DNA of 64,000 bases, from IMG/VR virus record IMGVR_UViG_3300045988_056900; one strand, written 5' to 3'. The notes beneath the pieces are model-generated. The model did no database searches. It saw only the letters and a list, made by a program, of their open reading frames with translations, and was not told the DNA's origin. This document shows, piece after piece, positions 1 through 64,000 of the stretch. This DNA is from a virus. Position numbers and translations under genes: made by a program. Numbering within the stretch: the stretch's first letter is position 1; each line of letters opens with the position of its first letter.

Positions 1-88
1 ATGCTGCTAAATATAAATCGGTTTCAACTTCCATGTTTGTATTCCATGGGATCTCGTCTTCTATATCCTGACGGATATGTTTAGACAT
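1..88 (-). CDS. small ORF (29 codons visible) ending ...DLYLAA; its stop codon runs off the window edge
   Basis: ATG at 86-88 on the minus strand. Reads MSKHIRQDIEDEIPWNTNMEVETDLYLAA. Base 1 is the T of the presumed stop. The terminal DNA TTAGCAGCAT matches the end of the 8595 gene (TTAGCAGCATAA). Confidence 0.35.
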   Translation of the reverse strand, partial: MSKHIRQDIEDEIPWNTNMEVETDLYLAA

Positions 89-123
89 CTTGTATATGAC
101 TATCGTTAGAAATAAAATCATAG

Positions 124-1008
124 TTAAAATGGATTCAAAATCTTATTCTCCATTATTTCGATACATACTTCATCCATATCAGATGACTGTGTATCATCCT
201 GAGTAGATACTTTGTCCTCTTCTTTTATTTTTTCAGTAGAAATATTCATATCTTTAGCTATTTGAGTTAAAGGTATATCTTCAAAGAGAACAACTTCATC
301 TAAGAATGCAGAAATATTATCAAATGATTTTACTTTCATATATTTGTTAATGAAGTTCACAACTTCATCTATATTCTTAACTCCTTTATCTTCTGCCATA
401 TAGCGTACAAATACAGAGTTAGAATTAGCTTCATACTGTTTGAAATAACGAACACGTGAGCATCTATCAAAGAAGTTCTCATCTATCTTTTCTGCTCTAT
501 TACAAGTCATTAATACAAGTTTCTTTGCTGTTGACTCTACTCCATCCAAGAATCCTAATAGATCCTTAGTTTCCCACCAATAATCGTTCTTCTCAATCTC
601 ATCAAACATGATTACTACAGGAGTAGTAAAGTTTTTGAAGAACGCACTTAGTTTATCAGCAGGATAGTCAGTTGCAACAACAATAATAGGTAGATTACTT
701 TCTAAGGCAATACGTTTAGAGAGCATTGTTTTGCCTGTACCTTTAGTACCAGCAAGTAATACACCTGTTGTTTGGTTAGAACTTTCAGAATTGAAATAAG
801 TAAGCACGCGATTAATAAAGTTATTATCCTCATCTAGCTTATACAGTTTCTTTGGCATATTCAAATCACCATTTTCTACTAGATAAGATTTTCCTTCCAT
901 ACGATTGTACTTTAGATCGTATACTTTACCTTTAATAAGTTCATATGCTAATCCTTCTAACTTTGGTTTAACTGTGATCTCATTACCTACTTTAATAAAT
1001 TCTGCCAT
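124..1008 (-). CDS. AAA+ family ATPase
   Basis: 294-aa ORF. Walker A GTKGTGKT, Walker B VVIMFDEIE, TAA stop. Confidence 0.8.
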   Translation of the reverse strand: MAEFIKVGNEITVKPKLEGLAYELIKGKVYDLKYNRMEGKSYLVENGDLNMPKKLYKLDEDNNFINRVLTYFNSESSNQTTGVLLAGTKGTGKTMLSKRIALESNLPIIVVATDYPADKLSAFFKNFTTPVVIMFDEIEKNDYWWETKDLLGFLDGVESTAKKLVLMTCNRAEKIDENFFDRCSRVRYFKQYEANSNSVFVRYMAEDKGVKNIDEVVNFINKYMKVKSFDNISAFLDEVVLFEDIPLTQIAKDMNISTEKIKEEDKVSTQDDTQSSDMDEVCIEIMENKILNPF

Positions 1009-1019
1009 AACTTCTGTTT

Positions 1020-1400
1020 TTATGTTTTTAGTTTGTCGATTAACTCATCGACTTGTTTCTACGTATGTACAACATAGAACGCTGTTTTAGGTTCATGTGT
1101 GTACAAATAATAGTTAAATAACTTTTCACGTAAAGGCCATGCCTCATTTGGAAAGCCTTTACATTCAATCACAAAACCTTTACCAACAAAGTCTGGTAAA
1201 TAGGTCATTGCTCTATATTTTTTGTTGTTAAAAGTAAAAGCTGGAAGTAGCTCATATCTATGCATTTCATAATCTGCTAGAATATTTGCTTCTTTCAGCT
1301 TTTTATATGTATATGTTTCAAGTTTACTTCGAAATTTAATTCCGTCATATTCGTTAGGAGTTGCATTTCGAACTCTACCTTGTTTTTTCTATTTCTTCAT
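1020..1400 (-). CDS. DUF1064-like PD-(D/E)xK nuclease (RecU/resolvase-like), readable only with TAG as sense
   Basis: ATG 1398-1400, in-frame TAG at 1389-1391 (codon 4) and 1059-1061, TAA at 1020-1022. Reads MKK[TAG]KKQGRVRNATPNEYDGIKFRSKLE...YLPDF...IECKG. There is no in-frame ATG between the first TAG and the conserved N-terminal motif. Confidence 0.55.
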
Positions 1401-2352
1401 ATAACCATTTTTTTACTTTCTCAAATCCATTTGCTTTAATAGCGTCAGATATATCTTTTGCCTTAAATTTCTTATGGACTAACATACCTTCTAAACCTGT
1501 TTTAAGGCTTATTTTACGGAGATATTTTACTCCAGCTTCATCTCTATCAAATAGTATAATAATACGTTTAAATCGCTTCTTTAACTGTTCTAGAATCTTA
1601 TTAGGTATAAATGTAGATTCAGATGAAGGTGAAATGGCTGGAATACCCATTTCATATAAACACATAACATCTTTCATACTTTTAGTAATAATTAAGATGT
1701 CACCTGTTTTTGGAAGCTGCTTAAATCCCTGAATATCTAATTCAGTAAGATTATTACGCCACTTTGTATATTTGTCTGCTAAAGGTTTATATATCTTAAA
1801 ATGATTGTATACCTTATAAGCATACATAGGATTATCTTCTTTATAAATGCTTTTTACTATGCCATTACATAGGTAGTACTTTATACTACTTACTCCAAAT
1901 TTTCTTAGAGTTTCTACCGTAATATTAAACTGCTTCCAGTAATTGATGTCAGTTTCAGTAAATTCCTGACGTACAACACCAATTACTGTTTCAGTTGACG
2001 GTATATATTGCTTAGAGCTAACGAGTTGCGTATCGTTAGTAATTTTAAGTCTTTCAACAATATCTTTAAGTATATCCGAGTAATTAGTTATACCTGTATA
2101 AAGTTCTATAAACTTTATTACATTTCCACACTGACCTGTTCCATGATCTTTAAACAACAACTGTTTTGTTTTTCTACTATAAAAGCATCCAAACGAAGGA
2201 GTTTTGTCTTTTCTCAATGGAGAATTATAGATCATTCCTACTTTAAAATTACCTATATACGCTGCATATATATCATACTCACTTACTCTAGAAAGAATCC
2301 AATCTAGAGTGATATTAAATGTATCTTTTACTTTTGTTGTATCGTAAATCAT
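1375..2352 (-). CDS. DNA primase (TOPRIM domain)
   Basis: 325-aa ORF. TOPRIM-like ILIITKSMKDV...ISPSSE and IILFDRDEAG (DxD). Ends in TAG. Confidence 0.75.
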   Translation of the reverse strand: MIYDTTKVKDTFNITLDWILSRVSEYDIYAAYIGNFKVGMIYNSPLRKDKTPSFGCFYSRKTKQLLFKDHGTGQCGNVIKFIELYTGITNYSDILKDIVERLKITNDTQLVSSKQYIPSTETVIGVVRQEFTETDINYWKQFNITVETLRKFGVSSIKYYLCNGIVKSIYKEDNPMYAYKVYNHFKIYKPLADKYTKWRNNLTELDIQGFKQLPKTGDILIITKSMKDVMCLYEMGIPAISPSSESTFIPNKILEQLKKRFKRIIILFDRDEAGVKYLRKISLKTGLEGMLVHKKFKAKDISDAIKANGFEKVKKWLYEEIEKTR

Positions 2353-2449
2353 ATGATATATTATTTATTGTCAAAGCAACGGGACTCGAACCACGTCGTA
2401 TAAGCAATCAACCTTATACGTAACCCAATTTGTTATACTTCGGTATAAA

Positions 2450-2475
2450 ACGTAGGTTAGAATCCTAACCTACGT
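2450..2475 (-). terminator. 11-bp perfect hairpin followed by a T-run on the minus strand, downstream of the SSB-like gene
   Basis: ACGTAGGTTAG-AATC-CTAACCTACGT. The minus strand continues TTTTATACC. A second small hairpin TTATAC-TTCG-GTATAA lies at 2432-2447. Confidence 0.45.
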
Positions 2476-2518
2476 ATTCCTAGCTTATGCTCTAGGTAGC
2501 TACTATTTTTAAGTTATC

Positions 2519-3142
2519 TTAGAACGGCAGATCGTCTGCTGGAGAACTGTTCATAGTAGATAGATCATCTACTTTAGTCTCTTTATCAGCAATGACAGGT
2601 TTTGTAAATCTGTCAATAGACAACTCTCTAATCAAACTCTTATTTTCTGGATTTGTTTCTTTGTCGTAGAACCCTTCTGGTAATACCATAGGTTCAATTA
2701 CTGCAAATTTAACATAAGTAGGCAAAGTAGTATAACCATTATCATTATAAACTACTTTAACCTTCAATAAGACATCTTTATTAGCTGCATTTAGCATTGT
2801 TACTACCCATTCAGTAAATTCTTTATAAGAACTACCATTAAAGTTCAGTACTCCTTTAGGATAGAAACAATTCATAATTCGCATTATACGAGTAACTACA
2901 TTAGTTACTTTAGCCTGATTCTGTTCAGCAGAATCTCCTTCTCTTTCATTTGGTTCCCACTCTGTATGTAGTAACTCTTTTCCGTCTTTTTCAAAACGAA
3001 ACTCCATAAAGTTTTTTCCAGTAGGAGATGTTGCTGCTCTTACACCAGTAAACTTAACATTATCATGAATACCTGCTTCAAGATATTTACTGTCATTACT
3101 TGTTATTGCTACTTTGCTTGCTAATTCTGTACTATAAACCAT
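2519..3142 (-). CDS. single-stranded DNA-binding-like protein
   Basis: 207-aa ORF in the replication module. Acidic C-terminal tip ...PADDLPF resembles the bacterial SSB tip DDDIPF. The OB fold was not verified. Confidence 0.5.
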   Translation of the reverse strand: MVYSTELASKVAITSNDSKYLEAGIHDNVKFTGVRAATSPTGKNFMEFRFEKDGKELLHTEWEPNEREGDSAEQNQAKVTNVVTRIMRIMNCFYPKGVLNFNGSSYKEFTEWVVTMLNAANKDVLLKVKVVYNDNGYTTLPTYVKFAVIEPMVLPEGFYDKETNPENKSLIRELSIDRFTKPVIADKETKVDDLSTMNSSPADDLPF

Positions 3143-3162
3143 AATTTCTTTGTTTTGTGTTA

Positions 3163-3903
3163 TTATTCAGGTAAGAAAATTCTGTCCATGTGAAACGTAA
3201 TTTCACCGTCTTCGTCGCTTTCTGCTACTACAATATTCTTACCTCGTAAATGTGGTGCTCTTGCTTCTCTTACTATATTACTTCCTCCTTCAAAGGAAAT
3301 AATTGTTTCGTTTTTCTTTCGATAAACATAACCAATAGCATCAGCTTCACCACAGATAATATCTCCTAATCTACCAGTAAGATCTAGAGTCATTTCTGAC
3401 ATCTCTTGACCTTCAATATTTATCTGCTTATCACGAGTATGAGCAATTAATATAAGATGATCACTTAGATCTCTGAACAAGTCGATTACCTTTTTAACAG
3501 CCATTCTTAGCCACATATAACCACTTCCATTTGGAAGAGTACGAATGTCTGTACCTTGATAATTTTTTCCTTGATTAGTGCCTTTGTAGAGCTGTATGGC
3601 ATAGCCCATGCATATTTCCTCAAGTCGAGTTGCATTATCTATAGTAATATACTTATACGGTCTTTTGCCTGTATTCTTAATTTCTTCTCTAATTGCAGCC
3701 ACAATATCTCCAAAATCTTTTACAGATCTTGCTTGTACAACTAGTGCAGATAAAGCCTGATAACCATTCTCTAAATCTATAATTAGATTATTGTCTAGAG
3801 AAGCCATAAGACTGGATTTACCAGCCTTAGGTTTCCCATAAAACACAGAGAACTTTGGATTACATATCTTTACTTCTGTTTTTTCTTTTGGTAATACAAT
3901 CAT
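3163..3903 (-). CDS. AAA_24 / Sak4-like ATPase
   Basis: 246 aa. Walker A GKPKAGKSS, Walker B YITIDNATRLEE, and ILIAHTRD. Confidence 0.8.
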   Translation of the reverse strand: MIVLPKEKTEVKICNPKFSVFYGKPKAGKSSLMASLDNNLIIDLENGYQALSALVVQARSVKDFGDIVAAIREEIKNTGKRPYKYITIDNATRLEEICMGYAIQLYKGTNQGKNYQGTDIRTLPNGSGYMWLRMAVKKVIDLFRDLSDHLILIAHTRDKQINIEGQEMSEMTLDLTGRLGDIICGEADAIGYVYRKKNETIISFEGGSNIVREARAPHLRGKNIVVAESDEDGEITFHMDRIFLPE

Positions 3904-3932
3904 AAAGCTTGTTTATTTTTGTATTCCGTGTA

Positions 3933-3961
3933 TTCTGATAAACTCTGACAATTTCTGATAA
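3933..3961. repeat. three tandem 10-nt repeats TCTGA(T/C)AA upstream of the AAA_24 gene
   Basis: TTCTGATAA / CTCTGACAA / TTCTGATAA with a 10-nt period. The same motif array occurs at 11544-11582. Confidence 0.6.
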
Positions 3962-3981
3962 GTACGGAATTAATATCTTAT

Positions 3982-4419
3982 TTAGAACCAACCATTATTT
4001 TTAATCTTAATTGTGATATCAATAATAGTCTTCTTTGTTTTCGGTTTTAGATGGTTCAATGAGCCCGGCATAATAGGAATAATGTCGTAGCCAATCTGAA
4101 CGAAATTATCGAAGATACGAATCGGAGTACCGAATTCATCTTCAAAGTCATAATCTTTTGCAAGAGAACTAAGTCCTGCAATAGCTTTGAAGAACTCGTC
4201 TTCCAAATTATACTTATTATTCAAGAAGTCATTTGCTGTATAACCCAAATTTGTCGGGATAGTATCTAATAGATACAAATCAACAGTAGTCTTTTTCTCT
4301 TTCTTGCCACCCAACCAAGGATATGCATTCAAGAATTTTTCAGCTAGACTTTCTTTAAAGTTATTAGCACTAGTATTATTATTTTTCTTCGGTAATGTAA
4401 ATGTATATGTTGTAATCAT
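3982..4419 (-). CDS. hypothetical protein
   Basis: 145-aa ORF, tightly packed in the operon. Confidence 0.6.
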   Translation of the reverse strand: MITTYTFTLPKKNNNTSANNFKESLAEKFLNAYPWLGGKKEKKTTVDLYLLDTIPTNLGYTANDFLNNKYNLEDEFFKAIAGLSSLAKDYDFEDEFGTPIRIFDNFVQIGYDIIPIMPGSLNHLKPKTKKTIIDITIKIKNNGWF

Positions 4420-4432
4420 AATTTTTCAGCCT

Positions 4433-5413
4433 TTAATTGTTATTACTAAACGAAATCTTCTTCGTAGGTTCTTCTTCCCTTATAGTCTCAATTAAATTAT
4501 TGTATTTTAGATCGTTATCAAACTCAAGTATAGCGCACTCTCCAGCATCCCTATTCTTTAGGATATGAAGATAGACTTTATTCTTAACTAGTAAACGATT
4601 CGGTCCATACTGTTGTATATTGAGTAGTTCCGGTCTATGAATACATATAACATAATCAGATGCATGGAATATAGTATCCGCAGAAGAAATGTCACTACGC
4701 ATTGGGTAATGCATAGATGGATTGTTAATCCTATCAGGAGCTTCAATGTTTCGATTCATCTGTGATAACTGAATTATAGTAGTATTAGGGTACTTTTTAA
4801 CCTTAATAAACAGTTTCTGTAAATCGGAAATCACTTTCAGTGCAGATTCTTGACCTTCTACAAGTAAAGTATGATCAAGGATAATAATAAATTTCTTACC
4901 CTTTGCATAGTTCTCGTAAAAATAATCAATAGTAGAAGCTATTTCTCCAACCGTCCCAGGTGTATCAACATAATATATCTGGTATGATTTTATTTGTTGA
5001 GACGCTGTCTCAACTTGCGCCAATGTGTCATCGTTTAATTCCTCGTTAGCGCTATATAGCTGTGCAGTAGTTTGCCTTAACTTACTACTTAATTTTCTAC
5101 CTACCTGCCTTGAACTTAACATCTCAAATGAGAAGTTAAGGATAACTACATCCTGTTCAGGATTTAGATCTATTAAATCATTTTCAAGTGTATTAACAAA
5201 TGATGATTTACCACTACCAGATATACCTACTATAGTATATATCGTATTAGGTTCAATTCCACCCATACAGTGTTTATTGAACTTATTCCACCTTGTTCTT
5301 AAAGATTGAATCTCATGATTCTTTCTTTGTTTTATATATTCTACTGCTTCTTTAGCTGCAATAGATATATGGCGGAAGGTAAGCGTATTAGTAGAGTTCT
5401 GTTCCATAATCAT
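4433..5413 (-). CDS. DnaB-like replicative helicase (RecA-like C-terminal domain)
   Basis: Walker A GISGSGKSS, Walker B IIILDHTLL, and the SQMNR motif (cf. DnaB LSQLNR). Confidence 0.85.
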   Translation of the reverse strand: MIMEQNSTNTLTFRHISIAAKEAVEYIKQRKNHEIQSLRTRWNKFNKHCMGGIEPNTIYTIVGISGSGKSSFVNTLENDLIDLNPEQDVVILNFSFEMLSSRQVGRKLSSKLRQTTAQLYSANEELNDDTLAQVETASQQIKSYQIYYVDTPGTVGEIASTIDYFYENYAKGKKFIIILDHTLLVEGQESALKVISDLQKLFIKVKKYPNTTIIQLSQMNRNIEAPDRINNPSMHYPMRSDISSADTIFHASDYVICIHRPELLNIQQYGPNRLLVKNKVYLHILKNRDAGECAILEFDNDLKYNNLIETIREEEPTKKISFSNNN

Positions 5414-5954
5414 TACTAATTATTGGTTCTTCTACTTTCATTTGTTCCTCGTATGTCTCCCACTCATGTTGAGTGAGCCATTTCCACATAGTTTTCATAT
5501 AACCGATTTTACCAGTAATCATTTTATTATCTATCTCATAAGATAAACATTTCATGATGTGCTGATGCATTGCTTTGCTTTTGCCAATTATTCGATTATA
5601 TTCCTTCCTACATTTGTTCACATTTGCCCTTAAAAAACCTTTGGTTCCGTCAGGTCTTATAACATAAACTGGAAATAGGTCATAGAATTCATCAAACATA
5701 GATTTATCTTCTTTAAGAAGTTCTTCTAGTTTTTCTGTTTTCTTTATGACTGTGGTATTGTCTACAGTGCTGGTAGCAATTAGACCACGAGACTCTAACT
5801 CTTGTATCTCTTCTTCATTAACTAGGCTGAGAAGTTTCTGAATGTCTTGATTGATGTTTTTGATATCACTCAATACAAGCGTTAGGAATACTAACTGATT
5901 AATAGATAAGTTTTCAATCCTATCAAGGATTGAGGTGTCTATTTCTAAAATCAT
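5388..5954 (-). CDS. hypothetical replication-module protein
   Basis: 188-aa ORF between the polymerase and the helicase. No motif recognised with confidence. Confidence 0.6.
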   Translation of the reverse strand: MILEIDTSILDRIENLSINQLVFLTLVLSDIKNINQDIQKLLSLVNEEEIQELESRGLIATSTVDNTTVIKKTEKLEELLKEDKSMFDEFYDLFPVYVIRPDGTKGFLRANVNKCRKEYNRIIGKSKAMHQHIMKCLSYEIDNKMITGKIGYMKTMWKWLTQHEWETYEEQMKVEEPIISNDYGTELY

Positions 5955-6009
5955 ATTCTCATATATTATACGAGCATACGGTATTTGAAATATATCTGAT
6001 AAGCCTTTG

Positions 6010-7989
6010 TTAATCCCATAGGCTCATTTGTAACGGTTTTAATTCACGGATTATCTTATAGGCTTCCATAATGTAATACCTATAATTAATCTTTCTCTCT
6101 TCAATTGGTTTATCGTCTAAGTAATTTAATAAAGTAACACCAGATGCAGTAAGCATATTCTGATACTGTTTTTCTTTTGCAACAAATATCTTTTTACCTA
6201 CATATGGTTCATCATATTCTATAATTTCACCTTCTTTGTGTCCTGTTGGTTTCCATTTCCATAAATAGGCACCATTAGTACTTGCATAGAAACGATTAGT
6301 CCTTTGTTGTTCTTTATTATTATACTCAACATGCCATTGTTTACCAGTCTTTTCAGCCATTAGAAAGTCTCTAATGTCTTGGCAACCTTTTATAGTTTCT
6401 TCTACTGGTACTCCGTTCTTAAAAAAGTTTATTACTGCTTTCGGTATGATCTTCGGAGTTAGACCTTTCCCTAATTTCACAGTAGTAATAAACATACCCT
6501 TTTCTTTTACTTTATCATCTTCAGTAATAGCAAAGTAGTCATTTATAGCATATTGATACATAGCCTTAAAACGTTCTTCTTCTAAAGTAAGTTTAGTAAG
6601 TTGTTCCCATTCTCTGCATACTTTGTTTACACTATCATATACAGATTTTTTAAGTAATACAAACAGACCATCTGTATTAGCTTGGACGATTCGACATCCT
6701 AATTGGGTTAGTTTTTCAGCTAGCATTAGTAATAGTAACTGCCCATTTATACGTATTTGCATTACTGCAAATGGACTATAACAGAAATTATGTGGATTCT
6801 GTAAGTTACCTGATAATCCATTGAGAGCAAGCTTTAAGGTTTCGTTTTTAACCTTATTGCCATTGTGTTTAGCTTCGATGCGCTCATCTTTAATTTGTCT
6901 ATATACTTCTAGAAATTCAGGTCCTAAATGTTTAGGATAGAACCCATATTCTATTAGCATACTTGGATATAGTGATGCAACATCTATATCAATGAGCATT
7001 TCATCTTCTTTTGGTATAACTATTTCAGGATCATTCACTGAATGAATTCCTCCAACTCCTACAGAATATCTTAATCCTTCAAATATGAATTTATTTTCAT
7101 ATCCTTTTCTTCCTGGAGATACTATTTGACTTTTCATATCATCTAGTACTTTTTGAAGTATAGGACTATCATACTTAATAAATGGTAGGATTACCTTATT
7201 TAAAGGTATTACATCCATTGGAGATCTTAAATCTTTAATATCATACCAGGTTTGACCTGTCTTTTCAAGATATTTCTGAGTTAAAATCTTCATTCCAATG
7301 TTTACTCCGTCTTTACTAAGTACTCTTACTCCGTATTCATCTTCAATAGCTAACCTTAAATCTACATCTTTTTTACATCTATTGAGTAACTCTTCAGTAG
7401 AATTAACATCATTAATATTATACTCAATCATTGAATCTATTTGATTTTCAGGTAAATCTGCCTGCCAATCTGCAACAAATTCCTGTACATTTCTGTACTG
7501 CATTGTTACTTGAATTTCTTTCAAACCTACTCTTAACTTATTGCTATAAAGCATAGTAAGAATATCAAACGAATCAAAACAAATCATATACTTCCACTTA
7601 CTCCAAGCTCTAATATCGTCTTCACTTGAAGTAGTAATTACTTTACTTAAATTAAATATAGATCTACATATATCTCTATATCCTTTGTATTTCATTACAA
7701 CATAATAATCTATTATATAATTTATAATAGGATTATCATAATGAAGATTATTATAACCACAAAATAATTTATTAGTATTTAACTGAATTTTTGTAGTATA
7801 TAAGTCTCCGAAAGTATAGTCTGTATTAACTGTATGAAAGAAATTGACTAATTCATCTAATTGATTTCTTCTGCAAGATATTTCAAATTTATGCAATTCA
7901 CCTGTTTCTGTATTTTTTACAGTACAATGGAAAACATTGGGGAATACCTCAATATCATATACATAAACAATCTTATCTCGTATAATCAT
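6010..7989 (-). CDS. family B DNA polymerase
   Basis: 659 aa. Exo I DIEVFPN, Exo II NNLHYDNPI, Exo III YNINDVNS, motif A DVASLYPS, motif B KLALNGLSG, motif C QANTDGLFV. Confidence 0.95.
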   Translation of the reverse strand: MIIRDKIVYVYDIEVFPNVFHCTVKNTETGELHKFEISCRRNQLDELVNFFHTVNTDYTFGDLYTTKIQLNTNKLFCGYNNLHYDNPIINYIIDYYVVMKYKGYRDICRSIFNLSKVITTSSEDDIRAWSKWKYMICFDSFDILTMLYSNKLRVGLKEIQVTMQYRNVQEFVADWQADLPENQIDSMIEYNINDVNSTEELLNRCKKDVDLRLAIEDEYGVRVLSKDGVNIGMKILTQKYLEKTGQTWYDIKDLRSPMDVIPLNKVILPFIKYDSPILQKVLDDMKSQIVSPGRKGYENKFIFEGLRYSVGVGGIHSVNDPEIVIPKEDEMLIDIDVASLYPSMLIEYGFYPKHLGPEFLEVYRQIKDERIEAKHNGNKVKNETLKLALNGLSGNLQNPHNFCYSPFAVMQIRINGQLLLLMLAEKLTQLGCRIVQANTDGLFVLLKKSVYDSVNKVCREWEQLTKLTLEEERFKAMYQYAINDYFAITEDDKVKEKGMFITTVKLGKGLTPKIIPKAVINFFKNGVPVEETIKGCQDIRDFLMAEKTGKQWHVEYNNKEQQRTNRFYASTNGAYLWKWKPTGHKEGEIIEYDEPYVGKKIFVAKEKQYQNMLTASGVTLLNYLDDKPIEERKINYRYYIMEAYKIIRELKPLQMSLWD

Positions 7990-8008
7990 AATTAATAATG
8001 TTAGTTTG

Positions 8009-8066
8009 AGTCTGTGGAGGGAATCGAACCCTCATTTAACAGTTTTTCCATTTAAACTACACAGAC
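8009..8066 (-). ncRNA. tRNA-like module A lacking an anticodon arm (58 nt)
   Basis: Minus strand reads GTCTGTG-TA-GTTT-AAATGGAA-AAAC-TGTTAAAT-GAGGG-TTCGATT-CCCTC-CACAGAC-T. It has a perfect 7-bp acceptor stem, a D-arm with GG, and a canonical T-arm. Only 8 nt occupy the place of the anticodon arm. Confidence 0.55.
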
Positions 8067-8119
8067 AACCAGCATACTGCCGCATTAAAATTTCTAAATT
8101 ATGGATTTGCTAGCATATT

Positions 8120-8569
8120 TTAGGCGGCTAGCGAAGCCTTTGTTGTACTTGTTTTTCGTACATACGTTTTCTTAAACGCTACAAGGGAAGCTTTGTACTT
8201 AGCCTTGTCTTCTTTGCTTTGTTTAATAGATTTTGCTTTAGATTGTTTCATATGAATAATCATATGATCAAACTTAACTTGAGCATCGAGCTGTTTTCTG
8301 TCGTATTTATTAAACCTAGGATAATTGATAGATTGAAATACGAAAGTACTTTTTCTCTTTTCAACAAGAGCTTTTGCTCTTTCTCGTTTAACTTTTCTAC
8401 GAGCTTTAAGTTCTTCACTATAGAAGTTTTTTGGTTTAACCTCTTCTTCAGAAGTAATTTGTTTTACTCGAAATACTCTTCTTTCTGCTTTTCGAGCATT
8501 TCTTGCTGCAACTCTCTCTTCACTACGTGCTATTTTATATTCTTCTTTTCTGTTTTTATCTATTTTCAT
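8120..8569 (-). CDS. lysine/arginine-rich protein with C-terminal ...ASLAA
   Basis: 149-aa ORF, TAA stop. Terminal codons are CTA GCC GCC TAA. Confidence 0.75.
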   Translation of the reverse strand: MKIDKNRKEEYKIARSEERVAARNARKAERRVFRVKQITSEEEVKPKNFYSEELKARRKVKRERAKALVEKRKSTFVFQSINYPRFNKYDRKQLDAQVKFDHMIIHMKQSKAKSIKQSKEDKAKYKASLVAFKKTYVRKTSTTKASLAA

Positions 8570-8594
8570 ATCTTGATAATATTAATAGTTAAAC

Positions 8595-9359
8595 TTATGC
8601 TGCTAAAAGTTTTGATTTAGTGTAATAGGTCCAATTGTTATTACTTAAATCTTCAACGGTTATTCCGGTGAACTTATCATTGTTTTCGTACTTCTTAGCT
8701 AATACTTTTACTTTAGAGAATGCTTCTTCTTTATCATTAGCATCTAAATAATCCGTGTAGAAGTCTGTACTTTTCATAGGATTATCTTCGCTTTGATTCT
8801 GTACTACATAACGGAACTTACGAGTGTTCTTTTTGTTATTTAGCACTTCTCTTCCTTTCTTTAGGAATTCTAAAACAGAAGCCTTCACCTCATTTATATG
8901 AGGTCTACTGGCTAACAGTTCAGCTTTATACTCTTTTTCACGTTGAAATCTAACCTTGATTTCTTCATCAGTTAGATTAACTGGTTTCGGCTGAACAAAC
9001 AGTCGTTTTCTAATTAATCGAGTGAACTTCTTCTTCTCTTTCCTAGTATAATGAACTGTAGGTTCAAATCCAGCGCTTGCTAGAATTTGCTTAATAAGCT
9101 CCTTCTTAGCTTGTTTAGCTGTTTTATTTTCCTGACGAGAGTTCTTTCCTACTTCTGTAGTATAGCTTTTTTGCTTAACTTTACCAACTATGTTGGTTAT
9201 TATTACTTTCCCATTCTCACCCTTTGTAATATAGGGAGATGGACCCGGTCTTCTAAATACTTCTTCTACTTTCTTAGATCTACGTAATTTAGAACGGTTA
9301 GTTCTCGATAATTTTTTTCCTTTATGATCTTTATGTTTACCTGATAAATTCTTTTTCAT
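8595..9359 (-). CDS. lysine/arginine-rich protein with C-terminal ...KLLAA
   Basis: 254-aa ORF. Terminal codons are TTA GCA GCA TAA. Confidence 0.75.
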   Translation of the reverse strand: MKKNLSGKHKDHKGKKLSRTNRSKLRRSKKVEEVFRRPGPSPYITKGENGKVIITNIVGKVKQKSYTTEVGKNSRQENKTAKQAKKELIKQILASAGFEPTVHYTRKEKKKFTRLIRKRLFVQPKPVNLTDEEIKVRFQREKEYKAELLASRPHINEVKASVLEFLKKGREVLNNKKNTRKFRYVVQNQSEDNPMKSTDFYTDYLDANDKEEAFSKVKVLAKKYENNDKFTGITVEDLSNNNWTYYTKSKLLAA

Positions 9360-9412
9360 AATCTTGATAATTTTAGAAGTTAATAACTAGCGAGCCCAAA
9401 GGCTCGCATTAA

Positions 9413-9922
9413 TTAAGCGGCTAGACAAATAGGAGCTGATTCAATATCAAGTTCAGCTTTGTCATTAAAATCTTCTAAGTCTTTATTCAACTTATTAATT
9501 TCTATCTGCAGCTTATTCTTTATATTGCTGATGTAAGCTGAAGTGAGTTCCTCACTAATATTCAGATTCTTTTTGCCTTTAGCTCGCTTTATCTTTGGGT
9601 CGATTGTTTTAATCTTCCCTAAATGAAACAGTTGTTCCTGTTTCTCGGATAGTGAAAATATTGTATAATAGTTATTTTCTGCTGGTAAATCAGAGAACTT
9701 CTTATAACCCATATTAATACATTGTAAATACAGTTTCATAAGAATTCGTTCTTCTGCCATTTCTTGAATCTTCGTTAACAGTACCTTAAGGTCATAATTA
9801 CGAATAGTTCCTTTAGAAATGATATTTTCGTTTTTAATAATCGTCCAATATTTAGTAATATCTTTACTAAGTTCATCGCGACGATTTTTTGCATATTTAG
9901 ATGTAATTGATTTCATATTCAA
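9413..9922 (-). CDS. hypothetical protein with C-terminal ...ICLAA
   Basis: 169-aa ORF. Terminal codons are CTA GCC GCT TAA. It is followed on the minus strand by the hairpin GCGAGCC-TTTG-GGCTCGC (9391-9408). Confidence 0.75.
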   Translation of the reverse strand: MNMKSITSKYAKNRRDELSKDITKYWTIIKNENIISKGTIRNYDLKVLLTKIQEMAEERILMKLYLQCINMGYKKFSDLPAENNYYTIFSLSEKQEQLFHLGKIKTIDPKIKRAKGKKNLNISEELTSAYISNIKNKLQIEINKLNKDLEDFNDKAELDIESAPICLAA

Positions 9923-9971
9923 GTGATTTGTTTTTTAAGTTAATACTTGACCGAAATCGTTTACTAGTTAG

Positions 9972-10037
9972 TCATGCATGACAGATTCAAACTGCCGTCC
10001 CTCTGATGAGTGCTCTAATCAACTAAGCTAATGCATG
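9972..10037 (-). ncRNA. tRNA-like module B with a vestigial anticodon arm (66 nt)
   Basis: Minus strand reads CATGCAT-TA-GCTT-AGTTGATTA-GAGC-A-CTC-ATCA-GAG-GGAC-GGCAG-TTTGAAT-CTGTC-ATGCATG-A. It has a 7-bp acceptor stem, a D-arm and a T-arm. A 3-bp/4-nt mini hairpin replaces the 17-nt anticodon arm. Confidence 0.5.
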
Positions 10038-10044
10038 TTATATA

Positions 10045-10139
10045 ATAGAGAACTACCCCATTCAGTAGTCTCTATTAAAGTAGTACCCCATTCAGTACTA
10101 TTAATAGATATTGATATGATGAATACCCAGTTCAGTATT
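10045..10139 (-). promoter_or_regulatory. three tandem stem-loops with a conserved 8-nt loop and covarying stems
   Basis: Plus-strand stems and loops are ACTAC-CCCATTCA-GTAGT (10052-10069), TAGTAC-CCCATTCA-GTACTA (10081-10100) and AATAC-CCAGTTCA-GTATT (10122-10139). The second stem pair changes C:G, G:C, A:T. Confidence 0.55.
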
Positions 10140-10713
10140 ATAAATCATCACGTTCAACAATTTTTATTTCTTTTGCAAAATAGACCGGTAGAATCCGTCC
10201 GTCTGTTGTTTTAGCACCAACATATAGTTTATTTCCTGTTTCAGAAACTCCTACACTTCGGTTATGTTCTTTTTCATTCGAATACTTTTGTAAATACTTT
10301 TCATTGATATACTTAGAATGTAGTTCTCCGTTCGTACTACTTCTTACTACATCAAATAAAATATCTACCATTTTATCCAAATCATTATTATCGGTAGCTT
10401 CTTTTAATATGGCATTCATAATACCATAAAAAGCTTCCTCATTTCTTGCTTCTCCAGTTCCAGACATTGTGTCTGCTAATTTGATTGCTATATCAGTAAT
10501 ACTCACCAGTCCATGAGCATTAAAGAACCGTTGCCACCATCTAGGACCACTTCCATAGTACAAGATAATCTGTCCATCCTCTTGTATATCTACTTTTTTA
10601 GGTCTTTCGTTAATTCTCCCATTCAAGATCTTAACTTTTGCTAAAACAGCTGGTTCATAAATAATTAGCATACGCAAGATATCAACCCGGGAAGGTGATA
10701 ATCTTCCGTTCAT
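10138..10713 (-). CDS. hypothetical protein
   Basis: 191-aa ORF. Confidence 0.7.
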   Translation of the reverse strand: MNGRLSPSRVDILRMLIIYEPAVLAKVKILNGRINERPKKVDIQEDGQIILYYGSGPRWWQRFFNAHGLVSITDIAIKLADTMSGTGEARNEEAFYGIMNAILKEATDNNDLDKMVDILFDVVRSSTNGELHSKYINEKYLQKYSNEKEHNRSVGVSETGNKLYVGAKTTDGRILPVYFAKEIKIVERDDL

Positions 10714-10718
10714 ATCTG

Positions 10719-11351
10719 TTATTCTGTTGTAGTAGTTTCAACATGCACGTTTACTTCTACATCACTTCCAATACCACACTGCCGCATATAATCAGTATAA
10801 ATGCGTTTGTTAGCATCGGAATAACCTCGAACTGTCTTAGACAGATTCAAGCAGTGACGAGCAAAGTTCTCGTAGTGAGTAATAGCACCCATGTTAGCTT
10901 CCTCAACTAATTTGTCGAGATTCGGCAAATCTTCAGCTGAGAAAAACATCGGACTAGCTCCGCTCTTACCAAGGCGGTCAATTGCTTCCGTAACGTTAGC
11001 CCGGGTAGCTTTGCTGAAATCCGGTTCAGCTATTTCGAACATCAAAGGTTCAACACCAGGAATGTCCTTGTTGATAGCAATCTTCGGCCGTTGATCAAGA
11101 TCCTTAGCGACAATACTTACACTCATGATATCAATAGCTTTAATAATATAAGCTTTGATCTCATTGCGGAAAGTATTGATGCCATTCATGACGTCTTCCT
11201 TGTACTTAGGATCTGGATTTACTGCGATAATAGTAAATAACTGCTTACCGAAGTAAGGACCATATTTCTGTGCCACTTGCCGGTTACGTGCTAAGATTTG
11301 TGCAGCTGCGTTAGGAATCTGCGGTGCACTGTTGTTATTCAAATTTTCCAT
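10719..11351 (-). CDS. hypothetical protein
   Basis: 210-aa ORF. Confidence 0.7.
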   Translation of the reverse strand: MENLNNNSAPQIPNAAAQILARNRQVAQKYGPYFGKQLFTIIAVNPDPKYKEDVMNGINTFRNEIKAYIIKAIDIMSVSIVAKDLDQRPKIAINKDIPGVEPLMFEIAEPDFSKATRANVTEAIDRLGKSGASPMFFSAEDLPNLDKLVEEANMGAITHYENFARHCLNLSKTVRGYSDANKRIYTDYMRQCGIGSDVEVNVHVETTTTE

Positions 11352-13499
11352 AAAAAATGTTCCCTTCTTGAGTCCGCATTTGATATACCAATACAGATCA
11401 TTTTTTAGTTTTTAAGTTAATAATAAGTTAATGCTCTCCACTGTTCGATTATTTTATAGCATTACAATAATGGTAATGGTGAATTCAATCACATAATCTA
11501 CTAGGTATTAAAATAATAAATGTTAATTTATTTGAAAATATCTTCTGATAAATTCTCTGATAATTTCTGTTAATTCTGATATGTTTATCGTCCCGTTTCG
11601 ACGGTTAAGATTCAACTTTTTCGATGCTTAACGCACCTCTCACCGTTATTTTATATCGCGATTAGATGCAATATAAAAGACATAGATCATTGACTAATGG
11701 TAAGTCTACCTAGTATTTCCGGATTATCGAAATTCATAGAATTACGGTCGTTTATCTAACGTTACCAACTCACAAGCCCATTACTTATAGTATGGCCCAC
11801 TTGTACCATGCATAGGATTTGTTGTTTATTCTGCTCGAACACGAGGATTTCCACCTCTCATCGTCTCCTTGTTGCTCAATTGTTATTACTATTGAGTCGA
11901 AATGTACTACGCCCTTTAATCTACCGAGACAGGGTGATAGGCGACAGGTTATTAACGAATCAGCGTTCTCTTTACATATATACTTGCAATATATACTTTA
12001 GGAGTTTCTAATGTCAGCGATGACGGTTGGCAGTCTGGGGTGGATCATACTCCTTATCTGACTACTTTACAACAGTAGTTTGCTATCTCTGTACTCGCCA
12101 TTGAACTTCCCAATTTGGTAAAGATTAATAATGTTAACAATTCACTTAGAACAGATTTAACTAGGCCGGTTCTATTCGGCATTAACTTTCAGATGCAGTA
12201 AAGTAACATCATCTGTTACAGTCTTACCTCTCTGGTTCCAGGGTTCTAAGCTGGAGCAGCTTGGCTCTTACTCATTAATTTATTGTTTTTGACCACTACT
12301 AATATCTCCTACTCTGGAATGAGTGTGATAATCTAGCAATGCACCTTTACATATCTTAAAAGGTATAAGCTCTGCTGTTTTTTACGAGGAGTTTTCTAAG
12401 CTTCTCCTTAGTATTATTTATCATTATAATCACACTTGCTAAAGGTGTGTAACGATTAGAATCAGGGTTATTGCGCCCTCAAACCGCTTAGACACTCTTG
12501 GTCTATTCATTCCTCATTCAATTATACTCACACGAACGAATAAGCACGTGAGTCACTTTAGACTTGAAAGACGGTATCAATCTCATATACCTCATCCCTT
12601 ATACGTAAATTCTTTTGCGGCACGCTAGTTACGGTAGCGCACAGGATTGGCTCCTGCTCCCTGGTAATCAGTCTATTTTCACTATAATTTTAACATAGTT
12701 ACTTAGGATCATTGCATGTCCAGCCTTCATATCTTTACTTTGTATAAGTATGTACCATAACACGGTTATCCTTACATTAGTATCAGTAATTACTCCCTTT
12801 ATATTATGAACCAATTATCATAAAAACACTAGAGTTAGCCTATTTTTCCAATCAGGACGCATAGTTGCGTTTTTGTATGAAGCGAGGTTGGAACCCGCTT
12901 GTTGCGTTAGTCAGCCATAATGTATTTTTCGATAATCCTTTTCCAAGGGATTATCCAAGAACCCTTTGTCCTTGTTTCAGCATCGTGTTCATATTCCTTC
13001 TTGAGTCACATCTTGATTGACGCATACGAATATAGAGATTTCGTTCTCTTTTTGAGGATTAAGGATTTCATCTTTTGTAGTTTTTATTTGCTTATTGCTA
13101 CGAATTCATCTCCTCGGTTTTGAATTAATTTGTAACTAGGGTATCTTCTTGTAGCTCCTATATTACGGGTTCTTCACTCTTAATATCACCAGACGGTTCT
13201 CATATTAACAGCGCAGGCTATTCACCCTCTCCTGCTTTCTTATACCTTTTTCACCAGTATAAGTTATTATCCTACCTTTTGAGTATCTCACAGTGTTAGC
13301 TGCTACGAAGCATCTCATAACTACTTCTTACATATTCTCGGATTCTGTCTTTTTTCGGGCTATGTGTAAATGGACACAAACTCCCTGACGCAGTAGTACT
13401 TAAAAACTTCCTTCTGTGACTGCCGGAGTGATTTACGCTATAGTTTTACTCCTCTCGAACTATGATATAATTATAGTATTTATATAGCGGCTATTATCA
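11352..13499. other. 2.15-kb ORF-free block, candidate large non-coding RNA locus
   Basis: No ORF of 60 aa or more on the operon strand. Where I checked by hand (13140-13499), stops occur in all three minus-strand frames even when TAG is ignored. The block is flanked by complete co-directional genes and looks richer in G+C than the flanks. It has many short hairpins, for example CCGT-TTCG-ACGG at 11593-11604 and AAGCTG-GAG-CAGCTT at 12248-12262. Confidence 0.5.
11544..11582. repeat. four tandem TCTGATAA-type repeats
   Basis: TCTGATAA (11544), TCTGATAA (11556), TCTGTTAA (11566), TCTGATAT (11575). Same motif as the array at 3933-3961. Confidence 0.55.
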
Positions 13500-13925
13500 T
13501 TAACTATTTTCCGCTGAGGATTTATCTTCTCCTGTAATTTCTGACTCTGGTTTTACAAGAAATATGTCTCCAGAAGATAAGTTGATGTTTGCAACCACCT
13601 TCTTACCCCGGCATATATCAACTATGCCATTTTTTATATCATTACTACTGATATAATCAATTGGATCCATACGTCCTGGATCAAAACCATCCAAGTGCAC
13701 GCATATACTACTTACAGACGAGCGTAAGTACTGTTCTACGAATAAGATGTTACTTATACTAGCTTTCGCTTGTACCTGTATCATATTAGAACTTTCTCCG
13801 GCTACTATAAAGTAACCGGTTTGATCTACTACCAAATCTAAATTACGCCTAGCATCTTTGCTATTTCGTATAATACGTGATAGTCGCATCATACTATTAA
13901 GCATAATAAGATTCTTCTTACTCAT
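13500..13925 (-). CDS. hypothetical protein
   Basis: 141-aa ORF. Confidence 0.65.
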   Translation of the reverse strand: MSKKNLIMLNSMMRLSRIIRNSKDARRNLDLVVDQTGYFIVAGESSNMIQVQAKASISNILFVEQYLRSSVSSICVHLDGFDPGRMDPIDYISSNDIKNGIVDICRGKKVVANINLSSGDIFLVKPESEITGEDKSSAENS

Positions 13926-14319
13926 TTTGAGATTCTTTAGTAAAAGGAGAAAGTGGCTTTACATCCTCCGGTAAATTAGCTATACTGCGTACCTTTGGAA
14001 ATCCTGTATTTACTTCTTTTACTTTAGTTCTCCACTTAACTACTGGTTTTAATTCGCCAATAGTTGTCACATTCACAATTGCGTCTGCTGTTCCTTTTAC
14101 GGATACTTCTTGAGTATTAACATCATAAGATACTTCTATAGTATCTACATTACTCACAGACTTTGCTTCCTTATTAGAGTGCATCATAGACATCAACTCT
14201 AAATATGAAGGTATTACAGGTTGTTGTGCCTGCACGGGTTCAACTGTACTAAGTATATTATAGCCAACAAATATGCTAGCAATAAATAAACCTACAGCTG
14301 ACAAAATTCTACTATTCAT
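13918..14319 (-). CDS. hypothetical secreted or membrane-anchored protein
   Basis: 133-aa ORF with a hydrophobic N-terminus, ILSAVGLFIASIFVGYNIL. Confidence 0.65.
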   Translation of the reverse strand: MNSRILSAVGLFIASIFVGYNILSTVEPVQAQQPVIPSYLELMSMMHSNKEAKSVSNVDTIEVSYDVNTQEVSVKGTADAIVNVTTIGELKPVVKWRTKVKEVNTGFPKVRSIANLPEDVKPLSPFTKESQNE

Positions 14320-14386
14320 ATTGATTACGAATTAGTGAACAGTCTCTTAAACTTATATACAATACTCCACCAATTATGGAACCGGC

Positions 14387-15925
14387 TTAGCTTTTTTTTT
14401 CTTCAGCTGCAGCCTCTTCTTTCTTGGTTTCCGGATATTCACCTACAAGTACAGGAAGTGGACCTTCAAATTCGGCAATCTTGTCCATAGGTGAACGATA
14501 GTAGTTGATGATCTTACCAACAGCAAAACGCAGTTGCTCATTAGTAGGAGGAATCTTTCCAGGGTAATAGTTAGCACGAACAAGAGAGATAACCTTTCTA
14601 GCACTATCGCGCGCCATTTTGATTTCTGCCAATTGTTCATCAGTTGCTCCTTCAGGAACAGAACATGTGTAGTCATGCATCAATTTGTCAACATAATCCA
14701 CGCCAATTACTCCCATTGTTGCTTGAATAGCTTTGTCATCTGCCGGATTTTCAATCTTCTCGGTTTTGATAACATTACCATTAGCATCAATTTTGTCTTC
14801 CAAGTTATATCGGAAGTTTTCCTGGATGAATGTACGAACGATAAGTACAACTTCATCATCTGTAACAGTAGGTACAGCGCCATGAACAATGCAATGTGCA
14901 CTTACCGGCGAGTTTTCCTTCTTGGTATACAGATATACGGCACGTCCGATTCCTTTCATCAAACCAGCTACAGGTACAAGATGGAAAATCTCATTGATCC
15001 ATTCGTCTATTCGACGATTGTCAATCTTGAGCTTTTCATCAGTAGTACTAGCATTGTTGATACAAAGTTTACGATACCATTCAATGGTGTCAATTAAACT
15101 AATTACAATGTTACGATCTTTACGTAACAGATATTCCAAAGCACTACAGATCTTTTCATGATCTGAACCTACTTTTTCAATATCGGTTTCTGGAACTTCA
15201 AGTTTAGCCAGTTTAGGATCCTTCAGTTCTTCAGGAATAATAGTTTCCTGTGGTCCAAAAGGAATTGCTAACTGACCGTCTGTAGCTCCAGGAAGAGCAC
15301 GCGGTGATGCAAGTTTCACACCGAACATAGTAGCCATTTCTTGCAACGGCATAATCTGTTCAGGAGACACTATCAACTGAAGTTTACCTTCAGCCTGCAT
15401 ACCGATCATTTCTTGCTGAACACCGAGCATTCCAAGGAACCATACAGCATTAATCGCTTGATTAATAGCATTGTATTGTTCAGGGAAGTTCTTCTTCAAC
15501 TCTTCATTGTTAGTGAATCGTTGATGTCCAACAAATGAAAGCATAGCTTTAGCATCTGTAGAACTTGTAGAAGAACCAGTCGGAGCACCGATAGACTTAG
15601 CAAGTGTTTTCACTGCTTCAGCCGGATCTACTTCTTCAGCAATAACTGTAGGAGTCTTATCCTTCTTTGGCTTTGGCTGTTGTGCAGCACCTTTCTGGGC
15701 GGGCTGTTTGTCAGTCTTAGCCTGAGTCTGCGCTTTTTCCTCTTTCTTAGGTTGAGCAGCAGCCGGCTTTTCAGTTGCTGCTGGTGCAGCTACTTGCTGA
15801 GTTGTTTCAGCACTTCCTTTCTCGGTTTTAGTTACTTTTGCAGTGTTACCTGCTTTAGCTGTTTCTGCAGGTTTTGCTGCAGTACTTGCAGCTGCTTGAG
15901 CTGCTTTGTTTTTCTTAGACGACAT
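14387..15925 (-). CDS. hypothetical protein with a ~100-aa A/K/P/Q/E-rich low-complexity N-terminus
   Basis: 512-aa ORF. Codon third positions look G/C-richer than in neighbours. It is preceded by the conserved leader AAACATTATCAAA-ATG. Confidence 0.8.
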   Translation of the reverse strand: MSSKKNKAAQAAASTAAKPAETAKAGNTAKVTKTEKGSAETTQQVAAPAATEKPAAAQPKKEEKAQTQAKTDKQPAQKGAAQQPKPKKDKTPTVIAEEVDPAEAVKTLAKSIGAPTGSSTSSTDAKAMLSFVGHQRFTNNEELKKNFPEQYNAINQAINAVWFLGMLGVQQEMIGMQAEGKLQLIVSPEQIMPLQEMATMFGVKLASPRALPGATDGQLAIPFGPQETIIPEELKDPKLAKLEVPETDIEKVGSDHEKICSALEYLLRKDRNIVISLIDTIEWYRKLCINNASTTDEKLKIDNRRIDEWINEIFHLVPVAGLMKGIGRAVYLYTKKENSPVSAHCIVHGAVPTVTDDEVVLIVRTFIQENFRYNLEDKIDANGNVIKTEKIENPADDKAIQATMGVIGVDYVDKLMHDYTCSVPEGATDEQLAEIKMARDSARKVISLVRANYYPGKIPPTNEQLRFAVGKIINYYRSPMDKIAEFEGPLPVLVGEYPETKKEEAAAEEKKS

Positions 15926-15985
15926 TTTGATAATGTTTTAAATTGTTAATAAATAAATGAATTCTGATAGATTATTTAATGAGGT

Positions 15986-16354
15986 TCAACTATCATCCTC
16001 ATAAGCTGGCGAGTCTCTGCCCTTAGTAGTATGACCACTAACTAATGCGTCTGATAATACTTCGGATGGATATGAAATGTAACTCATTACTCCTGACTGG
16101 CATGTAGTCTCTGTCACTAAAACTACTGGTAATGTGCAATCCATATCCGTATTATCTACGGTATTAATTAGCTGGATAATAGAAGCTGTAGTATCATTTT
16201 TAGTAAAATGATTTACAGCCTCTTTACCCAACATACCTACTAATAGACCAGCTAATATAGTGAATAGAAATACCCACCACATTTTTGTGGAACGCATAGC
16301 GCGTGCTAATACTGCTCCAAATAGAAGCAATACTAAAATCCATGTTGCTGACAT
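15986..16354 (-). CDS. small membrane protein downstream of the sigma factor (possible anti-sigma partner, unproven)
   Basis: 122 aa. Two N-terminal hydrophobic helices, WILVLLLFGAVLA and WWVFLFTILAGLLVGML. Starts 12 nt after the sigma gene ends. Confidence 0.6.
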   Translation of the reverse strand: MSATWILVLLLFGAVLARAMRSTKMWWVFLFTILAGLLVGMLGKEAVNHFTKNDTTASIIQLINTVDNTDMDCTLPVVLVTETTCQSGVMSYISYPSEVLSDALVSGHTTKGRDSPAYEDDS

Positions 16355-16365
16355 AATTAGTAAAT

Positions 16366-16941
16366 TTAATCTGTTAATAATTCTTTTAGTTTCTCTCTTG
16401 CCTTATTAAGGCGTGATTTAACTTGAGACTCTGTGAGTCCAAGATGCTCTGAAATCTGTTTGTAAGACAGATTTTGTATAGAGCGTAGTTCAATTATATT
16501 CCTATACTTCCAACGAAGTCGCGACAAGGCATTATCTAGAGCATCACTTTTCTCTGAGAAGATATAATCTTCTTCAGGTGAATAACTGGCCTGGCTACTC
16601 AACTGCAGAGAGTTGGCATCGTCGTCAATCCAATAGTTCGCTTTTTCCTTTTTAGTATGTCGAATATAATCAATACTAGTATTTATTGCAATAGTTTTTA
16701 ACCACATCTCAAATGAGATATTGTTTATATAACTATCTAGCTTACTAAAAGCTTTAGTAAAAGTAACTGATAATAAATCATCAGCTACATCTTTATTATT
16801 TACAATATAATAAATTGTATTATAAATAATCTTACTAAAACGATTATAAAGCCTTGTGAAGGCAGATTGTTTACCTTCTTTTGCCTGTTTGATCAGTTCG
16901 AAAATCTGTTGCTTTTCTAAATCTGTCATAATTACGGGCAT
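16366..16941 (-). CDS. ECF-type sigma-70 family RNA polymerase sigma factor
   Basis: 191 aa. Region 2-like DDLLSVTFTKAFSKLDSY...FEMWLKTIAINTSIDYIRH. Region 4 HTH LSYKQISEHLGLTESQVKSRLNKAREKLKELL. Confidence 0.8.
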   Translation of the reverse strand: MPVIMTDLEKQQIFELIKQAKEGKQSAFTRLYNRFSKIIYNTIYYIVNNKDVADDLLSVTFTKAFSKLDSYINNISFEMWLKTIAINTSIDYIRHTKKEKANYWIDDDANSLQLSSQASYSPEEDYIFSEKSDALDNALSRLRWKYRNIIELRSIQNLSYKQISEHLGLTESQVKSRLNKAREKLKELLTD

Positions 16942-17067
16942 TTTGTGAGAGGTAATCGCTAGAGTATGTGCATATATATTACTGTTTTATTGAAGTAACT
17001 CTAAAGTTAATCTGGCACGTGGACTACTGTTATTCATCCTTTTTGCTTGACCTCTCTCGTTAGTAGT

Positions 17068-17091
17068 TATAGGGCCGATCAAAGCCCTATA
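17068..17091 (-). terminator. 8-bp hairpin immediately after the 17095 gene
   Basis: TATAGGGC-CGATCAAA-GCCCTATA. There is no clear U-run. Confidence 0.4.
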
Positions 17092-17094
17092 ACC

Positions 17095-17451
17095 TTAAAA
17101 TGGTAATCCTAGTTCATATCTACAGTGATACTCCATATAATCTTTTGAGAACTTTTGATAAGCATCCCAAATACATTCCATAAATTCTCTTTTCATAGCT
17201 ATAGATATTCTATTTGAAGAGAGTTTATTAACCATTCCGCATACTATTCTAATACGGACATCCAGAGTAAACTTAGTATCCTTACCAATTCTTTGAAGTA
17301 TATTAGTATCAAACCAATATATTATGTGTCTAACAGATTCATGAGTTTTCTCTAAATTTGTATAGACCCACCATGATGCTCTCCAATGAAATGATTGATA
17401 TTGTTTACCCCACGGAGTATATACTCTGTTAGTAAGACTGTATAATACCAT
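17095..17451 (-). CDS. hypothetical protein
   Basis: 118-aa ORF. Confidence 0.6.
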   Translation of the reverse strand: MVLYSLTNRVYTPWGKQYQSFHWRASWWVYTNLEKTHESVRHIIYWFDTNILQRIGKDTKFTLDVRIRIVCGMVNKLSSNRISIAMKREFMECIWDAYQKFSKDYMEYHCRYELGLPF

Positions 17452-17899
17452 TTTCCTTTTTGATTTCTCTAGCTATCTTGCATATTACAAGTTGTGCTTG
17501 TGCAGCTGACCAACCTGTCATACTCATGATATATACTTTAGTACTCATAGCACCTCTACCTGGAATAGAAGTATCTACTTTATACCTTTCTTTAAAAGTG
17601 TGATACATAGCATCATCAATGCTTGGCATCTTCGCACCACGCATAGAACGTAATTCTATGGGTAGTTGACATACATCTGATGATTCATAAGGATAAAACA
17701 CATACATCTCTGGATGTGCATATATACTTTGAATCTCAAGAGATTCTTCCTTTACTTCTTTGAATTTTGCTTTTTGAAAAGCATCATTCATAATAATCGC
17801 AGAAACTATCCTTAAATGAGGAGTTTCACCAACAACAATTGCTAGAAGTTCGATATCACTTCCAACCACTTGATATACGCCTGGTTCATTTAGTCTCAT
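17429..17899 (-). CDS. hypothetical protein
   Basis: 156-aa ORF. Confidence 0.65.
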   Translation of the reverse strand: MRLNEPGVYQVVGSDIELLAIVVGETPHLRIVSAIIMNDAFQKAKFKEVKEESLEIQSIYAHPEMYVFYPYESSDVCQLPIELRSMRGAKMPSIDDAMYHTFKERYKVDTSIPGRGAMSTKVYIMSMTGWSAAQAQLVICKIAREIKKENGIIQSY

Positions 17900-18084
17900 G
17901 GTTTATTGATTTCTTTTTTAAAGTTATCTACTATACCAGATACTTGATCCATAGTTAGTTGTGGATATTTATCCATTACTTTACCTATTGCTTCAATATC
18001 TGATTTGCTTTCGTTCAACATTTTCTTGAACTCTCTCTCTTCTTGTCTGGAGTCAAACCAAACCCACCAAGGTACTACGCGCAT
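17896..18084 (-). CDS. hypothetical protein
   Basis: 62-aa ORF with an ATGA overlap to the next gene. Confidence 0.5.
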   Translation of the reverse strand: MRVVPWWVWFDSRQEEREFKKMLNESKSDIEAIGKVMDKYPQLTMDQVSGIVDNFKKEINKP

Positions 18085-18353
18085 TGATATTCGTATTCTT
18101 TAATTTTGTTATTCAATAGCTCCCATTTTTCCTTGTCGATATCAGTTGCTTCTACTAAGTAGATGATATCACAAGATGCTCTAAATACACCACGAATGTA
18201 GTTCATTCCCTCTTTATAATGATATTTGTTCTTATAAATTCTGGGAACATTTGCATGTAGACGAGTTATTAACTCTGTCTTCATTTTCAGTTCTGTTGCA
18301 GCTTTCTCCCATGATTCTGGTAAGTTCTGCCTAATAAAGTTCATTAATCCCAT
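18075..18353 (-). CDS. hypothetical protein (TAG-terminated)
   Basis: 92-aa ORF. The stop codon is TAG at 18075-18077. Confidence 0.6.
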   Translation of the reverse strand: MGLMNFIRQNLPESWEKAATELKMKTELITRLHANVPRIYKNKYHYKEGMNYIRGVFRASCDIIYLVEATDIDKEKWELLNNKIKEYEYQCA

Positions 18354-18389
18354 TTCAAATTAATTTATTGATTAAACTTAATTTAATTG

Positions 18390-18449
18390 TGGCATTAGAG
18401 GGAATCGAACCCTCTAACAGCTCTTACGTCTGATCTAGCCTGATATGCC
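18390..18449 (-). ncRNA. tRNA-like module C (60 nt) lacking a canonical anticodon arm
   Basis: Minus strand reads GGCATAT-CA-GGCT-(14 nt)-AGCT-GTTA-GAGGG-TTCGATT-CCCTC-TAATGCC-A. The T-arm is identical to module A. The acceptor has 5 bp plus 2 mismatches. Confidence 0.4.
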
Positions 18450-18485
18450 TTACCACTTAGTTTTATATTTATTAAAATACTACGA

Positions 18486-18707
18486 GGCGACTGTCACTAT
18501 TTCTAGCGCTAAAATCTATTTCACAACCCCATCATTAGTAACAGTTTCTCTTTAAATAAAGAGTTGTTAACCAGGATACTGTATGCTCCCCTGGGGATAT
18601 CTCACGCTGCTAAGCGTGTATAATCCATTACATAACTTGTATTGCCAGTTATCTGCTTATTGACCTATTCTACTTCACATTGTCGCAGTCAAATGCCTAG
18701 ATGCCCC
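18486..18707 (-). ncRNA. tmRNA-like coding piece: 5' acceptor strand, D-loop-like motif and tag reading frame ending LAA-stop
   Basis: The minus strand from 18707 reads GGGGCAT-CTAGGCATTTGAC-TGCGAC. Positions 18646-18602 read GGC AAT ACA AGT TAT GTA ATG GAT TAT ACA CGC TTA GCA GCG TGA, that is GNTSYVMDYTRLAA*. ACAGTC at 18494-18489 can pair with GACTGT of the upstream acceptor piece. The 3' boundary is a guess. Confidence 0.4.
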
Positions 18708-18863
18708 ATTTAAAGTAGTACTCTTACAAAATTTAACTTATAGTTTGAGTACTACTCCCGATCTTCCTATCGCTGTTAATGAAAAAACTCTTAGAGAGAA
18801 ATCGAAAATTAGCGTAAGATTTCTATACGGGCCTCTTATTATTCTTGCTTATTCCATTTTTTG

Positions 18864-18920
18864 TGGAGCATGAGGGAGTCGAACCCTCGTCCTAACGACT
18901 GATTCATAGACCTAACAGTC
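18864..18920 (-). ncRNA. tmRNA-like acceptor piece: hairpin, GGAC, T-arm, 3' acceptor strand and discriminator A
   Basis: Minus strand reads GACTG-(14 nt)-CAGTC-GTTA-GGAC-GAGGG-TTCGACT-CCCTC-ATGCTCC-A, followed by CAA. ATGCTCC is complementary to GGGGCAT at 18707-18701, with G3:U70. Confidence 0.4.
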
Positions 18921-19551
18921 AATGAGTTTATAAGATTAATTGAAGTATAACTCGCGTACAGAATTAAGCCATTCTTCCTGCTTTATTATTTAACACAGTT
19001 CACAGCACTCTCTACAGGTGAGCCTTCGTTATGTTATACAATATCCCTGCTATTTTTACAATTAATCTTATATTGTGACTAGGTAGGCGACCAAACCTAC
19101 CTAGCCTATGGTCTTTTACGATATTTAAAGTATTCTCATACTATTAATGCCTTGATAACCTGTCTTGGAAGTATAGAATACTTTTCAGCTTCTATACGGC
19201 ATGATGTCTAGCATCGCACTATTCCAAAAATGCCGACTTGATATCATAAGAATGCTATTGCATAATATACTCAAAGAGTATAGAATCTGTATTTATATAT
19301 TGCGCAATTTATATATACATCCTCATGATCTTAGGCACATGATCAGTGGCACGTTGTCATAATGTCCTACTCTGGCATCGGTTGTATTACTACACCTTAC
19401 ACTTGTTGTATGCATGTCAATTCATGCATGAGCTGCATCTTCTGGTACTTAGCACATAAAATGTCATCACCACCTATTAGCTACTTTCTCTAGTTAGGTT
19501 ATATAGTCAGTATTTCTACTGCTAAAACACTATACCTGGACTATGCGCGGA

Positions 19552-20016
19552 TTAAAGGGACAACAGTTGTCCATCCCATCTCCAATCATAACGGGCTTTC
19601 GGGTACTGGTTAAGCAATTTGTTTTGCTGTTCCTGATACCATTTGTCAACTTCACGAAGAAGATTGTTAGCCTCTTTGTAGAGCTCTTTACAATCCTTCA
19701 GGTAGTCTTCAATAGTGATGCCGCCGTTACGCAGTTTATCATCTTTTTCAGAGAACTTCTTCAAGTAATTGAGTTTGACCTCTTTTTCCTTGTCGGTCTT
19801 TTTCATACTCAAATAAGTTGCAAGACGAGTATACTCACTCTTCAAAGTTACGTCAATATGACGTTCCGTGAGCTCCTCTTTACGCTGTTTTGCAATCTTT
19901 TCAGCAGCAGCTTTTGCAACATCTTCTGTTACAGTTGAGCCATTGTTGATTACTTCTTCAATGTTCTCTGCTGATACTTTTGTAATATCAGCTACTTTTG
20001 CTTCTTCTTTTGTCAT
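19552..20016 (-). CDS. hypothetical protein
   Basis: 154-aa ORF preceded by the conserved leader AAACATTATCAAAAA-ATG. Confidence 0.75.
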   Translation of the reverse strand: MTKEEAKVADITKVSAENIEEVINNGSTVTEDVAKAAAEKIAKQRKEELTERHIDVTLKSEYTRLATYLSMKKTDKEKEVKLNYLKKFSEKDDKLRNGGITIEDYLKDCKELYKEANNLLREVDKWYQEQQNKLLNQYPKARYDWRWDGQLLSL

Positions 20017-20063
20017 TTTTTGATAATGTTTAAAGATTGATACTATTGTTAATTAATCTCGAG

Positions 20064-20330
20064 TTATTTACTCTTCTTTTTTGCAAGATATTCTTTACGA
20101 AGACGTCTCTTGCGTTGGTTACATGATTCACGTTTACCTGCTTTGACAAGTTTACGATTCTCATATGCCTGTTCTCTTTTCCAGCTATTTTCACGAATGA
20201 GCTGTAAATAGATAATCTCACGAGCTATATTAGCTTCTGCTTTAGCTTTATGAGCATTGATGCGTCCTTGAATTATCTCTTTTGACACACCTCTTTTTCT
20301 CATTTCTGAGATAATTCTTCTTTGTCCCAT
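20064..20330 (-). CDS. small basic protein
   Basis: 88-aa K/R-rich ORF. Confidence 0.6.
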   Translation of the reverse strand: MGQRRIISEMRKRGVSKEIIQGRINAHKAKAEANIAREIIYLQLIRENSWKREQAYENRKLVKAGKRESCNQRKRRLRKEYLAKKKSK

Positions 20331-20539
20331 ATTTTTGATAATTTGGTTTTAGAATTAAAAAAAGAACTGTTCTGTATATTCCTATCTCTTATTCTACAGA
20401 TAACCCCTATCCTTCTCTCCCTTTATCTGTAGATTTACAGATTGCCGTTGAATAGCCATTACATAGTAATATGTATTAGGGTTTTGGTATATTTACAGTT
20501 CTTTCGGGTTGATTGGAATCCACCATACTAACAATTTAA

Positions 20540-20809
20540 TTAGTAATATAAATCAGGTAAATAAGGCTCTGGCGGAATCTTATTTACCATTTTTAAGTAT
20601 TCATCGTAATGAAATATCTTTTTCCATTTTTCTAGTTCTTCATTACGCTTACGTAGAAGTCTTTCCTGATACGTAAGTTTTGTTGCCATTCTGAGTTTAC
20701 ACTCAAGATCACATTCACTACAGTCGATAATATTATCTTGTGTAGGACATTCGTTAGAAATTGAATTTGAAGTTTTCATGATCATCTCGACCAAATAAGT
20801 GTTTGACAA
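20540..20809 (-). CDS. hypothetical Cys-containing small protein
   Basis: 89-aa ORF. The start is uncertain because it overlaps the upstream gene by 56 nt. Internal ATGs lie at 20785 and 20779. Confidence 0.5.
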   Translation of the reverse strand: MSNTYLVEMIMKTSNSISNECPTQDNIIDCSECDLECKLRMATKLTYQERLLRKRNEELEKWKKIFHYDEYLKMVNKIPPEPYLPDLYY

Positions 20810-21167
20810 TCATAGGTTTACATATTCTTGCAAATTCTTTTGCTGTATCCCTGTCTTTGAATTCCAAGGAATTACCGACAGCAGCATAAGCACCAGCATG
20901 GCCGAGCTCATAGTGCGAACCAACAACGAGCAAGCCCGAAGATTTTCTATTATCTGTATAGTTCCAACCCCATATATAATACCTTATCTCTTTTGGATCT
21001 ATTGTTGTAGGTTTCCAGCCTTCATTTAAAGCTTTTGCAACAGTTTCTAACTTGATGAAGTTCCTAGTTTCATCTGTTAATTTGTAACTTTTATAATTAG
21101 CTACAGGACGAAGACCTAGTATTTTACATGCGTCTTCATAAGGTTTCTCTTTACTTAACTTAATCAT
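20754..21167 (-). CDS. hypothetical protein
   Basis: 137-aa ORF. Confidence 0.65.
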   Translation of the reverse strand: MIKLSKEKPYEDACKILGLRPVANYKSYKLTDETRNFIKLETVAKALNEGWKPTTIDPKEIRYYIWGWNYTDNRKSSGLLVVGSHYELGHAGAYAAVGNSLEFKDRDTAKEFARICKPMIVKHLFGRDDHENFKFNF

Positions 21168-21262
21168 GCCTTTTTGCGATTATAAGGTTCCATTTTCTTA
21201 TGCTTAGGACGTTTTTTGTATTCCGTCTTAGTTTTTACTTCTTTCTCCTTATTCTTTCCCAT
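21164..21262 (-). CDS. 32-aa basic peptide
   Basis: MGKNKEKEVKTKTEYKKRPKHKKMEPYNRKKA. ATGA overlap with the next gene. Below the cutoff of the ORF track. Confidence 0.35.
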   Translation of the reverse strand: MGKNKEKEVKTKTEYKKRPKHKKMEPYNRKKA

Positions 21263-21264
21263 AA

Positions 21265-21735
21265 TTAAAAGAGTTTTAATATACCATTGATCTCTTTCAA
21301 ATAATATGGAATATTTGAAAGATGTTTAGCCTCAAGAACTTTCTTACAAGTAGGTTGTAATCTTCCAGCACTTATCAGATATTTAATTATATCTGTATTT
21401 TGCTGACGAATATCTGCATCATTGAGGAATCTTTTTACAAATTCTACTTTGAATAAACTTTCATTGCTGAAGTTCACAGGATTACCTACTTTTGTGATAA
21501 TATTATCACAGAATATAGATGTAAGTTCTTCAAGATTTGGTTCCTTAGCAGTCATTGTTTCTGCTTTTGATACTAATATTTTAGCTACATCAACATCTTC
21601 GAAATCAACAATCTTTAAATTGTCTGATTCTATTTTTATATGTTGAGTCATAGCATTAGCAATGTCCCGAATGGTTATATCTTTACGGGCATTACTAACA
21701 TAATCGCCTTCAAATAAAATTACTATTGCTTTCAT
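21265..21735 (-). CDS. hypothetical protein
   Basis: 156-aa ORF. Confidence 0.65.
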   Translation of the reverse strand: MKAIVILFEGDYVSNARKDITIRDIANAMTQHIKIESDNLKIVDFEDVDVAKILVSKAETMTAKEPNLEELTSIFCDNIITKVGNPVNFSNESLFKVEFVKRFLNDADIRQQNTDIIKYLISAGRLQPTCKKVLEAKHLSNIPYYLKEINGILKLF

Positions 21736-21737
21736 AA

Positions 21738-21986
21738 TTATTGATTAATTACTTTTATTTCTATTTCATACTCATCTAATTCTGCCTTAATATCATCAGT
21801 AGATGATTCAGACTGAATTTCAAAATATGGACATAATTGAACTTCTTCACTTGGTTTGCTTCTAGCTATAGCTTTTGCTACAGATATAGGCATACCTAAG
21901 ATTTTATTTAATGCTAACATATTAGCATAAAGATGACCAGTATGTAGAATCATACTAGTAATGTACCTTTTGGATTCCTTTTTCAT
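21738..21986 (-). CDS. hypothetical protein
   Basis: 82-aa ORF. Confidence 0.55.
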   Translation of the reverse strand: MKKESKRYITSMILHTGHLYANMLALNKILGMPISVAKAIARSKPSEEVQLCPYFEIQSESSTDDIKAELDEYEIEIKVINQ

Positions 21987-22464
21987 TTTTACATAGGCTT
22001 TAAAATTGTTAGTTAATAAATATGATGACGTCTGTATACAGCACTATATACAGAATAATTTACCGCAGTGCTACGGAGATTTGAGACTAATACTATAAAG
22101 CAATAGCGCTCTATTGCACATCTGTTATTAAAGAAATCATTTCCACATATTACTATGTTTAATTTAAACCCTCACATGTTTTAGGATTACTCCAGAGTAC
22201 AAGCAGAAAAGGCTGTCAAACCTAATCTTATCACTCACCTGATTTTAACGTCCGCACGATCGTAGTATTTGCAATTATCAGTACTAATTAGAGTAATTGC
22301 CACCCTTCTTCTCCCGCTTAAAAATACTACTTACGCCCCACAGGCTTGTCATCTTCTGAAGACTAGTCTATTCTCACGAACAAACTAGTTGTGTCGAAAT
22401 TTTTAAACCATTTCTATGCAAAATGCTTCAAAAAACTGTAATAACTTGTTTTAATTATTACTCT

Positions 22465-22923
22465 CTAACGCCTTAGAGAATCACGAGGATTCTTCACAGA
22501 ATCCATTGGGGTAATTATATCACGCTGAATAACTGCGCCTTTGAGTACATCTTTAAAATGCTCTTTGTTTGATTCATATATATAAACAATGTCACTATTC
22601 GACAATGATGTACCATGAGTCATAAGTATATCAATTAGAATAGCTTCAGGCATTGCTAAAAATATACTATCAATGCGCATTCCCTCTTTCACGTCTTCTC
22701 TAAATTTGAGAATTTCTTGTACCGTTGGTACATGTTCAACTGCTTTTGCAGTATCAATGCAAACTGATTCGTCTTCCGACGTAACAATCTTAGCAATAGG
22801 TTCATGACACAGAAACACTATTACTCCAGTAGCGATTGCTAATGCAATGACTACTAATATCGTCCAAAAGCATCCATTAGACGATTTTCTTACTACAGGA
22901 TATTGATTATCTTCCATACTCAA
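22465..22923 (-). CDS. membrane-anchored hypothetical protein (TAG-terminated)
   Basis: 152 aa. TM helix CFWTILVVIALAIATGVIVFL. Stop is TAG at 22465-22467. Confidence 0.65.
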   Translation of the reverse strand: MSMEDNQYPVVRKSSNGCFWTILVVIALAIATGVIVFLCHEPIAKIVTSEDESVCIDTAKAVEHVPTVQEILKFREDVKEGMRIDSIFLAMPEAILIDILMTHGTSLSNSDIVYIYESNKEHFKDVLKGAVIQRDIITPMDSVKNPRDSLRR

Positions 22924-23105
22924 TCCTCCAGTTCATCTAGTAGTTCAGATACTACGGACGGAGTCTCGATGATATCGAACTTCTCACCGCATATTGATAC
23001 TAAACTTCCGTTACTATTTCCACAGCAGTAATCTAATGATACTGATGTGAATGTTAACTCTTCTCCGTCCACTGTATGGACTGTAGCAGATCTTTTTTTT
23101 CCCAT
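22920..23105 (-). CDS. hypothetical small protein
   Basis: 61-aa ORF preceded by the conserved leader AAACATTATCAAA-ATG. Confidence 0.55.
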   Translation of the reverse strand: MGKKRSATVHTVDGEELTFTSVSLDYCCGNSNGSLVSICGEKFDIIETPSVVSELLDELED

Positions 23106-23131
23106 TTTGATAATGTTTTTAAAATTAATAA

Positions 23132-23461
23132 TTATTTAATAGTATCACCTACAAAGTATACATTCATATATAAATAATCTGCAATATACGCTTTGTATTC
23201 ATTTCCAGTAACAGGATTTACTAAACGTATTACATATGTATCTTCATCTTCTTGATATTTATCAGATACTACATAATGTTTAAACCTCATTTGCAAATCC
23301 ACAAAACCATATGGATCTTTAGGCTCCCAGTTCTTTAGTATATAAATAATAACTACTATAGTTACCATTACTACTAATAACTTGCTTGTTGAGTTAAGAA
23401 TATTACTACTCCTTCTTATCATACTATTTGTTGATTTCCTTCCATAATTCAATTCCTTCAT
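23132..23461 (-). CDS. membrane-anchored hypothetical protein
   Basis: 109 aa. TM helix LLVVMVTIVVIIYIL. Confidence 0.6.
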   Translation of the reverse strand: MKELNYGRKSTNSMIRRSSNILNSTSKLLVVMVTIVVIIYILKNWEPKDPYGFVDLQMRFKHYVVSDKYQEDEDTYVIRLVNPVTGNEYKAYIADYLYMNVYFVGDTIK

Positions 23462-23720
23462 GTATTACTAGGAAAACAACAGCAATTGCTCCTATAAATA
23501 GAAGTAAATTGAAAAATGTTGTCATTATTATTTAATTTGTTAATACTGTTAAATAATTTTAAATACATTAGCTTCACATGCAAACTAGGAAGATTTGTTT
23601 TTAACATGTTACTAGACTCTATCACCACGATGAGGTTGTATTTATTGATAGAGAAGACTACTACAACACCTTATTAGACTCGGATTTTACATGTAGTAGT
23701 CGGGGAATACGTGACAGGTA

Positions 23721-24107
23721 TTAATATATATCAAATGTGTAACCATTTTCAATAAATAAGCCTTTTATTTTTTCTACGTCAAGATCTTCTAGTCTACCTT
23801 CGTATACTAACTTCAAAGGAAATATTAGAGCATCTTCTTTGATATATGTATCTACTATGTCTTTAGTTGGTTTCAGTCCTAAACCAAATTCTTTTACCAG
23901 TTTTAATATCTGTAATTTGGTTGTCATATCACCAGTAATACATACTGTTGGTTCTTTAGTTTCACTTCTACCCGTTATTAAAACAGATAAAAATGCATCA
24001 ATAGCTGGTTCATTAGAAAATGTATCTAATGCTTGAGCTAGTTTTTCTTTAGTTATTTGATTACGTTCAAATAAACTTTCAAGTACATAATTTTGAATTG
24101 AGTTCAT
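23721..24107 (-). CDS. protein with a ribosomal bL12 (L7/L12) C-terminal-domain-like region
   Basis: 128 aa. KLQILKLVKEFGLGLKPTKDIVD aligns by eye with E. coli L7/L12 [24 protein letters not shown] (quoted from memory). Confidence 0.5.
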   Translation of the reverse strand: MNSIQNYVLESLFERNQITKEKLAQALDTFSNEPAIDAFLSVLITGRSETKEPTVCITGDMTTKLQILKLVKEFGLGLKPTKDIVDTYIKEDALIFPLKLVYEGRLEDLDVEKIKGLFIENGYTFDIY

Positions 24108-24921
24108 ATATTATAATGTTTTAATTAGTAATCAAATAGAAATAAAGTAAGCGCATTATATCCGCCCTTATACATATGAATGCTATGCTATTCTCTTACT
24201 TTATAATTTGAGACTTCTTTATTGGTTACTTCTTGCTCAAGGAAGACCTCAACTATTTTATTTTTCTCTAGTTCCGCATTGTAATAGTTAACAGATGCGG
24301 CAACTTCATACTTAAAATGATACTTATTGTTCAGTTAGTATCAGACTGTCAAGCTCCGTACACCTTATTTCCGGATGAAACATTTTCTCTTTGCTTGCTT
24401 AGATTAGTTACTTTAAAGAGTTGCACATCACAGCGAACCTAACTGTGACCTCTTACCACGTGGATTATTTAACTATTAAATATCAATAATTTACTGTGCA
24501 TATAAGTTAAAGATAAATAATAATTAATTACTTTGACTCTGCATTGTCCACCGACTTGTCACGGCCTTCATTGGTTGCATTAAAGTAATAATATATGTGA
24601 AATCACACTATCCTCACAGACCGTGTAATTGTTAGTTTAATTTTTCAGAAAATCTCTTGCATTTTACACCTAAAACTCTATGAGCAGCAACTCACATCTA
24701 TTAGATAGTTTGCGCGCGTTTTATAATAGAGAAACCGGTGCCCTCAATGTCTTGGGAAGTTATTGAGTTTTTTGTTTATCAAATTATATTAGTTGTTATT
24801 CCTTTTCTTTTAAATAATAGTATATAATTATACATATTATGATTATTCCTCCTGCAAATTGTATCTGTGACCATTCCATATTAATGAAAGTTTCTATTTT
24901 AATTATGTGTTGTTATTGACA

Positions 24922-24951
24922 ATAAAAAAGAAAGTCACTCCGAAGAGTGAC
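24922..24951 (-). terminator. Rho-independent terminator after the 24961 gene
   Basis: Minus strand reads GTCACTC-TTCG-GAGTGAC followed by TTTCTTTTTTATT. Confidence 0.75.
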
Positions 24952-24960
24952 AATCTTTTA

Positions 24961-25674
24961 TTAAACCATAGCTCCTTGTGGTTGCTGAGGTTGTTGTACG
25001 AATGCTGGTTGCTGTTGTACGGTTTGTGGTTGTACAGTAGCTTGTGCTGGTTGCTGAACTGTTGCGTCTCCCATTACATCATCCTGTGGTGCAATTACTG
25101 GTGCAGTTTGTGGTTGTACGTACTCACAGTAGTTGCTGAATTGAGCTACTCCTAATTCATTTACACTGAATCCTGGGCGATAAACTATTTCATTGCCTAA
25201 GTCTTCGTCTCTTCCGAATATTGTAAATACACGGATAGATGTGTAAATAACTGGTGCAGAACCGTCAGCATTCATAACTCTGTGACCTGCTGGATAAGCT
25301 GGTCTGCCTTGTGGCGCTAATGCTGTTGGTTTACGTGCTGCAACTCCTACAAGATATTTCTTGTAAAAAGGTGCAGGTGCAATCCATTCAGCCCATGCTC
25401 CATTAAGATATGCTAACTCATCAGGTAATGGTTGGTCTGCTTGTGCAGTTCCTCCATTCTGTTGAGATAACAATGGTTCGTACATTCTGATGATTGTTTC
25501 ATCAAATACTGGTGGTAATGAGCCAGCTGCTGCTGCCCATACTCCTGCTGTTGGTATTAATGATGCAGTCATAAAACGACGTTTTCCGTCTGGATTAATA
25601 GTTGCGTCAATTGTACCGTCAGGTTTTTGTCCAACTTTCTTAATTTGAACATTCATTAATTTGTAACGTGCCAT
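24961..25674 (-). CDS. hypothetical protein with a Q/P-rich C-terminal tail
   Basis: 237-aa ORF. The last ~50 aa read QPQTAPVIAPQ...QPQTVQQQPAFVQQPQQPQGAMV. Confidence 0.75.
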   Translation of the reverse strand: MARYKLMNVQIKKVGQKPDGTIDATINPDGKRRFMTASLIPTAGVWAAAAGSLPPVFDETIIRMYEPLLSQQNGGTAQADQPLPDELAYLNGAWAEWIAPAPFYKKYLVGVAARKPTALAPQGRPAYPAGHRVMNADGSAPVIYTSIRVFTIFGRDEDLGNEIVYRPGFSVNELGVAQFSNYCEYVQPQTAPVIAPQDDVMGDATVQQPAQATVQPQTVQQQPAFVQQPQQPQGAMV

Positions 25675-25947
25675 AATACATGTATTTTAATTGGTGAATA
25701 ATCGAAAAGCTATATATTGGTCTGAATGACTAAATAAAGGGCGAAGAAAAGGAAGGAAAAGAGTGAGGAGGTGTATAGTATATCGTTAGGAACATGACCG
25801 AACCCCAGTAACTACATTCTCAATTCTCCATTATTCTTTCCTCTTCATGCGTCCCCAATTCTTGGTAGGTGTGCTTGACTTGCCCCTGTGCGCAGCTTTG
25901 AGCTAGCTTATACAGGTTATATTATATAATCTATCACTTACTGTGTT

Positions 25948-26310
25948 TTACCACGCTTGAGCTTGACATGCTCTATTAATTCCGGCTACATACTCGCACA
26001 TTAATTCATGAGGAGAACAACCTGGATAATATACTTTATTGCCGAGTTCATCTTTACTATACCTTGCGAATACTCTGGCTGTATCACCATATGGAGTTGG
26101 TACATCTACATATTCTCCCTCAAATGTGGACACTTTTTCATCGTTAGGATTATTCATGTACATATCTAATACTAGCATTATTGTATTCTTATCTGTACAT
26201 TTGAAACTAGCATACTCAATACCGTCTAATTTAGAACCAACTACTGTCAATTCAGCACTACCATTATGTGTTGCCGTTAATGTCATCTGTATTACTCTAT
26301 ACTTTGCCAT
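25948..26310 (-). CDS. hypothetical protein
   Basis: 120-aa ORF. Confidence 0.65.
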   Translation of the reverse strand: MAKYRVIQMTLTATHNGSAELTVVGSKLDGIEYASFKCTDKNTIMLVLDMYMNNPNDEKVSTFEGEYVDVPTPYGDTARVFARYSKDELGNKVYYPGCSPHELMCEYVAGINRACQAQAW

Positions 26311-26375
26311 AATTATATAATTTGATGTTAATAATCATAATAAAGGGCAGCCACTAAGGACTGCCCAAGACTAAT

Positions 26376-26585
26376 CTACCACAACCACAAGAATCTTGCT
26401 ATGCGGATGACTAGCCCACTGAAAGCTATACCTACTCCCCACCTCCATACTGTTAACCAAGCATGAAAGTCATATACTTCTCTTGCTACCATAATAACAG
26501 GAGTAATGCACATTACAAGAATGCCTAGGTTAATCAGTATAGTACCAGCATCTTTCAACTTCAACAGTTTTTCACTCTGTTTCAT
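26376..26585 (-). CDS. small two-TM membrane protein (TAG-terminated)
   Basis: ATG at 26583-26585 (the track start at 26591 is TTG). Stop is TAG. Confidence 0.55.
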   Translation of the reverse strand: MKQSEKLLKLKDAGTILINLGILVMCITPVIMVAREVYDFHAWLTVWRWGVGIAFSGLVIRIARFLWLW

Positions 26586-26679
26586 AATCAATTGAATTAA
26601 ATGTTAATAAATGTAAGAGTACGCAACAGCTTTTATAAGGTTGCTCCAATTAAAGGTAACAGAGGCTGAAATGTCCCTG

Positions 26680-26883
26680 TTAGCTAGGTTGTGAGGATGA
26701 GTCCTCACCACAGATAGCATCAATTAATGCGTCTGTGAATTCGTCTTCAACATACTCCATAAGTAACAAATTAAGAATACAAAATAAGCTCCAAAGAAAG
26801 CATATGCTAACCAAGGATACATACACAGTAATGCCATAATCGTAATTTTGATTTTGATAAAACAATACGGGGACTTCCCCCAA
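26680..26883 (-). CDS. possible small ORF, frame uncertain
   Basis: The track ORF starts at TTG. An alternative 37-aa hydrophobic ORF (MALLCMYPWLAY...) lies in another frame of the same region. Confidence 0.3.
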   Translation of the reverse strand: MGEVPVLFYQNQNYDYGITVYVSLVSICFLWSLFCILNLLLMEYVEDEFTDALIDAICGEDSSSQPS

Positions 26884-26976
26884 TTTTTGATAGGAGGGGA
26901 TGACTTGGTGTACTACTCCTCACACGCACAACCCCTCTCTAAATTTTTATCCCCCAAAAATTTTTATAATATTTTT

Positions 26977-27037
26977 TGTTAAATAATGTTAAATTTCTGT
27001 AGTTAAATAGCTTTAAATATTGTTAATAAATGTTAAA
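26977..27037 (+). promoter_or_regulatory. two copies of the TGTTAA-N4-TGTTAAA motif in the divergent control region
   Basis: TGTTAAATAATGTTAAA (26977-26993) and TGTTAATAAATGTTAAA (27021-27037), upstream of the first plus-strand gene. Confidence 0.5.
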
Positions 27038-27170
27038 GGAATGGGAACCAAACACATATATGAGACGTTATAAGGGGAGTAAGAGGGGTAGTAGTACTTA
27101 CTAGTTACTGTAATCTAAAGTAAGAGTAATAGTTTTTAACTACTTCATACCTTTACTTTAATAGACACAT

Positions 27171-27407
27171 ATGGAAGATATAAAATATAGATTTATTAAT
27201 TTAAATAGTATATCTACAAAAGTACACAATAAACAGATACCTAAATACTTACCTTTTAATGAAGCTTATAACTTATACCAAAGAGCTAAGCATATAGGTA
27301 GAACAGATGATGGTTGGGCTCACATTGTAGAAGTAAATAATTCACATTATCATGTTACTTTAGATAGTGGGCATGTTTATATGACAGAAATAGAAATACT
27401 AAAGTAA
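27171..27407 (+). CDS. hypothetical protein
   Basis: 78-aa ORF, the first gene of the plus-strand arm. Confidence 0.6.
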   Translation: MEDIKYRFINLNSISTKVHNKQIPKYLPFNEAYNLYQRAKHIGRTDDGWAHIVEVNNSHYHVTLDSGHVYMTEIEILK

Positions 27408-27691
27408 TGAATACAAAAGTAACTAGAAAACAAGTAGAAGAAGCTAGAAATTACTTATATAACATTAATACACAATTAGGTATGACACTATACGATCCAG
27501 AATTAGCAGAGATAATCAAGAATAGAGAAGTAGTAGAAATTCAAGGTAAAAGATACCATATAGAGAGTTCTCCTCTAGGTACTTGTGATGGTTGTTGCTT
27601 TATGGGTAAACAATGCCCACAGAGAGCTGTAACTTATTGCACCTCAAATGGTGGAAATATTATAGTAGAAGCAGAACCAAATAAGAAATAA
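27407..27691 (+). CDS. hypothetical Cys-rich protein
   Basis: 94 aa. GTCDGCCFMGKQCPQRAVTYCTS. Confidence 0.6.
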   Translation: MNTKVTRKQVEEARNYLYNINTQLGMTLYDPELAEIIKNREVVEIQGKRYHIESSPLGTCDGCCFMGKQCPQRAVTYCTSNGGNIIVEAEPNKK

Positions 27692-27724
27692 TACGTTATA
27701 GTTAGAAACTAAGTAAAAAAGAAT

Positions 27725-28075
27725 ATGGAAGATAAAGTACTAGAAACAGTAGTTAATGGCATTAAGTGGGAAGTATTGAAGGATGTGTTGGTTAAACCAC
27801 TGCCTGCAATTATGGTTACTAAGGAGTTTACAGAACAAGTACCTAATGGTAAAGTAGATGAAGATGGTTTCAATGAGTATGATACTAAGACTGAAACCAA
27901 GGAAGTAGAATCTGATTGGGCTACAGGTATTGTGTTACAGATTCCTTCACACTTAACAGATGTCAAATTTAAGGTTGGTGATACAGTTGCTTATAATAAG
28001 AAGTTTGCAATGTATTTTGATCTACTAAAAGATACGCAATTGGTGAAACCTTATGACATTATTGCCGTTAAGTAA
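27725..28075 (+). CDS. GroES/Cpn10-like co-chaperonin candidate
   Basis: 116 aa. LKDVLVKPLP, GIVLQIP, FKVGDTVAY and YDIIAVK parallel GroES LHDRVIVKR, GEVLAVG, VKVGDIVIF and SDILAIVE (from memory). Confidence 0.45.
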   Translation: MEDKVLETVVNGIKWEVLKDVLVKPLPAIMVTKEFTEQVPNGKVDEDGFNEYDTKTETKEVESDWATGIVLQIPSHLTDVKFKVGDTVAYNKKFAMYFDLLKDTQLVKPYDIIAVK

Positions 28076-28108
28076 TATAACAATCTAATTAAATTTTTCA
28101 TAATGGAG

Positions 28109-28140
28109 AAGGCTCGACTTAGGTCGGGCTTTCTTTTTAT
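28109..28140 (+). terminator. Rho-independent terminator
   Basis: GCTCGAC-TTAG-GTCGGGC followed by TTTCTTTTTAT. Confidence 0.7.
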
Positions 28141-28141
28141 A

Positions 28142-28169
28142 TGTTAATTAATTGTTAACAAATGTTAAA
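28142..28169 (+). promoter_or_regulatory. overlapping TGTTAA-N4/5-TGTTAA motifs
   Basis: TGTTAATTAATTGTTAACAAATGTTAAA, lying directly after the terminator and before the next gene. Confidence 0.5.
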
Positions 28170-28294
28170 AGCTATTAACAATTATTCACAACTAACGTTT
28201 TATAGGCATATGGAAAAATTAATAGTAGTGGGTCTCTGCTTTTCCATGATATGGCTTGCCGTATGGGGACTCAGTGATAAAAATAAGAAATAAT

Positions 28295-28672
28295 ATGGAA
28301 TATACATTTAAGAAAGATTTTGGCTTTTTCAAAGCAAATGATGTACTTACTTGGGATGAGGATCTTAATGCTTTTACTATGGATGTAAAAGAAGATAACG
28401 GCTTCAGATCTGCTATGATTGATGCAAATACTGCTGAAGATCTGTATGAAGAAGGTCTATTGACAAAGGTTAAACCTAATATTGATAAGATCAGTGCTAC
28501 AGTTAAATTCATTGACTCTTTACTTAATCAATACGAAGATGATTACAAAGAAGTAATGCAGAAGTATAAAGAAGGTAAAGTTCAACCGTGCGTTAAAGTA
28601 GAAGCTGAAACAGTATACTTCAATCTTACTAAAGTATTAAATAAAGTTAGAGAAGAATTGACAAATGAATAA
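28295..28672 (+). CDS. hypothetical protein
   Basis: ATG at 28295 (MEYTFKKDF...). The track start at 28256 is TTG. Confidence 0.65.
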   Translation: MEYTFKKDFGFFKANDVLTWDEDLNAFTMDVKEDNGFRSAMIDANTAEDLYEEGLLTKVKPNIDKISATVKFIDSLLNQYEDDYKEVMQKYKEGKVQPCVKVEAETVYFNLTKVLNKVREELTNE

Positions 28673-29057
28673 ATTGGTTAAGAGTGTATCTAAAACCGAT
28701 TTGTTAAAGGAATTCTTAAAAAGCCTTAATGGCATACTTGATCTAACAGATAGAGAATTGGAGTTGTTAGCAACTTTCATTGACTTAGATGTTAACACTC
28801 CAAAACTCCCCAATATCCACAAGAATGTGATATCTACTGAGAATAGAAAGTATATTAAACGTACTCTGGGTATTACTCCAGATAACTTAAGTAGATACAT
28901 ATCTAAGTTTAAATCTTAGGGGATACTGATGAAAGGGAAGGCCGAGGATGAAGTGTTTGTGAATAAGGCTCTAATTCCTGAAATAATAGGTGATAGAGTA
29001 CAAATCACAGTGATTCTAAAAGTAAAGAAAGATGAAGATGAGATCGTTGATGCTTGA
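28665..29057 (+). CDS. hypothetical protein, extended through TAG at 28917
   Basis: Reads ...LSRYISKFKS[TAG]GILMKGKAEDEVFVNKALIPEIIGDRVQITVILKVKKDEDEIVDA, then TGA. If TAG terminates, the gene is 28665-28919. Confidence 0.5.
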
Positions 29058-29418
29058 TGCAGGTTCAATTATACTATGGAAGGAATATAATCCTATTCGT
29101 AAGTTATGGAGTAAAGTAAGAAGAAAAACGCTGCCATTTAACCGTTTTACTATAGTAGGACAAAAGACAGAATTACTTACTACTGATAAACTTGAGAATG
29201 TAGTAGTTTACGAACCGATCAGAAAGTATAACAAATTAGAGAGTAACAAACTTATGACTATTACTTTTGGATTAGGTTCTTCAAAGGAATGGGATGAAGT
29301 AGTTACTATAATTAATATAGTACGACCTAACACACTACTTGCTACTAATAGTATTGATAAGTGTAAGTACTATAAGAGAGTAGAATGGAATGAGAAACTA
29401 GACGAGTATATATACTAA
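29032..29418 (+). CDS. hypothetical protein
   Basis: 128-aa ORF. An alternative start at 29050 gives an ATGCTTGA overlap. Confidence 0.6.
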   Translation: MKMRSLMLDAGSIILWKEYNPIRKLWSKVRRKTLPFNRFTIVGQKTELLTTDKLENVVVYEPIRKYNKLESNKLMTITFGLGSSKEWDEVVTIINIVRPNTLLATNSIDKCKYYKRVEWNEKLDEYIY

Positions 29419-29590
29419 ACTCAGTAATAAGTATAACATACCATATCAAGTAGTAGAAGTAATATGCAATAGTCCTTTCAAGTTTGCTAATAAAGCAATA
29501 ACAGAACTTGATCCCAAACCAGTTATGATGGCTTACTTAGGTAAGTTTAAAGTAAAGAGAAGACATGAAGAAGACGCCAAGAGTAGATAG
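29390..29590 (+). CDS. small protein with TAG at codon 4
   Basis: MRN[TAG]TSIYTKLSNKYNIPYQVVEVICNSPFKFANKAITELDPKPVMMAYLGKFKVKRRHEEDAKSR. Ends at TAG 29588, or at TAA 29615 if read through. Confidence 0.4.
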
Positions 29591-30026
29591 ATACGACCCA
29601 ATAATATACCCTCGTAAATTATGGGTAACAGGAGATGTAATTGGATTAAACAAGATCTTTAAGTTTAATAAGTTAGATAATACTAAAGAGGAATGTGCAT
29701 CAGCTTATGATGAACTTGTAGAAGAATATAACACTACTAAAGATGGATGGCTTACTTGTCCTGTAACACATAAAGCAACTGGTGAATACGGAGCCTTAGT
29801 AATAATAATGGATAGCAGTATAGAAGCAGGTGGAGAAGCCCACGAAGCAGTACATGTAGCTGATTATATATTTGACGAATTAGGAATGTATACACAGTCA
29901 TTTGCAAATCATAATGAACAATACGCATACTTGGTAGGTTGGGTAGCAGGATGCATAAGTAAAACACTAGTAAATATAAAAAGAGAATATGACACACGAA
30001 GAGAGTCTGATGATGTGGAAGCTTGA
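29565..30026 (+). CDS. hypothetical protein with an HExxH motif (possible zinc metallopeptidase)
   Basis: 153 aa. GGEAHEAVHVADYIF. Confidence 0.6.
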   Translation: MKKTPRVDRYDPIIYPRKLWVTGDVIGLNKIFKFNKLDNTKEECASAYDELVEEYNTTKDGWLTCPVTHKATGEYGALVIIMDSSIEAGGEAHEAVHVADYIFDELGMYTQSFANHNEQYAYLVGWVAGCISKTLVNIKREYDTRRESDDVEA

Positions 30027-30399
30027 GATGGAAAACTTCAATAAGAATATCGGGTTGGCTTCCAAAGATATGAAAAAGATGTACAGCATACTTGATACTG
30101 TAATTAATGAAGGTATTGTTACTTATGAAGACTTTACTAATGATATGATTGATGAACTTACTACTCTAATGGTAGAAGAAGGGAAATCAGGAAATGGACA
30201 GAAAGATAGAGCTACTGAAATTGATATCATATGTAAACGTTTAACTGAGAAGTATGAAGCAAAACATAAAGAAGGAAAGTCTGGAGCAGGAGATACAGAA
30301 CTTTCAGCAGATAATACAGAAGTATCAGACAATGAAGAGTTACTCGAATCCGAATGTACCGATGAGGAGAGCAATGGAGATAGTACAGAGATTAAATAA
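29989..30399 (+). CDS. acidic hypothetical protein
   Basis: 136-aa ORF. Confidence 0.6.
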   Translation: MTHEESLMMWKLEMENFNKNIGLASKDMKKMYSILDTVINEGIVTYEDFTNDMIDELTTLMVEEGKSGNGQKDRATEIDIICKRLTEKYEAKHKEGKSGAGDTELSADNTEVSDNEELLESECTDEESNGDSTEIK

Positions 30400-30432
30400 A
30401 GAGAAGTATTTAGGTTATAGAATTGATTGATT

Positions 30433-30804
30433 ATGGTAAAATATTGCGCAAAAGTAAATAATGCTAATATCTACAAAGTAGATTTTGAGAAAGAAGAGTT
30501 CGAGTCTGTTAGTTACTTCAGTGATATTGACTATCGTTATATTATACCAGAAGATGGTATCTTAGAGATAACTGATAAGAACGGTAATAAGAAATCTATT
30601 GAAGTAAAACAGTATGATATGCTACTTAAGATGTACAGTACTACTGGTGACTATGACGATAAAGAGTTCATAGTGATAGATAATCCAGAATTGAAGGACT
30701 ATTATCGTAGAAGAATTGAGAGACTGGAAGCTGATAGAAAAGCAAGAAAAGCAGTATCTGGTGAGAAAGTTTGTTGTGATTGTGAACCAGACGGAGAAAA
30801 GTGA
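30433..30804 (+). CDS. hypothetical protein
   Basis: ATG at 30433 (MVKYCAKV...). Confidence 0.6.
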   Translation: MVKYCAKVNNANIYKVDFEKEEFESVSYFSDIDYRYIIPEDGILEITDKNGNKKSIEVKQYDMLLKMYSTTGDYDDKEFIVIDNPELKDYYRRRIERLEADRKARKAVSGEKVCCDCEPDGEK

Positions 30805-31130
30805 TGGAAAAGATTTTAATTAAAAGAGGTCGTATCGTAGTATACGATACTGACACTAACAGCATAGGATATTGTAGCCCAACATATGTATATTGTAATG
30901 AAATGTACTCTCCACAAAAGAGTGGACAAGTAATCACGGAAACTTAGTTGATTGATGTTAATGCTGGAGATATCGTCATTCCAATATATTATTTCTCTAA
31001 GAAAGAGAATAAGGAAATGACTGAAGTAATAGTCATTACAGACAAAGTTGCTGCTTATGATCTGAATAAAGCTTTAGAGAAAATGAAGTATCACAAAGAA
31101 TATAAAGAAGAAAAGAATGAATCTTGTTGA
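30804..31130 (+). CDS. hypothetical protein with one in-frame TAG
   Basis: ATG at 30804 and TAG at 30945-30947 join MEKILIKRGR...VITET to the track ORF 30948-31130 in the same frame. Confidence 0.55.
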
Positions 31131-31650
31131 TATAGTAGGCGGTAAAGTAGTAATTCATCCTGACTTATACTTTGTACCAGCATTTAAAAAGCTATACGAA
31201 CAAGACACTTCAGAAGATAAGATTCATCAAGAGCTTGTTATTACTTATATAGTACTTATGCATAAGTGGAGTAGCCCATATAAGAAGAGTATGGATGCTT
31301 CTACTAGGGAAATAAGGTTAAAAGAGCAAGTATTCAACGATGTAAATTATCAGCTTACTGAAGATGAAAAAATAGCTGAACAAGAATACATAGATTGGCA
31401 GAATACTAGAATACTAAAGATGCTAGACGCTCAAATGAACAAATTAGACTCAGTTACTAAGTGGTATGAAGAGTCATTAGATGATTGTTTGGATGAGAAG
31501 AAGATCAAGGATCTACTAGCTGGAATGGGTTCTACAGCAAATACTATTAAGAGTATAGAAGCATTAAAATCTATGGTTCAAGCTGAGGAATTAACTATGG
31601 GTAAAGTAAAAGGGGACGCCAAGGTTAATCCTTATGAGTTGGCAGGATAA
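31117..31650 (+). CDS. hypothetical protein (its position is compatible with a small terminase subunit, not shown)
   Basis: 177-aa ORF upstream of the tRNA/terL cluster. Confidence 0.65.
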   Translation: MNLVDIVGGKVVIHPDLYFVPAFKKLYEQDTSEDKIHQELVITYIVLMHKWSSPYKKSMDASTREIRLKEQVFNDVNYQLTEDEKIAEQEYIDWQNTRILKMLDAQMNKLDSVTKWYEESLDDCLDEKKIKDLLAGMGSTANTIKSIEALKSMVQAEELTMGKVKGDAKVNPYELAG

Positions 31651-31711
31651 TACAGTAAAGAACAACATAAAATAAACAACACGTTATAAGTGTTATAAAT
31701 TTAGACTAAAT

Positions 31712-31846
31712 ATGAAAAGAATGATTATTTCGATTGATGCAACACAAGGTGCAGAAAAATTTTGGGAAGAAATTAATGAAGCACACGAAGCTATAATGAA
31801 GGCGAAAAAGCCTTCATTGTGGCAAAGAATTAAATCTTGGTTCTAA
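31712..31846 (+). CDS. 44-aa ORF
   Basis: MKRMIISIDATQGAEKFWEEINEAHEAIMKAKKPSLWQRIKSWF, TAA stop. Confidence 0.35.
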   Translation: MKRMIISIDATQGAEKFWEEINEAHEAIMKAKKPSLWQRIKSWF

Positions 31847-31890
31847 ACCAAAAGGTCCGACGGGGACGGACAACAAATATTCCCCGGCAC

Positions 31891-31993
31891 GGGAGAGTGG
31901 CGGAATGGTATACGGCAGTAGATTGACGGAAGCGCCCTAAAGTCGTCGTTAACAAAGCTCTTGGGTTTGAAAGTTCGAATCTTTCCTCTCCCG
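31891..31993 (+). ncRNA. 103-nt non-canonical tRNA-like element
   Basis: Acceptor GGGAGAG/CTCTCCC. tRNA-Leu-like GTGGCGGAATGGTATAC. Perfect T-arm GAAAG-TTCGAAT-CTTTC. The 69-nt interior has no canonical 5-bp/7-nt anticodon arm in any register I tried. Confidence 0.35.
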
Positions 31994-32001
31994 CTTAATA
32001 T

Positions 32002-32076
32002 TGCCCTATGGTGTAATGGTTAGCACAGGAGGCTCTAACCCTCTTAGTCTGCGTTCGAGTCGTAGTAGGGCTACCA
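32002..32076 (+). tRNA. amber suppressor tRNA, anticodon CTA (reads TAG), tRNA-Gln-like
   Basis: Cloverleaf TGCCCTA-TG-GTGT-AATGGTTA-GCAC-A-GGAGG-CTCTAAC-CCTCT-TAGT-CTGCG-TTCGAGT-CGTAG-TAGGGCT-A-CCA. The anticodon is at 32035-32037. CCA is encoded. Confidence 0.85.
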
Positions 32077-32094
32077 ATAAAGATATTAAACGGA

Positions 32095-34146
32095 ATGGTA
32101 GACTTCAATAAATAGATAAAAAACAGCAATAAGTTTAGACAGCCGGCTCTGAGATTTCTCGAAGTCGGCTCTTATTGTTAGTACCCAGAAGGTACATCAG
32201 AGTACTTTAAATACTGGGACGAATAGATGGATAGATGTAAATATGGTTATACAGCTGATGATGGAGATTTCATCAGTGGGTATAACTATTTTTATTTAAA
32301 CTTCTGTCCTATTCAAAGAATTATCTATACTACTATAAATAATCCAGATGGATCTACTAAGATAAAAAAGACGCGTGATCTATAGTTTCCAGACTTCTAC
32401 GATTACGACTATTACTTCTTTCAAGCAGTAGAAGATGCTGAAGGAGAAGGTAAACACTTATGTGCATTAAAGAGTAGACGTAAGGGTTATTCTTATAAGA
32501 ATGCAGCTATGGCTTGTCGTAACTATTACCTGTTTGCTGGTAGTAAAACATACATATATGCTAGTAATAAACAGTACTTAACAGAAGACGGTATTCTTAC
32601 TAAAGCATGGGACTATATGGACTTTATAGATAAGAATACAGCTTGGGGTAAGAAAAGATCTGTTAATACTTAGATGCGTAAACGTGCTGGATTCTTTACT
32701 AAAGATGAGTATGGTAATGAGATAGAATTAGGTTTCAAGTCAGAAATAATTGGTGTTACTCTAAAAGATAATCCTGACGTAGTTCGTGGTAAAGCTGGTA
32801 AATTAATTATCTTTGAAGAAGCTGGTTCATTCTCAGAACTAGGTGCCGCATGGCAGATTGCTAGACCGTCTGTAGAACAAGATGGTATGGCATTCGGTAC
32901 TATGATTGCATTCGGTACAGGTGGTGACGAAGATAGCCATTTTGAGACTCTTAAAGATATGTTCTATAATCCAGATGGTTATAACTGTATAGGATTTGAT
33001 AACATATGGGATGAAACTCCATCAGATAAAAAGTGTGGATTCTTTATACCTCAGTATACTAACATGGACTTCCGTGATGATGCCGGTAACAGAATATACA
33101 TGGACAATGATGGAAATACATTACGTAGAAAGTCAGTAGAGTATATATTAGCTGAGCGTAGAAAAGTAATAGAGAATGCTACTAACTCTGTAGCCGTAGA
33201 TAGATACGTTGCAGAACACTGTATAACGCCCTAGGAAGCGTGTTTGGAGTTTGGTGGTAACATATTCCCTAAAAAGGAATTACAAGAGCAATTAGCCAAA
33301 ATACGTATCAATAAGAGCCTTAGTAATATGAAGCAAGTAGGCGATCTAGTATGGGAAGCAGATGGATCACTTAAATGGGTTATTAAGAAACACGGTGATA
33401 TTACGTATTATCCTTTGAAAAAAGACGATGATCCTACAGGTTCAATAGTAATATGGGAACACCCAATGAAAGACGCTCCTATAGGATTATACATACTAGG
33501 AGTCGACCCATATGACCATGATTAGTCTGGTACTAACTCATTAGGATCTACATTCGTATATAAGCGATTCTAGGACTTTGAGAACTATTATGATATAATT
33601 GTTGCTGAATATACTGGACGTCCATCAACAGCTGAAGAATACTATGAAAATCTACGTAAGCTAGCAGTATACTATAATGGTAGGATAATGTATGAGAATG
33701 AGCGTAAAGGCTTATTTCCTTACTTTACTGCTAAGCATTGTGATTATTTATTAGCAGATCAACCTGATATTATCTCTGATATAGTAGGTAATACTAAAGT
33801 ATAGAGAAAGAAAGGTTGTCATATGAATAAGTAGATCAAACAATGGGGTGAAGGCCTAATCAAAGATTGGCTAAACGAAGAACAAGCACCTGGCAAGAAG
33901 AACCTACATAACATACTATCAGAGCCGCTATTAGAAGAACTTATAAGCTATAATGACACTGGAAACTTCGATAGGGTCATGGCGTTGATGCAAGTAATGA
34001 TTTATAGAGAACAGCTCTATAATGTAAAGGTTAAAGAGAAGAAAAAAGAGAACAAGAATAGGATACTATTTGAAGGTCCTATCTTCACTCAAGAATGGTT
34101 TCATGACGATGAATCCATTGATAATCTAAAAGCATATATGTTTTAA
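32095..34146 (+). CDS. terL: terminase large subunit, 10 in-frame TAG codons
   Basis: Single frame from ATG 32095 to TAA 34144. TAGs begin at 32113, 32179, 32224, 32383, 32671, 33232, 33523 and three more. Motifs include YFKYWDE, ALKSRRKGYSY, LIIFEEAG and GVDPYDHD[TAG]SGTNSLGS. Confidence 0.85.
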
Positions 34147-34148
34147 TT

Positions 34149-34682
34149 ATGAATGAAGTTTGGAAAGATATTGTAGATTTTCCAGGTTATTAGGTATCTA
34201 ATTTGGGAAGAGTAAAATCCACATCACGTATAGTAAGTGTAAATGATGGAAAACGTTCATATACTTACACTATACCAGAAAGGATTATGAAACTTTCTGT
34301 AAGAGGTAATTATCTATGTGTAACGTTATGTTTATATGGAAAACATATAAATGCTATAGTTCACAGATTAGTGGCTAAAGCATTTATACCAAATCCATAT
34401 GATTATCCTGAAGTTAATCATAAAGATGAAAATAAGCTAAACAACAATGTGGATAATTTGGAATGGTGTACTAGGCACTATAATAAAAATTATGGTACTG
34501 GAAACATTAGAAGTTCAGCCGCTAGAAGTAAAAAAATATTACAAATCATAGACAATGGTTATGTGGAATGGCCAAGTATAAATGCTGCTGCTAGAAATTT
34601 CGGTGTAACTAGTGCTTCTATAAGTTCAGCATGTGAACGAAAACATAAATGTTGTAATTATTATTGGCAATATAAGATATGA
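34149..34682 (+). CDS. free-standing HNH homing endonuclease (NUMOD4 plus HNH_3-like)
   Basis: [14 protein letters not shown][TAG]VSNLGRVKS..., [19 protein letters not shown], and a C-terminal helix-turn-helix-like [13 protein letters not shown]. Confidence 0.8.
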
Positions 34683-34696
34683 GAAATATAAATCAA

Positions 34697-37183
34697 ATGC
34701 CCATTTAGAAACTACCGGCAAACAAAAAGACAGAAGATTGGAAATAGGCCAATATTGATTACATTATAGGTAGAAGTATGGGAGGTTCTAGAAATGGCAA
34801 TAACAGAACTCGCAAAGAGGAAATGTAGACATACTATGATCTTTATAATAGTATATACAATGAGAAAGATCTAAAGTATGTTACTAATCCATTTAAGCAA
34901 TAGGATGGATTTCCTGCAATGGCATAGGACTATAATATAGTTAAGCCTAAGATTGACCTACTATTAGGAGAAGAAACAAAAAGACCATTTAACTTCAAAG
35001 TAGTACGTACTAGTGAGATAGCTACTAGTGAGATGTAGGATAAGGCTAAAGAACTCCTTATTCAGTACATACAAGCTACTATTATGAGTAAGTTAGGTCC
35101 AGAAGAACAAGCTAGATATCAGCAAGCATTGCAGTCTGGTGAGATTATGCCTCCTGAATAGATACAGAAATACATGAGTAAAGACTATAAGGATATAGCA
35201 GAGATAACTGCATACCATAGTTTGAATTATTTAAAGAATAAACTTAACATTACACATGAGTTCTATAAAGGCTGGAAGGATGCACTAATAGGCGGGGAGG
35301 AGATCTATTACGTAGGTATACAGAATGGTAATCCCTGCCTAGAGCGCATTAATCCTATTTACTTTGATTACGATACAGATACTTCAGACTTAGAATATAT
35401 CCATGACGCTCAATGGTGCGTATATGAGATGAAATTATCTGCTACTGATATATATGACCGGTATTATGACAAACTATCTGAGAAGCAGCTAAATCAGCTC
35501 CTAGACATGATGGATGATACGTCTAAAGGAGGGTTCAATCCTGAAGTAAGAAAGACATCGTTAGACTACCCACATATAAAGACTCATAGTATTAATGGGT
35601 TTACATCTAACCCGTTTGATAGTACTAATGCAATTAGTGTATGGCATTGTTGTTGGTAGTCATTTAGAAAGATAGCATTTGTTACTATTGCAGACCCTGA
35701 AACAGGAGAACCAGTAGAGTATATCGTAGATGAATCATACAATGAGACAGGTACTGAAATAAGCGTAGAATGGAAATGGATCATTGAGACATGGGAAGGA
35801 TATAGAGCTGGAGATGACCTTTACTTTGGTATGGGTCCTATTGAGTACCAACACGTATCTGCTGATAATCCTAATGCACAAAGATTGCCATATACTGGAG
35901 TAATATACAATAATACCAATAGTAGACCTAGATCATTAGTAAGTATGATGAAACCATTACAGTACATGTATATTGTACTTTGGTATCGTCTAGAACTTGC
36001 TATGTCAAGAGATAAGGGTAAAGTAGTAAATATGGATATTACTTAGATTCCTAAGTCTATGAATATAGACGTAGCTAAGTGGATGCATTACTTATCTGCA
36101 CTTGGAGTTAACTTCATCAACCCATATGAAGAAGGTTGGGATATACCAGGTAGAGAAGGTGGTAAACCGTCATAGTTCAATCAGATCACAGCATTAGACC
36201 TTACTATGGCTAATACTATTGATCAGTATATAGCATTGATGGATAAGATAGAAGCCATGTTGTCAGAGATAACTGGTGTATCTAAACAACGTGAAGGTTC
36301 TATTTCATCTAATGAATTAGTAGGTAATGTAGAAAGATCTGTAGTACAATCAGCTCATATTACAGAGCCATGGTTTTGGGTTCATAACCAAGTAAAGAGA
36401 GAGTGTTTGATTATGCTATTAAATACAGCTAAGTATGCTTGGAAGGATAGTAAGACGAGTTTGCAGTATGTATTTGATGATGCTACTAGAGCATTTATGA
36501 CTCTTAATGATGATATGTTCTATGAAGATTTTGATATATTTGTAGAAGATACTACTAAGAATCAACAACAGATAGAAGCCCTTAAGAACCTTATGCAACC
36601 TGCTATGCAGAATGGCGCTAGTCTATTAGATATTGCTGAAATCATTACTCTGGACAATGTTACTATGATCAAAAATAGATTAGAGGAAATTGAACAGAAA
36701 CGTATGGAACAACAGCAAGCTATGGAACAAGCACAAGCTGAACGTGAACAGTAGATGTTACAAATGCAGAATGAGGTTAAGGAAGAAGAGTTAATGATCA
36801 AAGAAGCAGAAATGGATCTTAAGAAATATGAGATTGATCAGAATAATGCAACTAAGATTACAGTAGCTCAACTTAATGCTTATAGAGGTTTGGAAGATCA
36901 AGATCAGAATGATAATGGTATTCCAGATACTATGGAAATAGCAGCACAAGCACTTGAAGAGAGAAAGCAAGCATCAGAAGAAGCTTCTAAACAGTTTGAG
37001 TTCAATGCTAAGATGCGTGAATAGAACTTAAAGAAAGAAATAGAAGAGAAGAAAGTAGCTTTAGAGAAGTAGAAATTAGAATCTCAAAAAGAGTTACAGA
37101 AGATGAAAGATGACGCTGCAATGGAAAGAGAGAAACTGAAAGCACGCACAGCAATTCGCAATAAAGTAGCAGGAGAGAAATAA
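34697..37183 (+). CDS. portal protein, 13 in-frame TAG codons
   Basis: One frame from ATG 34697 to TAA 37181 (828 aa) joins track ORFs 35174, 35831, 36206 and 36755. It lies after terL and has a Q/E/K-rich coiled-coil tail. Confidence 0.8.
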
Positions 37184-37184
37184 T

Positions 37185-37538
37185 ATGAAGGTAATACAGA
37201 ATAAATGGATACCGTTTAAAGGTTATAAATACATTAATCTATTTGGTTTAATATTTACTAGAGATGCATCTAAAATAAATGCTAAAGAATATAATCACGA
37301 GAAGATTCATTTGAAGTAGATGCAAGAGATGCTATGGTTACCATTTTACTTATGGTATGGAATAGAGTACTGTATTATTAGACTACTTAGATTCTTTGAC
37401 AAGCAAAATGTAGTATATCACGATGTTAGCTTTGAAGAGGAAGCTCACAATAATGATGATAACTACACTTACCCTGAGACTAGGAAACATTATTCTTGGT
37501 TGAAATATTGTAAAATTAAAAGTTATAAGGAGGATTAA
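37185..37538 (+). CDS. small protein with an HExxH motif, one in-frame TAG
   Basis: MKVIQNKW...EYNHEKIHLK[TAG]MQEMLWLPFYLWYG... Confidence 0.55.
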
Positions 37539-37586
37539 TTATGGGATGCAAGAAAGGCGGAAAGAAACCTGTAAAGAAATAAGGTT

Positions 37587-38624
37587 ATGGACAGACAAGC
37601 ATTTAGAAATAGGATGCAATAGTTGAAGTAGTACCGGGAGTAGAATCCCGGTAAGACTTATCTTGACTTTAAAAAGTACGCTGAAGGAGGAGAGATACCA
37701 CCTAGCAACAAACCTATAATTCCTGAAGAGCCTCAACCATATAAAGGTAAATTATACAAGGATAGATATGGGCGTAAGTATACTGAAGATCAGATGAATG
37801 AGTACTATGATAGTAGTACAGACGAGATTGATAGATTCACTGGGAAACCATTCATTAGAGGATTAAAGCCAGTAGGAGATATTGAAGATGCTGCAAATGC
37901 AACACCTGTAGGTGATGCTATATCTGCGTATGATACTTATAAGGCTTTAAAGAATAAAGACTGGGAAGGTGCTGGATTAGCTGCAATGGGCTTGATTCCT
38001 TTTATTCCTAGTTTAGGCGGTGTTGCTGTTAAATCTTCTAAGAAAATTAGTAAGCCAAAGAGCGCTTACATTCCTAAAGTAAATCCTAACTATAAATAGA
38101 GTGTTATAGATAGGGCTTTGCATGAGTAGAATAATTATTCAAATATGCCATTAAAAGTAATTGAAGAGATAAATGATCAGCGTAACAGAACATATGATCT
38201 GATGCAAGAACCGTATGCTAGAGAAAGAGCAAAGGCCGTAGATCATCAATATGGTACAGATTATTTGAAGGTAAATGAATTCTTAAGGAAGCTCGGTGAT
38301 AAGAGCAAGTTTATTCCATTTAATCAGGCAAAGACTATGTATCCTAATATGACTAGAGATATGTATGATAACATATTATAGGGTACTGAAATCAAAAGTT
38401 ATATGAATCAGTTTAGGAATTACTTGGACCAGAAAGGTAAACTGAATAGAGGAAACTATACAGGTAGCTATAAGAATTTGAAGAAAGAGATAATTGATGC
38501 TCCTAAAGAAAGTTTCAATAACATCAAGGCTATCTTTAATCTATATAGGAGTCCTAAGTTATTCAACAAGGACTTTCAAATGATTCCTATAGTAAATAAT
38601 ACTAACGATAATACTATAGCGTGA
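37587..38624 (+). CDS. virion-module hypothetical protein, 6 in-frame TAG codons
   Basis: A frame from ATG 37587 joins track ORFs 37794, 38145 and 38403. TGA stop at 38622. Confidence 0.65.
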
Positions 38625-38968
38625 TGAATAACTACTCATGTTTGCCAACTAATTTCTTCAGATATGCTTTTGCTCTAATTAAATAGAATGAATATCTAAA
38701 TAAATTTAGATTAGAAGTATGTACTGAAGAATCTACAGAACAGCTTAATAAACCTCTATTTAATCCTAATAGACATCCAAAATTTTCTCCAGATTTATCA
38801 GAAGAAGAGGTAGAATTATTAAAAGATTCAGTATATTTCAATAGAGAAGATTTATTAGAAATACTGAATATATTAATATTAAATTATATAAATTTGGAGG
38901 ACATACTAGATGATCAATTAGACAGACATGGCACTGATAATGCCAGAATATCCGATTCCGAAGTATAA
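38624..38968 (+). CDS. hypothetical protein, one in-frame TAG
   Basis: TGATG overlap start. MNNYSCLPTNFFRYAFALIK[TAG]NEYLNKF...RISDSEV, TAA stop. The minus-strand track ORF 38632-38841 is its shadow. Confidence 0.5.
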
Positions 38969-39143
38969 AGACGGAGGGATACATATCAAGAAAGAAAATA
39001 GAGGTAAGTTTAATGCCTTAAAGAAACGTACTGGTAAAAGTACTGAAGAACTTACACATAGTAAGAATCCACTAACTAGAAAGAGAGCTATCTTTGCTCA
39101 AAACTTTAGTAAAATAGCTAAGAGAAGGAAAAAGAGAAAATGA
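38928..39143 (+). CDS. small basic protein
   Basis: 71-aa ORF. Confidence 0.5.
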   Translation: MALIMPEYPIPKYKDGGIHIKKENRGKFNALKKRTGKSTEELTHSKNPLTRKRAIFAQNFSKIAKRRKKRK

Positions 39144-39670
39144 TAGGCAGATACAGAAGTAAATTTAAACAATTTGACGATAACAACAACTTGCTATGTT
39201 ATTCTTGTAAAAAATACAAATCGTTGGATTGCTTTGATAAGAACCCAGACAAATGGTTTAGAGCAGAAAAAGATACTAGATGTAAACAATGCAAGAAAGA
39301 AGCATATATACGTAGAAAATAGTAGAATCGAGGAAAGAAAGATTTGAATAGACTACTGTATGAAAGATTTCATGGTTTAAAAGACAGATCTAAAAGAAAG
39401 AATATCGAATGTAACATAGATGAAAATTATTTGCACGAACTATGGGAACGTTAGAATGGAATGTGTGCTTTGTCTGGAATACCTATGACATATTACTTTG
39501 ATAGTGGAAGAGTTCCCACTAATTTAAGTGTAGATAGAATTGATCCTAGTCTAGGTTATATTAAAGGTAATCTATAGCTAGTGTGTATGGCTGTTAATCA
39601 AATGAAAAATGATCTTACTATAGAATAGTTGAAATACTTTTGTAGAAGTATATTACAAAACAATAAATAA
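39140..39670 (+). CDS. HNH-type endonuclease with an N-terminal Cys4 finger, 5 in-frame TAG codons
   Basis: CYSCKK...CKQCKK. ELWER[TAG]NGMCALSG. SVDRIDPSLGYIKGNL[TAG]LVCMAVNQMKND. Both TAGs fall where this family usually has Q (from memory). Confidence 0.7.
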
Positions 39671-39688
39671 ATCTAATTATATATAATT

Positions 39689-40855
39689 ATGGAAGAAATT
39701 ACATTAAACGGTTTTGAAGTATTTGAAGACTTTCTGCCAGGAGCTAATGTACCAAAAAAAGAAACACAGCAGACTGAACAGGAAGAAGAAGTTATTAATC
39801 CGGATATAGATGCTGCTGGAGAAGAATTGACTGACGAGGAACTTGAAGCATTACGTAATCCTAAAAAAGACAAAGAAGATGATAATTCGACTAAGGAGGA
39901 TGAAAAGGAGGACACGCCTGCTAAAAAGAAGACCGGGAAGGATAAAGAAGTTGAAAAAGATGATAATTCAACTGGAGAAGACGAGGGAAGTACAGAAACT
40001 GAAGAAACTGATGATGACACTAATGCAGTGAGCGCATTCTTCGGAGTAATGGCAGAGAAAATGGGATGGGACATTGATGAGGAAGATGAAATCCCTTCTA
40101 CTCCTGAAGAGCTTGTTGACTATTTTCAATCCGTAATCGAAGAAAACTCAGTACCTCAGTATGCCAGTGAGGAAGTAGAAGCATTGGACAACTTTGTTAA
40201 GAATGGTGGTAATCTGAGAGATTACTTTGAGATTGATGGAGAGCTTGATCTTGAAGAGATTAGTATTGAGGATGATGAAGTAAACCAGAAACTTGTAGTA
40301 AAAGAATTCTTGAAAGAAAAAGGATTTAATGCTAAACAGATTGAAAAGAAATTGTCCAAATATGAAGATGCTGGTTTGCTTGAGGATGAGGCTGAAGATG
40401 CTTTAGAAGCCCTCAAAGAGATTAAAGAGCAAAAGAAACAACAGCTATTGAAAGACCAAGAAAACCAAGCTAAGGCTGCTGCAAAGCGTCAACAGGAATA
40501 CTTTAATAGCGTTGTCAACGAAATAAAAGGCATGGATGATATTCGTGGTATTAAGATACCAGAAAAAGACAAGAAAGCATTGTTAGAATATATCTTTAAG
40601 CCTGACGCCGAGGGTAAGACACAGTATTAGAAAGACTGGTCTAAGAGCGTAAAGAATTTGCTTGAATCCGCTTACTTCACTATGAAAGGTGATACTTTAC
40701 TGAAAGCAGCTAAGAATGAAGGTTCTAATACTGCTATCAATAAGTTTAAGAGTAGTCTGAATAAGACTGGTGTAAGTAGGAGAACAAAGAAAACGGACAA
40801 CACTAGCACTACAGATATGTGGAAGTCTTTTGCGCAACAGTTGCGTACAAATTAA
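39689..40855 (+). CDS. acidic coiled-coil protein, scaffold-like, one in-frame TAG
   Basis: Joins track ORFs 39689 and 40658. D/E/K-rich. Lies immediately upstream of the capsid gene. Confidence 0.65.
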
Positions 40856-40890
40856 TAATAAACTAAATAAATTAAAATTACTAGTATTTT

Positions 40891-42360
40891 ATGGATAATA
40901 ATATTCTAAATAACTTAGTTTTATACAAAGGTAAATGGTTTTCAGACTTGATTGACACTGCCAAAATCAGTGCAGCTTCGCAATAGAACCCGTATCAGGT
41001 TGCTACCGTATTGTCTTATGTATTTGGAACTAAGGATAGCGGTTACAACACTTCCCTGGATATGTTGACAGGTGGTCTTGGTAATGTAATGACTATTGAC
41101 CAACCGAGCTGGGAATGGAACGTAATGATTGATGCTGACAGAGCAGTAACTATTAGAGATGCAAGATGGAATGGTGCAGCTATTACTTCAGATTCTACAC
41201 CGGGTCTGGGAAATACTCCTATCCAATTGTGGCTTGAAGATAACTGGTTTGGTCCTACTGCAATCTTGGAATTTGATGATAAAGAATACCAAGTACGTGT
41301 AGCAGGTGCTCCTTACCAAGATGGTAATCTTTGGGTATACACTTGTTTCGTAGCTGATGGTCAGCCGTCATCTTATATTCCTGCAGATCTGTTGACTCCG
41401 GGTTGTCAAGTATCTCGTCTTGCTTCTGCTGTAGAAGAATACAGTGAAGAAGGTGATATCCTGAACTATAGTACTCATTTTAAAATGCGTAATTATCTGA
41501 CGACAATTCGTATTAACTATGATATTACTGGTTCAGCTTATTCTACTGTAATGGCAATTGCATTGCAGGATCCGAAAACAGGTAAGAAATCTTATCTGTG
41601 GGCAGATTATCAGGAATGGAAAGCCATGAGAGAATGGTATAAGAGATGTGAAAGAATGTTGGTTTACATGAAAAATAATGTAAACAAAGATGGTTCTTGT
41701 AACTTGAAAGGTACTAACGGTCGTCCGGTATTTATCGGTGCTGGTTTGCTGGAACAGATTGCTCCATCTAACAGACGTTATTACACTGAATTGACTGCAG
41801 AACTGTTGGAAGATTTCTTGTTCGACCTGTCTTACAATGTACTTGGTACTAACGAACGTAAGTTTGTTGCCTTGACTGGTGAAATGGGTATGAGAGAATT
41901 CGACAGAATCCTTAAAGAAAAAGTTGTTAACATGAACTTGATTGATACAGTATTTGTAACAGGTTCTGGTGATAACCTTACTTTTGGTGGTCAGTTCAAA
42001 ACATTCAAGATGACTAATGGCATTGAACTCACATTGAAATACTTCCCATTGTATGATGATCTGATGTACAACCGTAAACTGCATCCGGTTACTAAGAAAC
42101 CGTTGGAATCATATCGTATGACATTCCTTGATCTTGGTAGACGTGATGGTGAAGCTAACATCGTAAAAGTAGTTCGTAAAGATCGTGAATTCGTTACTTG
42201 GACTACTGGTGGTGCTGTTCTTCCGTCAGGTTATGGTAAATCAATCAATACTCTGAGATCTAATGGTAAGGACGGTTATACCGTTTACTTCCTGGGCGAA
42301 ATGGGTATCATGTTGAGAGACCCAAGAGCTTGTGGTGAACTTATCATGGAAGCAGAGTAA
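40891..42360 (+). CDS. major capsid protein, one in-frame TAG near the N-terminus
   Basis: ATG 40891 and TAG 40984 join to the track ORF 41011-42360 (~489 aa). Assigned from position, size, G/C-richer codon use and the strong hairpin downstream. Confidence 0.75.
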
Positions 42361-42385
42361 TTTACACTCTGGAATCCAAAATAAA

Positions 42386-42401
42386 GGGGCCTTCGGGCCC
42401 C
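42386..42401 (+). terminator. GC-rich UUCG-tetraloop hairpin after the capsid gene
   Basis: GGGGCC-TTCG-GGCCCC. No U-run follows, so it could be a stabiliser rather than a terminator. Confidence 0.45.
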
Positions 42402-42431
42402 ACCTAACTAGATAATCTAATATTTGATATT

Positions 42432-43184
42432 ATGGAAGTAATCGTTAGAATCATTAAAACAAATCCTTGGACCGGGATTACTAAATGGCCCACATGTTTT
42501 GATTATGTTGGATCTTATTGGACAAGATCAGGTAATCGTTACACAGGTCTTACTGAAGAACAAGCAAGACGTCTAGAAAAAGAAATTGGTTATCAGGAAG
42601 GAGAACTCTCTCCAAATAGTAATTATTGGAAAACATTTGCATGTCAGATTGGTAAAAAAGATTTGATCTTGCACACAGAAAATCCTTACGATGAACTGCA
42701 ATATTTGTTCCTTAAAAGTCATAAAAGAGTAGCTAATGGTCTTAATAACATTAAACCATCTAGTGACTATGTAATGATTAATAAGGATAGTGAAGCTGAA
42801 GAAGCTAACAAGATCAATAAAGTTAAACGTGATGCATATAGAGAGATGGATAAGATGTCTATTGAAGATATGCGTAAGTGTTTGAGACTGTATGGTATTA
42901 AATCTGATACTATGTCTAATGAGCTTATTGAAGCTAAGATGACTGAACAGATCGAAAACTCACCTAAGAACTTTATGATGAAATGGGTTGAAAACCCTAA
43001 TAAAGAAATTCACTTCGTAATCGAAGAAGCTATCTCTAAAAACATTATTAGAAAGAATAGAGCTAACTATTATTTTGGAACAGACTTGATTGGTAATGGT
43101 CTTGATGATGTAGTTGCTTATTTGAAAGATAAAAAGAATAATGATATTAAGATGGCAATTCTTAATGAAATTAAGTCTAAATAA
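42432..43184 (+). CDS. virion-module protein without any TAG
   Basis: 250-aa uninterrupted ORF. Confidence 0.75.
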   Translation: MEVIVRIIKTNPWTGITKWPTCFDYVGSYWTRSGNRYTGLTEEQARRLEKEIGYQEGELSPNSNYWKTFACQIGKKDLILHTENPYDELQYLFLKSHKRVANGLNNIKPSSDYVMINKDSEAEEANKINKVKRDAYREMDKMSIEDMRKCLRLYGIKSDTMSNELIEAKMTEQIENSPKNFMMKWVENPNKEIHFVIEEAISKNIIRKNRANYYFGTDLIGNGLDDVVAYLKDKKNNDIKMAILNEIKSK

Positions 43185-43882
43185 TGAATAATCGTACTGC
43201 ACATATTTAGTTTAAAGTTATCCTTGATAAGAATGCTTAGGGGGTTGCCTTCGGTGGTGCTCCCGCATTTTTACCATAGGAAATAGACTTATTTCTTAAC
43301 CAAGGATAGGATGAGATCATAAGTAATAAGATTAGTGGTAACAATGTACTTAAAGTAGGATTTGAAGGTTCTCAATAGAGAATATCAGAACTAGATGCAT
43401 TAGTACGTACAGATAAGAATGTAACTGCTAATAGAAGCGAATTTAATGAATTCGTATTAGATAATGTGCATAAGGACGGAGAAAGACTTACTATATGGAG
43501 TGTAATGCTGAAGTATGGTAATTATCCTACTAACTGTTTACTAGTAGATCATAATACAGCTGGATTATTTAAGTAGACATATAATAATACTCCATGGGTA
43601 GAATACCCAGTATCTGCAATAGAGGATAATCAACTGTTAATATATGTTGATCCTATATTGATGGAAGATGAGTTATATAGGCCTACAGATAATAAATATG
43701 CTGTTGATATTACTTATATAAAGAAGCCTACTCCTTTTGATTATACTAAGCCAGACGAAGAGCTAGATTTACCTAATGATGTAATGACTGAAGTAATAAA
43801 CAGAGCTGTAGTACTGGCATTAGAGAATATAGAATCACAAAGAACTGCTGGAAAGTTATAGTTAAACCAATTATCTGAATAA
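43184..43882 (+). CDS. head/neck-module protein, 7 in-frame TAG codons
   Basis: TAATG overlap start. MNNRTAHI[TAG]FKVILDKNA[TAG]GVAFGGAPAFLP[TAG]EIDLFLNQG[TAG]DEII... joins to track ORF 43658. Confidence 0.6.
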
Positions 43883-43884
43883 TT

Positions 43885-44547
43885 ATGCGTGAGAGAGATT
43901 TTCAAATACAGTTTGAAAGATAGTTGTAGACTTTAATACCTGGGTATAATACTACTACTAAACTTAATTCAGATACTATCTTTTCATATATAAATCGTGC
44001 TAAAGATGAGTATGTGAAATAGTTGTATAGAGTATTTCAGCAGAATCAAGAGATAACTGATAAATTACGTACATTGGTAGATAAGACTATCTATACTAAA
44101 TCTGACTTTATGGTAGAGGATAATAGATGGTCAACTAGCTATCCAAATAACTATTTGTTTGCACTAGGTGAAGAAACATTTATTGATATTTATTCTAATG
44201 CTTGTCCATTGTTAGTAGTTAGAACCAGGGACGTATTAGAAGCTACCATAGAAACAGTAGACAGAATTCTAGAAAATAGTTTGTCAGAATACCACCTCCA
44301 CCACAATCAAGCCAGACCTGTTCGCTTATATACGGAGAACAAAATAGTATTGATTACTGATGGAAATTATGGTATTACTAAGTATATACTTACTTACTTA
44401 AGAAATGCAAAAGATTTAGGTAAGGATTTGGTAAAAGAATATACAGAGTTACCAGAAGTAACTCACCAAGAAATTGTTGATGCGGCAGTTAGACTATATC
44501 TGTCAGAAGCGGCTTCAACTAAATAGTCAGATAAATCTGACGAATAA
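43885..44547 (+). CDS. head/neck-module protein, 4 in-frame TAG codons
   Basis: MRERDFQIQFER[TAG]L[TAG]TLIPGY... joins to track ORF 44023. Continues through TAG 44524 to TAA 44545. Confidence 0.6.
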
Positions 44548-44644
44548 AAAAGCGTTCATCGACGTGGAAATCTGAAATAAGGAAAGTAGAAGATGAATAA
44601 AGTTGATATGAGCGCGCATCGTTAAACTAAAATAATTTAATACA

Positions 44645-45625
44645 ATGTTACAACACGTAGATTATATTCTAATCGGTAAAAATCTGCCAGCATCATATAC
44701 AACTGCTGATGCTTTGAGTGCAGGCGACGTTGCTTTGTTCGACCAGAATAGAGCTATCATTAAGACTGCTGCTGATGCAGTTAATGCTACTTCTCTTTAC
44801 GTAGGAGTTGCTCAAAATAAGATTAATGTAACTATGCCAAATGGTACAGTTGCTCAGAAAGCTAATATTAAATTCGGTAATGAAATCCAAAAAGCTTCTA
44901 AACCGAGTGCAGTTATTGGTGAATATGTAGCACCTGTTCAGGACAAAATTGTTATTACTTTGACTGACGCTACTATCGTTGCTGGTCATAGATATGTTCT
45001 GAGAATGGTTTACAAAGATATCTATGAAGCTCCAGGTCAGTTCACACATACTTATGAAGTATATGCTGACTCTAATGACGCTGAAGCTTTGGCAGCTGCT
45101 ATTGTTAAGAAGATTAACAAACACAAAAATCGTAGAATCCAAGCTCAGTCTTCTGCTGCTGTTATTACTTTGACAGCTATGGAAAAAGACGATAATGAAG
45201 GAGTTTACTCATTGAGTGAATACTCTGTAGTTAGCATGGAAGCTACCTTGTATACTACTGTTCCTGGTGCATTGCTGGCTAACCAGCCTACTGCAATCCC
45301 TGGTGCTACTATCGTTAAGACTCCTGGTAATCCTGGTAAAGGCTACTGGAAACAAGTACGTGACGCTGAAGTACGTTTCATGGGCTACCAAGGTCATGTA
45401 TTTACTGGAGCTTATCCTGAAGTAGAGCAGGCTAGAATGGTAGAAGAAGGTGCAACTTACGACTATATTACTATCGAAAACGATAATTTGTATCTGAGTA
45501 ACGATAACCAATATATCAAAACTACTCCGCTTACTACTGAACTGTATGTTAAGCATTCAAGTGGTTTTGCTACCTCTATCGTTGCTAAAGGTATCGAAGC
45601 ATTTATCGCAGGTAAAGCAGCCTAA
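44645..45625 (+). CDS. abundant-looking structural protein without any TAG
   Basis: 326-aa uninterrupted ORF with G/C-richer codon use, followed by a terminator. Confidence 0.8.
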   Translation: MLQHVDYILIGKNLPASYTTADALSAGDVALFDQNRAIIKTAADAVNATSLYVGVAQNKINVTMPNGTVAQKANIKFGNEIQKASKPSAVIGEYVAPVQDKIVITLTDATIVAGHRYVLRMVYKDIYEAPGQFTHTYEVYADSNDAEALAAAIVKKINKHKNRRIQAQSSAAVITLTAMEKDDNEGVYSLSEYSVVSMEATLYTTVPGALLANQPTAIPGATIVKTPGNPGKGYWKQVRDAEVRFMGYQGHVFTGAYPEVEQARMVEEGATYDYITIENDNLYLSNDNQYIKTTPLTTELYVKHSSGFATSIVAKGIEAFIAGKAA

Positions 45626-45647
45626 TAATAAATTACTGTAATAACTA

Positions 45648-45697
45648 AGTGGGGCGGGTTGGATTATTCCTTCCCACTCCACTTTTTTTATTTTTAT
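45648..45697 (+). terminator. bulged hairpin followed by a T-run
   Basis: AGTGGG...CCCACT with an inner GGA-TTAT-TCC, then CCACTTTTTTTATTTTT. Confidence 0.5.
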
Positions 45698-45700
45698 AAT

Positions 45701-46327
45701 ATGAATAAAATAGTTGATGCAAATATAAAGGATAACATACTAAAATTTAATATTATAGCAGATGTATCCATTACCAATAGTTCACAAGTAATAGTATACA
45801 TAAATGAATGCAGTAATATTAAGAACCTGTATAGTGATGATCCTAAGCTGCAAGATTATGTATTTGATTCTACGAATAGTGCCATATCTGTAACTCCAAT
45901 TGTTAGAGAAGGTGAACCAGAGCTAGTTACTACTGTATATACTTATGAGGTATCTATTACTTCTGATATAATTAGTAGCTTTGATTCTAACATGAAGTAT
46001 ATCAAATTATACTGCACTACAGAGAATTATGTTAACGATTACATAGATGGCATAATCTACGATCCTAATACGTTATATGAAGCAGAGATAAAGATGTTAC
46101 ATAGTTATTGTAATACTTGCTTAGATGATAAGCAAATGCAGAAGGTAATGATATTAGTCTTTAAAAGACAGCTTTTAGAATAGGCTATTGCTACTTCTCA
46201 TAATAAAGAAGCTATGCAATATTATTTAGATTTGGTGCGCTTAATGGGCGTTAATGTTAATAAAAAATGTGATAATAATGGATGCTAGGAATGTAAAGTG
46301 TGCTTTAACGGGATGTGTTCCCTGTAA
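45701..46327 (+). CDS. hypothetical virion-module protein, 2 in-frame TAG codons
   Basis: ATG 45701 (MNKIVDANIK...). The track start at 45659 lies inside the terminator. Reads through TAG 46181 and one further TAG to TAA 46325. Confidence 0.6.
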
Positions 46328-46538
46328 TAAAAACTGCATCCAACCTCTTAATCAATTCTTCTATATAACTGTAGATTACAAAGGTAATTTAGTAATAATA
46401 TCTGACTATGTTAAATATCCTGAAGTAGAAGTGGACCCAGCTGATCAATAGATTACGTTCCATGATAAAGAGGTTACGGATTTCAATAAACCTGATACTA
46501 AACTGTTTTACAATGGAATACACAAAATTACTTGGTAA
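46278..46538 (+). CDS. small protein, ends at TAG 46449 or at TAA 46536
   Basis: MDARNVKCALTGCVPCNKNC...DPADQ[TAG]ITFHDKEVTDFNKPDTKLFYNGIHKITW. Confidence 0.4.
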
Positions 46539-47670
46539 AGTAACCTTAACAACAGATGGTCTACACGATAGTGCTAGAACATATGATAGACTATGCTTAG
46601 TATATGACTCTGCATATAGATCTTTCATATCCATTAAAGATGTACCAGCTAACATTAGTATTGACAATAAGACCTATTGGCAACCATTAAGCATAATTAC
46701 AGCTGATAATGAGGATTTAATGGTAGATGAGAATCTACGTATTAAATTTGCAAATAAAGAGTATAACCCTACACAGAATAGCGGTATGGGTTATGTTATA
46801 CTACGCAAGAGAAAAGGCAATATAATCACATAGGAAGACTTCAGTCAAGCTAATACCTTATACGTAGTAGAGTATGATTTCTACTTAGGTAGTAGTACTA
46901 TTACTATACCAGAAGGGTGTGCAATATACTTCAAAGGTGGTACTTTAAATGCAGGTACTGTAGTAGGTACAGATACTATGGCATATGGTACTATAAGTAA
47001 TAAAGGAGATGCTACATTTGATGGTACTTGGTAGGAATCAGGTACAGGAAGTGGAGGAGACCTTAGTGATTTAGAAGAAAGAGTAAAGAGATTGGAAGAA
47101 GCTATGTTCCCATATAAATTTACAGTTAGTGGAGGTGGAGTATATAAGAAAGGCACTACTTCTTCAGTTACTGTTAGATGGTCATTTGTACAAGGTACTA
47201 CGACTGCTACACCTGATACATTAACTATTAATGGAGAGTCTGTAGCTCCTTCATAGACTAGTAAGACATACCTAGATGTAGGTGTAGATACTGATTATGT
47301 GATCAAAGCCACTAAAGATGGAATCGAGTATACTGGTACAGTTACAGCAAGATTTGTTAATCCATCATACTTTGGAGTAGTTCCTAGTAACTTTGTACCT
47401 ACAGAAGAACTAGTGAAAGAACTTAGTAGTGGTGATATTATAAAGAATACTAAGACTTACGCTACTCCTACATTTACACAGAATGCTTAGAAGAACTGTT
47501 ATGCATATCCAAAAGCGTTTGGTATGCTAACTGATATCAGAGATATGAGTAATCAGAATTTGAACGGTTCTTATGTTTATACTGAGATAGCAATTAATGA
47601 CGAGATGTATTATGTATATGTTCTCAAAACGCCATCTACAGTAACAAATTACAAAATAATCTTTAATTAA
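46513..47670 (+). CDS. tail-module protein, 4 in-frame TAG codons
   Basis: MEYTKLLGKVTLTTDGLHDSARTYDRL... joins track ORFs 46462 and 47299. TAA stop at 47668. Confidence 0.65.
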
Positions 47671-47677
47671 AAGATAT

Positions 47678-50395
47678 ATGATACAAATTATAGATAACTT
47701 TGAACATAGAAGTAAACTACCTAATTTCGCCAGAGATCAATTCGATACCCTAGAAGAAATGAAGAATGTTCGTGATGAGGACATTGATGAAGGGCATATA
47801 TCTTATTGTATATCAACAGATAAACACTACAAATTTAATGCTAGCAACGCTATTGATTAGTCTACAGGTAAGTGGCGTGAATTCAAGGGTGAGAAAGGGG
47901 ATCCTGGAAAAGATGGTCAAGATGGGACAAATGTTTCATCTAATCTTACTGCATTCGTCTTTAAGTCTAGTGAAACTACACCAAGCAAACCCGTGGGTGG
48001 TAGTTGGAATTCAGATACTAATGTATTTACTCCTCCAACAGGCTGGTATACAACAGATCAAAACATGGTTGGTACCATCTGGATGTCATGGGCAGTATTT
48101 TAGACTACTGGAACTATTCAAGGGGAATGGTCTACGCCAGTTAGGATAACTGGTGAAAACGGTAAAGATGGATAGGATGGCAAATCAATAGAATTCATTT
48201 ATAAGGTATCTAATAGAGTACCAAATAGTTCTGATAAGCCTAGTAGTGTAAATGAAGATGGTAGTGTGCCAGATGGTTGGACAGATCATCCTACTGGTGT
48301 AAGTGAATCTAATCAGTATGAATGGATGTGTGTCAGAACTAAAACTGATGATTTATGGTCTGATTGGAATGGTCCAACAGTATGGTCTAAATGGGGAGCT
48401 AACGGTAAAGATGGAGATGGAGTAGAATATATATACAAAAGAACTACTACTAACTTATCTCCAGATAGACCTACAGAAGTAAGTCAAGAAGATGACTTTG
48501 TACCTGAAGGATGGACTGATGATCCTACTGGTGTAAACGAGAATAACATGTATGAGTGGGTATGTGTTAGAAAGTACAAAGAAGGAATTTGGAGTGAATT
48601 CAGTAATCCTGCTTTATGGGCAAAATGGGGAGAGAAAGGAGAACCAGGTAAGGATGGGAATGATGGTACATCTGTTAATATAAAAGGAGAAGTAGCATCA
48701 GAAGATCAATTGCCAGAATCAGCTCAACCTGGAGATGCCTACGTAGTAAATGGAGATTTATATGTATGGGATGGATTAAGATGGAATAACATAGGTGGTA
48801 TTAAAGGTCCAGCCGGTGATTCTGCTTACGTACATATAGCATTCGCAGACAATGTTGTAACAGATAGTATGGGCAACGTAGCATAGGTATACGGATTCAC
48901 TACTAGTGGATATACTGTTATGAAACCATTCATAGGTACTTATGCTGATCATACTGTAGCAGATTCGTAGGATCCTTTAGTATATAAATGGCAGAAGAAT
49001 AAAGGAGATAAAGGGGATACAGGTAATGATGGACCACAAGGAGTACCAGGTCCAGCAGGATAGGATGGTAAAACATTATACACTTGGATTAGATATGCAG
49101 AAGATGCAAATGGTACAGGTATAAGCAATAGTCCTGATGGTAAAAGTTATATAGGCTTAGCTTACAACAAAGAAACAGCATCTGAAAGTAATAATCCTAG
49201 TGATTATACATGGTCAAAGATAACAGGTAAAGATGGAGTAGCTGGTCCTGCTGGAGAAGACGGTAAAACATTATATACTTGGATTAAGTACGCTGATACT
49301 ATGCCTACTTCTTCATCTAGTACTATATATGATATACCTAATGAAAATACTAAGTATATTGGTATAGCAGTAAATAAAGATACAGCATCTGAAAGTACAG
49401 ATGCAATGGTCTATACTTGGAGTCTATTTAGAGGAGCAGATGGTACTAATGGTACCAATGGAAAAGACGGTAGAGATGGTAGAATTGTATATCCTGCTGG
49501 TATATATGACGCTACAGTAACTTATACAGCTACTGATACTAAAGCACCATACGTATTATATGGAGAAACATATTATGTTATGAACGTAACCACTAGTTGG
49601 ACTGGTTCATAGAATGATGGTAAAACTCCTGCAGATGATTATGAACAATACGGCGAACATGCTACATGGATACCAATGGAAAAGTTTGAAGCTGTATACG
49701 CTAAGTTATTGATTGCAGATAACGGTACATTAGGTAAGTTTGTGTTCAACGGAAATTACATGTTTAGTCAACAAGGTAAAGATGGAAGTGGTAATAGTTC
49801 TAATGACTATGAAAACTTCAATCCAGACAGACCTGATTCAGGAAACTTTTAGCCTAATCTATACATAGACGGACTTACTGGAAAAATAGTAGCTAGTAAT
49901 GCTTATGTAAAAGGTTCATATAAAGAATAGGCTAAATTGGTTACTAATTCTGATTCTTACTTCTTAGAATATGGCGGAGGTATTATAAGTGTTAATAGAA
50001 GGGTAGATGATCTTATGGGGAAAAATACCCATTAGCACGTAAGTGTTGGTAGTGGTTGGATATATAATTCAGGTAATCCTGAAAAAGAATGGTCTTCATA
50101 CACTATTACTAATGTATCAGATACTCCACTTTTAATAACAAACTATTTTTCAGGTTGTTTCAGAGCATTTAGTTATCTTAATAGTTTATATTATGGAGTA
50201 ATATTACCAGATAAATATAGTTCTGTTACACTGAGAAGAGTGAGAGTGCCAGATGATACTCCTGTAGATTTTGATGGATTATCTAATGCAGGTTATGTAA
50301 ACGAAATAGCTCTTATACAGCCAGGGCAAAACAGAGTAACTACTAATGTAACTTGGACAGTAGGAAAGGTTAATTACAATATGATACAACTCTAA
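47678..50395 (+). CDS. tail fibre with collagen-like G-x-y runs and duplicated modules, 10 in-frame TAG codons
   Basis: 905 aa in one frame, checked codon by codon. GEKGDPGKDGQDG, GEKGEPGKDGNDG, GDKGDTGNDGPQGVPGPAG[TAG]DG. The module DGWTD.PTGV.E.N.YEW.CVR occurs twice. Confidence 0.8.
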
Positions 50396-51417
50396 TGAAA
50401 AACATAGTAGATAAATAGCTAAGATACTCTGTTAAAATAAATTACAGAGACGTTTTAGCATCTATATGTATTAACGAACTAGAATCTTTACTTAACAAAG
50501 TAGATTTAGTTCAAGATAGATAGATGCTAAAAGATATGATCTGTCATTGTAATAGGCATATAGGCGTGGATTCTCCTCTAGGGCTCTTCACTGTATGTAA
50601 TCTATTTACCCCTTATGAAGAACCAGAATGCTCTTACGGTAGAATAATCTATAATATATTCCAAGTAAGAGATGGAGTGGAAGAAGCTCCTATTGATGGT
50701 AAGCAATACGCTAGATAGAATGCGCAGTGGAGTGAAGTCAAAAGTACTGGTGGTGGAGATATGGAAACAAATACTCCTTTAGTTAAACCTACTATGTTAG
50801 TAACATGGATGAACAATAGAACTGGTACTACTAGTACTTCTCTATCAATAAATGCAGAAATAGGTGATGTATATAAATGGACAGGTAGCTACATGTGGAG
50901 TTCTAAGAATGACTATAAAAATCCAGAAACTATGGAGAGTAATGTGTTTGATAAATTGACATCTGATGGAGTACAATCTCCCACAGTAGAAATAGAAGTA
51001 CTGTCTAATGCTAATTATTATGTTACACTTAAAGCTCCTAAGACTGGATATGAAATAATAGACGGTACTTTGGTTCCAGCTACTGGAGATGATAAGTAGA
51101 CTGTAAATAGTAAGATTAATTTCTTATATCCTGTATATTATGGAGTAAATGGAAAATTAAATAAATAGTTAGTATCTTCTAATAATTTAACTATCTCTAA
51201 TGTAACAACAAGTGGTAGTGAGTACTTTGTATATAAGTATCCTAGTAGTTTTCCTAAACTAACTACTATTACTTAGAATGATGCATATAATATAACACAA
51301 GCATTCATTTATAGTGAAGAATAGTTCACAACTGATACAGGACTTAAATTAACAATGAGAGTATATACTTCTGCTAATCCAGGAGCGTTTACTAATGCTA
51401 AACTAAACTTTAAATGA
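50395..51417 (+). CDS. tail-module protein, 7 in-frame TAG codons
   Basis: TAATG overlap start. Joins track ORFs 50524 and 50761. TGA stop at 51415. Confidence 0.6.
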
Positions 51418-54400
51418 CAGAGAGTATAATCACATTCCCGTCGAAGATTGGTAGTAATAATCCTAAAGCCTATGGAGCTATTAATGCGACATAGGTTTCT
51501 GGGCATAAACAAGTTGCTACTACTAGTGATCTATACACTATTTCTGATTCTATACTTAGCGAGAGTAAAGATAATACTAACAATGATGCTATAGGTTAGA
51601 GATGGTTTGTGTAGAGTTCATAGGATTACTATCAATTAATTAGCTGGGAAAATAGAAATAATAGTAGAGGTTGGTCAGTAGTGCAAGGCGGGAGTGGTGA
51701 TGGAGGTACTAACATTGTTATATCTGATACTCCGCCTTTAGATACTAATGACATATGGGCAGATGACTCTGAAAAGTCAATTCCTGAATATGTGAATGAA
51801 GACTTATAGAGTTTGATATAGGCAGTTAATGCTATTCAACAATAGATAAGGAAGTATGAATATGCATTTAACAATCAATTAAGTTCTGGAGATTTTACTA
51901 ATAATACTGCTGATGCTATTACTAGTGTAGAACCAGAATAGCCTGTAGAATATACAGAAGAATAGAACTTAAAATATATAGGTACTAATACGGCTAGAGA
52001 CCCTGAGTATCCAGCATACTCTGAAACTATGATACCTAACCTTAAACATTTATGTATTAAGGCTGGTAAATATACTGACCTATTAGATAATCAAGATAAA
52101 TTTTTAAATAATGAATTATTGTGGTGTACCGATACCCAAAGACTTTATATTAAAAGTGAAGGTAACCTTGTATGGATTAATAAATCCGGAGGTGGTGGAG
52201 GTGAAGACCCAGACCCAGGAGATGAAGGCATGACTAAAGATGATTTAGATAAACTGGACTATATTGGATTTGTAGCTCCAAGTGGACAAACTTATCGTGT
52301 TAAGGTAAGTAATGATGGTAAACTTATTGTTTACATGAAAGAACTCGATACACCTCAAGCAGAACCAACTGGAGGTCAAACAGATCCTAGTACTGGCTGG
52401 GTGTATGTAACTTCTTTGTATTTACAGAAATTATATATTAATAGTTTATACTGCGGAGGACTAACTGCAGATGAACATAGCTATAATTACTGTTCACATA
52501 ATTTCGTAGAACTATCCAATCTAACTGATGCGGATATTAATCTAAATGGGCTATCGTTATAGTACTCTAGTGGTGGTACTAATTGGGAAGTTCTTCCCCT
52601 TGAAGGGCTAATTAAAAAAGGAGAAACATTTCTTATTAGAGGAGCGCAATGCTCAGTAATGGATGCAAATACTACTCGTATCAAAGTAAACAGTTATGAT
52701 ATGGAATGGTATGCTAAAGACGGATAGTTAATTAAGTTTGATAATACTAAAGCAAAGTTTTATCTTACTTGGGGTGATACTCCTTCTAGTGTAGCATCTC
52801 CATATAGTAATGTTGGAGGAAGTTATAAAGTAAGTAAAGGATATATAGATTTAGTGGGATTAAATAAAGAAAATGCCGGTGATGCAGATACTATTGATGC
52901 TAAAGAAAATAATCCATATGCTTATCTCAATTCCAACAGATTATTTACTAAGTATTATAGTATGGACCCAGTAAGTCAAGCTACTAAATCGTTGGATAAG
53001 AGAAATAATGCCAATGATTGGTATTTCGTAGATTTGACTAAAGATATTATTCCTATGATAGAATCTTATACTCCTAAGGCTACTTATGAGCATAAAAATA
53101 TATTCTATAATAAAACCAAACTAGATACTACTAAACCGAACTATATTACATGTACTTTTGGTATTCAAGCAACTGCTCCTAATGCTACTAGATGCTTTAA
53201 CTGGATATCTACTGAGTATCATGACGAATTCTTATGGTATAAGAAGCAAGGAGAATTAGAATGGAACAAAGTAGAATCATTCAAAAATGAATCTGGTATT
53301 AGAAAGTATTATAATAGAATTAGATCTGAGTTTACCGATGGTACAGCATTCACTACTCATAAAGTAATAATCAAAAATCTAAGTGCTGGAGTATATGATT
53401 ACAAGGTAGTTAGAGATGAGAATTACGAAAGTGAAGTATTACATTTTACTGTACGTGAAGGATCAGATGAATTCACCTTTGTTCAAGTATCAGACCAATA
53501 GGGATTTAGATGGGATGAATATCAGATATGGAAATCATCTGCTGAATACATCAAAGACAATGTAGCTGATATGGAGTTCACAGTAAATACTGGCGATATG
53601 ACTCAAAATGGTAATCGTGTTAACGAATGGATTGACTACTATACAGGTAGACAAGCTATGAAGGATTTCGAGGAAATGCCAGTAATTGGAAATAATGACT
53701 TGTGTCCTGCCAACATTTATCAGTTAGGTAATGGAGGTGATAGTTCAAAGATTAATCCTAAGAACTTATCATTCTTCTATACTTTTGAAATGGATGAAGA
53801 GAATCCTCCTATTTTCAACATTGAGGGTAAGGAAGTATTCATTGATTCTCTATATTCATTCAATTATGGCAATGTACACTTCATGGCTATCAATTCTGAG
53901 ATTACAGATGGTACTGAGAAGAATGTGTATGGACTAAGTACAAACGGTTTAGTATATTCTAATATGAAGACATGGTGTCAGAACGATATTAATAAGAATT
54001 CTGATAAGACATGGAAGATAGCGTTTACTCACGAGTTACCATTTACTATTATTACTCAGAATGTGATCAGTAAGTTTTATTGGGATAATACAGAAAACAG
54101 TAAGATTGAAAGATCTGGTAGTCACTTGAACTATAATACTACAGCTGATAATAAGTACTGGTTTAGTAAATTCTGTCAGGAGAATGACATTAGATTAGCT
54201 ATAGGTGGACATAAACATACATATGCAGCTACATTCCCATTGAAGGAGAATCCAGTTAGCACTATGAAACCTATTATTCAAGTGACAGCAGAGATGCTAC
54301 AAGAATCATTTGGTACTACTACTCTTGCTGCTGATAATTCAGATCCACAACTAGAAGGTCAATTATTCCCATCTACATGGATTGGTAATGATGCATATAA

Positions 54401-54794
54401 GACTCAGAAGCACTTATGTACATTTGAGTTAGTAGATAGGATAACTGCTCCTGTATACATTACTAATCAAGCTACAGGTTATAAACACACTTCTAATAAG
54501 GAGTTGCCATCCCCTTATACTCCTTGGGATCACTACTTCTTCCCAGCTACTATTACTCAAACTAGTCAAACAGATATTACAGCTAAAGTAAATGCTGGGC
54601 AAAGATATCCTTTCTATACTATTTATAAAGTAACAGCTAGTAATATTCAGTGCATTACTAAAAAGATTAATTACTTATTTACTTCTGCTGGTAAATATAA
54701 TGTTAATATTCCTAGTAGCAGTAATCCTCCTGCAGCAATTGGTGGAAACGGAGAAATTAATAGTGGTAATGACATAATTGTTATAACAAAATGA
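51414..54794 (+). CDS. 1,126-aa tail-module protein with a lamin-tail-like domain and a calcineurin-type metallophosphoesterase domain, 12 in-frame TAG codons
   Basis: One frame, checked by hand. LTD-like NFVELSNLTDADINLNGLSL[TAG]YSSGG. Phosphoesterase motifs VQVSDQ[TAG]G, TGDMTQNG, GNND, GNVHFMAINSE and GGHKHTYA. Confidence 0.7.
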
Positions 54795-57700
54795 ATTTAA
54801 GAAAGTATAATGAAACTACCGGCACTTGGGATATAATCTCTTCAGGTAATGCTTCTGGTATCATGGTTACAGACCCTCACTTTTTAGATGAGGGTCAAAC
54901 CTTTAAGTCTGTTAATCAAGTATTAGTAGACATGGATGACAAAGTAGAAGAGACTAAACGTAATCTTAGTTGGGTAGTATTAAACGGTACTATTGGTGGC
55001 GGAGGAGGCGGTGGTGGAACCACAGCGTCTATAAAGCTAACTGATGGTAGTATTGTTACTAATGAAGGTGTAAACTATTTGTATTCAACATAGACCAAAC
55101 TGACACTACACTATCTTATTAGTTCTACTAAACCGAACGAGAAGTATAACATATCTGTATCACTAGATGGTAATACTATAATCAGTAAACAGATTGGTTA
55201 TTCTTCTGTACAAGGTACATTAGATATTCCTAATATTGCGTAGTTCTCAAATTCAGCCAGTCATAGTATAGTAGTTACTGCTGAGAATGCAGAAGGTATA
55301 TCTGTTACACCGTATCTACTTACAGTAGTAGAATCTTCTATTAGCCTAGAATCTTCAGTAACATCTGTAACTGCAACTATTGGATTACCATATAATATCA
55401 CGTATAAGATAACAAATAAAGTGTTAGGTTCAGAGACTTCTCTTATTGTTACTAATACTACTAATGGTATATCTAAGAGTTATTCTGTAGGTAAGTTTAC
55501 TTCTGTAGAACCTAAACTATTAGATGTTAACTTCTTTGATCTATTTGATGGTGCTACTCCAACTGCCGGTAGTTCTTATACTATATCTGCTTAGGCTACT
55601 ACATCAGTAGATACTCAGGTAATCAATTCTGATGTGATAACTAACAAAGTAGTAGTAGAAGATGGTTAGACACTAGTAGTACTAGTAGATGGAGTAACCA
55701 CACAAGCAGACATAGAATCTGGAATTGAACCTACTGAGTTTGCACAATCTGGTAATATATCATTCTCATTTACTCCTTATCTAGCAGGAGTATCTATTAT
55801 ATACTATGCTCTAAGAATACAGAGAGGTACCATAATAAATGATATAGGTAACTTTGATGCGGATAGCAGTAATTTCAACTCTAATAGTTATGTGATTAGA
55901 GGTAAAGCTCAAGTGTTTAGTTGGTCTATTCCATAGGAAGAAATGTACCTAGGAGACTATAAAATTACTTTAAGATGCTGGTCTGAGAAAGGTAGTCCTA
56001 TAACAGATACTATAATCAGATGTAATGTAATCGCTGCAGATCAAAGTTTGATTCCTACATAGAATCCAAGCAATACTATGTACGCATAGTGGAATATAAA
56101 ACAAGCTACATTTCCTCAAGAAACATCTGCTAAAATATGGTCTAGCGTTGTACCTAACTTTATTATGCCAGGATAGCAAGAAGAACAATCTGTAACTACT
56201 AATCTTAATGTATATGATACTAATGGTATACTATCGGGCTTCTTGAATGAGAATGGATAGAGTAAATTAAGATTGGCTGGAGAAGCATATGGTGTAGTTG
56301 ACCTATAGCCATTCGCTAGTTCTATAGCAGATAATGCAAACTGGTCTAGATTAGGTTTTACTATATCTACTACGTTTAAAACAGATTTACATCCGTACAA
56401 TGACAGAACTGTATTCTTTATAGGAGACTATTCATCAGACAATAGCTTTCAAGAAGGTATTATAGTAAGTCTAGAAGATGTAATATGGAAGTACACAGAT
56501 GGAGCTATTAAGGAAAGTATATCATGTAAGATACAACAAAACACTGTAAATACTCTTGATTTTGTAGTAGACCAAAGTAATAAAGAAGTTAAGATATTTG
56601 TTAATGGTGTATTGAATGTAGCTAGAGAGATAAAAGATAATTTCACTTGGAGTACATCAAGTAAGATATATTTAGGATGTACTTACTAGAATGGTAAACC
56701 TAGTAACTTCAGCGATGTAGAGTTCTATGAAATGAACTTGTTTAGATCTCCTCTTAATGATAAACAGATAGTTATTAATGCACTTAATGCTAGAGTAAGA
56801 GCTACATTAACTAGTACAGGTTCTGTAGATTTTACAGAGTATAACAACTTAAAGTTAAAGAACTTCTTTAGTATAACAGAGAATAGTAGTTCTTCAACTC
56901 TTTGGGATGACTCTACTGGTACATATGCTAAATTGAATTTTAACAGTCTTATTGGTGATGTCAATAGAAAACCACCTCTTCCAGTAGTATTAATAAACTG
57001 TTCCAATTCTGGGTTTACTAAAGCTGTGTATGAAGCTATCGGTCCTAATACTACTATGTACAATGGTTGTACATTCAGTTATTTCGATCCAGATTCATCA
57101 AGTGGTTCAGCTGTATCTACTACAGAAATGTCTATACAGATACAGGGTACATCATCTACTGGTTATAGAAGTAAGAACTTAGAGATAGCATTTAACAAAG
57201 TAATTACTGACGATGAAGGTAAGACTATTGGACCAGAGTTATTCCAACCTAAGTCTACATGGATGCCAGAAAATCAGTTTACTTTGAAAGCTGACGTAGT
57301 AGACAGTGCTCATGCCAATAACGCTTCTATAGGTAAGTGGATTAATGATAATGCAGATGTACTGTTTGATAAGACACCACCTATGTAGGAACTTGAAGCT
57401 AGACGTCCTGTAGACTCTATTACTCCAAGTTAGACTCATACTGATGTAACTATCAAGCATACACTAGAAGGTTTCCCTGTAATCTTACTTATCTAGTTCG
57501 ATGGTACTAGTACTCAAGAGATGTTGGGTATCTACTCATTTAACTTAGGTCGTGCAGCATACTATAATATGGGTATGAAGTTCTTGAAGAACTTTACTAC
57601 TAAGATTAAGAATGTAACAGGTGAGTACATTGATCAACCACTTCCAGCATTCGTAACTAAGTATGAAGCATATAAAGTAAATGAGAACTTTGGTAGTATC

Positions 57701-60700
57701 AATCAATAGTAGATATACTCATACGAGTTTGGTGATAACGCGAATATCATCGAAACAGCTGAAGGTATACAACCTACTGCATTGTTCATGCAGGATGACT
57801 TAACTGTTATCCAACACGTAGGAGAGTTCAAGTTTAATGGTGCTACTTAGGATGCTACAGCTGTAACCGATAACAATATATGGCAGAGACTGTAGTTACT
57901 GTTTACTACACTAGCCGGTATGACTGGTGAAGAGATAAGTAAATACAGATGGAATACTATAACTAAAGGATATGAAAAAACAGGAGCTACGTATCCTGCA
58001 CAGCAATCCTGGTCTGCTCTTGCCGATGATCTTACTTTAAGACTAAGTATTAGAAATGCATATTCATACTTTATGATATGTGTAGTATTCGGTCTTGTGG
58101 ACTCATTAGGAAAGAATATGGTGTTAAGATCATGGAATGTAGGAGGATCCACTACAGATTAGAATATGAATAAGTGGTACCCATGTTTCTATGATATGGA
58201 TACTGCAAATGGAGTAAGTAATACTGGTGAAGAAAATGTTGCTAAGACGGCATATATAGACGGTTTCAGCAATGCAGATACTACTACGGGTGTGAACTCT
58301 CTTATAATCAAATAGAACGATCCTAATAACGGGTATGACGAATACTCAAGTAGATTGTGGGATGTTCTAAGAGATAGTAGATTCATAAGTACTGGAGTAT
58401 ATTCAGGAAGTGATTATAATGGATTATGGGATCTATGGAGAACCAATAGTTCATTATTAACCAGTTCTTCTATGTTCGTTGAAAACTACTTTAGTGCTTA
58501 GACAAAGAACTGTGGAGAACTATTATACAACTATGACTACCGAGTTAAGTATCTTACGAAATATTAGAAAGATGAAGATAGCCCTGCGTCATATGCTAAT
58601 GTGGAATTCTTGCATGGTACACGTAATGACTTTGTAAGAGATTGGCTAAAGAAGAGATTGACATTTATGGATGGAGTATTCTTATTTGCTAATAATAATA
58701 TTATCTATCCGTACAATGAAAAAGGTTCTTTCAAGTGTGGTGGTGCTTAGAACAACAACTCTAAGTTAACTATTAAGATGAATAGTCCTGCTATACTTAC
58801 TGTGAATATAGGTAATGCAGCAGGTAGTGAAACTAGATATTACATAGAAGAGAATGTGGATACAGATATATATCTACCATCTTTATCTTCATTTAATACT
58901 CAGATTACAGTAAACAATATGTCTGAGATAAGTAATATGAAAGGACTGGACGAGATTAGATTCCAAGGTTTCATGACATCAATGTCGCTACCTAGTATGT
59001 CTGAAATAGATGTATAGAATACTAGTACCTTATCATCTAATCCTATAGACTTTGCTACTATATTCGTTAAGAGATAGGATGGCAAGAGTGTTTCAGATAT
59101 TAGACATATTAATTTGTCTAACACTAGTTTTTGGTCAGGAAACAGTGGTGTTAACTCATTTCCAGTAGACATATAGAACTATAACAAACTAAAGACAATA
59201 GATATATCAAATGGATGTGTAACTTCACTGGCACTGCCTAATGCCGCATTATCTACTCTTACTTTAACAAATTCTGCTATAGAAAGGGTAACTCTAGCTG
59301 ACCAACCTTTTATTAGTAAAATTGATTTTACAGGGTGTAATAAACTACAATCCGTAGAAGTAAGTAATTGTAACTAGATAATAGAATTAGACTTACGTAA
59401 TTTGAGTGACTTAACTAGTATCAATATTATTGGTTGTGCTAAGCTCGAAAGAATTTATGCACCTAACTGTAATAAGTTAGCCACATTTAATGTGTCAAAT
59501 GCTAACGCACTCAAGTCTGTAACCCTATCTAATTGTAATAATGCTAACTTAAGTATTAGTTTAGTAGGAGCTCCTAATCTTGAAGAATTGAATTTAGATA
59601 ATACAAATACTACCGATGTAATTGAATTTGCACCAGGATTCAATAAATTGAAAACATTAAATATTTCTTCAAGTAACATTAATGCATTTCAATTTGGAAA
59701 TGATCCTGTAGCTACTACATCTACAGGTGAAAGAATACTAGATCTTAGTCCATTTACTTTTACTAATCTGTATATGCACTATAATAGTTCTAAGTATGTA
59801 AAATTTAAGAATAGTAAAACAAATCCTTTCGCAGTTAATAGTTCTACTTTTAATAACTGTTCTAGTTTAACTAGAGTATTCGGACACATAAAACTAACAT
59901 CAGGAAGTGTATTCAATACTTGCCCTAACTTCTTTATACACGATGTACTAGAAGACGTGACTATTAAACCAACTAGAGGGCAATGGTACGGTCCAGATAC
60001 AGATACTACAGAAGGTTAGGAATAGTGGGATAACAATCAAGGATTAGAGACTAATATATCCATAGGTACTACTAATTTAAGTAGCTGCTTTGTAGGAACT
60101 AAAGTAAACATATATGATGTGTATTATATATTGAATATGTGTGATGATGTCGAAAACATTGTTTCTATATTTCATTCTTGTTCAAATGTAATTACAGATT
60201 TTAGTAATCCTCTAAGTAGAGACACATTTAAATATTGTGGTAACGTTACTAATGCTTAGCACGCCTTCTATGCTACTAGGCTAACAGGTCCTATGTATAG
60301 TCCTACTCATACTGGAGATACAATTACTGAATACAATGGTTTATTAAGCCCTTTGAAGAAGTTAGTATCCTGCAGTAGTATGTTCAAAACTGCTGCTGGC
60401 AATTTCTACATAGATGATTTATTCTTTGCATAGATAGGTGCTAATCAATATTTACAATTGGCGCATCTGTCTAGCATGTTCAATTACGGTGGTAGTAATA
60501 TAATATTTGTAGATAACTGTGATGAAACTTTAACTTCAGCAGAAGTAGCAGAGGGACGAAGAGCATATGCTAGAGCATCTAAATTATTAAGAGATCTTCC
60601 CAATCTAGATACTATAGCTAATATGTTCAATGGTTGTTGGTTTAATTTCGATACAGAAAGTACCGACGATAGTGTAATATATAGTCCGTTATTCGCTTAT

Positions 60701-62734
60701 AATAGCAAACTAAAAGTAGTTAGTTGGAGTTTCAGAAATATCAAAGCTAAAGGTTCATTGATTAATCTATTTGGTGGTAATTCAGTATTTGATAGTAGTA
60801 ATTTATTCTCTAGGCAAATAACTAAATTATTAGGATGTTTCTATATAACTTCTAATGATGGAGACAAGGTGTATTTCCCTATACACAATAGTATGTTTAG
60901 ATAGATTAAACTTACTTTACAATACATAGGTAATACAGAAGATACTAATCAGATTCCAGATTAGGCTGCTACATGTTTTCATGGTGCTGGTATAAACAGA
61001 GTATTTGTTAGAGAGTCTGATGAAACATATCCTTATGATGTGTTTAAAGGAGTTGTCAATCTAATTGCGTGCCCATGTTTCTTTGCTAACATAACTATTC
61101 CTAATTCCAATGGTGTAGTATATGAACTACCAGGAAACATTTTCTAGGACTGTTCAAATCTAGTACAGATAACAGGTTGTTTTAGAAATCAATCAGTAAA
61201 GTATAAGTTAACAGGTAAGGGATTTACTAATTGTAAACTTACAAATGTTGCGTATGCATTCTATGAAGATTCAAACAGTTATACAAAAGAAGGAGGAGTT
61301 CCATATGGTTTGTTTTATATGGAAAGAGATGTAGTAAGATCTTCTACTGGTTGGAGTCATGCAGATGCACTTAGACTAGGAATAACTGAAAACTTTGGTA
61401 TAACTGAAGAAGGAGAACATGATCCTGGTGCAGTACTTCCACAAACCATTGATTACAGTGAATCAATAAAAGCTGTTAGAAGTAGTATAACTGATATGCG
61501 GTATGTATTAGCAAATTTCTCTAGCCCTAATGCGGAAGGATACATCAGAAAGCAAGTAGAATTAAATACTGTTGAAGACGCAGGAGATTTGATAATAACT
61601 AATGAGAATTACAATGTTTCAGAATTCATAGTAAATGCTGCGTATGACCCGAGAGATCAAATACCTAATCCAGTGTATGATCCTAATAATCCTGGATCTA
61701 CTCCAGAATATATTGATAATCCCAATAAGGATATACATAGAGTAATAAAGAATCCAAACTATAGTCCTTACAAGAAAATATGGAATATTGATTACTATGA
61801 TGGAGTATATGGTCTAGGGGATCTGATATAGAACAGTACTTTGTATCAGAATATACAATCTGGTGTTATAACAGATATTGATCCTAATATACCATCAGAA
61901 TTCTTCAATGAAGACGATATGCGATATCCTCTTAGTCCTGCTGGATAGAATAGATTAGACAGTATGAACTATATAGTTCCATCAGATCTATTTAAATATT
62001 GCGTCAACAATACTAATACTAACATATCAAATGCTCTTACAAGTAGTGGTAGAAAAACTGATCATGAAGTACAAAGATATAATTATGGTATATATGGTAG
62101 AATACCAAATAGAATATTCAAAACTCTTACTAACATATCCAGTTTAACTAATGTGTTTGCGTATTGTTATTGCATTAATCCGTATACTTGGAATGATGAT
62201 AGTAATAATGGACAGATGTTTCCTTCTGATATGTTATCTAACAATACTGCATTAAAAAGCGTTTCAGGACTATTCCGTGGAATATATATACCTGCAAAAG
62301 TAGTTATACCTTCTACTTTACTTAGTAAGAACTTGGCTCTTACAGATATATCTTATTTATTCTATGATGCTACCTTCCAAGGCTCTGCTGATGATGTTCA
62401 ACAGTTAAGTGATACTACATTCTAGTATAATTATATATTACAGAATATATCATATGCATTAGCTAGTACCAATTCTACTGGAGGATGGATGGGACAAGGA
62501 CCGAAGAAGATAGGATCAAATCTGTTTACTCAATCTAAACATAAGAATCTTACGAAGATAACAGGTTTATTCTATGGAGATACTTCTACAACAGGTTCTG
62601 TGCCAGAATTCTGGACATGGCTAAATAATCTTACTAATACGAATAAACAAAATGTATTTGCTTACATGAGTAAGAGTCTTATTACTAATAGTGGTAGCAT
62701 ACCAGAACAATGGGCAACTAATATGAGGGATTAA
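54791..62734 (+). CDS. 2,647-aa multidomain tail protein (LamG-like, CotH-like, leucine-rich repeats), about 37 in-frame TAG codons
   Basis: Ten track ORFs share one frame (position mod 3 = 2). Every gap was translated by hand and contains TAG but no TAA or TGA. CotH-like KWYPCFYDMDTANG. LRR run NLSDLTSINIIGCAKLERIYAPNCNKLATFNVSNANALKSVTLSNCNN. Confidence 0.8.
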
Positions 62735-62735
62735 T

Positions 62736-62921
62736 ATGGATGTGAAGTTATTAACTGATAGAGAGTTATTAGAAGGCATATATACTATGTTGTAGTATGT
62801 ATTAGTCAAGGTAAACGAAATAGATAATGACGATAAACAATTTGGCATGAACTTAGCTGCTGACTTACTCGGCAGCATAGTTTATGACGCTCAACCTAGA
62901 ACTACAAGATATGCAAATTAA
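62736..62921 (+). CDS. 61-aa ORF with one in-frame TAG
   Basis: MDVKLLTDRELLEGIYTML[TAG]YVLVKVNEIDNDDKQFGMNLAADLLGSIVYDAQPRTTRYAN. Confidence 0.4.
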
Positions 62922-63147
62922 ATGGTTAAAAGAGAGTAATAGAATGAAGCACCTGAAGTACGCAATAGTACCAGGTGCTCTGTTCACCATACTATTCGTA
63001 GCTGGTCTAGCATCAGGTATGGAGTTTAAAGATAAAATGTATGGTGGTAAATGGGATTGGTTAGATTGGATAGCTACTATAATTGGTGGTATGATAGGTC
63101 AAGCAATTCAAGTAGGTATAATATTATTATTGAAGTTATGCATATAA
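62884..63147 (+). CDS. holin-like two-TM protein
   Basis: 87 aa. Hydrophobic helices YAIVPGALFTILFVAGLASGM and WIATIIGGMIGQAIQVGIILLL. Confidence 0.5.
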   Translation: MTLNLELQDMQIKWLKESNRMKHLKYAIVPGALFTILFVAGLASGMEFKDKMYGGKWDWLDWIATIIGGMIGQAIQVGIILLLKLCI

Positions 63148-63599
63148 TATCAGAAAGAATAGCGAAAAGAAGTACATATACTATAAGTAATATGTATATA
63201 GATGGCGTTAAGTTCTGCAATGTTCTTGAAGATACGGATAGGGGACTTACACAAGATATGTCGATAGAAGATATATAGAAAGCCAAAGTATATGGTAAGA
63301 CTGCTATACCTACTGGTACATATAAAGTTACTTTAGATATTGTATCTCTTAAGTTTAGTAAATATAAACAATACAAATTCTGTAATGGGAAATTACCTAG
63401 ACTGTTAGATGTATCTGGTTTCGACGGAATACTAATTCACATTGGTAATACAGAGGAGGATACAGACGGGTGCTTACTAGTAGGAAAAAATAATGTAGTT
63501 GGTAAAGTAACAGAAAGTACTGTGACGTTTAAAGCATTATATGATAAGATGCAAGGAGCAGTAGAGAATGGAGAAGAGATTACTATTACTATTAAGTAA
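63138..63599 (+). CDS. DUF5675-like protein (possible cell-wall-active lysis protein), one in-frame TAG
   Basis: MYIDGVKFCNVLEDT...GKTAIPTGTYKV...GFDGILIHIGNTEEDTDGCLLVG matches my memory of the DUF5675 consensus. Confidence 0.6.
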
Positions 63600-63616
63600 T
63601 ACAGAGGAGGATACAG

Positions 63617-64000
63617 ATGAAAACAATTTTATATAATCCTATATTCATTAATCCTTAGGCATACTATGTATTTCCAAGGCTAACTAGGTATCTGCAACCA
63701 GACAATGAGTCTACTGCGGAACCAGCTAACTATATAGGTACAATTGAAGTAAAGGTAATAGCATATGGAGATACTACTTTAAAAAGAACCTATACTAATA
63801 CAGATTCTATAGACCTAAGTGAATTTAAGAATACGTGGATACGTATTAGTCTATTCACTAAAGTAGGTTCATGTGTCTTAGGAGAGTGGAAGATTGGTAA
63901 TATGGAATCAGATCTTCCTTATATAGATCCAGAAGTATTAGCCTCTCTTAAAGCTGTAGTTATAGTTGGCAATAAGACTAATAATGATTCTGATAGAGCT
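63617..64000 (+). CDS. hypothetical protein, 3' end beyond the window, one in-frame TAG
   Basis: MKTILYNPIFINP[TAG]AYYVFPRLTRYLQPDNE..., open to the window end. Confidence 0.5.

Follow-up and report, generated by a model that had tools for sequence, protein, structure and literature searches.

Conserved ssrA-like C-terminal ends on three neighbouring proteins of a Suoliviridae phage

Gene layout and C-terminal ends

The window analysed here, a stretch of 64,000 nucleotides (IMG/VR record IMGVR_UViG_3300045988_056900), belongs to a gut phage of the Suoliviridae (crAss-like phages) that is apparently virulent and apparently infects Bacteroidales. Three adjoining minus-strand genes, here called A, B and C, each end in Leu-Ala-Ala (LAA) followed directly by TAA, and the cluster lies directly upstream of a DNA polymerase gene in every Suoliviridae genome examined. 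The protein-coding features discussed below are as follows.

1 to 88, minus strand: small acidic open reading frame (ORF), 29 aa, pI 4.2, between the AAA ATPase and exonuclease genes
124 to 1008, minus strand: classic-clade AAA ATPase (Pfam PF00004, E = 5.5e-12), directly upstream of the small ORF
2519 to 3142: SSB-like protein ending DDLPF, an SSB-type tip
6010 to 7989, minus strand: family-B DNA polymerase (PolB)
8120 to 8569, minus strand: gene C, 149 aa, very basic, ending ...TTKASLAA (tail codons 8123-8131; cta gcc gcc taa)
8595 to 9359, minus strand: gene B, 254 aa, basic, ending ...YYTKSKLLAA (tail codons 8598-8606; tta gca gca taa)
9413 to 9916, minus strand: gene A, 167 aa, helical bundle, ending ...ESAPICLAA (tail codons 9416-9424, stop TAA 9413-9415; cta gcc gct taa)
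17095 to 17451: ORF ending LGLPF, an SSB-type tip

The LAA ends read in the original prediction at 9413-9922, 8595-9359 and 8120-8569 on the minus strand are all present. For gene A, the end of that span stands and its start probably does not: ATG at 9916 is more likely than TTG at 9922, since all homologues begin MKSITSKY. The prediction had also spoken of four consecutive genes, counting the ORF at 1-88. Only three are consecutive, and the small ORF sits 8 kb from the A-B-C cluster, separated from it by nine genes (AAA ATPase, a small DUF1064-like ORF, primase, SSB-like, Sak4-like ATPase, one of no assigned function, DnaB-like helicase, ScpB-like and PolB), none of which ends in LAA.

The small ORF does end in LAA as proposed. 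It reads MSKHIRQDIEDEIPWNTNMEVETDLYLAA, then a codon T.. at the window edge, so that the stop, TGA in relatives, begins at window base 1. In cr52_1 and cr113_1 the ORF closes with LAA-TGA, and this stop shares bases with the start codon (ATG) of the exonuclease gene; the RefSeq record of cr113_1 carries no annotation of this ORF. All 12 detectable copies end in LAA, and a search of other Suoliviridae subfamilies gave no counterpart ending in AA.

Such ends are rare in the window. Of its 266 ORFs with 40 aa or more, only genes A, B and C end in LAA (3/266), whether TAG is taken as a stop, as in the standard code, or as sense; one further LAA-ending frame is a tmRNA tag and not a protein gene. 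From the window composition (L = 8.3%, A = 5.2%), the probability of an LAA end is about 2e-4 per gene, in agreement with the chance estimate made earlier.

No significant similarity links the three proteins, so they are not paralogues, and none of them matches a known family. Homologues of A are confined to Suoliviridae; its AlphaFold2 (AF2) model has pLDDT 96 (77 over the last ~8 residues), and PDB and BFVD gave an orthologue as the sole match. The high K/R content noted earlier for two of the proteins holds for B (24% K+R, pI 10.1) and C (30%, pI 10.4). Gene B combines a disordered K/R-rich N-terminus with helices and a C-terminal beta-beta-alpha-beta-beta domain, and both B and C, very basic and partly disordered, look like putative nucleic-acid binders. 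In the AF2 models of A and B, the last residue block is predicted at pLDDT ~77, against >90 in the adjacent domain of these two proteins, a prediction of lower order in the tail than in the body. A hairpin lies 3' of gene A at 9407-9390, and leader motifs upstream of B and C resemble each other (ATTATCAAGAT and TATTAACTT).

Conservation of the tails

In all four window cases the motif occupies the extreme C-terminus, with the stop codon directly after it and hence a free carboxylate. A nonpolar residue followed by Ala-Ala is found four times in the window as LAA, and in homologues as LAA, IAA, LVA, FAA, MAA or AAA. Across hundreds of homologues, [L/I/F/M/Q]-[A/V]-A is retained at this position while the residues before it drift, and each of the three families has its lowest per-position entropy at -1, -2 and -3. 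Among close homologues of gene A, 106/120 end in LAA, and across the loci of its family the end is LAA, IAA or LVA in 81/81. For gene B, 66/93 homologues end in LAA, the remainder being mostly xAA or cases of LAA+TAG in which the gene caller continued past TAG, and 79/79 loci of its family carry LAA, AAA, LVA or IAA. Gene C, absent in some relatives and thus dispensable, has homologues ending in LAA (30), QAA (18) or LVA (2). In a set of 3255 ORFs (60 aa or longer) from 81 loci, such ends are almost confined to A, B, C and the positional equivalents of C, with 2 exceptions.

The motif also persists in genomes that retain no nucleotide similarity. Positional equivalents of gene C in diverged genomes end in QAA, NAA, IAA, RAA, LAA, AAA, MAA or KVA. 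In a survey of 12 genomes from Boorivirinae, Bearivirinae, Uncouvirinae and Oafivirinae, one record having no subfamily assignment, the one or more genes that separate A from PolB end in EAA, QAA, NAA, SAA, AAA, KAA, VAA, MAA, LAA, KVA or NVA. The conserved core is AA-COOH, or [A/V]A, and not strictly LAA. The expectation that orthologues would keep LAA on an otherwise drifting C-terminus was borne out for the drift and for a C-terminal xAA, and has to be relaxed for the leucine. By sequence comparison, these tails are common to non-homologous neighbours across a phage family.

A similarity without function in the peptide could arise by chance, by common descent, or from a nucleotide signal over the stop (a terminator, a promoter, the ribosome-binding site of the next gene or a termination context), and the hairpin after gene A and the alike leaders before B and C would fit such a signal. 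However, homologues encode the tail with Leu TTA, CTA or CTT and Ala GCA, GCT, GCC or GCG, and close it with TAA, TGA or TAG, which argues for selection on the peptide and not on a DNA motif. Intergenic distances vary, and the three genes have no detectable homology to each other. The motif also follows the terminus: where C-terminal extensions occur, xAA is restored at the new end, as in gene B variants lengthened by 7-17 residues that end anew in LAA, TAA, SAA or AAA. Together with the retention of the motif where nucleotide similarity is gone, the codon, homology and extension evidence effectively refutes this explanation, which we regard as very improbable. Comparative sequence evidence places the tails under selection at the peptide level, at the extreme C-terminus.

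Some of the variation counts against reading the tails as degrons. In 108 full-length representatives of the A family, one per cluster at 50% identity, 41 (38%) end in AA and 58 (54%) in A, an A-ending tail being absent in about 40% of the distant ones. Oafivirinae protein A ends in IAV, LTV, LAV, LIV or IAY, and the B and C proteins from other subfamilies frequently place a polar or charged residue (E, Q, N, S, K) before the final two. By E. coli rules, the polar or charged AA ends and those of Oafivirinae A would be weaker ClpX signals. Three distant A-family representatives end in DLPF, a docking motif like the SSB tip, which shows that the tail position is able to host non-degron motifs.

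These DLPF ends bear on a second reading, in which AA-COOH would be a shared docking peptide for one common, non-proteolytic partner, in the manner of the SSB or T7 gp2.5 tips. The genes belong to the replication module next to PolB, the small LAA peptide is encoded between the AAA ATPase and exonuclease genes, and the window's own SSB-like protein carries the DDLPF tip. A, B and C themselves end in AA rather than the PF of the SSB-type tip (an acidic run followed by [I/L]PF), which is limited to the SSB-like protein, the ORF at 17095-17451 and the three distant A-family members. The phage AAA ATPase, the polymerase, the exonuclease or a host factor may each be named as partner, none being singled out, and the tail of the small peptide is limited to one subfamily. 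The AAA ATPase, whose nearest PDB sequences are NVL, AFG2, VCP, NSF and FtsH (E = 2e-6 to 1e-2), is the only phage-encoded candidate for recognizing the tails, a purely speculative assignment, and sequence inspection reveals no obvious aromatic pore loop in it. The tail is also identical to the ends of tmRNA tags from host and phage, and such tags are known to direct proteins to proteolysis. We consider docking rather unlikely.

A phage-encoded permuted tmRNA

A link to the ssrA pathway that the original prediction did not contain is that the phage has a tmRNA of its own, with a tag ending in the same tripeptide variants as the tails.

18511 to 18957, minus strand: permuted (two-piece) tmRNA gene identified by ARAGORN, with the acceptor piece at 18923-18864, a variable spacer at 18863-18708 and the coding piece from 18707
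18646 to 18602: tag frame, GNTSYVMDYTRLAA followed by a stop

Against Rfam RF04321, the element scores 40.3 bits (E = 2e-6), below the gathering score of 47. Its acceptor stem, GGGGCAU/AUGCUCC, has 7 bp with an invariant G3:U70, and in the Rfam alignment the tRNA-like domain lacks an anticodon arm and shows a T-arm with a GTTCGA loop, with helix 2 formed between the pieces. Over the 27 pairs scored in 18 distinct sequences, pairing holds in 99.6%; 6 pairs show compensatory changes and none a one-sided change, and U:G is invariant at pair 57:64. Synteny extends over 52 related loci, in which the tag is GNTSYV[MT]DYTRL[AV]A followed by a stop, with related tags in other subfamilies; several RefSeq Suoliviridae records annotate the element as tmRNA.

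As in known permuted tmRNAs of RF04321, the acceptor/T-arm piece comes first, followed by the 5' acceptor strand and the tag frame, and G3:U70, the T-arm, helix 2 and an LAA-ending tag are shared; the phage form differs in its score below the Rfam threshold and in its longer tag of other sequence. Bacteroidota hosts, in contrast, have a standard one-piece tmRNA. Phage-encoded tmRNAs have been recorded before (79 in the tmRNA database), and a marine methylophage has a two-piece form (PMC9004378).

The LAA end of the tag shows LAA-type ends in use by the phage itself, and across phage tmRNA tags the ends are LAA, LVA or IAA, the set found in protein A. The cr113_1 genome lacks the element or has it disrupted, and in about 14/66 related loci it went undetected; the tails persist there all the same, so tmRNA and tails are not obligatorily coupled. 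No phage ClpX, ClpP, SspB or SmpB was found among the 60 proteins scanned. Putative trans-translation would therefore require host SmpB, and the degron reading depends wholly on host factors.

Host tags and known tailed systems

The tails match both the end of the host tag and that of the phage's own tmRNA tag. Host-type tags were checked in genomes: Bacteroides has GETNYALAA, which confirms the ALAA end named earlier, and the tag of Segatella, Prevotella and Paraprevotella is GENNYALAA. The phage tails and the Bacteroidales tags share an identical terminal LAA-COOH, but the tails do not mimic the upstream part, GENNYA. During translation, tmRNA attaches the ssrA tag to unfinished proteins, whereas the phage tails are gene-encoded on full-length conserved proteins with a normal stop; with LAA codons in frame, synonymous variation and stops after them, the tails are ruled out as tmRNA-added tags. 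Fusion of GETNYALAA to GFP led to near-complete signal loss in B. thetaiotaomicron, the acting protease not being named there (bioRxiv 10.1101/2025.03.18.644028). By analogy with this report, the host would treat LAA-ended proteins as substrates.

The closest precedent is the ssrA-like tags of the proteins Int and Rep in mycobacteriophages with integration-dependent immunity (BPs, Brujita, cluster P and others), and by this analogy such tails are already known in kind. According to PMC9635641, citing Broussard 2013, these natively encoded C-terminal tags set ClpXP-dependent stability, a regulatory protein being made unstable through host ClpXP-type proteolysis. These phages are temperate actinophages in which the tag decides between lysis and lysogeny and integration removes it. 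The Suoliviridae phage differs in having no integration device and a tmRNA of its own, and in carrying its tails on three unrelated, uncharacterised proteins beside the polymerase gene.

Encoded xAA-COOH ends also occur in native ClpX C-motif 1 substrates, such as Caulobacter CtrA and E. coli proteins with LAA-like tails, and in MuA, where ClpX remodels DNA-bound complexes. There the ends are nonpolar and are read by the ClpX pore for timed destruction or disassembly. These specificity rules come from proteobacterial ClpX and may differ in the Bacteroidales enzyme.

Proposed role of the tails

We favour, with moderate confidence, the view that the tails of A, B, C and the 29-aa peptide are genome-encoded mimics of the ssrA-tag end that probably deliver these proteins to a host ClpX(P)-type unfoldase or protease. 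[L/I/F/M/Q]-[A/V]-A-COOH would imitate the end of the host tmRNA tag and be taken by a host AAA+ enzyme of this type. The tailed proteins, made from the strand of the replication module and including two that look like nucleic-acid binders, would be short-lived or pulled off complexes once synthesis drops, and the action of A, B and C would thereby be confined to one infection phase. ClpX recognition, degradation and the timing role are what we infer; we know of no Suoliviridae phage in culture.

All evidence for ClpX-type recognition applies equally if ClpX serves as a remodeller that disassembles nucleoprotein, in the way of MuA and lambda O, or is the target of a decoy rather than part of a timer. 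In the decoy version, which is the swamping idea, abundant LAA-tailed proteins and phage-tmRNA-tagged products would compete for ClpXP and shield other phage or tagged proteins. The very basic, partly disordered B and C are consistent with nucleic-acid binding, and the phage's investment in its own tmRNA makes ssrA-pathway load evidently relevant to it. However, sequence features do not set these roles apart from simple turnover, the tails persist where the tmRNA is missing or undetected, and gene C is dispensable; we hold a remodeller or decoy role unlikely.

Returning to the tails as ssrA-end mimics, they are kept across the whole phage family, so they probably make the proteins short-lived or engage host ClpX-type machinery in another way. 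A broader and distinctly doubtful extension would see in Suoliviridae an "ssrA-language" module, in which a two-piece tmRNA with an L[A/V]A tag and xAA-tailed probable DNA binders before the polymerase gene reprogramme or titrate host ClpX(P), or use ClpX as a replication remodeller. A tie to the TAG reassignment of the phage is also possible, in which expression of the phage tRNA(CUA) would lengthen tails followed by TAG: if TAG were read through, a B orthologue would become LAA-QLLTxNIIKI, and its degron would be masked late in infection.

LAA tails upstream of the polymerase gene

The first 12 kb of the window are 98% identical to the crAss-like phage cr113_1 and 85% identical to cr52_1, members of a lineage assigned to Crassvirales, Suoliviridae, Loutivirinae, Buchavirus. 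The replication module lies on the minus strand at 1-27 kb and contains three adjacent genes, here called A, B and C, together with a small tailed open reading frame (ORF).

Features of the 1-27 kb module
1-88, minus: small ORF, 29 codons, end YLAA
124-1008, minus: AAA ATPase, replication module
1375-2352, minus: primase, replication module
2519-3142, minus: SSB-like protein with the C-terminus DDLPF, replication module
6010-7989, minus: PolB, replication module
8120-8569, minus: gene C, end ASLAA followed by TAA
8595-9359, minus: gene B, end KLLAA followed by TAA
9413-9916/9922, minus: gene A, end ICLAA followed by TAA
minus: Sak4-like ATPase and DnaB-like helicase, replication module
minus: sigma factor, and several known ribozyme and RAGATH RNAs

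The original prediction set A, B and C apart from all other ORFs of the window by their LAA ends, and this was borne out: 3 of 266 ORFs of at least 40 amino acids end in this way, only these three, under either genetic code. None of the remaining 17 annotated cr113_1 genes outside the window has an LAA end. The ending is also as rare by chance as had been proposed, at about 2e-4 per gene given 8.3% leucine and 5.2% alanine. The claim of four consecutive LAA genes holds for A, B and C and fails for the fourth ORF, which is separated from them by nine tail-less genes. RefSeq carries no annotation for this putative coding ORF. In cr52_1 and cr113_1 it terminates at a TGA that overlaps the beginning of the exonuclease gene, and LAA was found in all 12 copies seen in a survey of 81 genomic loci.

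Conservation of the tail across Suoliviridae

As the original prediction required, the tail was retained at every evolutionary depth reached, while the preceding residues of A drift. Among database homologues, LAA ends 106 of 120 A proteins (the others ending in LVA, LTA, IAA, LAT, or LAA followed by a TAG called as Q) and 66 of 93 B proteins, while C homologues carry LAA (30/61) or QAA (18/61). Across the 81 loci, A ends in LAA (34), IAA (30) or LVA (17), and B in LAA (68), AAA (9), LVA (1) or IAA (1). A profile search of a library clustered at 50% yielded 108 full-length A representatives, 58 of them A-terminal and 41 AA-terminal; the residue before AA is L, I, F, M, A, Y or V, and the preceding ones are essentially random. 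Positional entropy reaches its minimum at -1, -2 and -3 in all three families. P0289, a distant A-family member without an AA tail, was absent from IMG/VR.

The comparison was widened to 12 genomes that represent four further subfamilies of Suoliviridae, one record being unassigned at that level; their A homologues share only 35-50% protein identity with A. In this set A ends in LAA, VVA, AAA or a non-polar x[A/T/I]V, and the one or two genes that separate it from PolB end in EAA, QAA, NAA, SAA, AAA, KAA, VAA, MAA, LAA, KVA or NVA. In a survey of 3255 ORFs (60 amino acids or longer) from 81 loci, hardly any other gene had such an ending. What is conserved is thus an AA-COOH, or [A/V]A, core at the very C-terminus, and LAA is the version that this subfamily carries.

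The terminal residues are encoded by several synonymous codons and followed by all three stop codons, and it is therefore the peptide, and no DNA or RNA motif, that is under selection. B variants with 7-17 extra C-terminal residues end once more in LAA, TAA, SAA or AAA. For practical purposes, chance, paralogy and a nucleotide signal are excluded by codon use, the lack of homology among A, B and C (BLASTP among the three gave no significant match), these regenerated ends and the conservation across subfamilies.

In the C homologue clusters P0224, P0226, P0228 and P0230, a frameshift after residue 134, at an A-run, leads to calls of 173-179 amino acids that run through TAG into a tRNA-like element and lose the LAA end. 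It may stem from a sequencing error, or from natural decay, C being dispensable and missing from some relatives.

Proteins A, B and C

None of the three proteins matched Pfam or PHROG. The AF2 model of A is a helical bundle of high confidence (pLDDT 96) with a less ordered tail; a Foldseek search of PDB and BFVD gave no significant match save the cr118_1 orthologue, and homologues of A are confined to Suoliviridae. In the partly confident model of B, a basic, disordered N-terminus is accompanied by helices and a small beta-beta-alpha-beta-beta domain; nothing in the same databases matched it significantly. Two of the proteins had been described as extremely K/R-rich, and lysine and arginine indeed make up 24% of B and 30% of C. 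Because of this charge and the constant position directly upstream of the polymerase gene, we infer that the evidence suggests nucleic-acid-associated roles in replication or its control.

A phage-encoded tmRNA

A circularly permuted tmRNA gene lies on the same strand as A-B-C.

tmRNA, tRNA and tRNA-like elements
8009-8066, minus: tRNA-like element, only 58 nt, 44.9 bits to the Rfam tRNA model
~9972-10036, minus: tRNA-like element, acceptor stem and T-arm
18391-18449, minus: tRNA-like element, acceptor stem and T-arm
18511-18957, minus: circularly permuted tmRNA (ARAGORN and Rfam)
18923-18864, minus: tmRNA acceptor piece
18863-18708, minus: tmRNA spacer
from 18707, minus: tmRNA coding piece
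32002-32076, plus: tRNA with anticodon CUA (ARAGORN: tRNA-Pyl)

ARAGORN reads its tag as GNTSYVMDYTRLAA*. The match to the Rfam permuted-tmRNA model (RF04321) is end to end at 40.3 bits, with the gathering score of 47 lying above it (E = 2e-6). G3:U70, the identity pair for alanine, is present in the acceptor stem GGGGCAU/AUGCUCC. Across 18 distinct relatives, pairing is 99.6% complete over the acceptor stem, T-arm and helix 2 (27 pairs); six of these pairs have changed at both positions and none at a single position. The intervening spacer is hypervariable (76-156 nt). The gene is syntenic in 52 related loci and is already annotated at this place in several RefSeq Suoliviridae records, and is therefore not new to databases; in the literature library searched, no paper dealt with degrons or a tmRNA of crAss-like phages.

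The phage tag ends in LAA, LVA or IAA, the exact repertoire of protein A ends. Only this small repertoire is common to both, and no co-variation of tag end and protein tail was seen across the 52 loci. Of 66 related loci with sufficient flanking sequence, about 14 gave no detectable tmRNA. In cr113_1, an HNH endonuclease gene (L095 1056-1637, ~18694-19071 of the window) replaces the acceptor piece and ARAGORN found no tmRNA, yet A, B and C all retain LAA. This rejects an obligatory coupling; the tails are therefore independent of the phage tmRNA.

Other RNA elements and the genetic code

The three short tRNA-like elements have an acceptor stem and T-arm without a normal anticodon arm. In other Suoliviridae the same intergenic slots are filled by bona fide tRNAs (Val, Ser, Arg, Leu), and the short forms may be decayed tRNAs retained as processing signals. 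Three direct copies of TACTGAAYGGGGTA (10043-10138, minus-strand reading, ~30 nt spacing) lie in the gap that separates the gene at 10138-10713 from the tRNA-like element preceding gene A, and are a possible operator or promoter element. A promoter and terminator scan around the A-B-C cluster gave nothing informative. All six frames of the 2.1 kb at 11352-13499 are interrupted by stop codons. This stretch matches nothing in Rfam, is 70-80% conserved in the subfamily, and corresponds to a place left unannotated in every Suoliviridae record examined; it is a candidate large non-coding RNA or cis element. An origin was rejected here, as the stretch lacks iterons and the GC skew switches near 26-27 kb instead. 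At 19327-24586 (minus), RAGATH-20, RAGATH-9, a Hatchet ribozyme, RAGATH-7 and a weak twister-P1 match are interspersed with small ORFs.

In-frame TAG codons are abundant in late genes (beyond ~39 kb), with up to 73 in large structural genes of the near-identical cr113_1 (L082). Given these and the tRNA(CUA), which is accompanied within 31891-32076 (plus) by a 103-nt tRNA bearing an insert, TAG is reassigned in late genes. Some B orthologues end in LAA-TAG (cr52_1, L001 12002-12664; P0165, P0166, P0176), and apparent IKI ends of B are such ends read through by recoding-aware gene callers. If TAG were read as Gln late in infection, these orthologues would gain QLLTxNIIKI and lose their terminal AA; code-switch-dependent masking of their tail is thus possible.

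Host tags and the likely fate of the tailed proteins

A degenerate tag pattern was used to locate host-type tmRNAs, and ARAGORN confirmed them. These are one-piece, in contrast to the permuted phage form; their tags are GENNYALAA (Segatella copri, Prevotella and Paraprevotella) and GETNYALAA (Bacteroides), in agreement with the prediction that Bacteroides tags end in ALAA. A preprint describes near-complete signal loss in B. thetaiotaomicron when GETNYALAA is placed on a GFP (bioRxiv 10.1101/2025.03.18.644028). The ALAA end is therefore a strong degron in this host group. A Pfam scan found no SmpB, ClpX, ClpP, SspB or Lon among the 60 window proteins.

The best-supported reading takes the tails for ssrA-like signals, encoded in the genome, that would hand A, B and C to a host ClpX(P)-type machine. 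We hold it to be somewhat probable, as strong evidence for the signal is paired with indirect evidence for its reader; the ClpX specificity rules used are proteobacterial, and tail accessibility was judged from AF2 confidence only. Native substrates of the C-motif 1 class of ClpX recognition include CtrA, and MuA is remodelled by ClpX. Simple timed turnover is the most economical version. ClpX-driven remodelling, or competitive swamping, in its place is rather unlikely; it involves the same recognition step and is inseparable from turnover by sequence. Periplasmic tail-specific proteases (Prc/Ctp) were dismissed, as inspection by eye revealed no obvious N-terminal signal sequence.

The main true rival is a non-proteolytic docking role of the tails, which we regard as quite improbable. 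It draws on the replication context of the tailed genes, on the AAA ATPase adjoining the small LAA peptide, and on three distant A-family members (P0400, P0405, P0419) in which an SSB-like DLPF tip replaces the xAA end (any residue followed by Ala-Ala).

SSB-type tips also occur on the products of 2519-3142 (DDLPF) and 17095-17451 (LGLPF), both minus; LPF is kept at the first in 68 of 70 relatives and at the second in 61 of 67. The AAA ATPase, directly upstream of the small LAA peptide, belongs to the classic clade (closest solved sequences NVL, AFG2, VCP, NSF and FtsH) and is labelled 'proteasome (non-ATPase regulatory subunit)' in RefSeq; an aromatic pore loop was not obvious by eye.

For delivery to ClpX(P), the closest precedent is in mycobacteriophages with integration-dependent immunity, where PMC9635641 describes ssrA-like C-terminal tags that set the ClpXP-dependent stability of Int and Rep. 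The crAss-like case is of this same kind, with differences in phage group and host, in the involvement of three unrelated proteins in a fixed cluster by the polymerase gene, in the conservation of the trait across the family, and in the co-occurrence of the tails with a phage tmRNA.

Implications

The tail finding is robust and directly testable, and seems not to have been described for crAss-like phages. These rank among the most abundant viruses of the human gut, and to our knowledge the function and regulation of most of their early and replication-module proteins are not known. A family-wide, peptide-level tail on three unrelated proteins offers a concrete and cheap experimental handle, which could probe the timing or protection of replication-associated proteins. 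C-terminal tripeptides can likewise be mined as regulatory signals across phage gene families. Together, the tails and the phage tmRNA point to the host ribosome-rescue/ClpXP axis as a point of phage-host interplay in Bacteroidales.

What the first reader, a model, noticed from the sequence alone, without database searches (positions are those of the whole stretch)
1020..1400. A replication-module nuclease needs TAG read-through at codon 4, while neighbouring early genes use TAG as their stop
The DUF1064-like nuclease lacks any in-frame ATG after the TAG at 1389-1391. Its conserved N-terminal motif (NEYDGIKFRSKLE) lies downstream of that TAG, and the only ATG is three codons upstream of it (MKK[TAG]KKQG...).

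Its apparent stop at 1059 is also TAG. Reading through adds a plausible helix, KQVDELIDKLKT, and ends at TAA 1020, just before the next gene.

In the same arm, four genes end in TAG: the primase (1375) and the genes at 18075, 22465 and 26376. TAG would therefore be a stop early in infection and a sense codon once the suppressor accumulates.
- This would delay production of a junction-resolving nuclease until packaging.
- It would also add C-terminal extensions to four early proteins late in infection (7 aa for the primase, about 20 aa for the 18075 product).
Basis: partly seen in the sequence, partly recalled or inferred. Interest (0 to 1): 0.65.

Follow-up and report, generated by a model that had tools for sequence, protein, structure and literature searches.

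The report
Amber-gated resolvase-like nuclease in crAss-like phage
In a gut crAss-like phage that reads the stop codon TAG as glutamine late in infection, one DNA-cutting enzyme among the otherwise TAG-free replication genes needs TAG read-through a few codons after its start, so it can probably be made only after the phage's suppressor tRNA appears.

Summary
The DUF1064 / PD-(D/E)XK nuclease gene (1400..1020, minus strand) has one usable start, ATG 1400-1398. It has TAG at codon 4 (1391-1389) and at codon 114 (1061-1059), and ends at TAA 1022-1020.

The window is a TAG-to-Gln recoded Buchavirus-like phage (Suoliviridae). It carries a tRNA(CUA) at 32002-32076.

In orthologues, codon 114 is CAG or CAA in 81 of 100 unique CDSs, and the tail after it is conserved and modelled as a confident helix. 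The gene is under strong purifying selection (dN/dS 0.05-0.18).

The nuclease is the only gene of the replication arm with true internal TAGs. Four neighbouring genes have 0 internal TAGs among about 1,480 Gln codons across related loci.

Of 103 unique orthologous CDSs, 93 carry a TAG within codons 2-10 of a disordered basic leader. Its position shifts between lineages.

The feature is not universal: two recoded relatives (cr4_1, cr130_1) lack it. A standard-code relative (cr50_1) uses CAA/CAG.

The primase and the 18075 gene do use TAG as a stop. The "extension" after 22465 runs into a Hatchet ribozyme.

Temporal gating is inferred and follows the published code-switch model. This is a new member of a known kind, of moderate interest.

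The parts
1020..1400 (-). DUF1064 / PD-(D/E)XK nuclease CDS (126 codons plus TAA), annotated 'Holliday junction resolvase' in RefSeq relatives. It reads through two in-frame TAGs.
   Evidence: The ORF under TAG=sense comes. Pfam PF06356 scores 43.9 bits and PHROG 190 gives 6.9e-15. The identical 126-aa model is annotated in NC_055896. dN/dS is 0.05-0.18.
1398..1400 (-). The only usable start codon (ATG) of the nuclease.
   Evidence: TAA 1415-1413 closes the frame 4 codons upstream. The ATG is conserved in all leader types, several of which have TAA/TGA 1-5 codons upstream.
1389..1391 (-). In-frame TAG at codon 4 (the '5' amber gate').
   Evidence: Of 103 unique orthologous CDSs, 93 have a TAG at codons 2-10.
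1368..1400 (-). Basic, disordered N-terminal leader (MKKqKKQGRVR) that precedes the conserved NATPNEYDGIKFRSKLE motif.
   Evidence: There are 37 leader peptide types, K/R/Q-rich and variable in length. The AlphaFold model of an 87%-identical orthologue has pLDDT below 50 for residues 1-13.
1158..1196 (-). Catalytic block P69-D70-F71 ... E79-C80-K81, the PD-(D/E)XK motif.
   Evidence: The columns are invariant and the motif is present in 107 of 107 unique CDSs. It aligns with the TYTPDF...VETKG block of T7 endonuclease I chain 3cae, though only as a weak hit (E = 0.38).
1059..1061 (-). In-frame TAG at codon 114, a Gln site that is polymorphic with CAG/CAA.
   Evidence: At the equivalent site, unique CDSs carry CAG 45, CAA 36, TAG 18, AAA 1. 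Relatives at 98% identity differ only TAG versus CAG.
1023..1058 (-). C-terminal helix KQVDELIDKLKT, encoded after the second TAG.
   Evidence: It is conserved in all orthologues, including distant ones. The model gives a helix at residues 118-129 with pLDDT above 90.
1375..2352 (-). DNA primase (Toprim plus Zn-ribbon). Its stop is TAG 1377-1375, and it overlaps the nuclease start by 26 nt.
   Evidence: Orthologues end in TAA/TGA at nearly the same position. There are no internal TAGs in 80 loci.
32002..32076 (+). Suppressor tRNA with anticodon CUA, placed directly upstream of the TAG-rich late arm.
   Evidence: ARAGORN and Rfam tRNA at 53.8 bits. The syntenic tRNA(CUA) is present in cr4_1 and cr130_1.
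18075..18353 (-). Early-arm gene that uses TAG (18077-18075) as a true stop.
   Evidence: cr56_1 has a hard stop at the aligned codon and cr4_1 has one a codon later.
22465..22917 (-). Early-arm gene ending in TAG 22467-22465. The sequence downstream runs into a ribozyme and is not a coding extension.
   Evidence: The downstream frame is not conserved in cr60_1 or cr56_1. A Hatchet ribozyme at 22237-22363 (minus strand) scores 99.8 bits.

Best explanation
**What it is.** The gene encodes a functional T7-endonuclease-I-like PD-(D/E)XK nuclease of family DUF1064, presumed to cleave branched DNA.

**How it is translated.** Translation starts at ATG 1400. Both UAG codons (4 and 114) are decoded as glutamine by the phage's own tRNA(CUA).

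**Why that delays it.** The rest of the leftward replication arm avoids in-frame TAG and can be translated by the unmodified host machinery. Ribosomes on the nuclease ORF would instead release a tripeptide (Met-Lys-Lys) until the suppressor tRNA has accumulated. That tRNA is encoded at the head of the TAG-rich late arm. The nuclease is thus a translationally late gene embedded in an early or middle module.

**Why placement matters.** With the TAG in the first few codons of a disordered leader, the pre-switch product is a harmless stub rather than a truncated nuclease.

**Likely rationale.** A branch-cutting enzyme is useful for debranching DNA before packaging. It is harmful to replication forks and recombination intermediates earlier in infection.

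**Shown.** The gene is intact and under constraint. TAG equals Gln at codon 114 and at one leader site. No other start is available. The nuclease is the only real internal-TAG exception in its arm. TAG is concentrated in the leader.

**Inferred.** The timing of suppressor accumulation, the delay itself, selection for the gate, and junction-resolving activity.
For: **The genome is recoded.**
- Coverage by long ORFs rises from 37.4 kb to 58.4 kb when TAG is read as sense.
- The arms are bimodal: TAG is 31% of Gln codons in the late arm.
- A tRNA(CUA) is present.

**TAG means Gln in this gene.**
- At the codon-114 site, unique CDSs have CAG 45, CAA 36, TAG 18.
- The leader site 5 codons before NATP alternates between TAG and CAA.

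**The gene is functional.**
- dN/dS is 0.05-0.18, and the PD...ExK motif is present in 107 of 107 unique CDSs.
- The C-terminal helix after codon 114 is conserved and modelled with confidence.

**Only one start is available.**
- The ATG is conserved, with in-frame TAA/TGA just upstream in several leader types. No ATG, GTG or TTG lies between the TAG and the conserved motif.
- Standard-code and TAG-free orthologues also begin at a Met followed by a basic leader.

**The nuclease is a specific exception.**
- The primase, the ATPase and two other neighbours have 0 internal TAGs among about 1,480 Gln codons across loci.
- Of roughly 30 minus-arm genes compared with three complete genomes, only the nuclease has true internal TAGs.
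- The MRE11-like and Cas4-like nucleases of the same arm are TAG-free.

**The TAG is biased to the 5' end and retained.**
- 93 of 103 unique CDSs carry a TAG at codons 2-10.
- Among unique CDSs, the leader has 95 TAG to 58 CAA/CAG, and the body has 30 to 210.
- At the level of distinct leader haplotypes, 69% of Gln codons are TAG, against 31% in late genes.
- Near-identical gene bodies carry the TAG at different leader codons.
- The same pattern appears in Uncouvirinae: cr115_1 at codon 10 and cr125_1 at codon 9.

**It is not a by-product of the primase overlap.** Clades with a 134-500 nt gap between the two genes keep the leader TAG.

**Published context.**
- The code-switch model, including an Agate homing endonuclease gated by TGA inside an early gene (10.1101/2021.08.26.457843).
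- Proteomic evidence for TAG to Q in crAss-like phages (PMC9523058).
- T4 endonuclease VII acts mainly in debranching at packaging and can cleave stalled forks (PMC3016281).
Against: - No expression data of any kind are available. The timing of the tRNA and of nuclease synthesis is inferred.
- The gate is dispensable in some recoded relatives. The cr4_1 type (8 unique CDSs) and cr130_1 have no TAG in the nuclease. cr6_1 and one IMG/VR variant (locus L100) have only a body TAG.
- The enrichment statistics are not corrected for phylogeny, and most loci come from one large metagenome collection.
- The leader is Lys-rich. AAG-to-TAG mutations in a weakly constrained segment could add TAGs without selection.
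- Junction-resolving activity is only annotation-level. The PF05367 (T7 endonuclease I) score is below its cut-off, and Foldseek found no PDB match at E <= 0.001.
Confidence: 0.6

Rival explanations
1. **Neutral tolerance.** The nuclease is needed, or transcribed, only late, for example from its own late promoter. TAG is then simply an allowed synonymous Gln codon in it, as in any late gene. The TAGs have no regulatory role. Their concentration in the leader reflects weak amino-acid constraint plus easy AAG-to-TAG mutation in a Lys-rich segment.
For: - Overall TAG share of Gln codons in the nuclease (at least 77 of 233) is close to the late-arm value of 31%.
- The codon-114 site flips freely between TAG, CAG and CAA among near-identical genomes.
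- Extra sporadic TAGs occur at codon 41 (cr60_1), codon 33 (cr6_1) and codon 123 (locus L017).
- The recoded genomes cr4_1 and cr130_1 do without any TAG in this gene.
Against: - Leader Gln codons are 62-69% TAG, against 12.5% in the body of the same gene and 31% in late genes.
- 35 of 38 leader haplotypes keep at least one TAG despite rapid leader turnover.
- Simple mutational input from AAA/AAG would give mostly CAA/CAG (inference).
- Even under this rival, translation still depends on the suppressor, so a delay would follow mechanistically.
Confidence: 0.3
2. **No read-through needed.** The nuclease is made either as a primase-nuclease fusion or from a non-canonical start downstream of the TAG. 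The fusion would arise by a +1 slip on the A6 run (1388-1383), which moves ribosomes from the primase frame into the nuclease frame just past the TAG.
For: In the window the primase 3' end overlaps the nuclease 5' end by 26 nt. The run G-AAAAAA-C lies between the nuclease TAG and the primase stop, and a +1 shift there would read ...EEIEK-QGRVRNATP (reading).
Against: - In most clades the primase ends in TAA/TGA 134-500 nt upstream. Sometimes another gene lies in between, yet the nuclease keeps its own ATG and leader TAG.
- No ATG, GTG or TTG lies between the TAG and the conserved motif in any leader type.
- The codon-114 TAG would still need read-through.
- An A6 run is short for efficient slippage (established knowledge).
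Confidence: 0.04
3. **Pseudogene or assembly error.** The TAGs are inactivating mutations or sequencing errors in a decaying gene.
For: Under the standard code the ORF is broken into a 3-codon stub and a fragment with no start.
Against: - The same TAG at codon 4 recurs across loci from many contigs and samples.
- dN/dS is 0.05-0.18 and the catalytic motif is intact in 107 of 107 unique CDSs. No TAA, TGA or frameshift occurs.
- TAG alternates only with Gln codons at codon 114.
Confidence: 0.01

Closest known systems
Genetic code 15 (TAG to Gln) recoding in crAss-like phages, with standard-code early/replication genes and TAG-rich late genes. This is the code-switch timing model of Ivanova 2014, Yutin 2021 (PMC7886860), Borges 2021/22 (10.1101/2021.08.26.457843) and Peters 2022 (PMC9523058).
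   Same: - A phage tRNA(CUA) is present.
- The two arms differ sharply in TAG use.
- TAG aligns with CAG/CAA in relatives.
- The proposed consequence is the same: TAG-bearing genes cannot be made before the suppressor is present.
   Different: - Those papers describe the crAss-like replication machinery as being in the standard code, and single out lysis and tail genes.
- Here one gene inside the replication arm is the systematic exception.
- Its TAG sits in the first 2-10 codons and changes position between lineages.
- None of the three of these papers searched here (Yutin, Borges, Peters; Ivanova 2014 was not read) nor a 2026 amber-reassigned Crassvirales preprint mentions the resolvase.
Group I intron homing endonuclease of TGA-recoded Agate phages, inserted in an early gene and enriched in in-frame TGA (Borges et al.).
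   Same: A nuclease ORF located in an early region carries recoded stops. These are proposed to block its production until late in infection.
   Different: - It uses TGA to Trp rather than TAG to Gln.
- It is a selfish mobile-element ORF, not a conserved core recombination or packaging enzyme.
- No 5'-proximal placement was reported for it.
Phage junction-resolving or debranching nucleases: T7 endonuclease I (gene 3, PF05367) and T4 endonuclease VII (gene 49).
   Same: - The presumed role is the same: cutting branched DNA before or during packaging (PMC3016281).
- The PD...E-x-K block aligns with that of T7 endonuclease I.
   Different: - The PF05367 score is below its cut-off (18.1 against 29.1 bits).
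- T4 endonuclease VII has an unrelated fold (established knowledge).
- Those enzymes are not known to be timed by stop-codon recoding (own knowledge).
- No activity has been shown for the crAss protein.
RefSeq annotation of NC_055896 (cr113_1, Buchavirus coli) and its relatives: 'Holliday junction resolvase' CDS.
   Same: The 126-aa gene model is identical and reads through both TAGs. The primase is also annotated through its TAG.
   Different: The annotation applies code 15 uniformly. It therefore extends the primase by 7 aa and does not flag the nuclease as the lone TAG-bearing gene of the replication arm.

Membership tests
DUF1064 (PF06356), PD-(D/E)XK clan | Match to the family HMM above the curated gathering score | tested here: met
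   The score is 43.9 bits against a cut-off of 24.7 (E = 3.8e-11), covering residues 16-98 and profile positions 9-100 of 117. All listed database homologues carry PF06356.
DUF1064 (PF06356), PD-(D/E)XK clan | Catalytic D ... (D/E)-x-K motif conserved | tested here: met
   P69-D70-F71 and E79-C80-K81 are invariant. The motif is present in 107 of 107 unique CDSs.
DUF1064 (PF06356), PD-(D/E)XK clan | Restriction-endonuclease-like alpha/beta fold | tested here: inconclusive
   The AlphaFold model has pLDDT 86.5. Foldseek against the PDB gave no hit at E <= 0.001. The top weak hits are mostly PD-(D/E)XK nucleases: Bax1, XisH, Cas4-family, VRR-NUC, BstYI, TnsA and Vsr.
Holliday junction resolvase (functional class) | Structure-specific cleavage of four-way or branched DNA | not testable with these tools
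   Only annotation-level support exists: PHROG 190 'Holliday junction resolvase' at 6.9e-15 and the RefSeq product name.
T7 endonuclease I family (PF05367) | Match above the gathering score | tested here: not met
   The score is 18.1 bits against a cut-off of 29.1. The PDB chain 3cae matches only at E = 0.38, although the catalytic block aligns.
TAG-to-Gln (code 15) recoded phage | Suppressor tRNA with anticodon CUA encoded by the phage | tested here: met
   The tRNA lies at 32002-32076 on the plus strand. It is called by ARAGORN and by Rfam tRNA at 53.8 bits.
TAG-to-Gln (code 15) recoded phage | Coding capacity is restored when TAG is read as sense, and TAG aligns with Gln codons in relatives | tested here: met
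   ORFs of at least 100 aa cover 37.4 kb under code 11 and 58.4 kb under code 15. The codon-114 site shows CAG 45, CAA 36 and TAG 18.
TAG-to-Gln (code 15) recoded phage | Peptide evidence for Gln at TAG | not testable with these tools
   This has been shown for other crAss-like phages by metaproteomics (PMC9523058), but not for this genome or this protein.
Recoded-stop-gated (translationally late) gene, in the sense of Borges et al. | In-frame recoded stops in a genome whose early genes avoid them | tested here: met
   The nuclease is the only minus-arm gene with true internal TAGs in the window and in cr60_1 and cr56_1. Neighbours have 0 among about 1,480 Gln codons.
Recoded-stop-gated (translationally late) gene, in the sense of Borges et al. 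| Preference for the recoded stop over CAG/CAA beyond the genome background | tested here: inconclusive
   Leader Gln codons are 69% TAG against a 31% background (binomial p = 2e-8) and against 12.5% in the body. The test is not corrected for phylogeny, and the gene as a whole is near background.
Recoded-stop-gated (translationally late) gene, in the sense of Borges et al. | Protein appears only after the suppressor is expressed | not testable with these tools
   No expression data are available.

The most novel reading that the evidence does not exclude
The 5' amber codon is an actively maintained but positionally mobile translational timer. Selection keeps at least one UAG within the first ~10 codons of the resolvase-like nuclease, while the codon itself relocates (codon 2 to 10) through Lys/Gln turnover in a disordered leader.

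This would uncouple the synthesis of one enzyme from its co-located replication genes. It would also make that gene a natural reporter of the moment of the genetic-code switch, embedded among the replication genes.

The same 5'-proximal placement may be a general design rule for late genes. TAG is 56% of Gln codons in the first 20 codons of late genes against 29% elsewhere (start-codon calls not validated).
Probability: 0.4. Interest if true: 0.65.

Novelty: new member of a known kind. Interest (0 to 1): 0.5.

Why it matters
The idea that stop-codon recoding times phage gene expression rests mostly on the correlation between late modules and recoded stops. Here a single gene inside an otherwise standard-code replication arm carries the recoded stop right after its start codon.

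That gives a clean, compact test case for the model:
- A short leader sequence can be fused to a reporter, with and without the phage tRNA(CUA).
- Its natural variants already exist: TAG at different codons, TAG-free in cr4_1 and cr130_1, and CAA/CAG in the standard-code cr50_1.

It also has a practical side. Gene callers that assign one code per genome block will either break this gene or over-extend its TAG-terminated neighbours. RefSeq extends the primase by 7 aa for this reason.

Tried and rejected
- **Downstream start.** The only in-frame ATG after the TAG is codon 46, which would delete the conserved N-terminal motif. No GTG or TTG lies in between. Rejected.
- **Primase-nuclease fusion by +1 slippage on the A6 run.** Clades with no overlap keep the ATG and the leader TAG. 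Rejected.
- **Leader TAG forced by the overlapping primase frame.** Rejected for the same reason.
- **Pseudogene.** Rejected by dN/dS and motif conservation.
- **Other apparent TAG-containing minus-arm ORFs.**
  - 21738-22121: the real start is M45, and the TAGs lie upstream of it.
  - 22318-22465: this region runs into a Hatchet ribozyme.
  - 25656-25817 and 26328-26585: no orthologues were found in the three complete genomes, so these remain unverified.
- **"TAG-free orthologues come only from standard-code genomes."** True for cr50_1 but false for cr4_1 and cr130_1.
- **Foldseek against the PDB** gave no significant match.
- **Steigviridae orthologues** (cr106_1, cr112_1, cr126_1, cr108_1) start at ATG (cr106_1) or GTG (the others) with short leaders and no TAG. 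They are uninformative about gating.
- **Rfam on the 2-kb ORF-free gap** at 11.35-13.5 kb found nothing.
Full report
**What is in the sequence**

On the minus strand the primase ORF (2352..1375) ends ...GAA ATA GAA AAA ACA AGG TAG. In the +1 frame the same bases read TAA(1415-1413) AAA AAT GGT TAT ATG(1400) AAG AAA TAG(1391-1389) AAA AAA CAA GGT AGA GTT CGA AAT GCA ACT CCT AAC GAA TAT GAC GGA... That translates as M-K-K-*-K-K-Q-G-R-V-R-N-A-T-P-N-E-Y-D-G.

The frame stays open to a second TAG at 1061-1059. It then continues for 12 codons (KQVDELIDKLKT) to TAA 1022-1020, which lies 11 nt before the next gene.

With TAG read as Gln, the 126-aa product matches Pfam DUF1064 above its cut-off (43.9 against 24.7 bits). 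The match begins at residue 16. The product also matches PHROG 190, 'Holliday junction resolvase'.

An in-frame ATG does exist downstream, at codon 46 (ORF 1265..1059). Starting there would remove the conserved N-terminal third of the domain.

**What genome this is**

- Reading TAG as sense raises the DNA covered by ORFs of at least 100 aa from 37.4 kb to 58.4 kb.
- The window has two divergent arms, which meet at the GC-skew minimum near 26 kb.
- The minus arm (1-26.6 kb) holds replication and other early-type genes and is almost free of in-frame TAG.
- The plus arm from 32.1 kb holds the terminase, portal, capsid, tail and giant virion proteins. There TAG makes up 31% of Gln codons.
- A tRNA with anticodon CUA sits at 32002-32076, directly upstream of the first TAG-rich gene.
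- The closest public genome is RefSeq NC_055896 (cr113_1, Buchavirus coli; Suoliviridae, Loutivirinae), at 97.7% nucleotide identity over this region.
- That record already annotates the same 126-aa 'Holliday junction resolvase', reading through both TAGs. It also annotates the primase through its TAG, at 332 aa.

**Is TAG really sense in this gene, and is the gene alive?**

I pooled four IMG/VR scans with the RefSeq regions. This gave 302 orthologous genes, 107 unique CDSs and 37 leader peptide types.

- At the codon-114 site, unique CDSs carry CAG (45), CAA (36), TAG (18) or AAA (1). Genomes 98% identical to the window differ there only as TAG versus CAG.
- The tail after that site is conserved even in distant subfamilies.
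- In an AlphaFold model of an 87%-identical orthologue (pLDDT 86.5), that tail is a confident C-terminal helix. The first ~13 residues are disordered.
- dN/dS against the window is 0.05-0.18, and the PD...E-x-K motif is intact in 107 of 107 unique CDSs.

The pseudogene and sequencing-error readings are excluded.

**The start**

- Every leader type begins at an ATG, and several have an in-frame TAA or TGA 1-5 codons upstream of it (shown).
- No type has an ATG, GTG or TTG between the TAG and the conserved (K/R)(V/I)(K/R)NAT motif.
- TAG-free orthologues also begin with Met plus a basic leader. Examples are cr50_1 (MKQRKTKRKKTTNQKVKNATP), cr124_1 and cr130_1.
- In the window's own clade the primase overlaps the nuclease start by 26 nt and ends in TAG.
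- In most other clades the primase ends in TAA or TGA 134-500 nt upstream, sometimes with an extra gene in between. The nuclease still keeps its ATG and its leader TAG.

This removes two alternatives. The TAG is not a by-product of the overlap. A +1 slip on the A6 run (1388-1383) producing a primase-nuclease fusion is not needed.

**How exceptional the gene is**

- Across the first 80 IMG/VR loci plus cr113_1 and the window, the primase, the AAA ATPase and two further neighbours have no internal TAG among about 1,480 Gln codons. The nuclease has at least 77 TAG among 233.
- I compared all minus-arm ORFs of the window with three complete relatives (cr60_1, cr56_1, cr4_1). The only TAGs inside alignments were of three kinds:
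  - those in the nuclease;
  - terminal codons, namely the primase, the 18075 gene, the 22465 gene, and one near-terminal TAG in cr56_1 (aligned to codon 130 of the 133-codon gene 13918-14319);
  - two TAGs upstream of the true start (M45) of gene 21738-22121.
- The other nucleases of the arm, one MRE11-like and one Cas4-like, have none.

**The 5' bias**

- Of 103 unique CDSs at 68% identity or more, 95 contain a TAG and 93 have one at codons 2-10.
- The first TAG falls at codon 4 in 31 CDSs, codon 6 in 23 and codon 7 in 30. Codons 2, 3, 5, 8, 9 and 10 account for the other nine.
- At DNA level most types reduce to two leader Gln sites. These are codon 4 and the site five codons before NATP. 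They toggle between TAG and CAA or AAG, and one variant has TAG at both.
- On a tree of the gene body the leader types are interleaved.
  - Near-identical bodies carry the TAG at different codons.
  - The TAG-less cr4_1 type is nested among TAG-bearing clades.
- Leader Gln codons are 95 TAG to 58 CAA/CAG, while the body has 30 to 210. At the haplotype level the leader is 69% TAG, against 31% in late genes.
- These tests are not phylogenetically corrected. The codon-114 site in the same sequences serves as an internal control: it flips often and is TAG in only 18%.
- Uncouvirinae show the same feature, with cr115_1 at codon 10 and cr125_1 at codon 9. The Bearivirinae genome cr6_1 has one body TAG. 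In all three the neighbouring genes are TAG-free.

**Limits of the pattern**

- cr50_1 (Boorivirinae) uses the standard code and has a TAG-free nuclease with CAA/CAG in the leader.
- cr4_1 (Buorbuivirus) and cr130_1 (Oafivirinae) are clearly recoded, with a tRNA(CUA) and TAG-rich late genes. Even so, their nucleases have no TAG.
- The 5' TAG is therefore common and recurrent, but it is not an obligatory companion of recoding.

**TAG as a stop in neighbouring genes**

- *Primase.* cr56_1 and cr4_1 end in TGA or TAA within a few codons of the window's TAG. The 7-aa 'extension' is only the out-of-frame reading of the nuclease 5' end.
- *18075 gene.* cr56_1 has a hard stop at the aligned codon, and cr4_1 has one a codon later.
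- *22465 gene.* The downstream frame is not conserved. The conserved sequence there belongs to a Hatchet ribozyme at 22237-22363.
- *26376 gene.* No orthologue was found in the three genomes.

The extensions show no sign of being functional.

**Mechanism**

The best-supported reading applies the published code-switch model to this gene. That model is set out in the Borges et al. preprint 10.1101/2021.08.26.457843, Yutin et al. PMC7886860 and Peters et al. PMC9523058.

Before the tRNA(CUA) accumulates, ribosomes entering the nuclease ORF terminate after Met-Lys-Lys. Afterwards both UAGs are read as Gln and the full enzyme is made.

Placing the UAG in the first codons of a disordered leader means the pre-switch product is an inert stub, not a truncated nuclease.

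A rationale can be drawn by analogy with T4. Endonuclease VII acts mainly in debranching DNA during packaging and can cleave stalled or regressed forks (PMC3016281).

The intact gene, TAG equals Gln, the single start and the specificity are shown. The timing, the selection for the gate and the junction-resolving activity are inferred. The main rival is neutral tolerance of TAG in a gene that is needed late anyway. Even then, synthesis would depend on the suppressor.

**Comparison with what is known**

Recoding in Suoliviridae, the two-domain TAG distribution and the temporal model are all known. The gene model itself is in RefSeq. Borges et al. describe a related case: a homing endonuclease inside an early gene of TGA-recoded Agate phages.

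What appears unreported in the papers I could search is the following:
- the resolvase-like nuclease is the systematic exception within the 'standard-code' replication module;
- its TAG is concentrated in the first ten codons;
- the position of that TAG moves while its presence persists.

I classify this as a new member of a known kind and rate interest at about 0.5.

The protein belongs to DUF1064, with the gathering score and the catalytic motif both met. It does not meet the T7 endonuclease I family threshold. Foldseek gave only weak PD-(D/E)XK-type hits. 'Holliday junction resolvase' therefore remains an annotation, not a demonstrated activity.

Noticed in passing
window 22237-22363 (-): Hatchet self-cleaving ribozyme (Rfam RF02678, 99.8 bits against a gathering score of 51), about 100 nt downstream of the TAG-terminated gene 22465-22917. 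It explains the conserved 'FVRIDqSSEDDKPVGRK' pseudo-translation seen in cr60_1 and cr56_1.
   Followed up: partly
window 24318-24529 (-), 20360-20516 (-), 19327-19428 (-): Three RAGATH-class structured RNAs lie in gaps of the early arm, all above their Rfam gathering scores: RAGATH-7 at 152 bits, RAGATH-9 at 129.5 bits and RAGATH-20 at 122 bits.
   Followed up: no
window 18511-18957 (-): ARAGORN calls a permuted tmRNA whose tag peptide, GNTSYVMDYTRLAA*, has a canonical ...LAA ending. The Rfam tmRNA_permuted family hits 18602-18923 at 40.3 bits (E = 2e-6), below its gathering score of 47. RefSeq relatives annotate a tmRNA at a comparable place in the early arm, including the standard-code cr50_1 as well as cr60_1 and cr130_1. 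This may be a phage-encoded tmRNA-like gene, which would be of interest in a phage that reads through stop codons.
   Followed up: partly
window 31891-31993 (+): A 103-nt tRNA-like element (Rfam tRNA, 35 bits) lies immediately upstream of the suppressor tRNA. ARAGORN does not call it. It has a GGGAGAG/CUCUCCC acceptor-like stem and a T-arm-like hairpin, so it may be a tRNA with an insertion or intron.
   Followed up: partly
window 8009-8066 (-): A short tRNA-like match (Rfam tRNA, 44.9 bits, 58 nt) lies in the gap after the DNA polymerase gene. cr4_1 has a tRNA-Arg(TCT) in the same arm, between the gene block that follows the DNA polymerase and the next block. ARAGORN does not call the window element.
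   Followed up: no
window late arm 32095-63599 (+); cr4_1 late genes (loci L087/L088): TAG is enriched among Gln codons near the 5' ends of late genes. In the window it is 56% in the first 20 codons against 29% elsewhere (p = 0.007). In cr4_1 it is 43% against 24% for the first 50 codons (p = 0.0005). This could mean that 5'-proximal amber gates are general. Possible over-extension of the called starts is a confound.
   Followed up: partly
window 11351-13500: A stretch of about 2.1 kb inside the early arm has no convincing ORF. A comparable gap in annotated CDSs is present in cr60_1 (5160-7303), cr56_1 (12585-14738) and cr4_1 (60881-63029). There is no Rfam match at E <= 0.1, and only short two-copy repeats. 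Its function is unknown.
   Followed up: partly
window 27171-31650 (+): In the block of small plus-strand genes upstream of the suppressor tRNA, a few genes carry internal TAGs at the same or nearly the same codon in cr60_1 and cr56_1 (28665-29057 at codon 85; 30804-31130 at codon 48, aligned to 46 in cr56_1; 29390-29617 at codon 4). Their timing relative to the tRNA is unclear.
   Followed up: no
locus L315 (cr112_1, MT774388) 2501-2986: The GenBank CDS for the DUF1064 nuclease starts at an internal Met. The conserved N-terminus is present upstream and begins at a GTG (VENRKIKNSTPEEY), as in cr126_1 and cr108_1. This looks like a missed non-ATG start in the annotation.
   Followed up: yes

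What the first reader, a model, noticed from the sequence alone, without database searches (positions are those of the whole stretch)
8009..18449. Family of compact tRNA-like modules without anticodon arms punctuating the early operons
There are three minus-strand elements: A at 8009-8066, B at 9972-10037 and C at 18390-18449. Each has an acceptor stem, one 5' arm and a canonical T-arm, but only 8-14 nt where the 17-nt anticodon arm should be, giving total lengths of 58-66 nt.
- A and C share the identical T-arm GAGGG-TTCGATT-CCCTC.
- The tmRNA-like acceptor piece has GAGGG-TTCGACT-CCCTC.
- A, C and that piece are all followed by CAA after the discriminator.

They sit in intergenic gaps of co-directional genes: before the polymerase gene, after the hairpin array, and at the end of the tmRNA-like locus. 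They cannot decode. They could instead be RNase P or RNase Z substrates that cut polycistronic RNA (tRNA punctuation), CCA-adding or aminoacylation targets, or decoys for tRNA-binding host factors.
Basis: seen in the sequence. Interest (0 to 1): 0.75.

Follow-up and report, generated by a model that had tools for sequence, protein, structure and literature searches.

The report
Anticodon-less tRNA-like modules in crAss-like phage
Three short RNA elements in the replication-gene operon of a human-gut crAss-like phage keep the top half of a tRNA but have lost the anticodon arm; they are conserved in related phages, so they most likely work as cutting signals for the host's tRNA-processing enzymes, although no cutting has been shown.

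Summary
The window is a crAss-like phage, 98.5% identical to cr113_1 (Buchavirus, Suoliviridae).

- **Structure.** A (8009-8066), B (9972-10037) and C (18390-18449), all on the minus strand, each have an acceptor stem stacked on a canonical T-arm, plus a 5' arm. None has a usable anticodon arm.
- **Predictors.** ARAGORN calls none of them. Rfam's tRNA model hits A only by deleting the anticodon arm. A model trained on site-A relatives alone recovers B and C.
- **Conservation.** All 75 related loci with the polymerase gene carry a tRNA or tRNA-like element 18-22 nt before its ATG.
  - Its centre ranges from about 2 nt to a roughly 65-nt hairpin, while the acceptor, D and T stems co-vary (98-99% paired).
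  - Site B is a canonical tRNA-Arg in sister genera.
  - Site C usually abuts the 3' end of a permuted tmRNA.
- **What stays constant.** The 11-12 bp acceptor/T stack, the D-loop/T-loop pair 19:56 and a non-CCA trailer (C-A/T-A).

These are features that RNase P, RNase Z and the CCA-adding enzyme are known to recognise. The best reading is tRNA remnants reused as processing signals (confidence about 0.5). Cleavage is untested. This is a new variant of a known kind, close to plant mitochondrial t-elements and mascRNA.

The parts
8009..8066 (-). Element A: 58-nt tRNA-like module. Acceptor 8060-8066 / 8010-8016; D arm 8042-8057; 8-nt linker 8034-8041 in place of the anticodon arm and variable loop; T arm 8017-8033; discriminator 8009.
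   Evidence: Sequence. Rfam tRNA 44.9 bits with the anticodon arm deleted. No ARAGORN call. Model R1 78.8 bits. Covariation: 98.9% paired with 13/16 pairs changed on both sides; armless-only subset 7/16.
8070..8082 (-). Small leader hairpin (CGGCA-GTA-TGCTG) followed by GTT, directly 5' of A. A hairpin followed by YTGG(W)(W) also precedes the element at sites A and C in relatives.
   Evidence: flagged as terminator-like; upstream sequences in relatives.
7990..8008 (-). 19-nt A/U-rich trailer (CAAACTAACATTATTAATT) between A's discriminator and the DNA polymerase ATG at 7989. The spacing is 18-22 nt in all relatives.
6010..7989 (-). DNA polymerase gene immediately downstream of A.
   Evidence: ORF list; cr113_1 annotation.
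9972..10037 (-). Element B: 66-nt tRNA-like module with a 7-bp acceptor stem, a D arm, a mini-hairpin (3 bp, 4-nt loop) in place of the anticodon arm, and a T arm with TTTGAAT loop. It is syntenic with the canonical tRNA-Arg(TCT) of sister genera.
   Evidence: Covariation: 96.2% paired, with acceptor, D and T stems 100% paired and 11/19 pairs changed on both sides. R1 21.9 bits.
10053..10138 (-). Array of three hairpins with 8-nt loops UGAAYNGG, immediately 5' of B. Context only; it is conserved with covarying stems in relatives.
   Evidence: 3 hits; shuffles average 0.24.
9917..9971 (-). Conserved 55-nt trailer between B and the ATG (9916) of the next gene (9413-9916).
18390..18449 (-). Element C: 60-nt tRNA-like module with a 5-bp acceptor stem (18445-18449 / 18391-18395), a 7-bp T stem with TTCGATT loop, and a 28-nt centre. 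It lies at the 3' side of the tmRNA locus.
   Evidence: R1 22.3 bits.
18354..18389 (-). Conserved 36-nt trailer (CAATTAAATTAAGTTTAATCAATAAATTAATTTGAA) between C and the ATG of the 92-aa ORF (18075-18353).
18602..18923 (-). Permuted two-piece tmRNA. The acceptor piece carries T arm GAGGG-TTCGACT-CCCTC and the 3' strand ATGCTCC-A-CAA. The coding piece starts GGGGCAT, giving a G3:U70 pair. The tag is GNTSYVMDYTRLAA. In most relatives the C-site element abuts its 3' end.
   Evidence: ARAGORN 18511-18957; Rfam tmRNA_permuted 40.3 bits, below its threshold of 47; relatives.

Best explanation
A, B and C are remnants of phage tRNA genes. They have lost decoding but are kept, by selection on RNA structure, as cis-acting processing signals inside the leftward (replication-gene) polycistronic transcripts.

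**Proposed mechanism (inferred, not shown)**
1. Each module folds into the top half of a tRNA: an 11-12 bp acceptor/T-arm stack capped by the D-loop/T-loop elbow.
2. Host RNase P cuts at its 5' end.
3. Because the trailer is C-A/T-A and not CCA, RNase Z (or trimming) cuts at or just after the discriminator, and CCA may then be added.

**Expected consequences**
- The downstream mRNAs gain defined short leaders: 19 nt before the DNA polymerase ATG, 55 nt and 36 nt at the other two sites.
- The upstream RNA is left ending in a small protective hairpin.
- At site C, the cut sets the 3' end of the tmRNA coding piece.
- The excised 44-66 nt mini-tRNAs would be by-products.

**Shown**: the structure, its conservation, its covariation and its tRNA ancestry.
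**Inferred**: the cleavage itself and which enzymes perform it.
For: **1. Selection acts on the RNA structure.**
- Site A alignment: 98.9% of cells paired, 13/16 pairs changed on both sides, 0/500 shuffles as good.
- Armless-only A subset: 7/16 pairs changed on both sides.
- Armless B: acceptor, D and T stems 100% paired, 11/19 pairs changed on both sides.
- C: 4 pairs changed on both sides.
- Family-wide: 53 distinct sequences, 98.3% paired, 15/16 pairs.

**2. Position is conserved but the anticodon region is not.**
- All 75 loci with the polymerase gene have an element 18-22 nt before its ATG.
- The centre of that element is about 2 nt, a mini-hairpin, 28 nt, or a roughly 65-nt hairpin.
- In other Suoliviridae subfamilies the same spot holds a canonical tRNA-Arg (cr115_1) or an 80-nt non-canonical element (cr114_1).
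- Site B is a canonical tRNA-Arg or tRNA-Lys in sister genera.

**3. The constant features are ones tRNA end-processing enzymes are known to recognise.**
- The stacked acceptor plus T length stays at 12 bp while its partition changes (7+5, 6+6, 5+7). That scan fixed the sum at 12, so the finding is that all three partitions occur.
- It is 11 bp in the two smallest forms (sequences).
- The tertiary 19:56 pair is kept. D-loop GG goes with T-loop C in 31/31 cases, and GA goes with T in 26/26, armless forms included.
- Established knowledge: RNase P, RNase Z and the CCA-adding enzyme accept acceptor/T minihelices and do not need the anticodon arm.

**4. The trailer points to the CCA-less 3' pathway.**
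- The trailer is always discriminator + C-A/T-A.
- The phage's own tmRNA has the same context and must receive CCA after transcription to be charged.
- The true suppressor tRNA, by contrast, encodes CCA.

**5. Context fits RNA processing.**
- The C-site element usually abuts the last helix of the tmRNA coding piece.
- The same operon carries a hatchet ribozyme and RAGATH-7, -9 and -20 RNAs in other intergenic gaps, so RNA-level processing modules are common there.

**6. Precedent.**
- Plant mitochondrial t-elements direct RNase P/Z cleavage at mRNA ends (PMC1920247).
- A tRNA-like module of a bacterial Y RNA with a 7-bp acceptor stem is cut by RNase P and receives CCA (PMC4201824).
Against: - There is no transcript-end or cleavage data of any kind. 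The mechanism rests on structure and analogy.
- Some centres are more conserved than a pure processing signal needs. C's 28-nt middle is nearly invariant within its type. B's mini-hairpin and the following GAGAC are conserved.
- Two C-site forms stack only 11 bp. The cr52-type A element has an A-A mismatch at pair 1:72.
- The highly conserved trailers could be promoters or translation signals. In that case the elements would sit at transcript ends and would not be punctuating a polycistron.
- No encoded CCA means a weaker contact with bacterial RNase P RNA.
- None of the 10 neighbouring proteins tested has a recognisable domain that links them to RNA processing.
Confidence: 0.5

Rival explanations
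1. The modules are genes for stable trans-acting small RNAs. After excision and CCA addition, the 44-66 nt mini-tRNAs would bind or soak up a factor that recognises the acceptor/T half or the elbow of tRNA. Candidates are SmpB/EF-Tu, CCA-end- or acceptor-targeting defence toxins, and tRNA-modifying or tRNA-surveillance enzymes. Processing would then be only the maturation step.
For: - Some centres are conserved in sequence (C type; B mini-hairpin).
- The architecture resembles the tRNA-like domain of tmRNA, which also lacks an anticodon arm. One module sits beside the phage tmRNA.
- The elbow pair 19:56 is kept.
- Tested precedent: tRNA-like modules in Y RNAs, some phage-encoded.
Against: - Across relatives the centre is hypervariable at each site, from about 2 nt to about 65 nt.
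- Near-identical genomes (99-100% identity in the 512-aa marker protein) carry at least three different C-site forms. This is hard to reconcile with a specific trans partner.
- There is no G3:U70 or other obvious aminoacylation identity.
- The fixed distance to the next ATG suggests a cis role.
Confidence: 0.2
2. The modules are cis-acting structured UTR elements that work without being cut. They could be a 5' protective or translational element for the downstream gene (for example an operator bound by a phage protein such as the polymerase). Or they could be a 3' tRNA-like cap that stabilises the upstream RNA.
For: - The spacing to the start codon is constant at 18-22 nt at site A, and the trailers are conserved.
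- A hairpin followed by the tRNA-like element recurs at sites A and C.
Against: - Nothing requires a generic UTR structure to keep a canonical T-loop (TTCGA/TTTGA), the 19:56 tertiary pair and an 11-12 bp acceptor/T stack. Those point to tRNA-specific enzymes.
- The same sites are occupied by genuine tRNAs in relatives, and genuine tRNAs are certainly excised.
Confidence: 0.15
3. The modules are decaying tRNA pseudogenes, or recombination scars at module boundaries, with no RNA function. The tRNA-like look is residual.
For: - Relatives carry full tRNAs at sites A and B.
- One lineage shows an apparently crippled 51-nt deletion form (L070).
- Site C is highly mosaic among near-identical genomes and sits next to homing-endonuclease insertions.
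Against: - Compensatory changes continue within the armless forms.
- The stems are 96-100% paired across lineages whose 512-aa marker protein is only 38-60% identical.
- The element is present at site A in 75/75 loci.
Confidence: 0.07
4. They are ordinary decoding tRNAs that the first reader mis-folded.
For: Rfam's tRNA model reports A above its threshold.
Against: - That Rfam alignment deletes the anticodon arm, replacing 18 model positions with 4 nt.
- ARAGORN calls none of A, B or C.
- B has a 4-nt loop on a 3-bp stem.
- No fold of C gives a 5-bp stem with a 7-nt loop.
Confidence: 0.01

Closest known systems
t-elements of plant mitochondria (tRNA-like processing signals; Hanic-Joyce 1990; Forner 2007, PMC1920247)
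   Same: - Both are non-canonical tRNA-like structures with a conserved T arm (GGTTCRANYCC) and an acceptor stem.
- Both are embedded in mRNA precursors next to coding regions.
- In plants their borders coincide with mRNA 5'/3' ends made by RNase Z and RNase P, and non-templated C/CC/CCA is added.
   Different: - Organelle versus bacteriophage.
- The plant elements are scattered and poorly conserved. Here three syntenic sites are conserved across a phage family with strong covariation.
- Cleavage is experimentally shown in plants and untested here.
mascRNA / MALAT1 and MEN-beta tRNA-like 3' modules (from my own knowledge: Wilusz et al. 2008)
   Same: - A tRNA-like module with a poorly conserved or aberrant anticodon region sits directly after a functional non-coding RNA.
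- RNase P cleavage at its 5' end creates the mature 3' end of the upstream RNA.
- RNase Z and CCA addition release a roughly 60-nt small RNA.
- Site C after the tmRNA coding piece has the same layout.
   Different: Eukaryotic nuclear lncRNAs versus a phage. mascRNA keeps a cloverleaf with an anticodon-like arm. No experimental evidence here.
tRNA punctuation of animal mitochondrial transcripts (from my own knowledge: Ojala et al. 1981)
   Same: tRNA-shaped units between co-directional genes would serve as the cut sites of a polycistronic RNA.
   Different: There the punctuating units are functional decoding tRNAs. Here A and C are nowhere canonical, and B is canonical only in sister genera.
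tRNA-like module of bacterial and phage Y RNAs (YrlA; PMC4201824)
   Same: - T arm, D arm and an acceptor-like stem.
- Substrates of tRNA enzymes. The form with a 7-bp acceptor stem is cut by RNase P and gains CCA.
- Some are phage-encoded.
   Different: Y RNAs are joined to a Ro60-binding stem and encoded beside Ro60. No such stem or gene is present here, and these modules stand alone between protein-coding genes.
tRNA-like domain of tmRNA
   Same: Acceptor stem, T arm and a reduced D region with no anticodon arm. A near-identical T-arm sequence occurs in this phage's own tmRNA.
   Different: - A, B and C lack G3:U70.
- They are closed hairpin-junction molecules that are not split across two pieces.
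- They carry no mRNA-like domain.
Non-tRNA RNase P substrates of phages (from my own knowledge: P1/P7 C4 antisense RNA precursor, phi80 M3 RNA)
   Same: Phage RNAs matured by host RNase P through an acceptor/T-like mimic.
   Different: Those are single regulatory RNAs. They are not a family of tRNA-derived modules at conserved intergenic sites.

Membership tests
Canonical (decoding) tRNA | Cloverleaf with a 5-bp anticodon stem and a 7-nt anticodon loop; detected by a tRNA predictor. | tested here: not met
   ARAGORN finds no tRNA at A, B or C. Rfam fits A only by deleting 18 anticodon-arm positions. B has a 3-bp stem with a 4-nt loop. C has no such arm in any fold.
Canonical (decoding) tRNA | 7-bp acceptor stem stacked on a 5-bp T stem, with a T-loop of TTCRA type and a D-loop partner for position 56. 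| tested here: met
   A and B are 7+5 bp and C is 5+7 bp. The 19:56 association holds in 57/57 cases.
tRNA pseudogene (neutral decay) | No selection on structure: stems accumulate mismatches, and presence is patchy among relatives. | tested here: not met
   96-99% of cells are paired, with many pairs changed on both sides, including within the armless-only sets. An element is present at site A in 75/75 loci.
tRNA-like processing signals (t-element / mascRNA type) | A non-decoding tRNA-like fold with acceptor stem and T arm, embedded in a longer transcript next to a functional RNA or ORF. | tested here: met
   The modules lie in intergenic gaps on the same strand as the flanking genes. They are 19, 55 and 36 nt before the next ATG, and C follows the tmRNA. 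Co-transcription itself is inferred from gene orientation.
tRNA-like processing signals (t-element / mascRNA type) | RNA ends at the element borders produced by RNase P (5') and RNase Z (3'), with non-templated CCA on the released element. | not testable with these tools
   No transcriptome or biochemical data are available. Indirect support only: the trailer is C-A/T-A and not CCA, as in the phage tmRNA that must be CCA-tailed.
tmRNA tRNA-like domain | A G3:U70 alanine identity pair, with the acceptor stem formed with a coding piece that carries a tag reading frame. | tested here: not met
   Pair 3:70 is C-G in A, U-A in B and C-G in C. The genuine two-piece tmRNA, with G3:U70, lies separately at 18602-18923.
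Y RNA (YrlA-type) tRNA-like module | The tRNA-like domain is joined to a Ro60-binding helix and encoded next to a Ro60 (rsr) gene. | tested here: not met
   No extra helix flanks the modules. Rfam (E up to 10) reports no Y RNA family in the window. The 10 neighbouring proteins tested have no Pfam hit at all, so none is identifiable as Ro60.
Phage attP / tRNA-gene integration site fragment | Only the 3' part of a host tRNA gene, identical to the host sequence, next to an integrase. | tested here: inconclusive
   Both acceptor strands are present and they co-vary among phages, which does not fit an attP fragment. No integrase appears in the annotated neighbourhoods of relatives. Host genomes were not searched.

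The most novel reading that the evidence does not exclude
Suoliviridae crAss-like phages run a tRNA-punctuation system of their own. tRNA genes at fixed intergenic sites have been stripped of their anticodon arms and kept solely as RNase P/RNase Z cut sites.
- They release the DNA polymerase mRNA and other replication-gene mRNAs.
- At site C, they generate the mature 3' end of a two-piece (permuted) tmRNA, a maturation step whose mechanism is, to my knowledge, unresolved.

To my knowledge this would be the first reported case in a bacteriophage of tRNA-derived, non-decoding processing signals under long-term structural selection. The excised CCA-tailed mini-tRNAs might additionally act in trans.
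Probability: 0.45. Interest if true: 0.75.

Novelty: new variant of a known kind. Interest (0 to 1): 0.62.

Why it matters
- **Annotation.** In abundant human-gut phages, tRNA genes need not be about codon supply. Their top half alone can be kept for hundreds of variants' worth of divergence as an RNA-level signal. That changes how "pseudo", "???" and odd tRNA calls in phage genomes should be read. ARAGORN already mislabels relatives of these elements as tRNA-His(atg), tRNA-Leu(taa) or "???".
- **A testable mechanism.** It gives a concrete hypothesis for how polycistronic crAss-like replication-gene transcripts are cut up. The same hypothesis covers how a permuted tmRNA gets its coding-piece 3' end.
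- **A natural experiment.** The series 7+5, 6+6 and 5+7 bp, with centres from about 2 to 65 nt, shows what the host's tRNA-processing machinery tolerates.
- **Limit.** If cleavage is not confirmed, the elements are still structure-selected phage RNAs of unknown role.

Tried and rejected
- **Ordinary tRNAs.** Rejected by ARAGORN and by the Rfam alignment.
- **Chance.** The loose 12-bp descriptor alone is not significant (4 hits against 1.7 in shuffles). The case therefore rests on the strict descriptor, the model-based detection of B and C and covariation.
- **More members in the window.** A filter-free search with model R1 and an Rfam search at E up to 10 found none on the minus strand.
- **C as an alternative partner of the tmRNA 5' strand.** I compared C's acceptor sequence with the tmRNA 5' acceptor strand by eye across loci. 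Some match (GGCAT, GGTAT) and others do not (GGGGCTA with AGCAA or GGTAT). Dropped.
- **Theta/HDV-like ribozyme in the trailers.** The trailers are too short and too A/T-rich, and Rfam finds nothing there.
- **Neighbouring proteins as RNA-processing enzymes.** 10 proteins gave no Pfam hits.
- **Sigma-70 promoter and terminator scan.** Promoter-like hits did not exceed the shuffled counts, and Bacteroidales promoters are not modelled. The only useful result was the leader hairpin before A.
- **Literature.** Searches combining crAss with tRNA-like, tmRNA, RAGATH/hatchet and theta ribozymes found no description of these elements. The searched library is incomplete, so absence is not proof.
- **The 2.1-kb ORF-free gap.** There is no minus-strand ORF even with TAG read through (one 150-codon plus-strand frame, 11609-12058, needs four TAG read-throughs). 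There is also no strong fold and no notable repeats. Left unexplained.

Full report
**What the window is.** Bases 5000-20000 match uncultured crAss-like phage cr113_1 (Buchavirus coli; Crassvirales, Suoliviridae, Loutivirinae) at 98.5% identity. They match other Buchavirus, Blohavirus and Buorbuivirus genomes at lower identity. Genes from 1 to about 25.7 kb run on the minus strand and include primase, helicase, ScpB, DNA polymerase and a sigma-like factor. Later genes run on the plus strand.

The minus-strand block is rich in structured RNAs:
- a permuted tmRNA (ARAGORN, 18511-18957);
- RAGATH-20, RAGATH-9 and RAGATH-7;
- a hatchet ribozyme.

**The observation.** Reading the minus strand confirms the three elements at the stated coordinates.
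- **A (58 nt)** has a perfect 7-bp acceptor stem, a 4-bp D arm with GG in its loop, and a 5-bp T arm with TTCGATT. Only 8 nt lie between the D and T arms.
- **B (66 nt)** has a 7-bp acceptor stem, a D arm and a T arm with TTTGAAT. A mini-hairpin of 3 bp with a 4-nt loop sits where the anticodon arm should be.
- **C (60 nt)** has a 5-bp acceptor stem stacked on a 7-bp T stem, and a 28-nt centre.
- ARAGORN calls none of them.
- Rfam's tRNA model hits exactly 8009-8066 at 44.9 bits, but only by replacing 18 anticodon-arm positions with 4 nt. It does not report B or C even at E up to 10.

**Chance.**
- A strict descriptor (T-loop consensus, 5-bp T stem, 7-bp acceptor stem) gave 2 hits in 0.48 Mb of shuffled sequence searched on both strands. 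The same real loci gave 48.
- A looser 12-bp descriptor finds only A, B, C and one plus-strand tRNA in the window, but shuffles average 1.7 hits. It is not decisive alone.
- A covariance model built from site-A sequences only (R1) scores C at 22.3 bits and B at 21.9 bits (E about 3-5e-4, rough). It also recovers the two plus-strand tRNAs and the tmRNA T arm. Nothing else credible appears.
- The family in this window is therefore A, B and C.

**Relatives.** I fetched 7 RefSeq relatives and 80 IMG/VR loci through a conserved 512-aa protein. I then took the sequence upstream of the orthologous downstream genes.

*Site A*
- All 75 loci that contain the polymerase gene carry a tRNA-shaped element ending 18-22 nt before its ATG.
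- The centre is hypervariable:
  - about 2 nt beyond the variable loop in the 58-59 nt form, found in the window's lineage and in the cr52-like lineage;
  - a mini-hairpin of 3-4 bp in the 71-nt form, which ARAGORN forces into "tRNA-His(atg)" or "???";
  - 28 nt in the 83-84 nt form;
  - a long irregular hairpin of about 65 nt in the 117-123 nt forms.
- In other Suoliviridae subfamilies the same position holds a canonical tRNA-Arg(TCT) (cr115_1), an 80-nt non-canonical element (cr114_1, 53.9 bits with R1), or a weak 78-nt one (cr10_1).

*Site B*
- The element is armless (64-67 nt) in Buchavirus-like lineages.
- It is a canonical tRNA-Arg(TCT), or tRNA-Lys(TTT), in Blohavirus- and Buorbuivirus-like lineages.
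- In some genomes it is split by an insertion that carries an HNH-endonuclease gene.

*Site C*
- The element is never canonical. Its forms are 44, 46, 59-60, 74-75 and 78-80 nt long.
- ARAGORN gives 2-nt "anticodons" or an odd Leu(taa).
- In most loci it directly follows the last helix of the tmRNA coding piece (...CGGCTAAGCTAATGTCGTAAAAAGCTGG|A...).
- In the window and a few other loci, a different stretch of about 130 nt lies between the tag and C.
- Genomes with 99-100% identity in the 512-aa protein carry at least three different C forms, so this locus is mosaic.

**Selection on structure.**

| Set | Cells paired | Pairs changed on both sides |
|---|---|---|
| Site A, 11 distinct sequences | 98.9% | 13/16 (0/500 shuffles as good; slid controls 30-52% paired) |
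| Site A, armless forms only | 97.9% | 7/16 |
| Armless B | 96.2% overall; acceptor, D and T stems 100% | 11/19, including a full switch of the acceptor from CATGCAT to GGTATGT |
| C, 60-nt type | 98.4% | 4/16 |
| All model hits, 53 distinct sequences | 98.3% | 15/16 |

- The last alignment was fitted to the model and includes true tRNAs.
- These counts do not correct for phylogeny, so the number of independent events is smaller than the number of cells.
- The tertiary pair 19:56 also tracks. D-loop GG goes with T-loop C56 in 31/31 distinct sequences, and D-loop GA goes with U56 in 26/26. Armless A (GG/C) and armless B (GA/U) are included. This probably reflects few independent switches.
- At site C the stacked acceptor plus T length is 12 bp in three different partitions, 7+5, 6+6 and 5+7. 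The scan fixed the sum at 12, so what it shows is that all three partitions occur.
- The stack is 11 bp in the two smallest forms, read from their sequences.

**What this implies.**
- The parts under selection are the acceptor/T minihelix of fixed length, the D/T elbow, and the position relative to the next gene. The anticodon region is free to shrink or grow.
- From established biochemistry, this is the substrate definition of RNase P, RNase Z and the CCA-adding enzyme. All three accept minihelices and measure from the T-loop/elbow to the ends.
- The trailer is always discriminator + C-A/T-A, never CCA. The same context follows the phage tmRNA acceptor piece, which must acquire CCA after transcription to be charged. 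The genuine suppressor tRNA(CUA) at 32002-32076 encodes CCA.
- A small hairpin followed by YTGG(W)(W) precedes the element at sites A and C. It would leave the upstream cleavage product with a structured 3' end.
- The best-supported mechanism is therefore that these are tRNA remnants reused as processing signals for the polycistronic replication-gene RNA and for the tmRNA coding piece.
- This works like plant mitochondrial t-elements and like mascRNA after MALAT1 (my own knowledge).
- A bacterial precedent exists: a Y-RNA tRNA-like module with a 7-bp acceptor stem is cut by RNase P and CCA-tailed.
- The cleavage itself is inferred, so I put this at about 0.5.

**Rivals.**
- **Trans-acting mini-tRNAs (0.2).** This is compatible with processing. 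It is favoured by the conserved sequence in some centres. It is weakened by the hypervariability and mosaicism of the centres and by the lack of aminoacylation identity.
- **Uncut UTR structures (0.15).** This does not explain why tRNA-specific tertiary features are kept.
- **Neutral pseudogenes or recombination scars (0.07).** This is contradicted by covariation within the armless forms and by presence in 75/75 loci.
- **Mis-folded ordinary tRNAs.** Refuted.

**Novelty.** I found no description of these elements in papers on crAss-like genomes, theta ribozymes or RAGATH RNAs. The library is incomplete. The principle, a tRNA-like processing signal, is known from organelles and mammalian lncRNAs. 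Three things appear new:
- the phage setting;
- the family-wide syntenic conservation with loss of the anticodon arm;
- the link to a permuted tmRNA.

I rate it a new variant of a known kind, with interest 0.62.

Noticed in passing
window 18602-18923 (-) (ARAGORN 18511-18957): A permuted (two-piece) tmRNA in a crAss-like phage. The acceptor piece ends ...ATGCTCC-A-CAA, with no encoded CCA. The coding piece starts GGGGCAT, giving a G3:U70 pair. The tag is GNTSYVMDYTRLAA. It scores 40.3 bits on Rfam tmRNA_permuted, below the threshold of 47. In cr113_1 and cr56_1 an opposite-strand endonuclease gene lies in the stretch upstream of the coding piece, and ARAGORN then misses the tmRNA.
   Followed up: partly
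window ~18495-18530 (-): Between the tag stop and element C lies a second segment that resembles a tmRNA 5' end (GGGGTTGTGAAATAGATTTTAGCGCTAG...). It is shared with L020, L021 and L043. It replaces the usual ...CGGCTAAGCTAATGTCGTAAAAAGCTGG end of the coding piece. It could be a duplication remnant or an alternative 3' domain.
   Followed up: no
window 10053-10138 (-): Three hairpins have a conserved 8-nt loop UGAAYNGG (stems ATAC/GTAT, GTAC/GTAC, CTAC/GTAG). These are the only such hairpins in the window (shuffles average 0.24). They lie just 5' of element B and are conserved with different stems in all relatives. No Rfam family matches.
   Followed up: partly
window 31891-31993 (+) and 32002-32076 (+): A 103-nt tRNA-like gene (Rfam tRNA 35 bits; no ARAGORN call) has about 30 extra nt in the anticodon/variable region and no CCA. 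It sits 8 nt upstream of an amber-suppressor tRNA(CUA) that does encode CCA. Amber recoding of late genes is reported for many crAss-like phages (PMC7886860); it was not checked in this window.
   Followed up: no
window 19327-24586 (-): Intergenic structured RNAs cluster on the same strand: RAGATH-20 (19327-19428), RAGATH-9 (20360-20516), hatchet ribozyme (22237-22363) and RAGATH-7 (24318-24529). There are also sub-threshold hits: twister-P1-like (24531-24586, 27.8 bits), directly beside RAGATH-7, and HDV-like (23561-23653, 24.3 bits).
   Followed up: no
window 11352-13499: A 2.1-kb stretch has no minus-strand ORF, even if TAG is read through. One 150-codon plus-strand frame (11609-12058) would need four TAG read-throughs. 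A similar unannotated gap occurs at the same place in cr52_1, cr56_1, cr53_1 and cr4_1. It has slightly higher G+C, no strong local folding, no notable repeats and no Rfam hit.
   Followed up: partly
L006 (cr53_1) 9286-9994; also L054, L061, L063, L065, L078: In these relatives the site-B tRNA is split in its anticodon region by an insertion that carries an HNH endonuclease gene. It looks like an intron with a homing endonuclease.
   Followed up: no
L005 6938-7054, L026 17900-18017 and similar (site A, 117-120 nt forms): In these relatives the site-A anticodon arm is replaced by a hairpin of about 65 nt that contains three copies of ATTCGTAT. This could be a protein-binding platform.
   Followed up: no
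RefSeq records NC_055889 (82122-82193) and NC_055891 (12092-12171): The public annotations label site-A and site-C relatives of these elements as tRNA-His(atg) and tRNA-Leu(taa). These calls are forced. The anticodon arm is a 4-bp stem with a 3-nt loop in the first, and no regular anticodon stem could be found by eye in the second.
   Followed up: partly

Follow-up and report, generated by a model that had tools for sequence, protein, structure and literature searches.

What is encoded in 2,148 nt that contain no substantial open reading frame (ORF) and lie between two genes of the same operon? We addressed this question for positions 11352-13499 of a viral genome stretch from IMG/VR (IMGVR_UViG_3300045988_056900), whose 64,000 nt are called the window here. 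The window is ~99.6% identical to the crAss-like phage cr113_1 (NC_055896; Suoliviridae, Buchavirus). In the human gut, few virus families are as abundant as Suoliviridae. The Delta group accounts for 13-18% of the reads mapped to putative viral genomes (PMC7886860), and Suoliviridae have never been cultured (PMC10136315).

The block shows gene-like conservation and hairpins that are kept through compensating mutations, and therefore probably encodes a structured non-coding RNA, very large and made up of several domains, found family-wide in Suoliviridae ('delta' crAss-like phages). Most likely, this is a previously undescribed structured RNA locus: a literature search returned no description of it. 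The features are listed in Table 1.

Table 1. Features of the block and its flanking genes, in window coordinates
Feature	Position	Strand	Remarks
Whole ORF-free block, presumed structured RNA locus	11352..13499	minus	Conserved, non-coding; 369 pairs in 70 helices
Upstream flanking gene, 141 aa	13500..13925	minus	No assigned function; syntenic with block in four subfamilies
Hairpin GGGAGUUUGUGU/ACACAUAGCCC	13357..13384	minus	Helix 6; covarying stem, near-fixed loop YCAUUU
Hairpin GCAGG/CCUGC, 13-nt loop	13213..13235	minus	Helix 12; 4 of 5 pairs changed on both sides, 100% paired
Hairpin N-G-G-A[ACGAAA]U-C-C-N'	13035..13048	minus	Helix 13; loop ACGAAA in 21 of 21 sequences
Module copy 1, nested in helix UAUUC/GAAUA	12989..13034	minus	Repeat D1; helices 14-15
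Adjacent hairpins CAAGGAC/GUUCUUG and UAAUCCUU/AAGGAUUA	12933..12974	minus	Helices 17, 18
T-arm-like hairpin AGCGGG[UUCCAAC]CUCGCU	12881..12899	minus	Helix 19; 3 of 6 pairs changed on both sides
Multi-helix domain, ~215 nt	12563..12778	minus	Helices 22-31; long nested stem around hairpins
Hairpins 12541-12505, 12481-12462, 12453-12423	about 12431..12541	minus	Helices 33, 37, 38, 39
Core 2, GGGAAGUUCAAUGG...CACCCCGACUGCC stem and 7-bp hairpin with NNGCAAN loop	11966..12115	minus	Model R1
Nested domain, ~137 nt, ACGCUGA.../...UCGAGCA with inner helices	11830..11966	minus	Helices 52-57; fixed loop UGGAAAU
11-bp hairpin UUUUAUAUUGC/GCGAUAUAAAA	11649..11678	minus	Helix 63; 6 pairs changed on both sides, 84% paired
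UUAUCAGA short repeats, partly hairpin-folded	11528..11581	minus	Helices 66-67; two pairs changed on both sides
24-mer AGUAGRUUAUGUGAUUGAAUUCAC in AT-rich 3' tail	11479..11502	minus	23 of 24 columns invariant in 15 diverse sequences
Module copy 2, hairpin and ACUCAAGAAGG	11357..11401	minus	Repeat D1; R2 secondary matches
Downstream flanking gene, 210 aa	10719..11351	minus	No assigned function; initiation region holds module copy 2
Long-range helices	13465-13455/11448-11438; 13389-13385/12017-12013; 12987-12981/12550-12545; 12488-12482/12028-12022	minus	Consensus helices 1, 5, 16 and 35-36

Reading frames and conservation of the block

A sequence-only reading had described the block as ORF-free between two complete minus-strand genes, and this description was borne out. 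No minus-strand ORF of 60 aa or more is present in 11352-13499, the plus strand has three short ORFs only (11808, 11819 and 12920), and both flanking genes are complete. The same reading had argued that recoding of TAG could not rescue coding. In the window and eight homologues, each of the six frames contains 16-40 TAA codons; the longest TAA-free run on the sense (minus) strand was 60-199 codons across the nine sequences, with 199 in one genome only. Dense TAA in all frames was also found in the blocks of other subfamilies. As TAA stops occur throughout all six frames, no stop-codon reassignment restores coding.

Variable sites in the block were distributed over the three phases as 354/380/364 (chi2 0.94, p 0.63), without a 3-nt periodicity. 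Within the block, chi2 was at most 2.8 in any 150-nt window, compared with 17 for the gene at 13500-13925 and 33 for the gene at 10719-11351. A protein-coding signal, the finding that would speak against a structured RNA, was thus looked for and not seen: the stops in all frames, together with the missing codon periodicity, exclude coding. GenBank records nevertheless annotate a 145-aa plus-strand ORF within the block. It requires read-through of TAG and is not kept in relatives, and the hypothetical proteins annotated within the block are spurious and should be corrected in the databases.

We found more than 119 homologous stretches in IMG/VR, among them 106 full-length sequences, of which 88 are unique and 21 differ by more than 3%; the lowest pairwise identity was 67%. 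Syntenic gaps of 2,055-2,477 nt with collinear nhmmer matches are present in four subfamilies of Suoliviridae (Loutivirinae, Bearivirinae, Uncouvirinae and Boorivirinae). A scan of bacterial genomes for a host returned only phage-sized contigs mis-binned into MAGs and chance matches. A short pattern tried for distant relatives, GCTGACATTBGAAAC, was rejected since its matches were mostly chance ones in unrelated contigs; these contigs then served as negative controls.

Identity within the block was 0.66-0.92, in comparison with 0.40-0.75 at the third codon positions of the flanking genes and 0.66-0.97 at their first and second positions. At the level of sequence identity, purifying selection on the block is shown to be as strong as that on codon positions 1 and 2. 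Because conservation is far above the identity at third codon positions, neutral decay is ruled out. Insertions and deletions comprise entire hairpins. For example, a 72-nt insert is closed by GAGGA/UCCUC in the window and by GGAGA/UCUCC in another genome (L105).

Covariation and the consensus structure

The sequence-only reading had proposed covariation among homologous blocks as a check on a structured RNA. In a structure-agnostic scan, 19 local antiparallel stacks had a summed covariation of at least 1.5, compared with 2 on parallel diagonals. In the consensus of 369 pairs in 70 helices, 94.7% of the cells were paired (shuffles 86.8±0.2; slid registers 36-43%), 133 pairs were changed on both sides (shuffles 85.5±4.3; slid registers 26-36) and 655 cells were changed on both sides (shuffles 211; slid registers 59-92), the structures being derived from or fitted to the same alignments that were used for scoring. 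The covariation far exceeds the shuffle, slid-register and parallel-diagonal controls. Most of the helices are short. Loops are often invariant where the stems covary.

Transfer of the full structure to Bearivirinae through a sequence alignment was rejected, with 57.6% of the cells paired against 38-43% in slid registers, because variable segments misalign. Covariance models of two cores were used instead, and these recognised the cores across the four subfamilies. Model R1, built from Loutivirinae only, reached 71-77, 44.5 and 34-35 bits in the three subfamilies not used for it; its matches lay within the gap and on the gene-sense strand, and there were none in 24 unrelated contigs. In the alignment across the four subfamilies, 98.5% of the cells were paired and 10 of 16 pairs were compensatory (control 4.2±1.2), again with a structure derived from or fitted to the scored alignment. 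The target of R1, Core 2, is the most widely conserved part of the block, and all seven pairs of its hairpin are compensatory across subfamilies.

Other hairpins show the same kind of change. Helix 6 has 10 pairs, 4 of them changed on both sides, and is 96% paired. Helix 12 is replaced by GAGGG/CCCUC in Bearivirinae, while the closing pair of helix 13 occurs as GC, GU, AU, UA or CG. In helices 17 and 18, 3 of 7 and 5 of 8 pairs, respectively, are changed on both sides. Helices 22-31 are 95-100% paired, several of their pairs are changed on both sides, and the domain has the fixed loops GUU, GCCAA and AUGAGAUUG. The region at 12431-12541 is among the most invariant islands of the block and includes the hairpin 12481-12462, which is the invariant GAGGGCGCNAUAACCCUGA island; here UAGGG/CCCUA becomes GAGUG/CACUU in Bearivirinae. 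Four long-range inverted repeats (I1 of 20 nt, I12, I13 and I16) had been picked out from the window sequence by itself; they were only 21-68% paired in homologues and, being unconserved, are attributed to chance.

The T-arm-like hairpin seen in the sequence-only reading is real, conserved and covarying, but no tRNA was called there by ARAGORN or Rfam (RF00005). It is isolated, and its loop, YUCCAAM, has no purine at T-loop position 57. Its counterpart in Bearivirinae is GGGUAG/CUCCCC (83% paired). The tRNA calls in the window by ARAGORN and Rfam are at 8009-8066, 31891-31993 and 32002-32076 only, and neither a tRNA nor a tmRNA was found within the block.

The reading of a large structured RNA, or of a cluster of such RNAs, is thus supported, but on grounds other than those first given. 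The G+C content of the block (0.362) exceeds that of the upstream gene (0.354) but not that of the downstream gene (0.414), and lies only slightly above the mean for the operon (0.339). Nor is it dense in stable hairpins: the z score of the minimum free energy (MFE) was 0.35 and 0.04 for two 300-nt segments (200 shuffles) and from -1.3 to +0.4 in another calculation on block segments, and the unusually stable folds belong to the flanking coding sequences (z = -5.95). Many structured RNAs are more stable than shuffled sequence, although they are not defined by it. The UUCG loops that had been noted were not recovered: among 10 occurrences of UUCG, none had the form C(UUCG)G and none was a predicted tetraloop.

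No match to Rfam 15 was found in 11000-13900 at the gathering threshold. At E<=10 with permissive filters, only the chance-level snoR64 (19.8 bits) and a plastid UTR (17.8 bits) appeared. The families proposed for comparison in the sequence-only reading, GOLLD, ROOL, HEARO, OLE, group I and II introns, RNase P and tmRNA, were unmatched even at E<=10, as were raiA and rRNA. With conservation above the neutral level and an excess of compensatory changes, the block would qualify as a conserved structured RNA in the generic sense. It also appears to be of the GOLLD/ROOL-like 'ornate large RNA' kind, as it is longer than 500 nt, has conserved nucleotides among covarying helices and is carried by a phage.

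Few large RNAs of the ornate kind are known, GOLLD, ROOL and OLE among them, and their functions are a long-standing puzzle; recent cryo-EM work reportedly found that large ornate RNAs form unexpected RNA-only assemblies. ROOL and OLE have no assigned biochemical function, and OLE acts in a ribonucleoprotein together with proteins dedicated to it. Like the block, ROOL and OLE exceed 500 nt, are ornate RNAs from bacteria or phages and were defined by comparative genomics. However, the block has no covariance-model match to them, is 3-4 times larger and has a different host range; no partner protein was found for it, and its neighbouring proteins are uninformative. GOLLD is likewise a large phage or prophage non-coding RNA to which no function is assigned; it has numerous short helices that covary, and its unpaired nucleotides are highly conserved (PMC12286853). 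The block differs from GOLLD in having no sequence or structure match to it (Rfam, E<=10), in being ~2.5 times longer (~2.1 kb against ~0.8 kb), in lying within a co-directional protein-coding operon of a crAss-like phage that infects Bacteroidota, and in its distance from tRNA genes, the nearest being ~3.3 kb away. With this locus, the large ornate RNAs would gain a family two to four times the size of GOLLD, ROOL and OLE.

One RNA, several RNAs or a DNA element

Very probably, the block functions through RNA structure in some arrangement. When hairpins were picked by a strand-symmetric rule, 90 G·U and 39 A·C combinations were counted on the gene-sense strand; when spans of up to 300 nt were included, the counts were 135 and 104, a moderate strand bias. 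The alifold energy was -469 for the forward strand and -432 for its reverse complement, and the base skews of the block agree with those of the surrounding minus-strand genes. The G·U bias points to the minus (gene-sense) strand as the strand of action. The block would then be transcribed from this strand within the early/middle (replication-module) operon, and the RNA would either stay an intercistronic part of the operon transcript or be cut out of it.

Several candidate signals were rejected. The Bacteroidota promoter TAnnTTTG is absent from both strands of the block (79 were found in the window and 78 expected), and a sigma-70-like scan of the block stayed at chance level. The highly conserved 5' 60 nt (AATACTATAATTATA), considered as a possible phage promoter, did not recur above chance elsewhere. 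A GUUCGAG...UAAA motif occurs twice in the block, marginally above chance.

As for the arrangement, we lean slightly towards one long RNA. The block would act as a single molecule of ~2.1 kb, and as a folded RNA rather than as DNA, for example as a scaffold, in a ribonucleoprotein or as a decoy for a host or phage factor. If true, this would be the largest conserved structured non-coding RNA known in a bacterium or phage, rRNA apart. A rather unlikely alternative is that the space between the two genes holds a series of small structured RNAs or cis-elements that are independent of each other, such as sRNAs, processing sites and translational operators. In its favour, the solid covariation is restricted to local and mid-range helices with a span of up to about 210 nt, whereas the long-range helices 1, 5, 16 and 35-36, which would join the block into a single molecule, are mostly invariant or have one compensatory change and failed to transfer to Bearivirinae under sequence alignment; also, the two conserved cores are separable in covariance-model searches, and separate small structured RNAs occupy other gaps of the same operon. 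Against such a cluster, the order of the islands and the total length (~2.05-2.5 kb) are maintained in four subfamilies, and no partially deleted version was found in more than 100 genomes, except at contig ends. Conservation is continuous, with no neutral spacer of more than about 50 nt apart from the hairpin-sized indels, and neither terminator-like sites nor promoter enrichment was detected on the sense strand inside the block.

The separate small RNAs are RAGATH-7, -9 and -20 and a Hatchet ribozyme, which Rfam places at 19.3-24.5 kb. They resemble the block as structured RNAs on the same strand of the same transcription unit, in ORF-poor gaps. They differ in being 100-210 nt long and having curated Rfam matches; the block has ten times their size and no match to any of them. 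As all of these lie in the same operon, the early/middle transcription unit looks unusually RNA-rich; our literature search returned no link between RAGATH and crAss-like phages.

An element acting at the DNA level, such as a replication origin, packaging site or protein-binding region, with hairpins formed in single-stranded DNA or repeats serving as sites, is very unlikely. The block lies in the replication module, 3-10 kb from the DNA polymerase and helicase genes, and its folding energy is unexceptional. Its 3' tail (11352-11599) is AT-rich (GC 0.258) and carries short UAUCAGA/TCTGATAA repeats and the nearly invariant 24-mer. However, some 70 compensated helices over 2 kb are far more than an origin needs, and the excess of G·U over A·C favours one strand. 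The iteron-like array with which the block had been said to begin is reduced, in Tandem Repeats Finder, to 2.1-3.8 copies of a 9-12-nt unit at 11543-11581, near the 3' end in the RNA sense; the short repeats have 2-4 copies only and lie inside a hairpin with two compensated pairs. The cumulative GC skew falls steadily over 8-17 kb, through the block, and has its minimum at ~24-27 kb.

A protein-coding region (with an unusual code, programmed frameshifts or intron-split), or else a decaying pseudogene or neutral spacer, is hardly credible in view of the stops, the missing periodicity, the absence of intron matches and the conservation described above, even though relatives recode TAG in late genes, the window encodes a CTA-anticodon suppressor tRNA and the 145-aa ORF stands in GenBank.

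A hairpin module repeated at the downstream start site

A small module of the block is duplicated. In copy 1, a 4-bp hairpin that covaries and has the loop (A)AUCA(A/U) precedes the sequence GRA(A/C)UCAAGAAGGR. Copy 2 ends in the Shine-Dalgarno region, 6-10 nt upstream of the ATG of the 210-aa gene. Model R2 gave secondary matches of 18-31 bits at the position of copy 2 in every searched genome with the site, in three subfamilies. The module pattern has 3 occurrences in the 64 kb, all on the minus strand of the block, against an expectation of 0.5. A conserved small ORF after copy 1 was considered and rejected, as several lineages have ACG in place of AUG.

Because the module is duplicated at the translation-initiation region of the 210-aa gene, one factor may bind both copies. 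Such a factor, on binding the big RNA and the hairpin-plus-UCAAGAAGG module at the start of the gene, might throttle its translation; we regard this as unlikely, the proposal being drawn by analogy. The analogy is with the autoregulation of ribosomal-protein operons through rRNA-site mimicry (for example L1, S8, L20, S15). In the block, a structured element of a large RNA has a second copy at the initiation region of the adjacent gene, and such a layout allows one binding factor to sense free RNA and to repress its own mRNA. The likeness is one of layout only: the adjacent protein here is acidic to neutral, and the block has no homology to ribosomal-protein leaders or to rRNA.

The neighbouring proteins were also inspected. 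Searches with PHROGs and Pfam identified only an ECF-type sigma factor, 3 kb upstream, and homologues of the neighbouring proteins occur solely in the same phages. The 141-aa protein belongs to no Pfam or PHROGs family; its AF2 model (pLDDT 74) is a helical hairpin without a Foldseek match at E<=0.001. For the 210-aa protein, the AF2 model was unusable (pLDDT 43.5). The two proteins have pI values of 5.7 and 6.6, and no RNA-binding signature was found in either. Since they are non-basic and lack such a signature, the idea of a ribonucleoprotein or of mimicry receives no support from the protein side.

The fullest version of the one-RNA reading is a tentative possibility. A single RNA of ~2.1 kb, universal in Suoliviridae, could serve a ribonucleoprotein or a self-assembling particle as its core, with the level of the RNA sensed through the module mimic at the start site. 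The regulatory hypothesis based on the module can be tested in vitro, and this needs no phage culture. More than 100 natural variants and two cores defined by covariance models are available as a resource.

Conservation and distribution of the ORF-free block

The block at 11352-13499 is genuine: it is non-coding and strongly conserved. The core observation of the sequence-only reading was correct, since the block holds no minus-strand ORF of at least 60 aa and lies between two complete minus-strand genes (10719-11351 and 13500-13925). By blastn, it was 99.6% identical to crAssphage cr113_1 (NC_055896; Crassvirales, Suoliviridae, Loutivirinae, Buchavirus), and seven more deposited phages matched it, full-length or partially.

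With a 19-base invariant island as the query, more than 119 stretches were retrieved from IMG/VR. The full block was present in 106 loci (88 unique, 21 differing by more than 3%), with pairwise identity down to 67% and a length of 2,054-2,220 nt in Loutivirinae. Its identity to the window (0.66-0.92) was similar to that of codon positions 1+2 of the flanking genes (0.66-0.97) and far above that of their third positions (0.40-0.75). Nearly invariant islands alternated with indel-rich patches in a mosaic.

Syntenic ORF-free gaps between the orthologous genes were found in three further subfamilies: Bearivirinae (the cr6_1 clade; 62 loci, 2,146-2,162 nt with one exception), Uncouvirinae (cr125_1, 2,055 nt; cr115_1, 2,205 nt) and Boorivirinae (cr55_1, 2,477 nt). 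In all of them, nhmmer matched two cores of the block significantly and in collinear order. In cr6_1 (locus L029), the annotated upstream gene gp60 (6327-6797) has an in-frame stop 24 codons ahead of its annotated end. This stop is probably the real end, which would make the non-coding block 2,155 nt, not 2,080 nt.

Three block-bearing contigs (L342, L339 and L337) were deposited within bacterial MAGs. Two contigs of phage size (98.9 kb and 100.1 kb), in MAGs labelled Bacilli and Sphaerochaeta, carry the full block, and a 5.6-kb fragment in a Clostridium MAG carries part of it. We regard all three as apparent binning errors, uninformative about the host.

Predicted RNA structure

A structure-agnostic scan looked for stacks of four or more successive column pairs with at least 90% canonical pairing in each. 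In it, 19 local antiparallel stacks reached a summed covariation of 1.5, compared with 2 on parallel diagonals; raising the cut-off to 2 left 12 and 0. After removal of helices shorter than 3 bp, an RNAalifold consensus from the 21-sequence alignment had 369 pairs in 70 helices. Of its 7,606 cells, 94.7% were paired, a level that none of 500 shuffles reached (86.8±0.2%; slid registers 36-43%). Both sides had changed in 133 pairs (shuffles 85.5±4.3; slid registers 26-36) and 655 cells (shuffles 211±13; slid registers 59-92), and the covariation score was 0.270 (shuffles 0.133; slid registers at most 0.069). These consensus figures are inflated because the structure was derived from the alignment on which it was scored, a weakness that affects the scan and the cross-clade tests less.

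Many hairpin loops stayed constant over covarying stems: ACGAAA, AUGAGAUUG, UGGAAAU and AGA in 21/21 sequences, and GCCAA, UAGC and GUU in 20/21. Lineage-specific indels were whole hairpins; one insert of 72 nt has the closing helix GAGGA/UCCUC in the window and GGAGA/UCUCC in the homologous locus L105. Such loops and indels, together with the mid-range domains (see the table), are typical of functional RNA.

Covariance model R1, built from Loutivirinae only, also had matches in Bearivirinae (71-77 bits), Boorivirinae (44.5 bits) and Uncouvirinae (34-35 bits). All of them were located inside the syntenic gaps in gene-sense orientation, and there was none among 24 unrelated viral contigs. In the four-subfamily alignment, which was fitted to the model, 98.5% of cells were paired, 10 of 16 pairs showed changes in both partners (shuffles 4.2±1.2; slid registers 0-2), and all 7 pairs of an NNGCAAN-loop hairpin were compensatory. 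R2, the model of the other core, scored 47-48 bits in Bearivirinae and weakly, at the collinear position, in Boorivirinae and Uncouvirinae. The whole structure transferred poorly by plain sequence alignment (57.6% paired; slid registers 38-43%), with about ten well-anchored helices still kept through new pair types.

Judged from these comparisons, the conservation pattern is that of a structured RNA, and a functional RNA structure in some arrangement is very likely. We lean towards a single RNA of about 2.1 kb with several domains; several smaller RNAs in a cluster are a possible but less likely arrangement.

Some earlier impressions did not hold. The block is not G+C-richer than both of its flanks (0.362; flanking genes 0.354 and 0.414). 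Dense stable hairpins had been suspected, but dinucleotide shuffles folded as stably as the block segments did (z 0.35 and 0.04; further segments -1.3 to +0.4), and none of the UUCGs forms a C(UUCG)G tetraloop. The predicted folds of the flanking coding regions are much more stable than those of their dinucleotide shuffles, broadly over 9.4-11.2 kb and 13.6-16 kb: most 300-nt windows had z of -2 to -5 while the block was near 0, and 15100-15399 (minus strand) reached -5.95 (0 of 200 shuffles as good). Such folding is unusual for mRNA; conserved structure might reach into the flanking genes.

Two occurrences of the motif GUUCGAG-N-RG-RA-N-UAAA within the block, both in highly conserved contexts, barely exceed chance (0.5 expected; at least two copies in 7 of 100 shuffles). 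A role as a structural module or as a recurring binding site is conceivable.

Another module consists of a 4-bp covarying hairpin with loop (A)AUCA(A/U), followed by GRA(A/C)UCAAGAAGGR. R2 detected its second copy in every searched genome having the site, in three subfamilies, at individually modest scores (18-31 bits). A loose pattern of the module occurred 3 times in the 64-kb window (0.5 expected), each time within the block and on its minus strand. No conserved small ORF follows copy 1. The layout, with a module of the RNA repeated at a start site, resembles that of ribosomal-protein operons with rRNA-site mimicry. A comparable mechanism here would be rather unlikely, as the adjacent proteins are not basic and offer no clues.

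Features of the window and annotated ORFs of homologous loci
Feature	Position	Strand	Remark
Mid-range domain	12778-12563	minus	nested long stem, 95-100% paired
Mid-range domain	12110-12029	minus	well supported in consensus
Mid-range domain	11966-11830	minus	well supported in consensus
Core of model R1	11966-12115		
Core of model R2	12953-13048		
GUUCGAG motif	13444-13460	minus	
GUUCGAG motif	11824-11840	minus	
Module copy 1	12989-13034	minus	inside predicted RNA
Module copy 2	11357-11401	minus	block 3′ edge; AAGAAGG is the downstream gene's Shine-Dalgarno region
Annotated hypothetical protein	about 11624-12061	plus	GenBank/RefSeq
Same, locus L001	6273-6710		GenBank/RefSeq
Same, locus L008	3273-3710		GenBank/RefSeq
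Same, locus L332	2504-2665		GenBank/RefSeq
RAGATH-20	19327-19428	minus	Rfam gathering-level
RAGATH-9	20360-20516	minus	Rfam gathering-level
Hatchet ribozyme	22237-22363	minus	Rfam gathering-level
RAGATH-7	24318-24529	minus	Rfam gathering-level
tmRNA-like gene (tmRNA*)	18511-18957	minus	ARAGORN; tag peptide GNTSYVMDYTRLAA
tRNA gene	31891-31993	plus	Rfam, ARAGORN
tRNA gene	32002-32076	plus	Rfam, ARAGORN

Strand and coding potential

In hairpins picked by a strand-symmetric rule, 90 cells were G·U and 39 A·C (86 and 22 after one hairpin in an indel-rich region was dropped); for spans up to 300 nt the bias was weaker (135 and 104). The alifold energy was -469 forward and -432 for the reverse complement. 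Base skews matched those of the surrounding minus-strand genes, and no sense-strand terminator-like site or promoter enrichment was found inside the block. From these observations we infer that the block may be co-transcribed with its operon on the minus strand. An element acting at the DNA level seems improbable: the supposed iteron-like array shrank to 2.1-3.8 copies of a 9-12-nt unit, and the cumulative GC-skew minimum of the window lies at 24-27 kb, away from the block.

Coding or neutral sequence is highly improbable. In the window and eight homologues, each of the six frames of the block had 16-40 TAA codons, so that reassigning TAG or TGA would not open any of them; the gaps of the other subfamilies likewise had TAA in all frames and none was opened by recoding. 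Among nine homologues, the flanking genes showed a third-position substitution excess (chi2 17 and 33; 4.8-13.4 in every 150-nt window), whereas the block showed no 3-nt periodicity (354/380/364 by phase, chi2 0.94; maximum 2.8 across 150-nt windows). The hypothetical proteins annotated inside the block (cr113_1, cr109_1 and cr125_1) are very short or dependent on TAG read-through, are unconserved among relatives, and are probably spurious. Among them, the plus-strand 145-aa ORF in GenBank (cr113_1, cr109_1) requires TAG read-through and is missing from relatives.

Known RNAs and genomic setting

A search of Rfam 15 families, as the sequence-only reading had proposed, gave no match to the block even with E≤10 allowed. 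Nearest in kind are GOLLD, ROOL and OLE, ornate large RNAs found in phages and bacteria, which share its size class, mosaic conservation and unknown function. Unlike them, the block lies within an operon and has no tRNA-gene association; it is 2.5-4 times longer and has no homology to them. The only mention found in the crAss literature is of some genomes with regions lacking recognisable proteins (PMC7886860). A 2023 review describes Suoliviridae as never cultured and does not mention non-coding RNA (PMC10136315), and crAss goes unmentioned in large-scale surveys of structured RNAs in microbiomes and viruses. As far as the literature searched shows, the locus is undescribed.

The long minus-strand transcription unit runs from about 26.3 kb down to position 124 and contains an ECF-type sigma factor, DNA polymerase and helicase. 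Its four Rfam gathering-level RNAs (see the table) each lie within a smaller ORF-poor gap, and the operon appears unusually rich in structured RNAs. No link between RAGATH RNAs and crAss-like phages was found in the literature searched. The tmRNA* could be a spurious call, or else a tmRNA that is divergent or permuted; no tmRNA reached the Rfam gathering threshold anywhere in the window.

The late region is on the plus strand from about 27.4 kb, with fragmented ORFs. One of the two adjacent tRNA genes has the anticodon CTA (called tRNA-Pyl by ARAGORN) and would thus be an amber suppressor. It agrees with a reassignment of TAG in the late genes on the plus strand, which break up into fragmentary ORFs when read with the standard code (PMC7886860).
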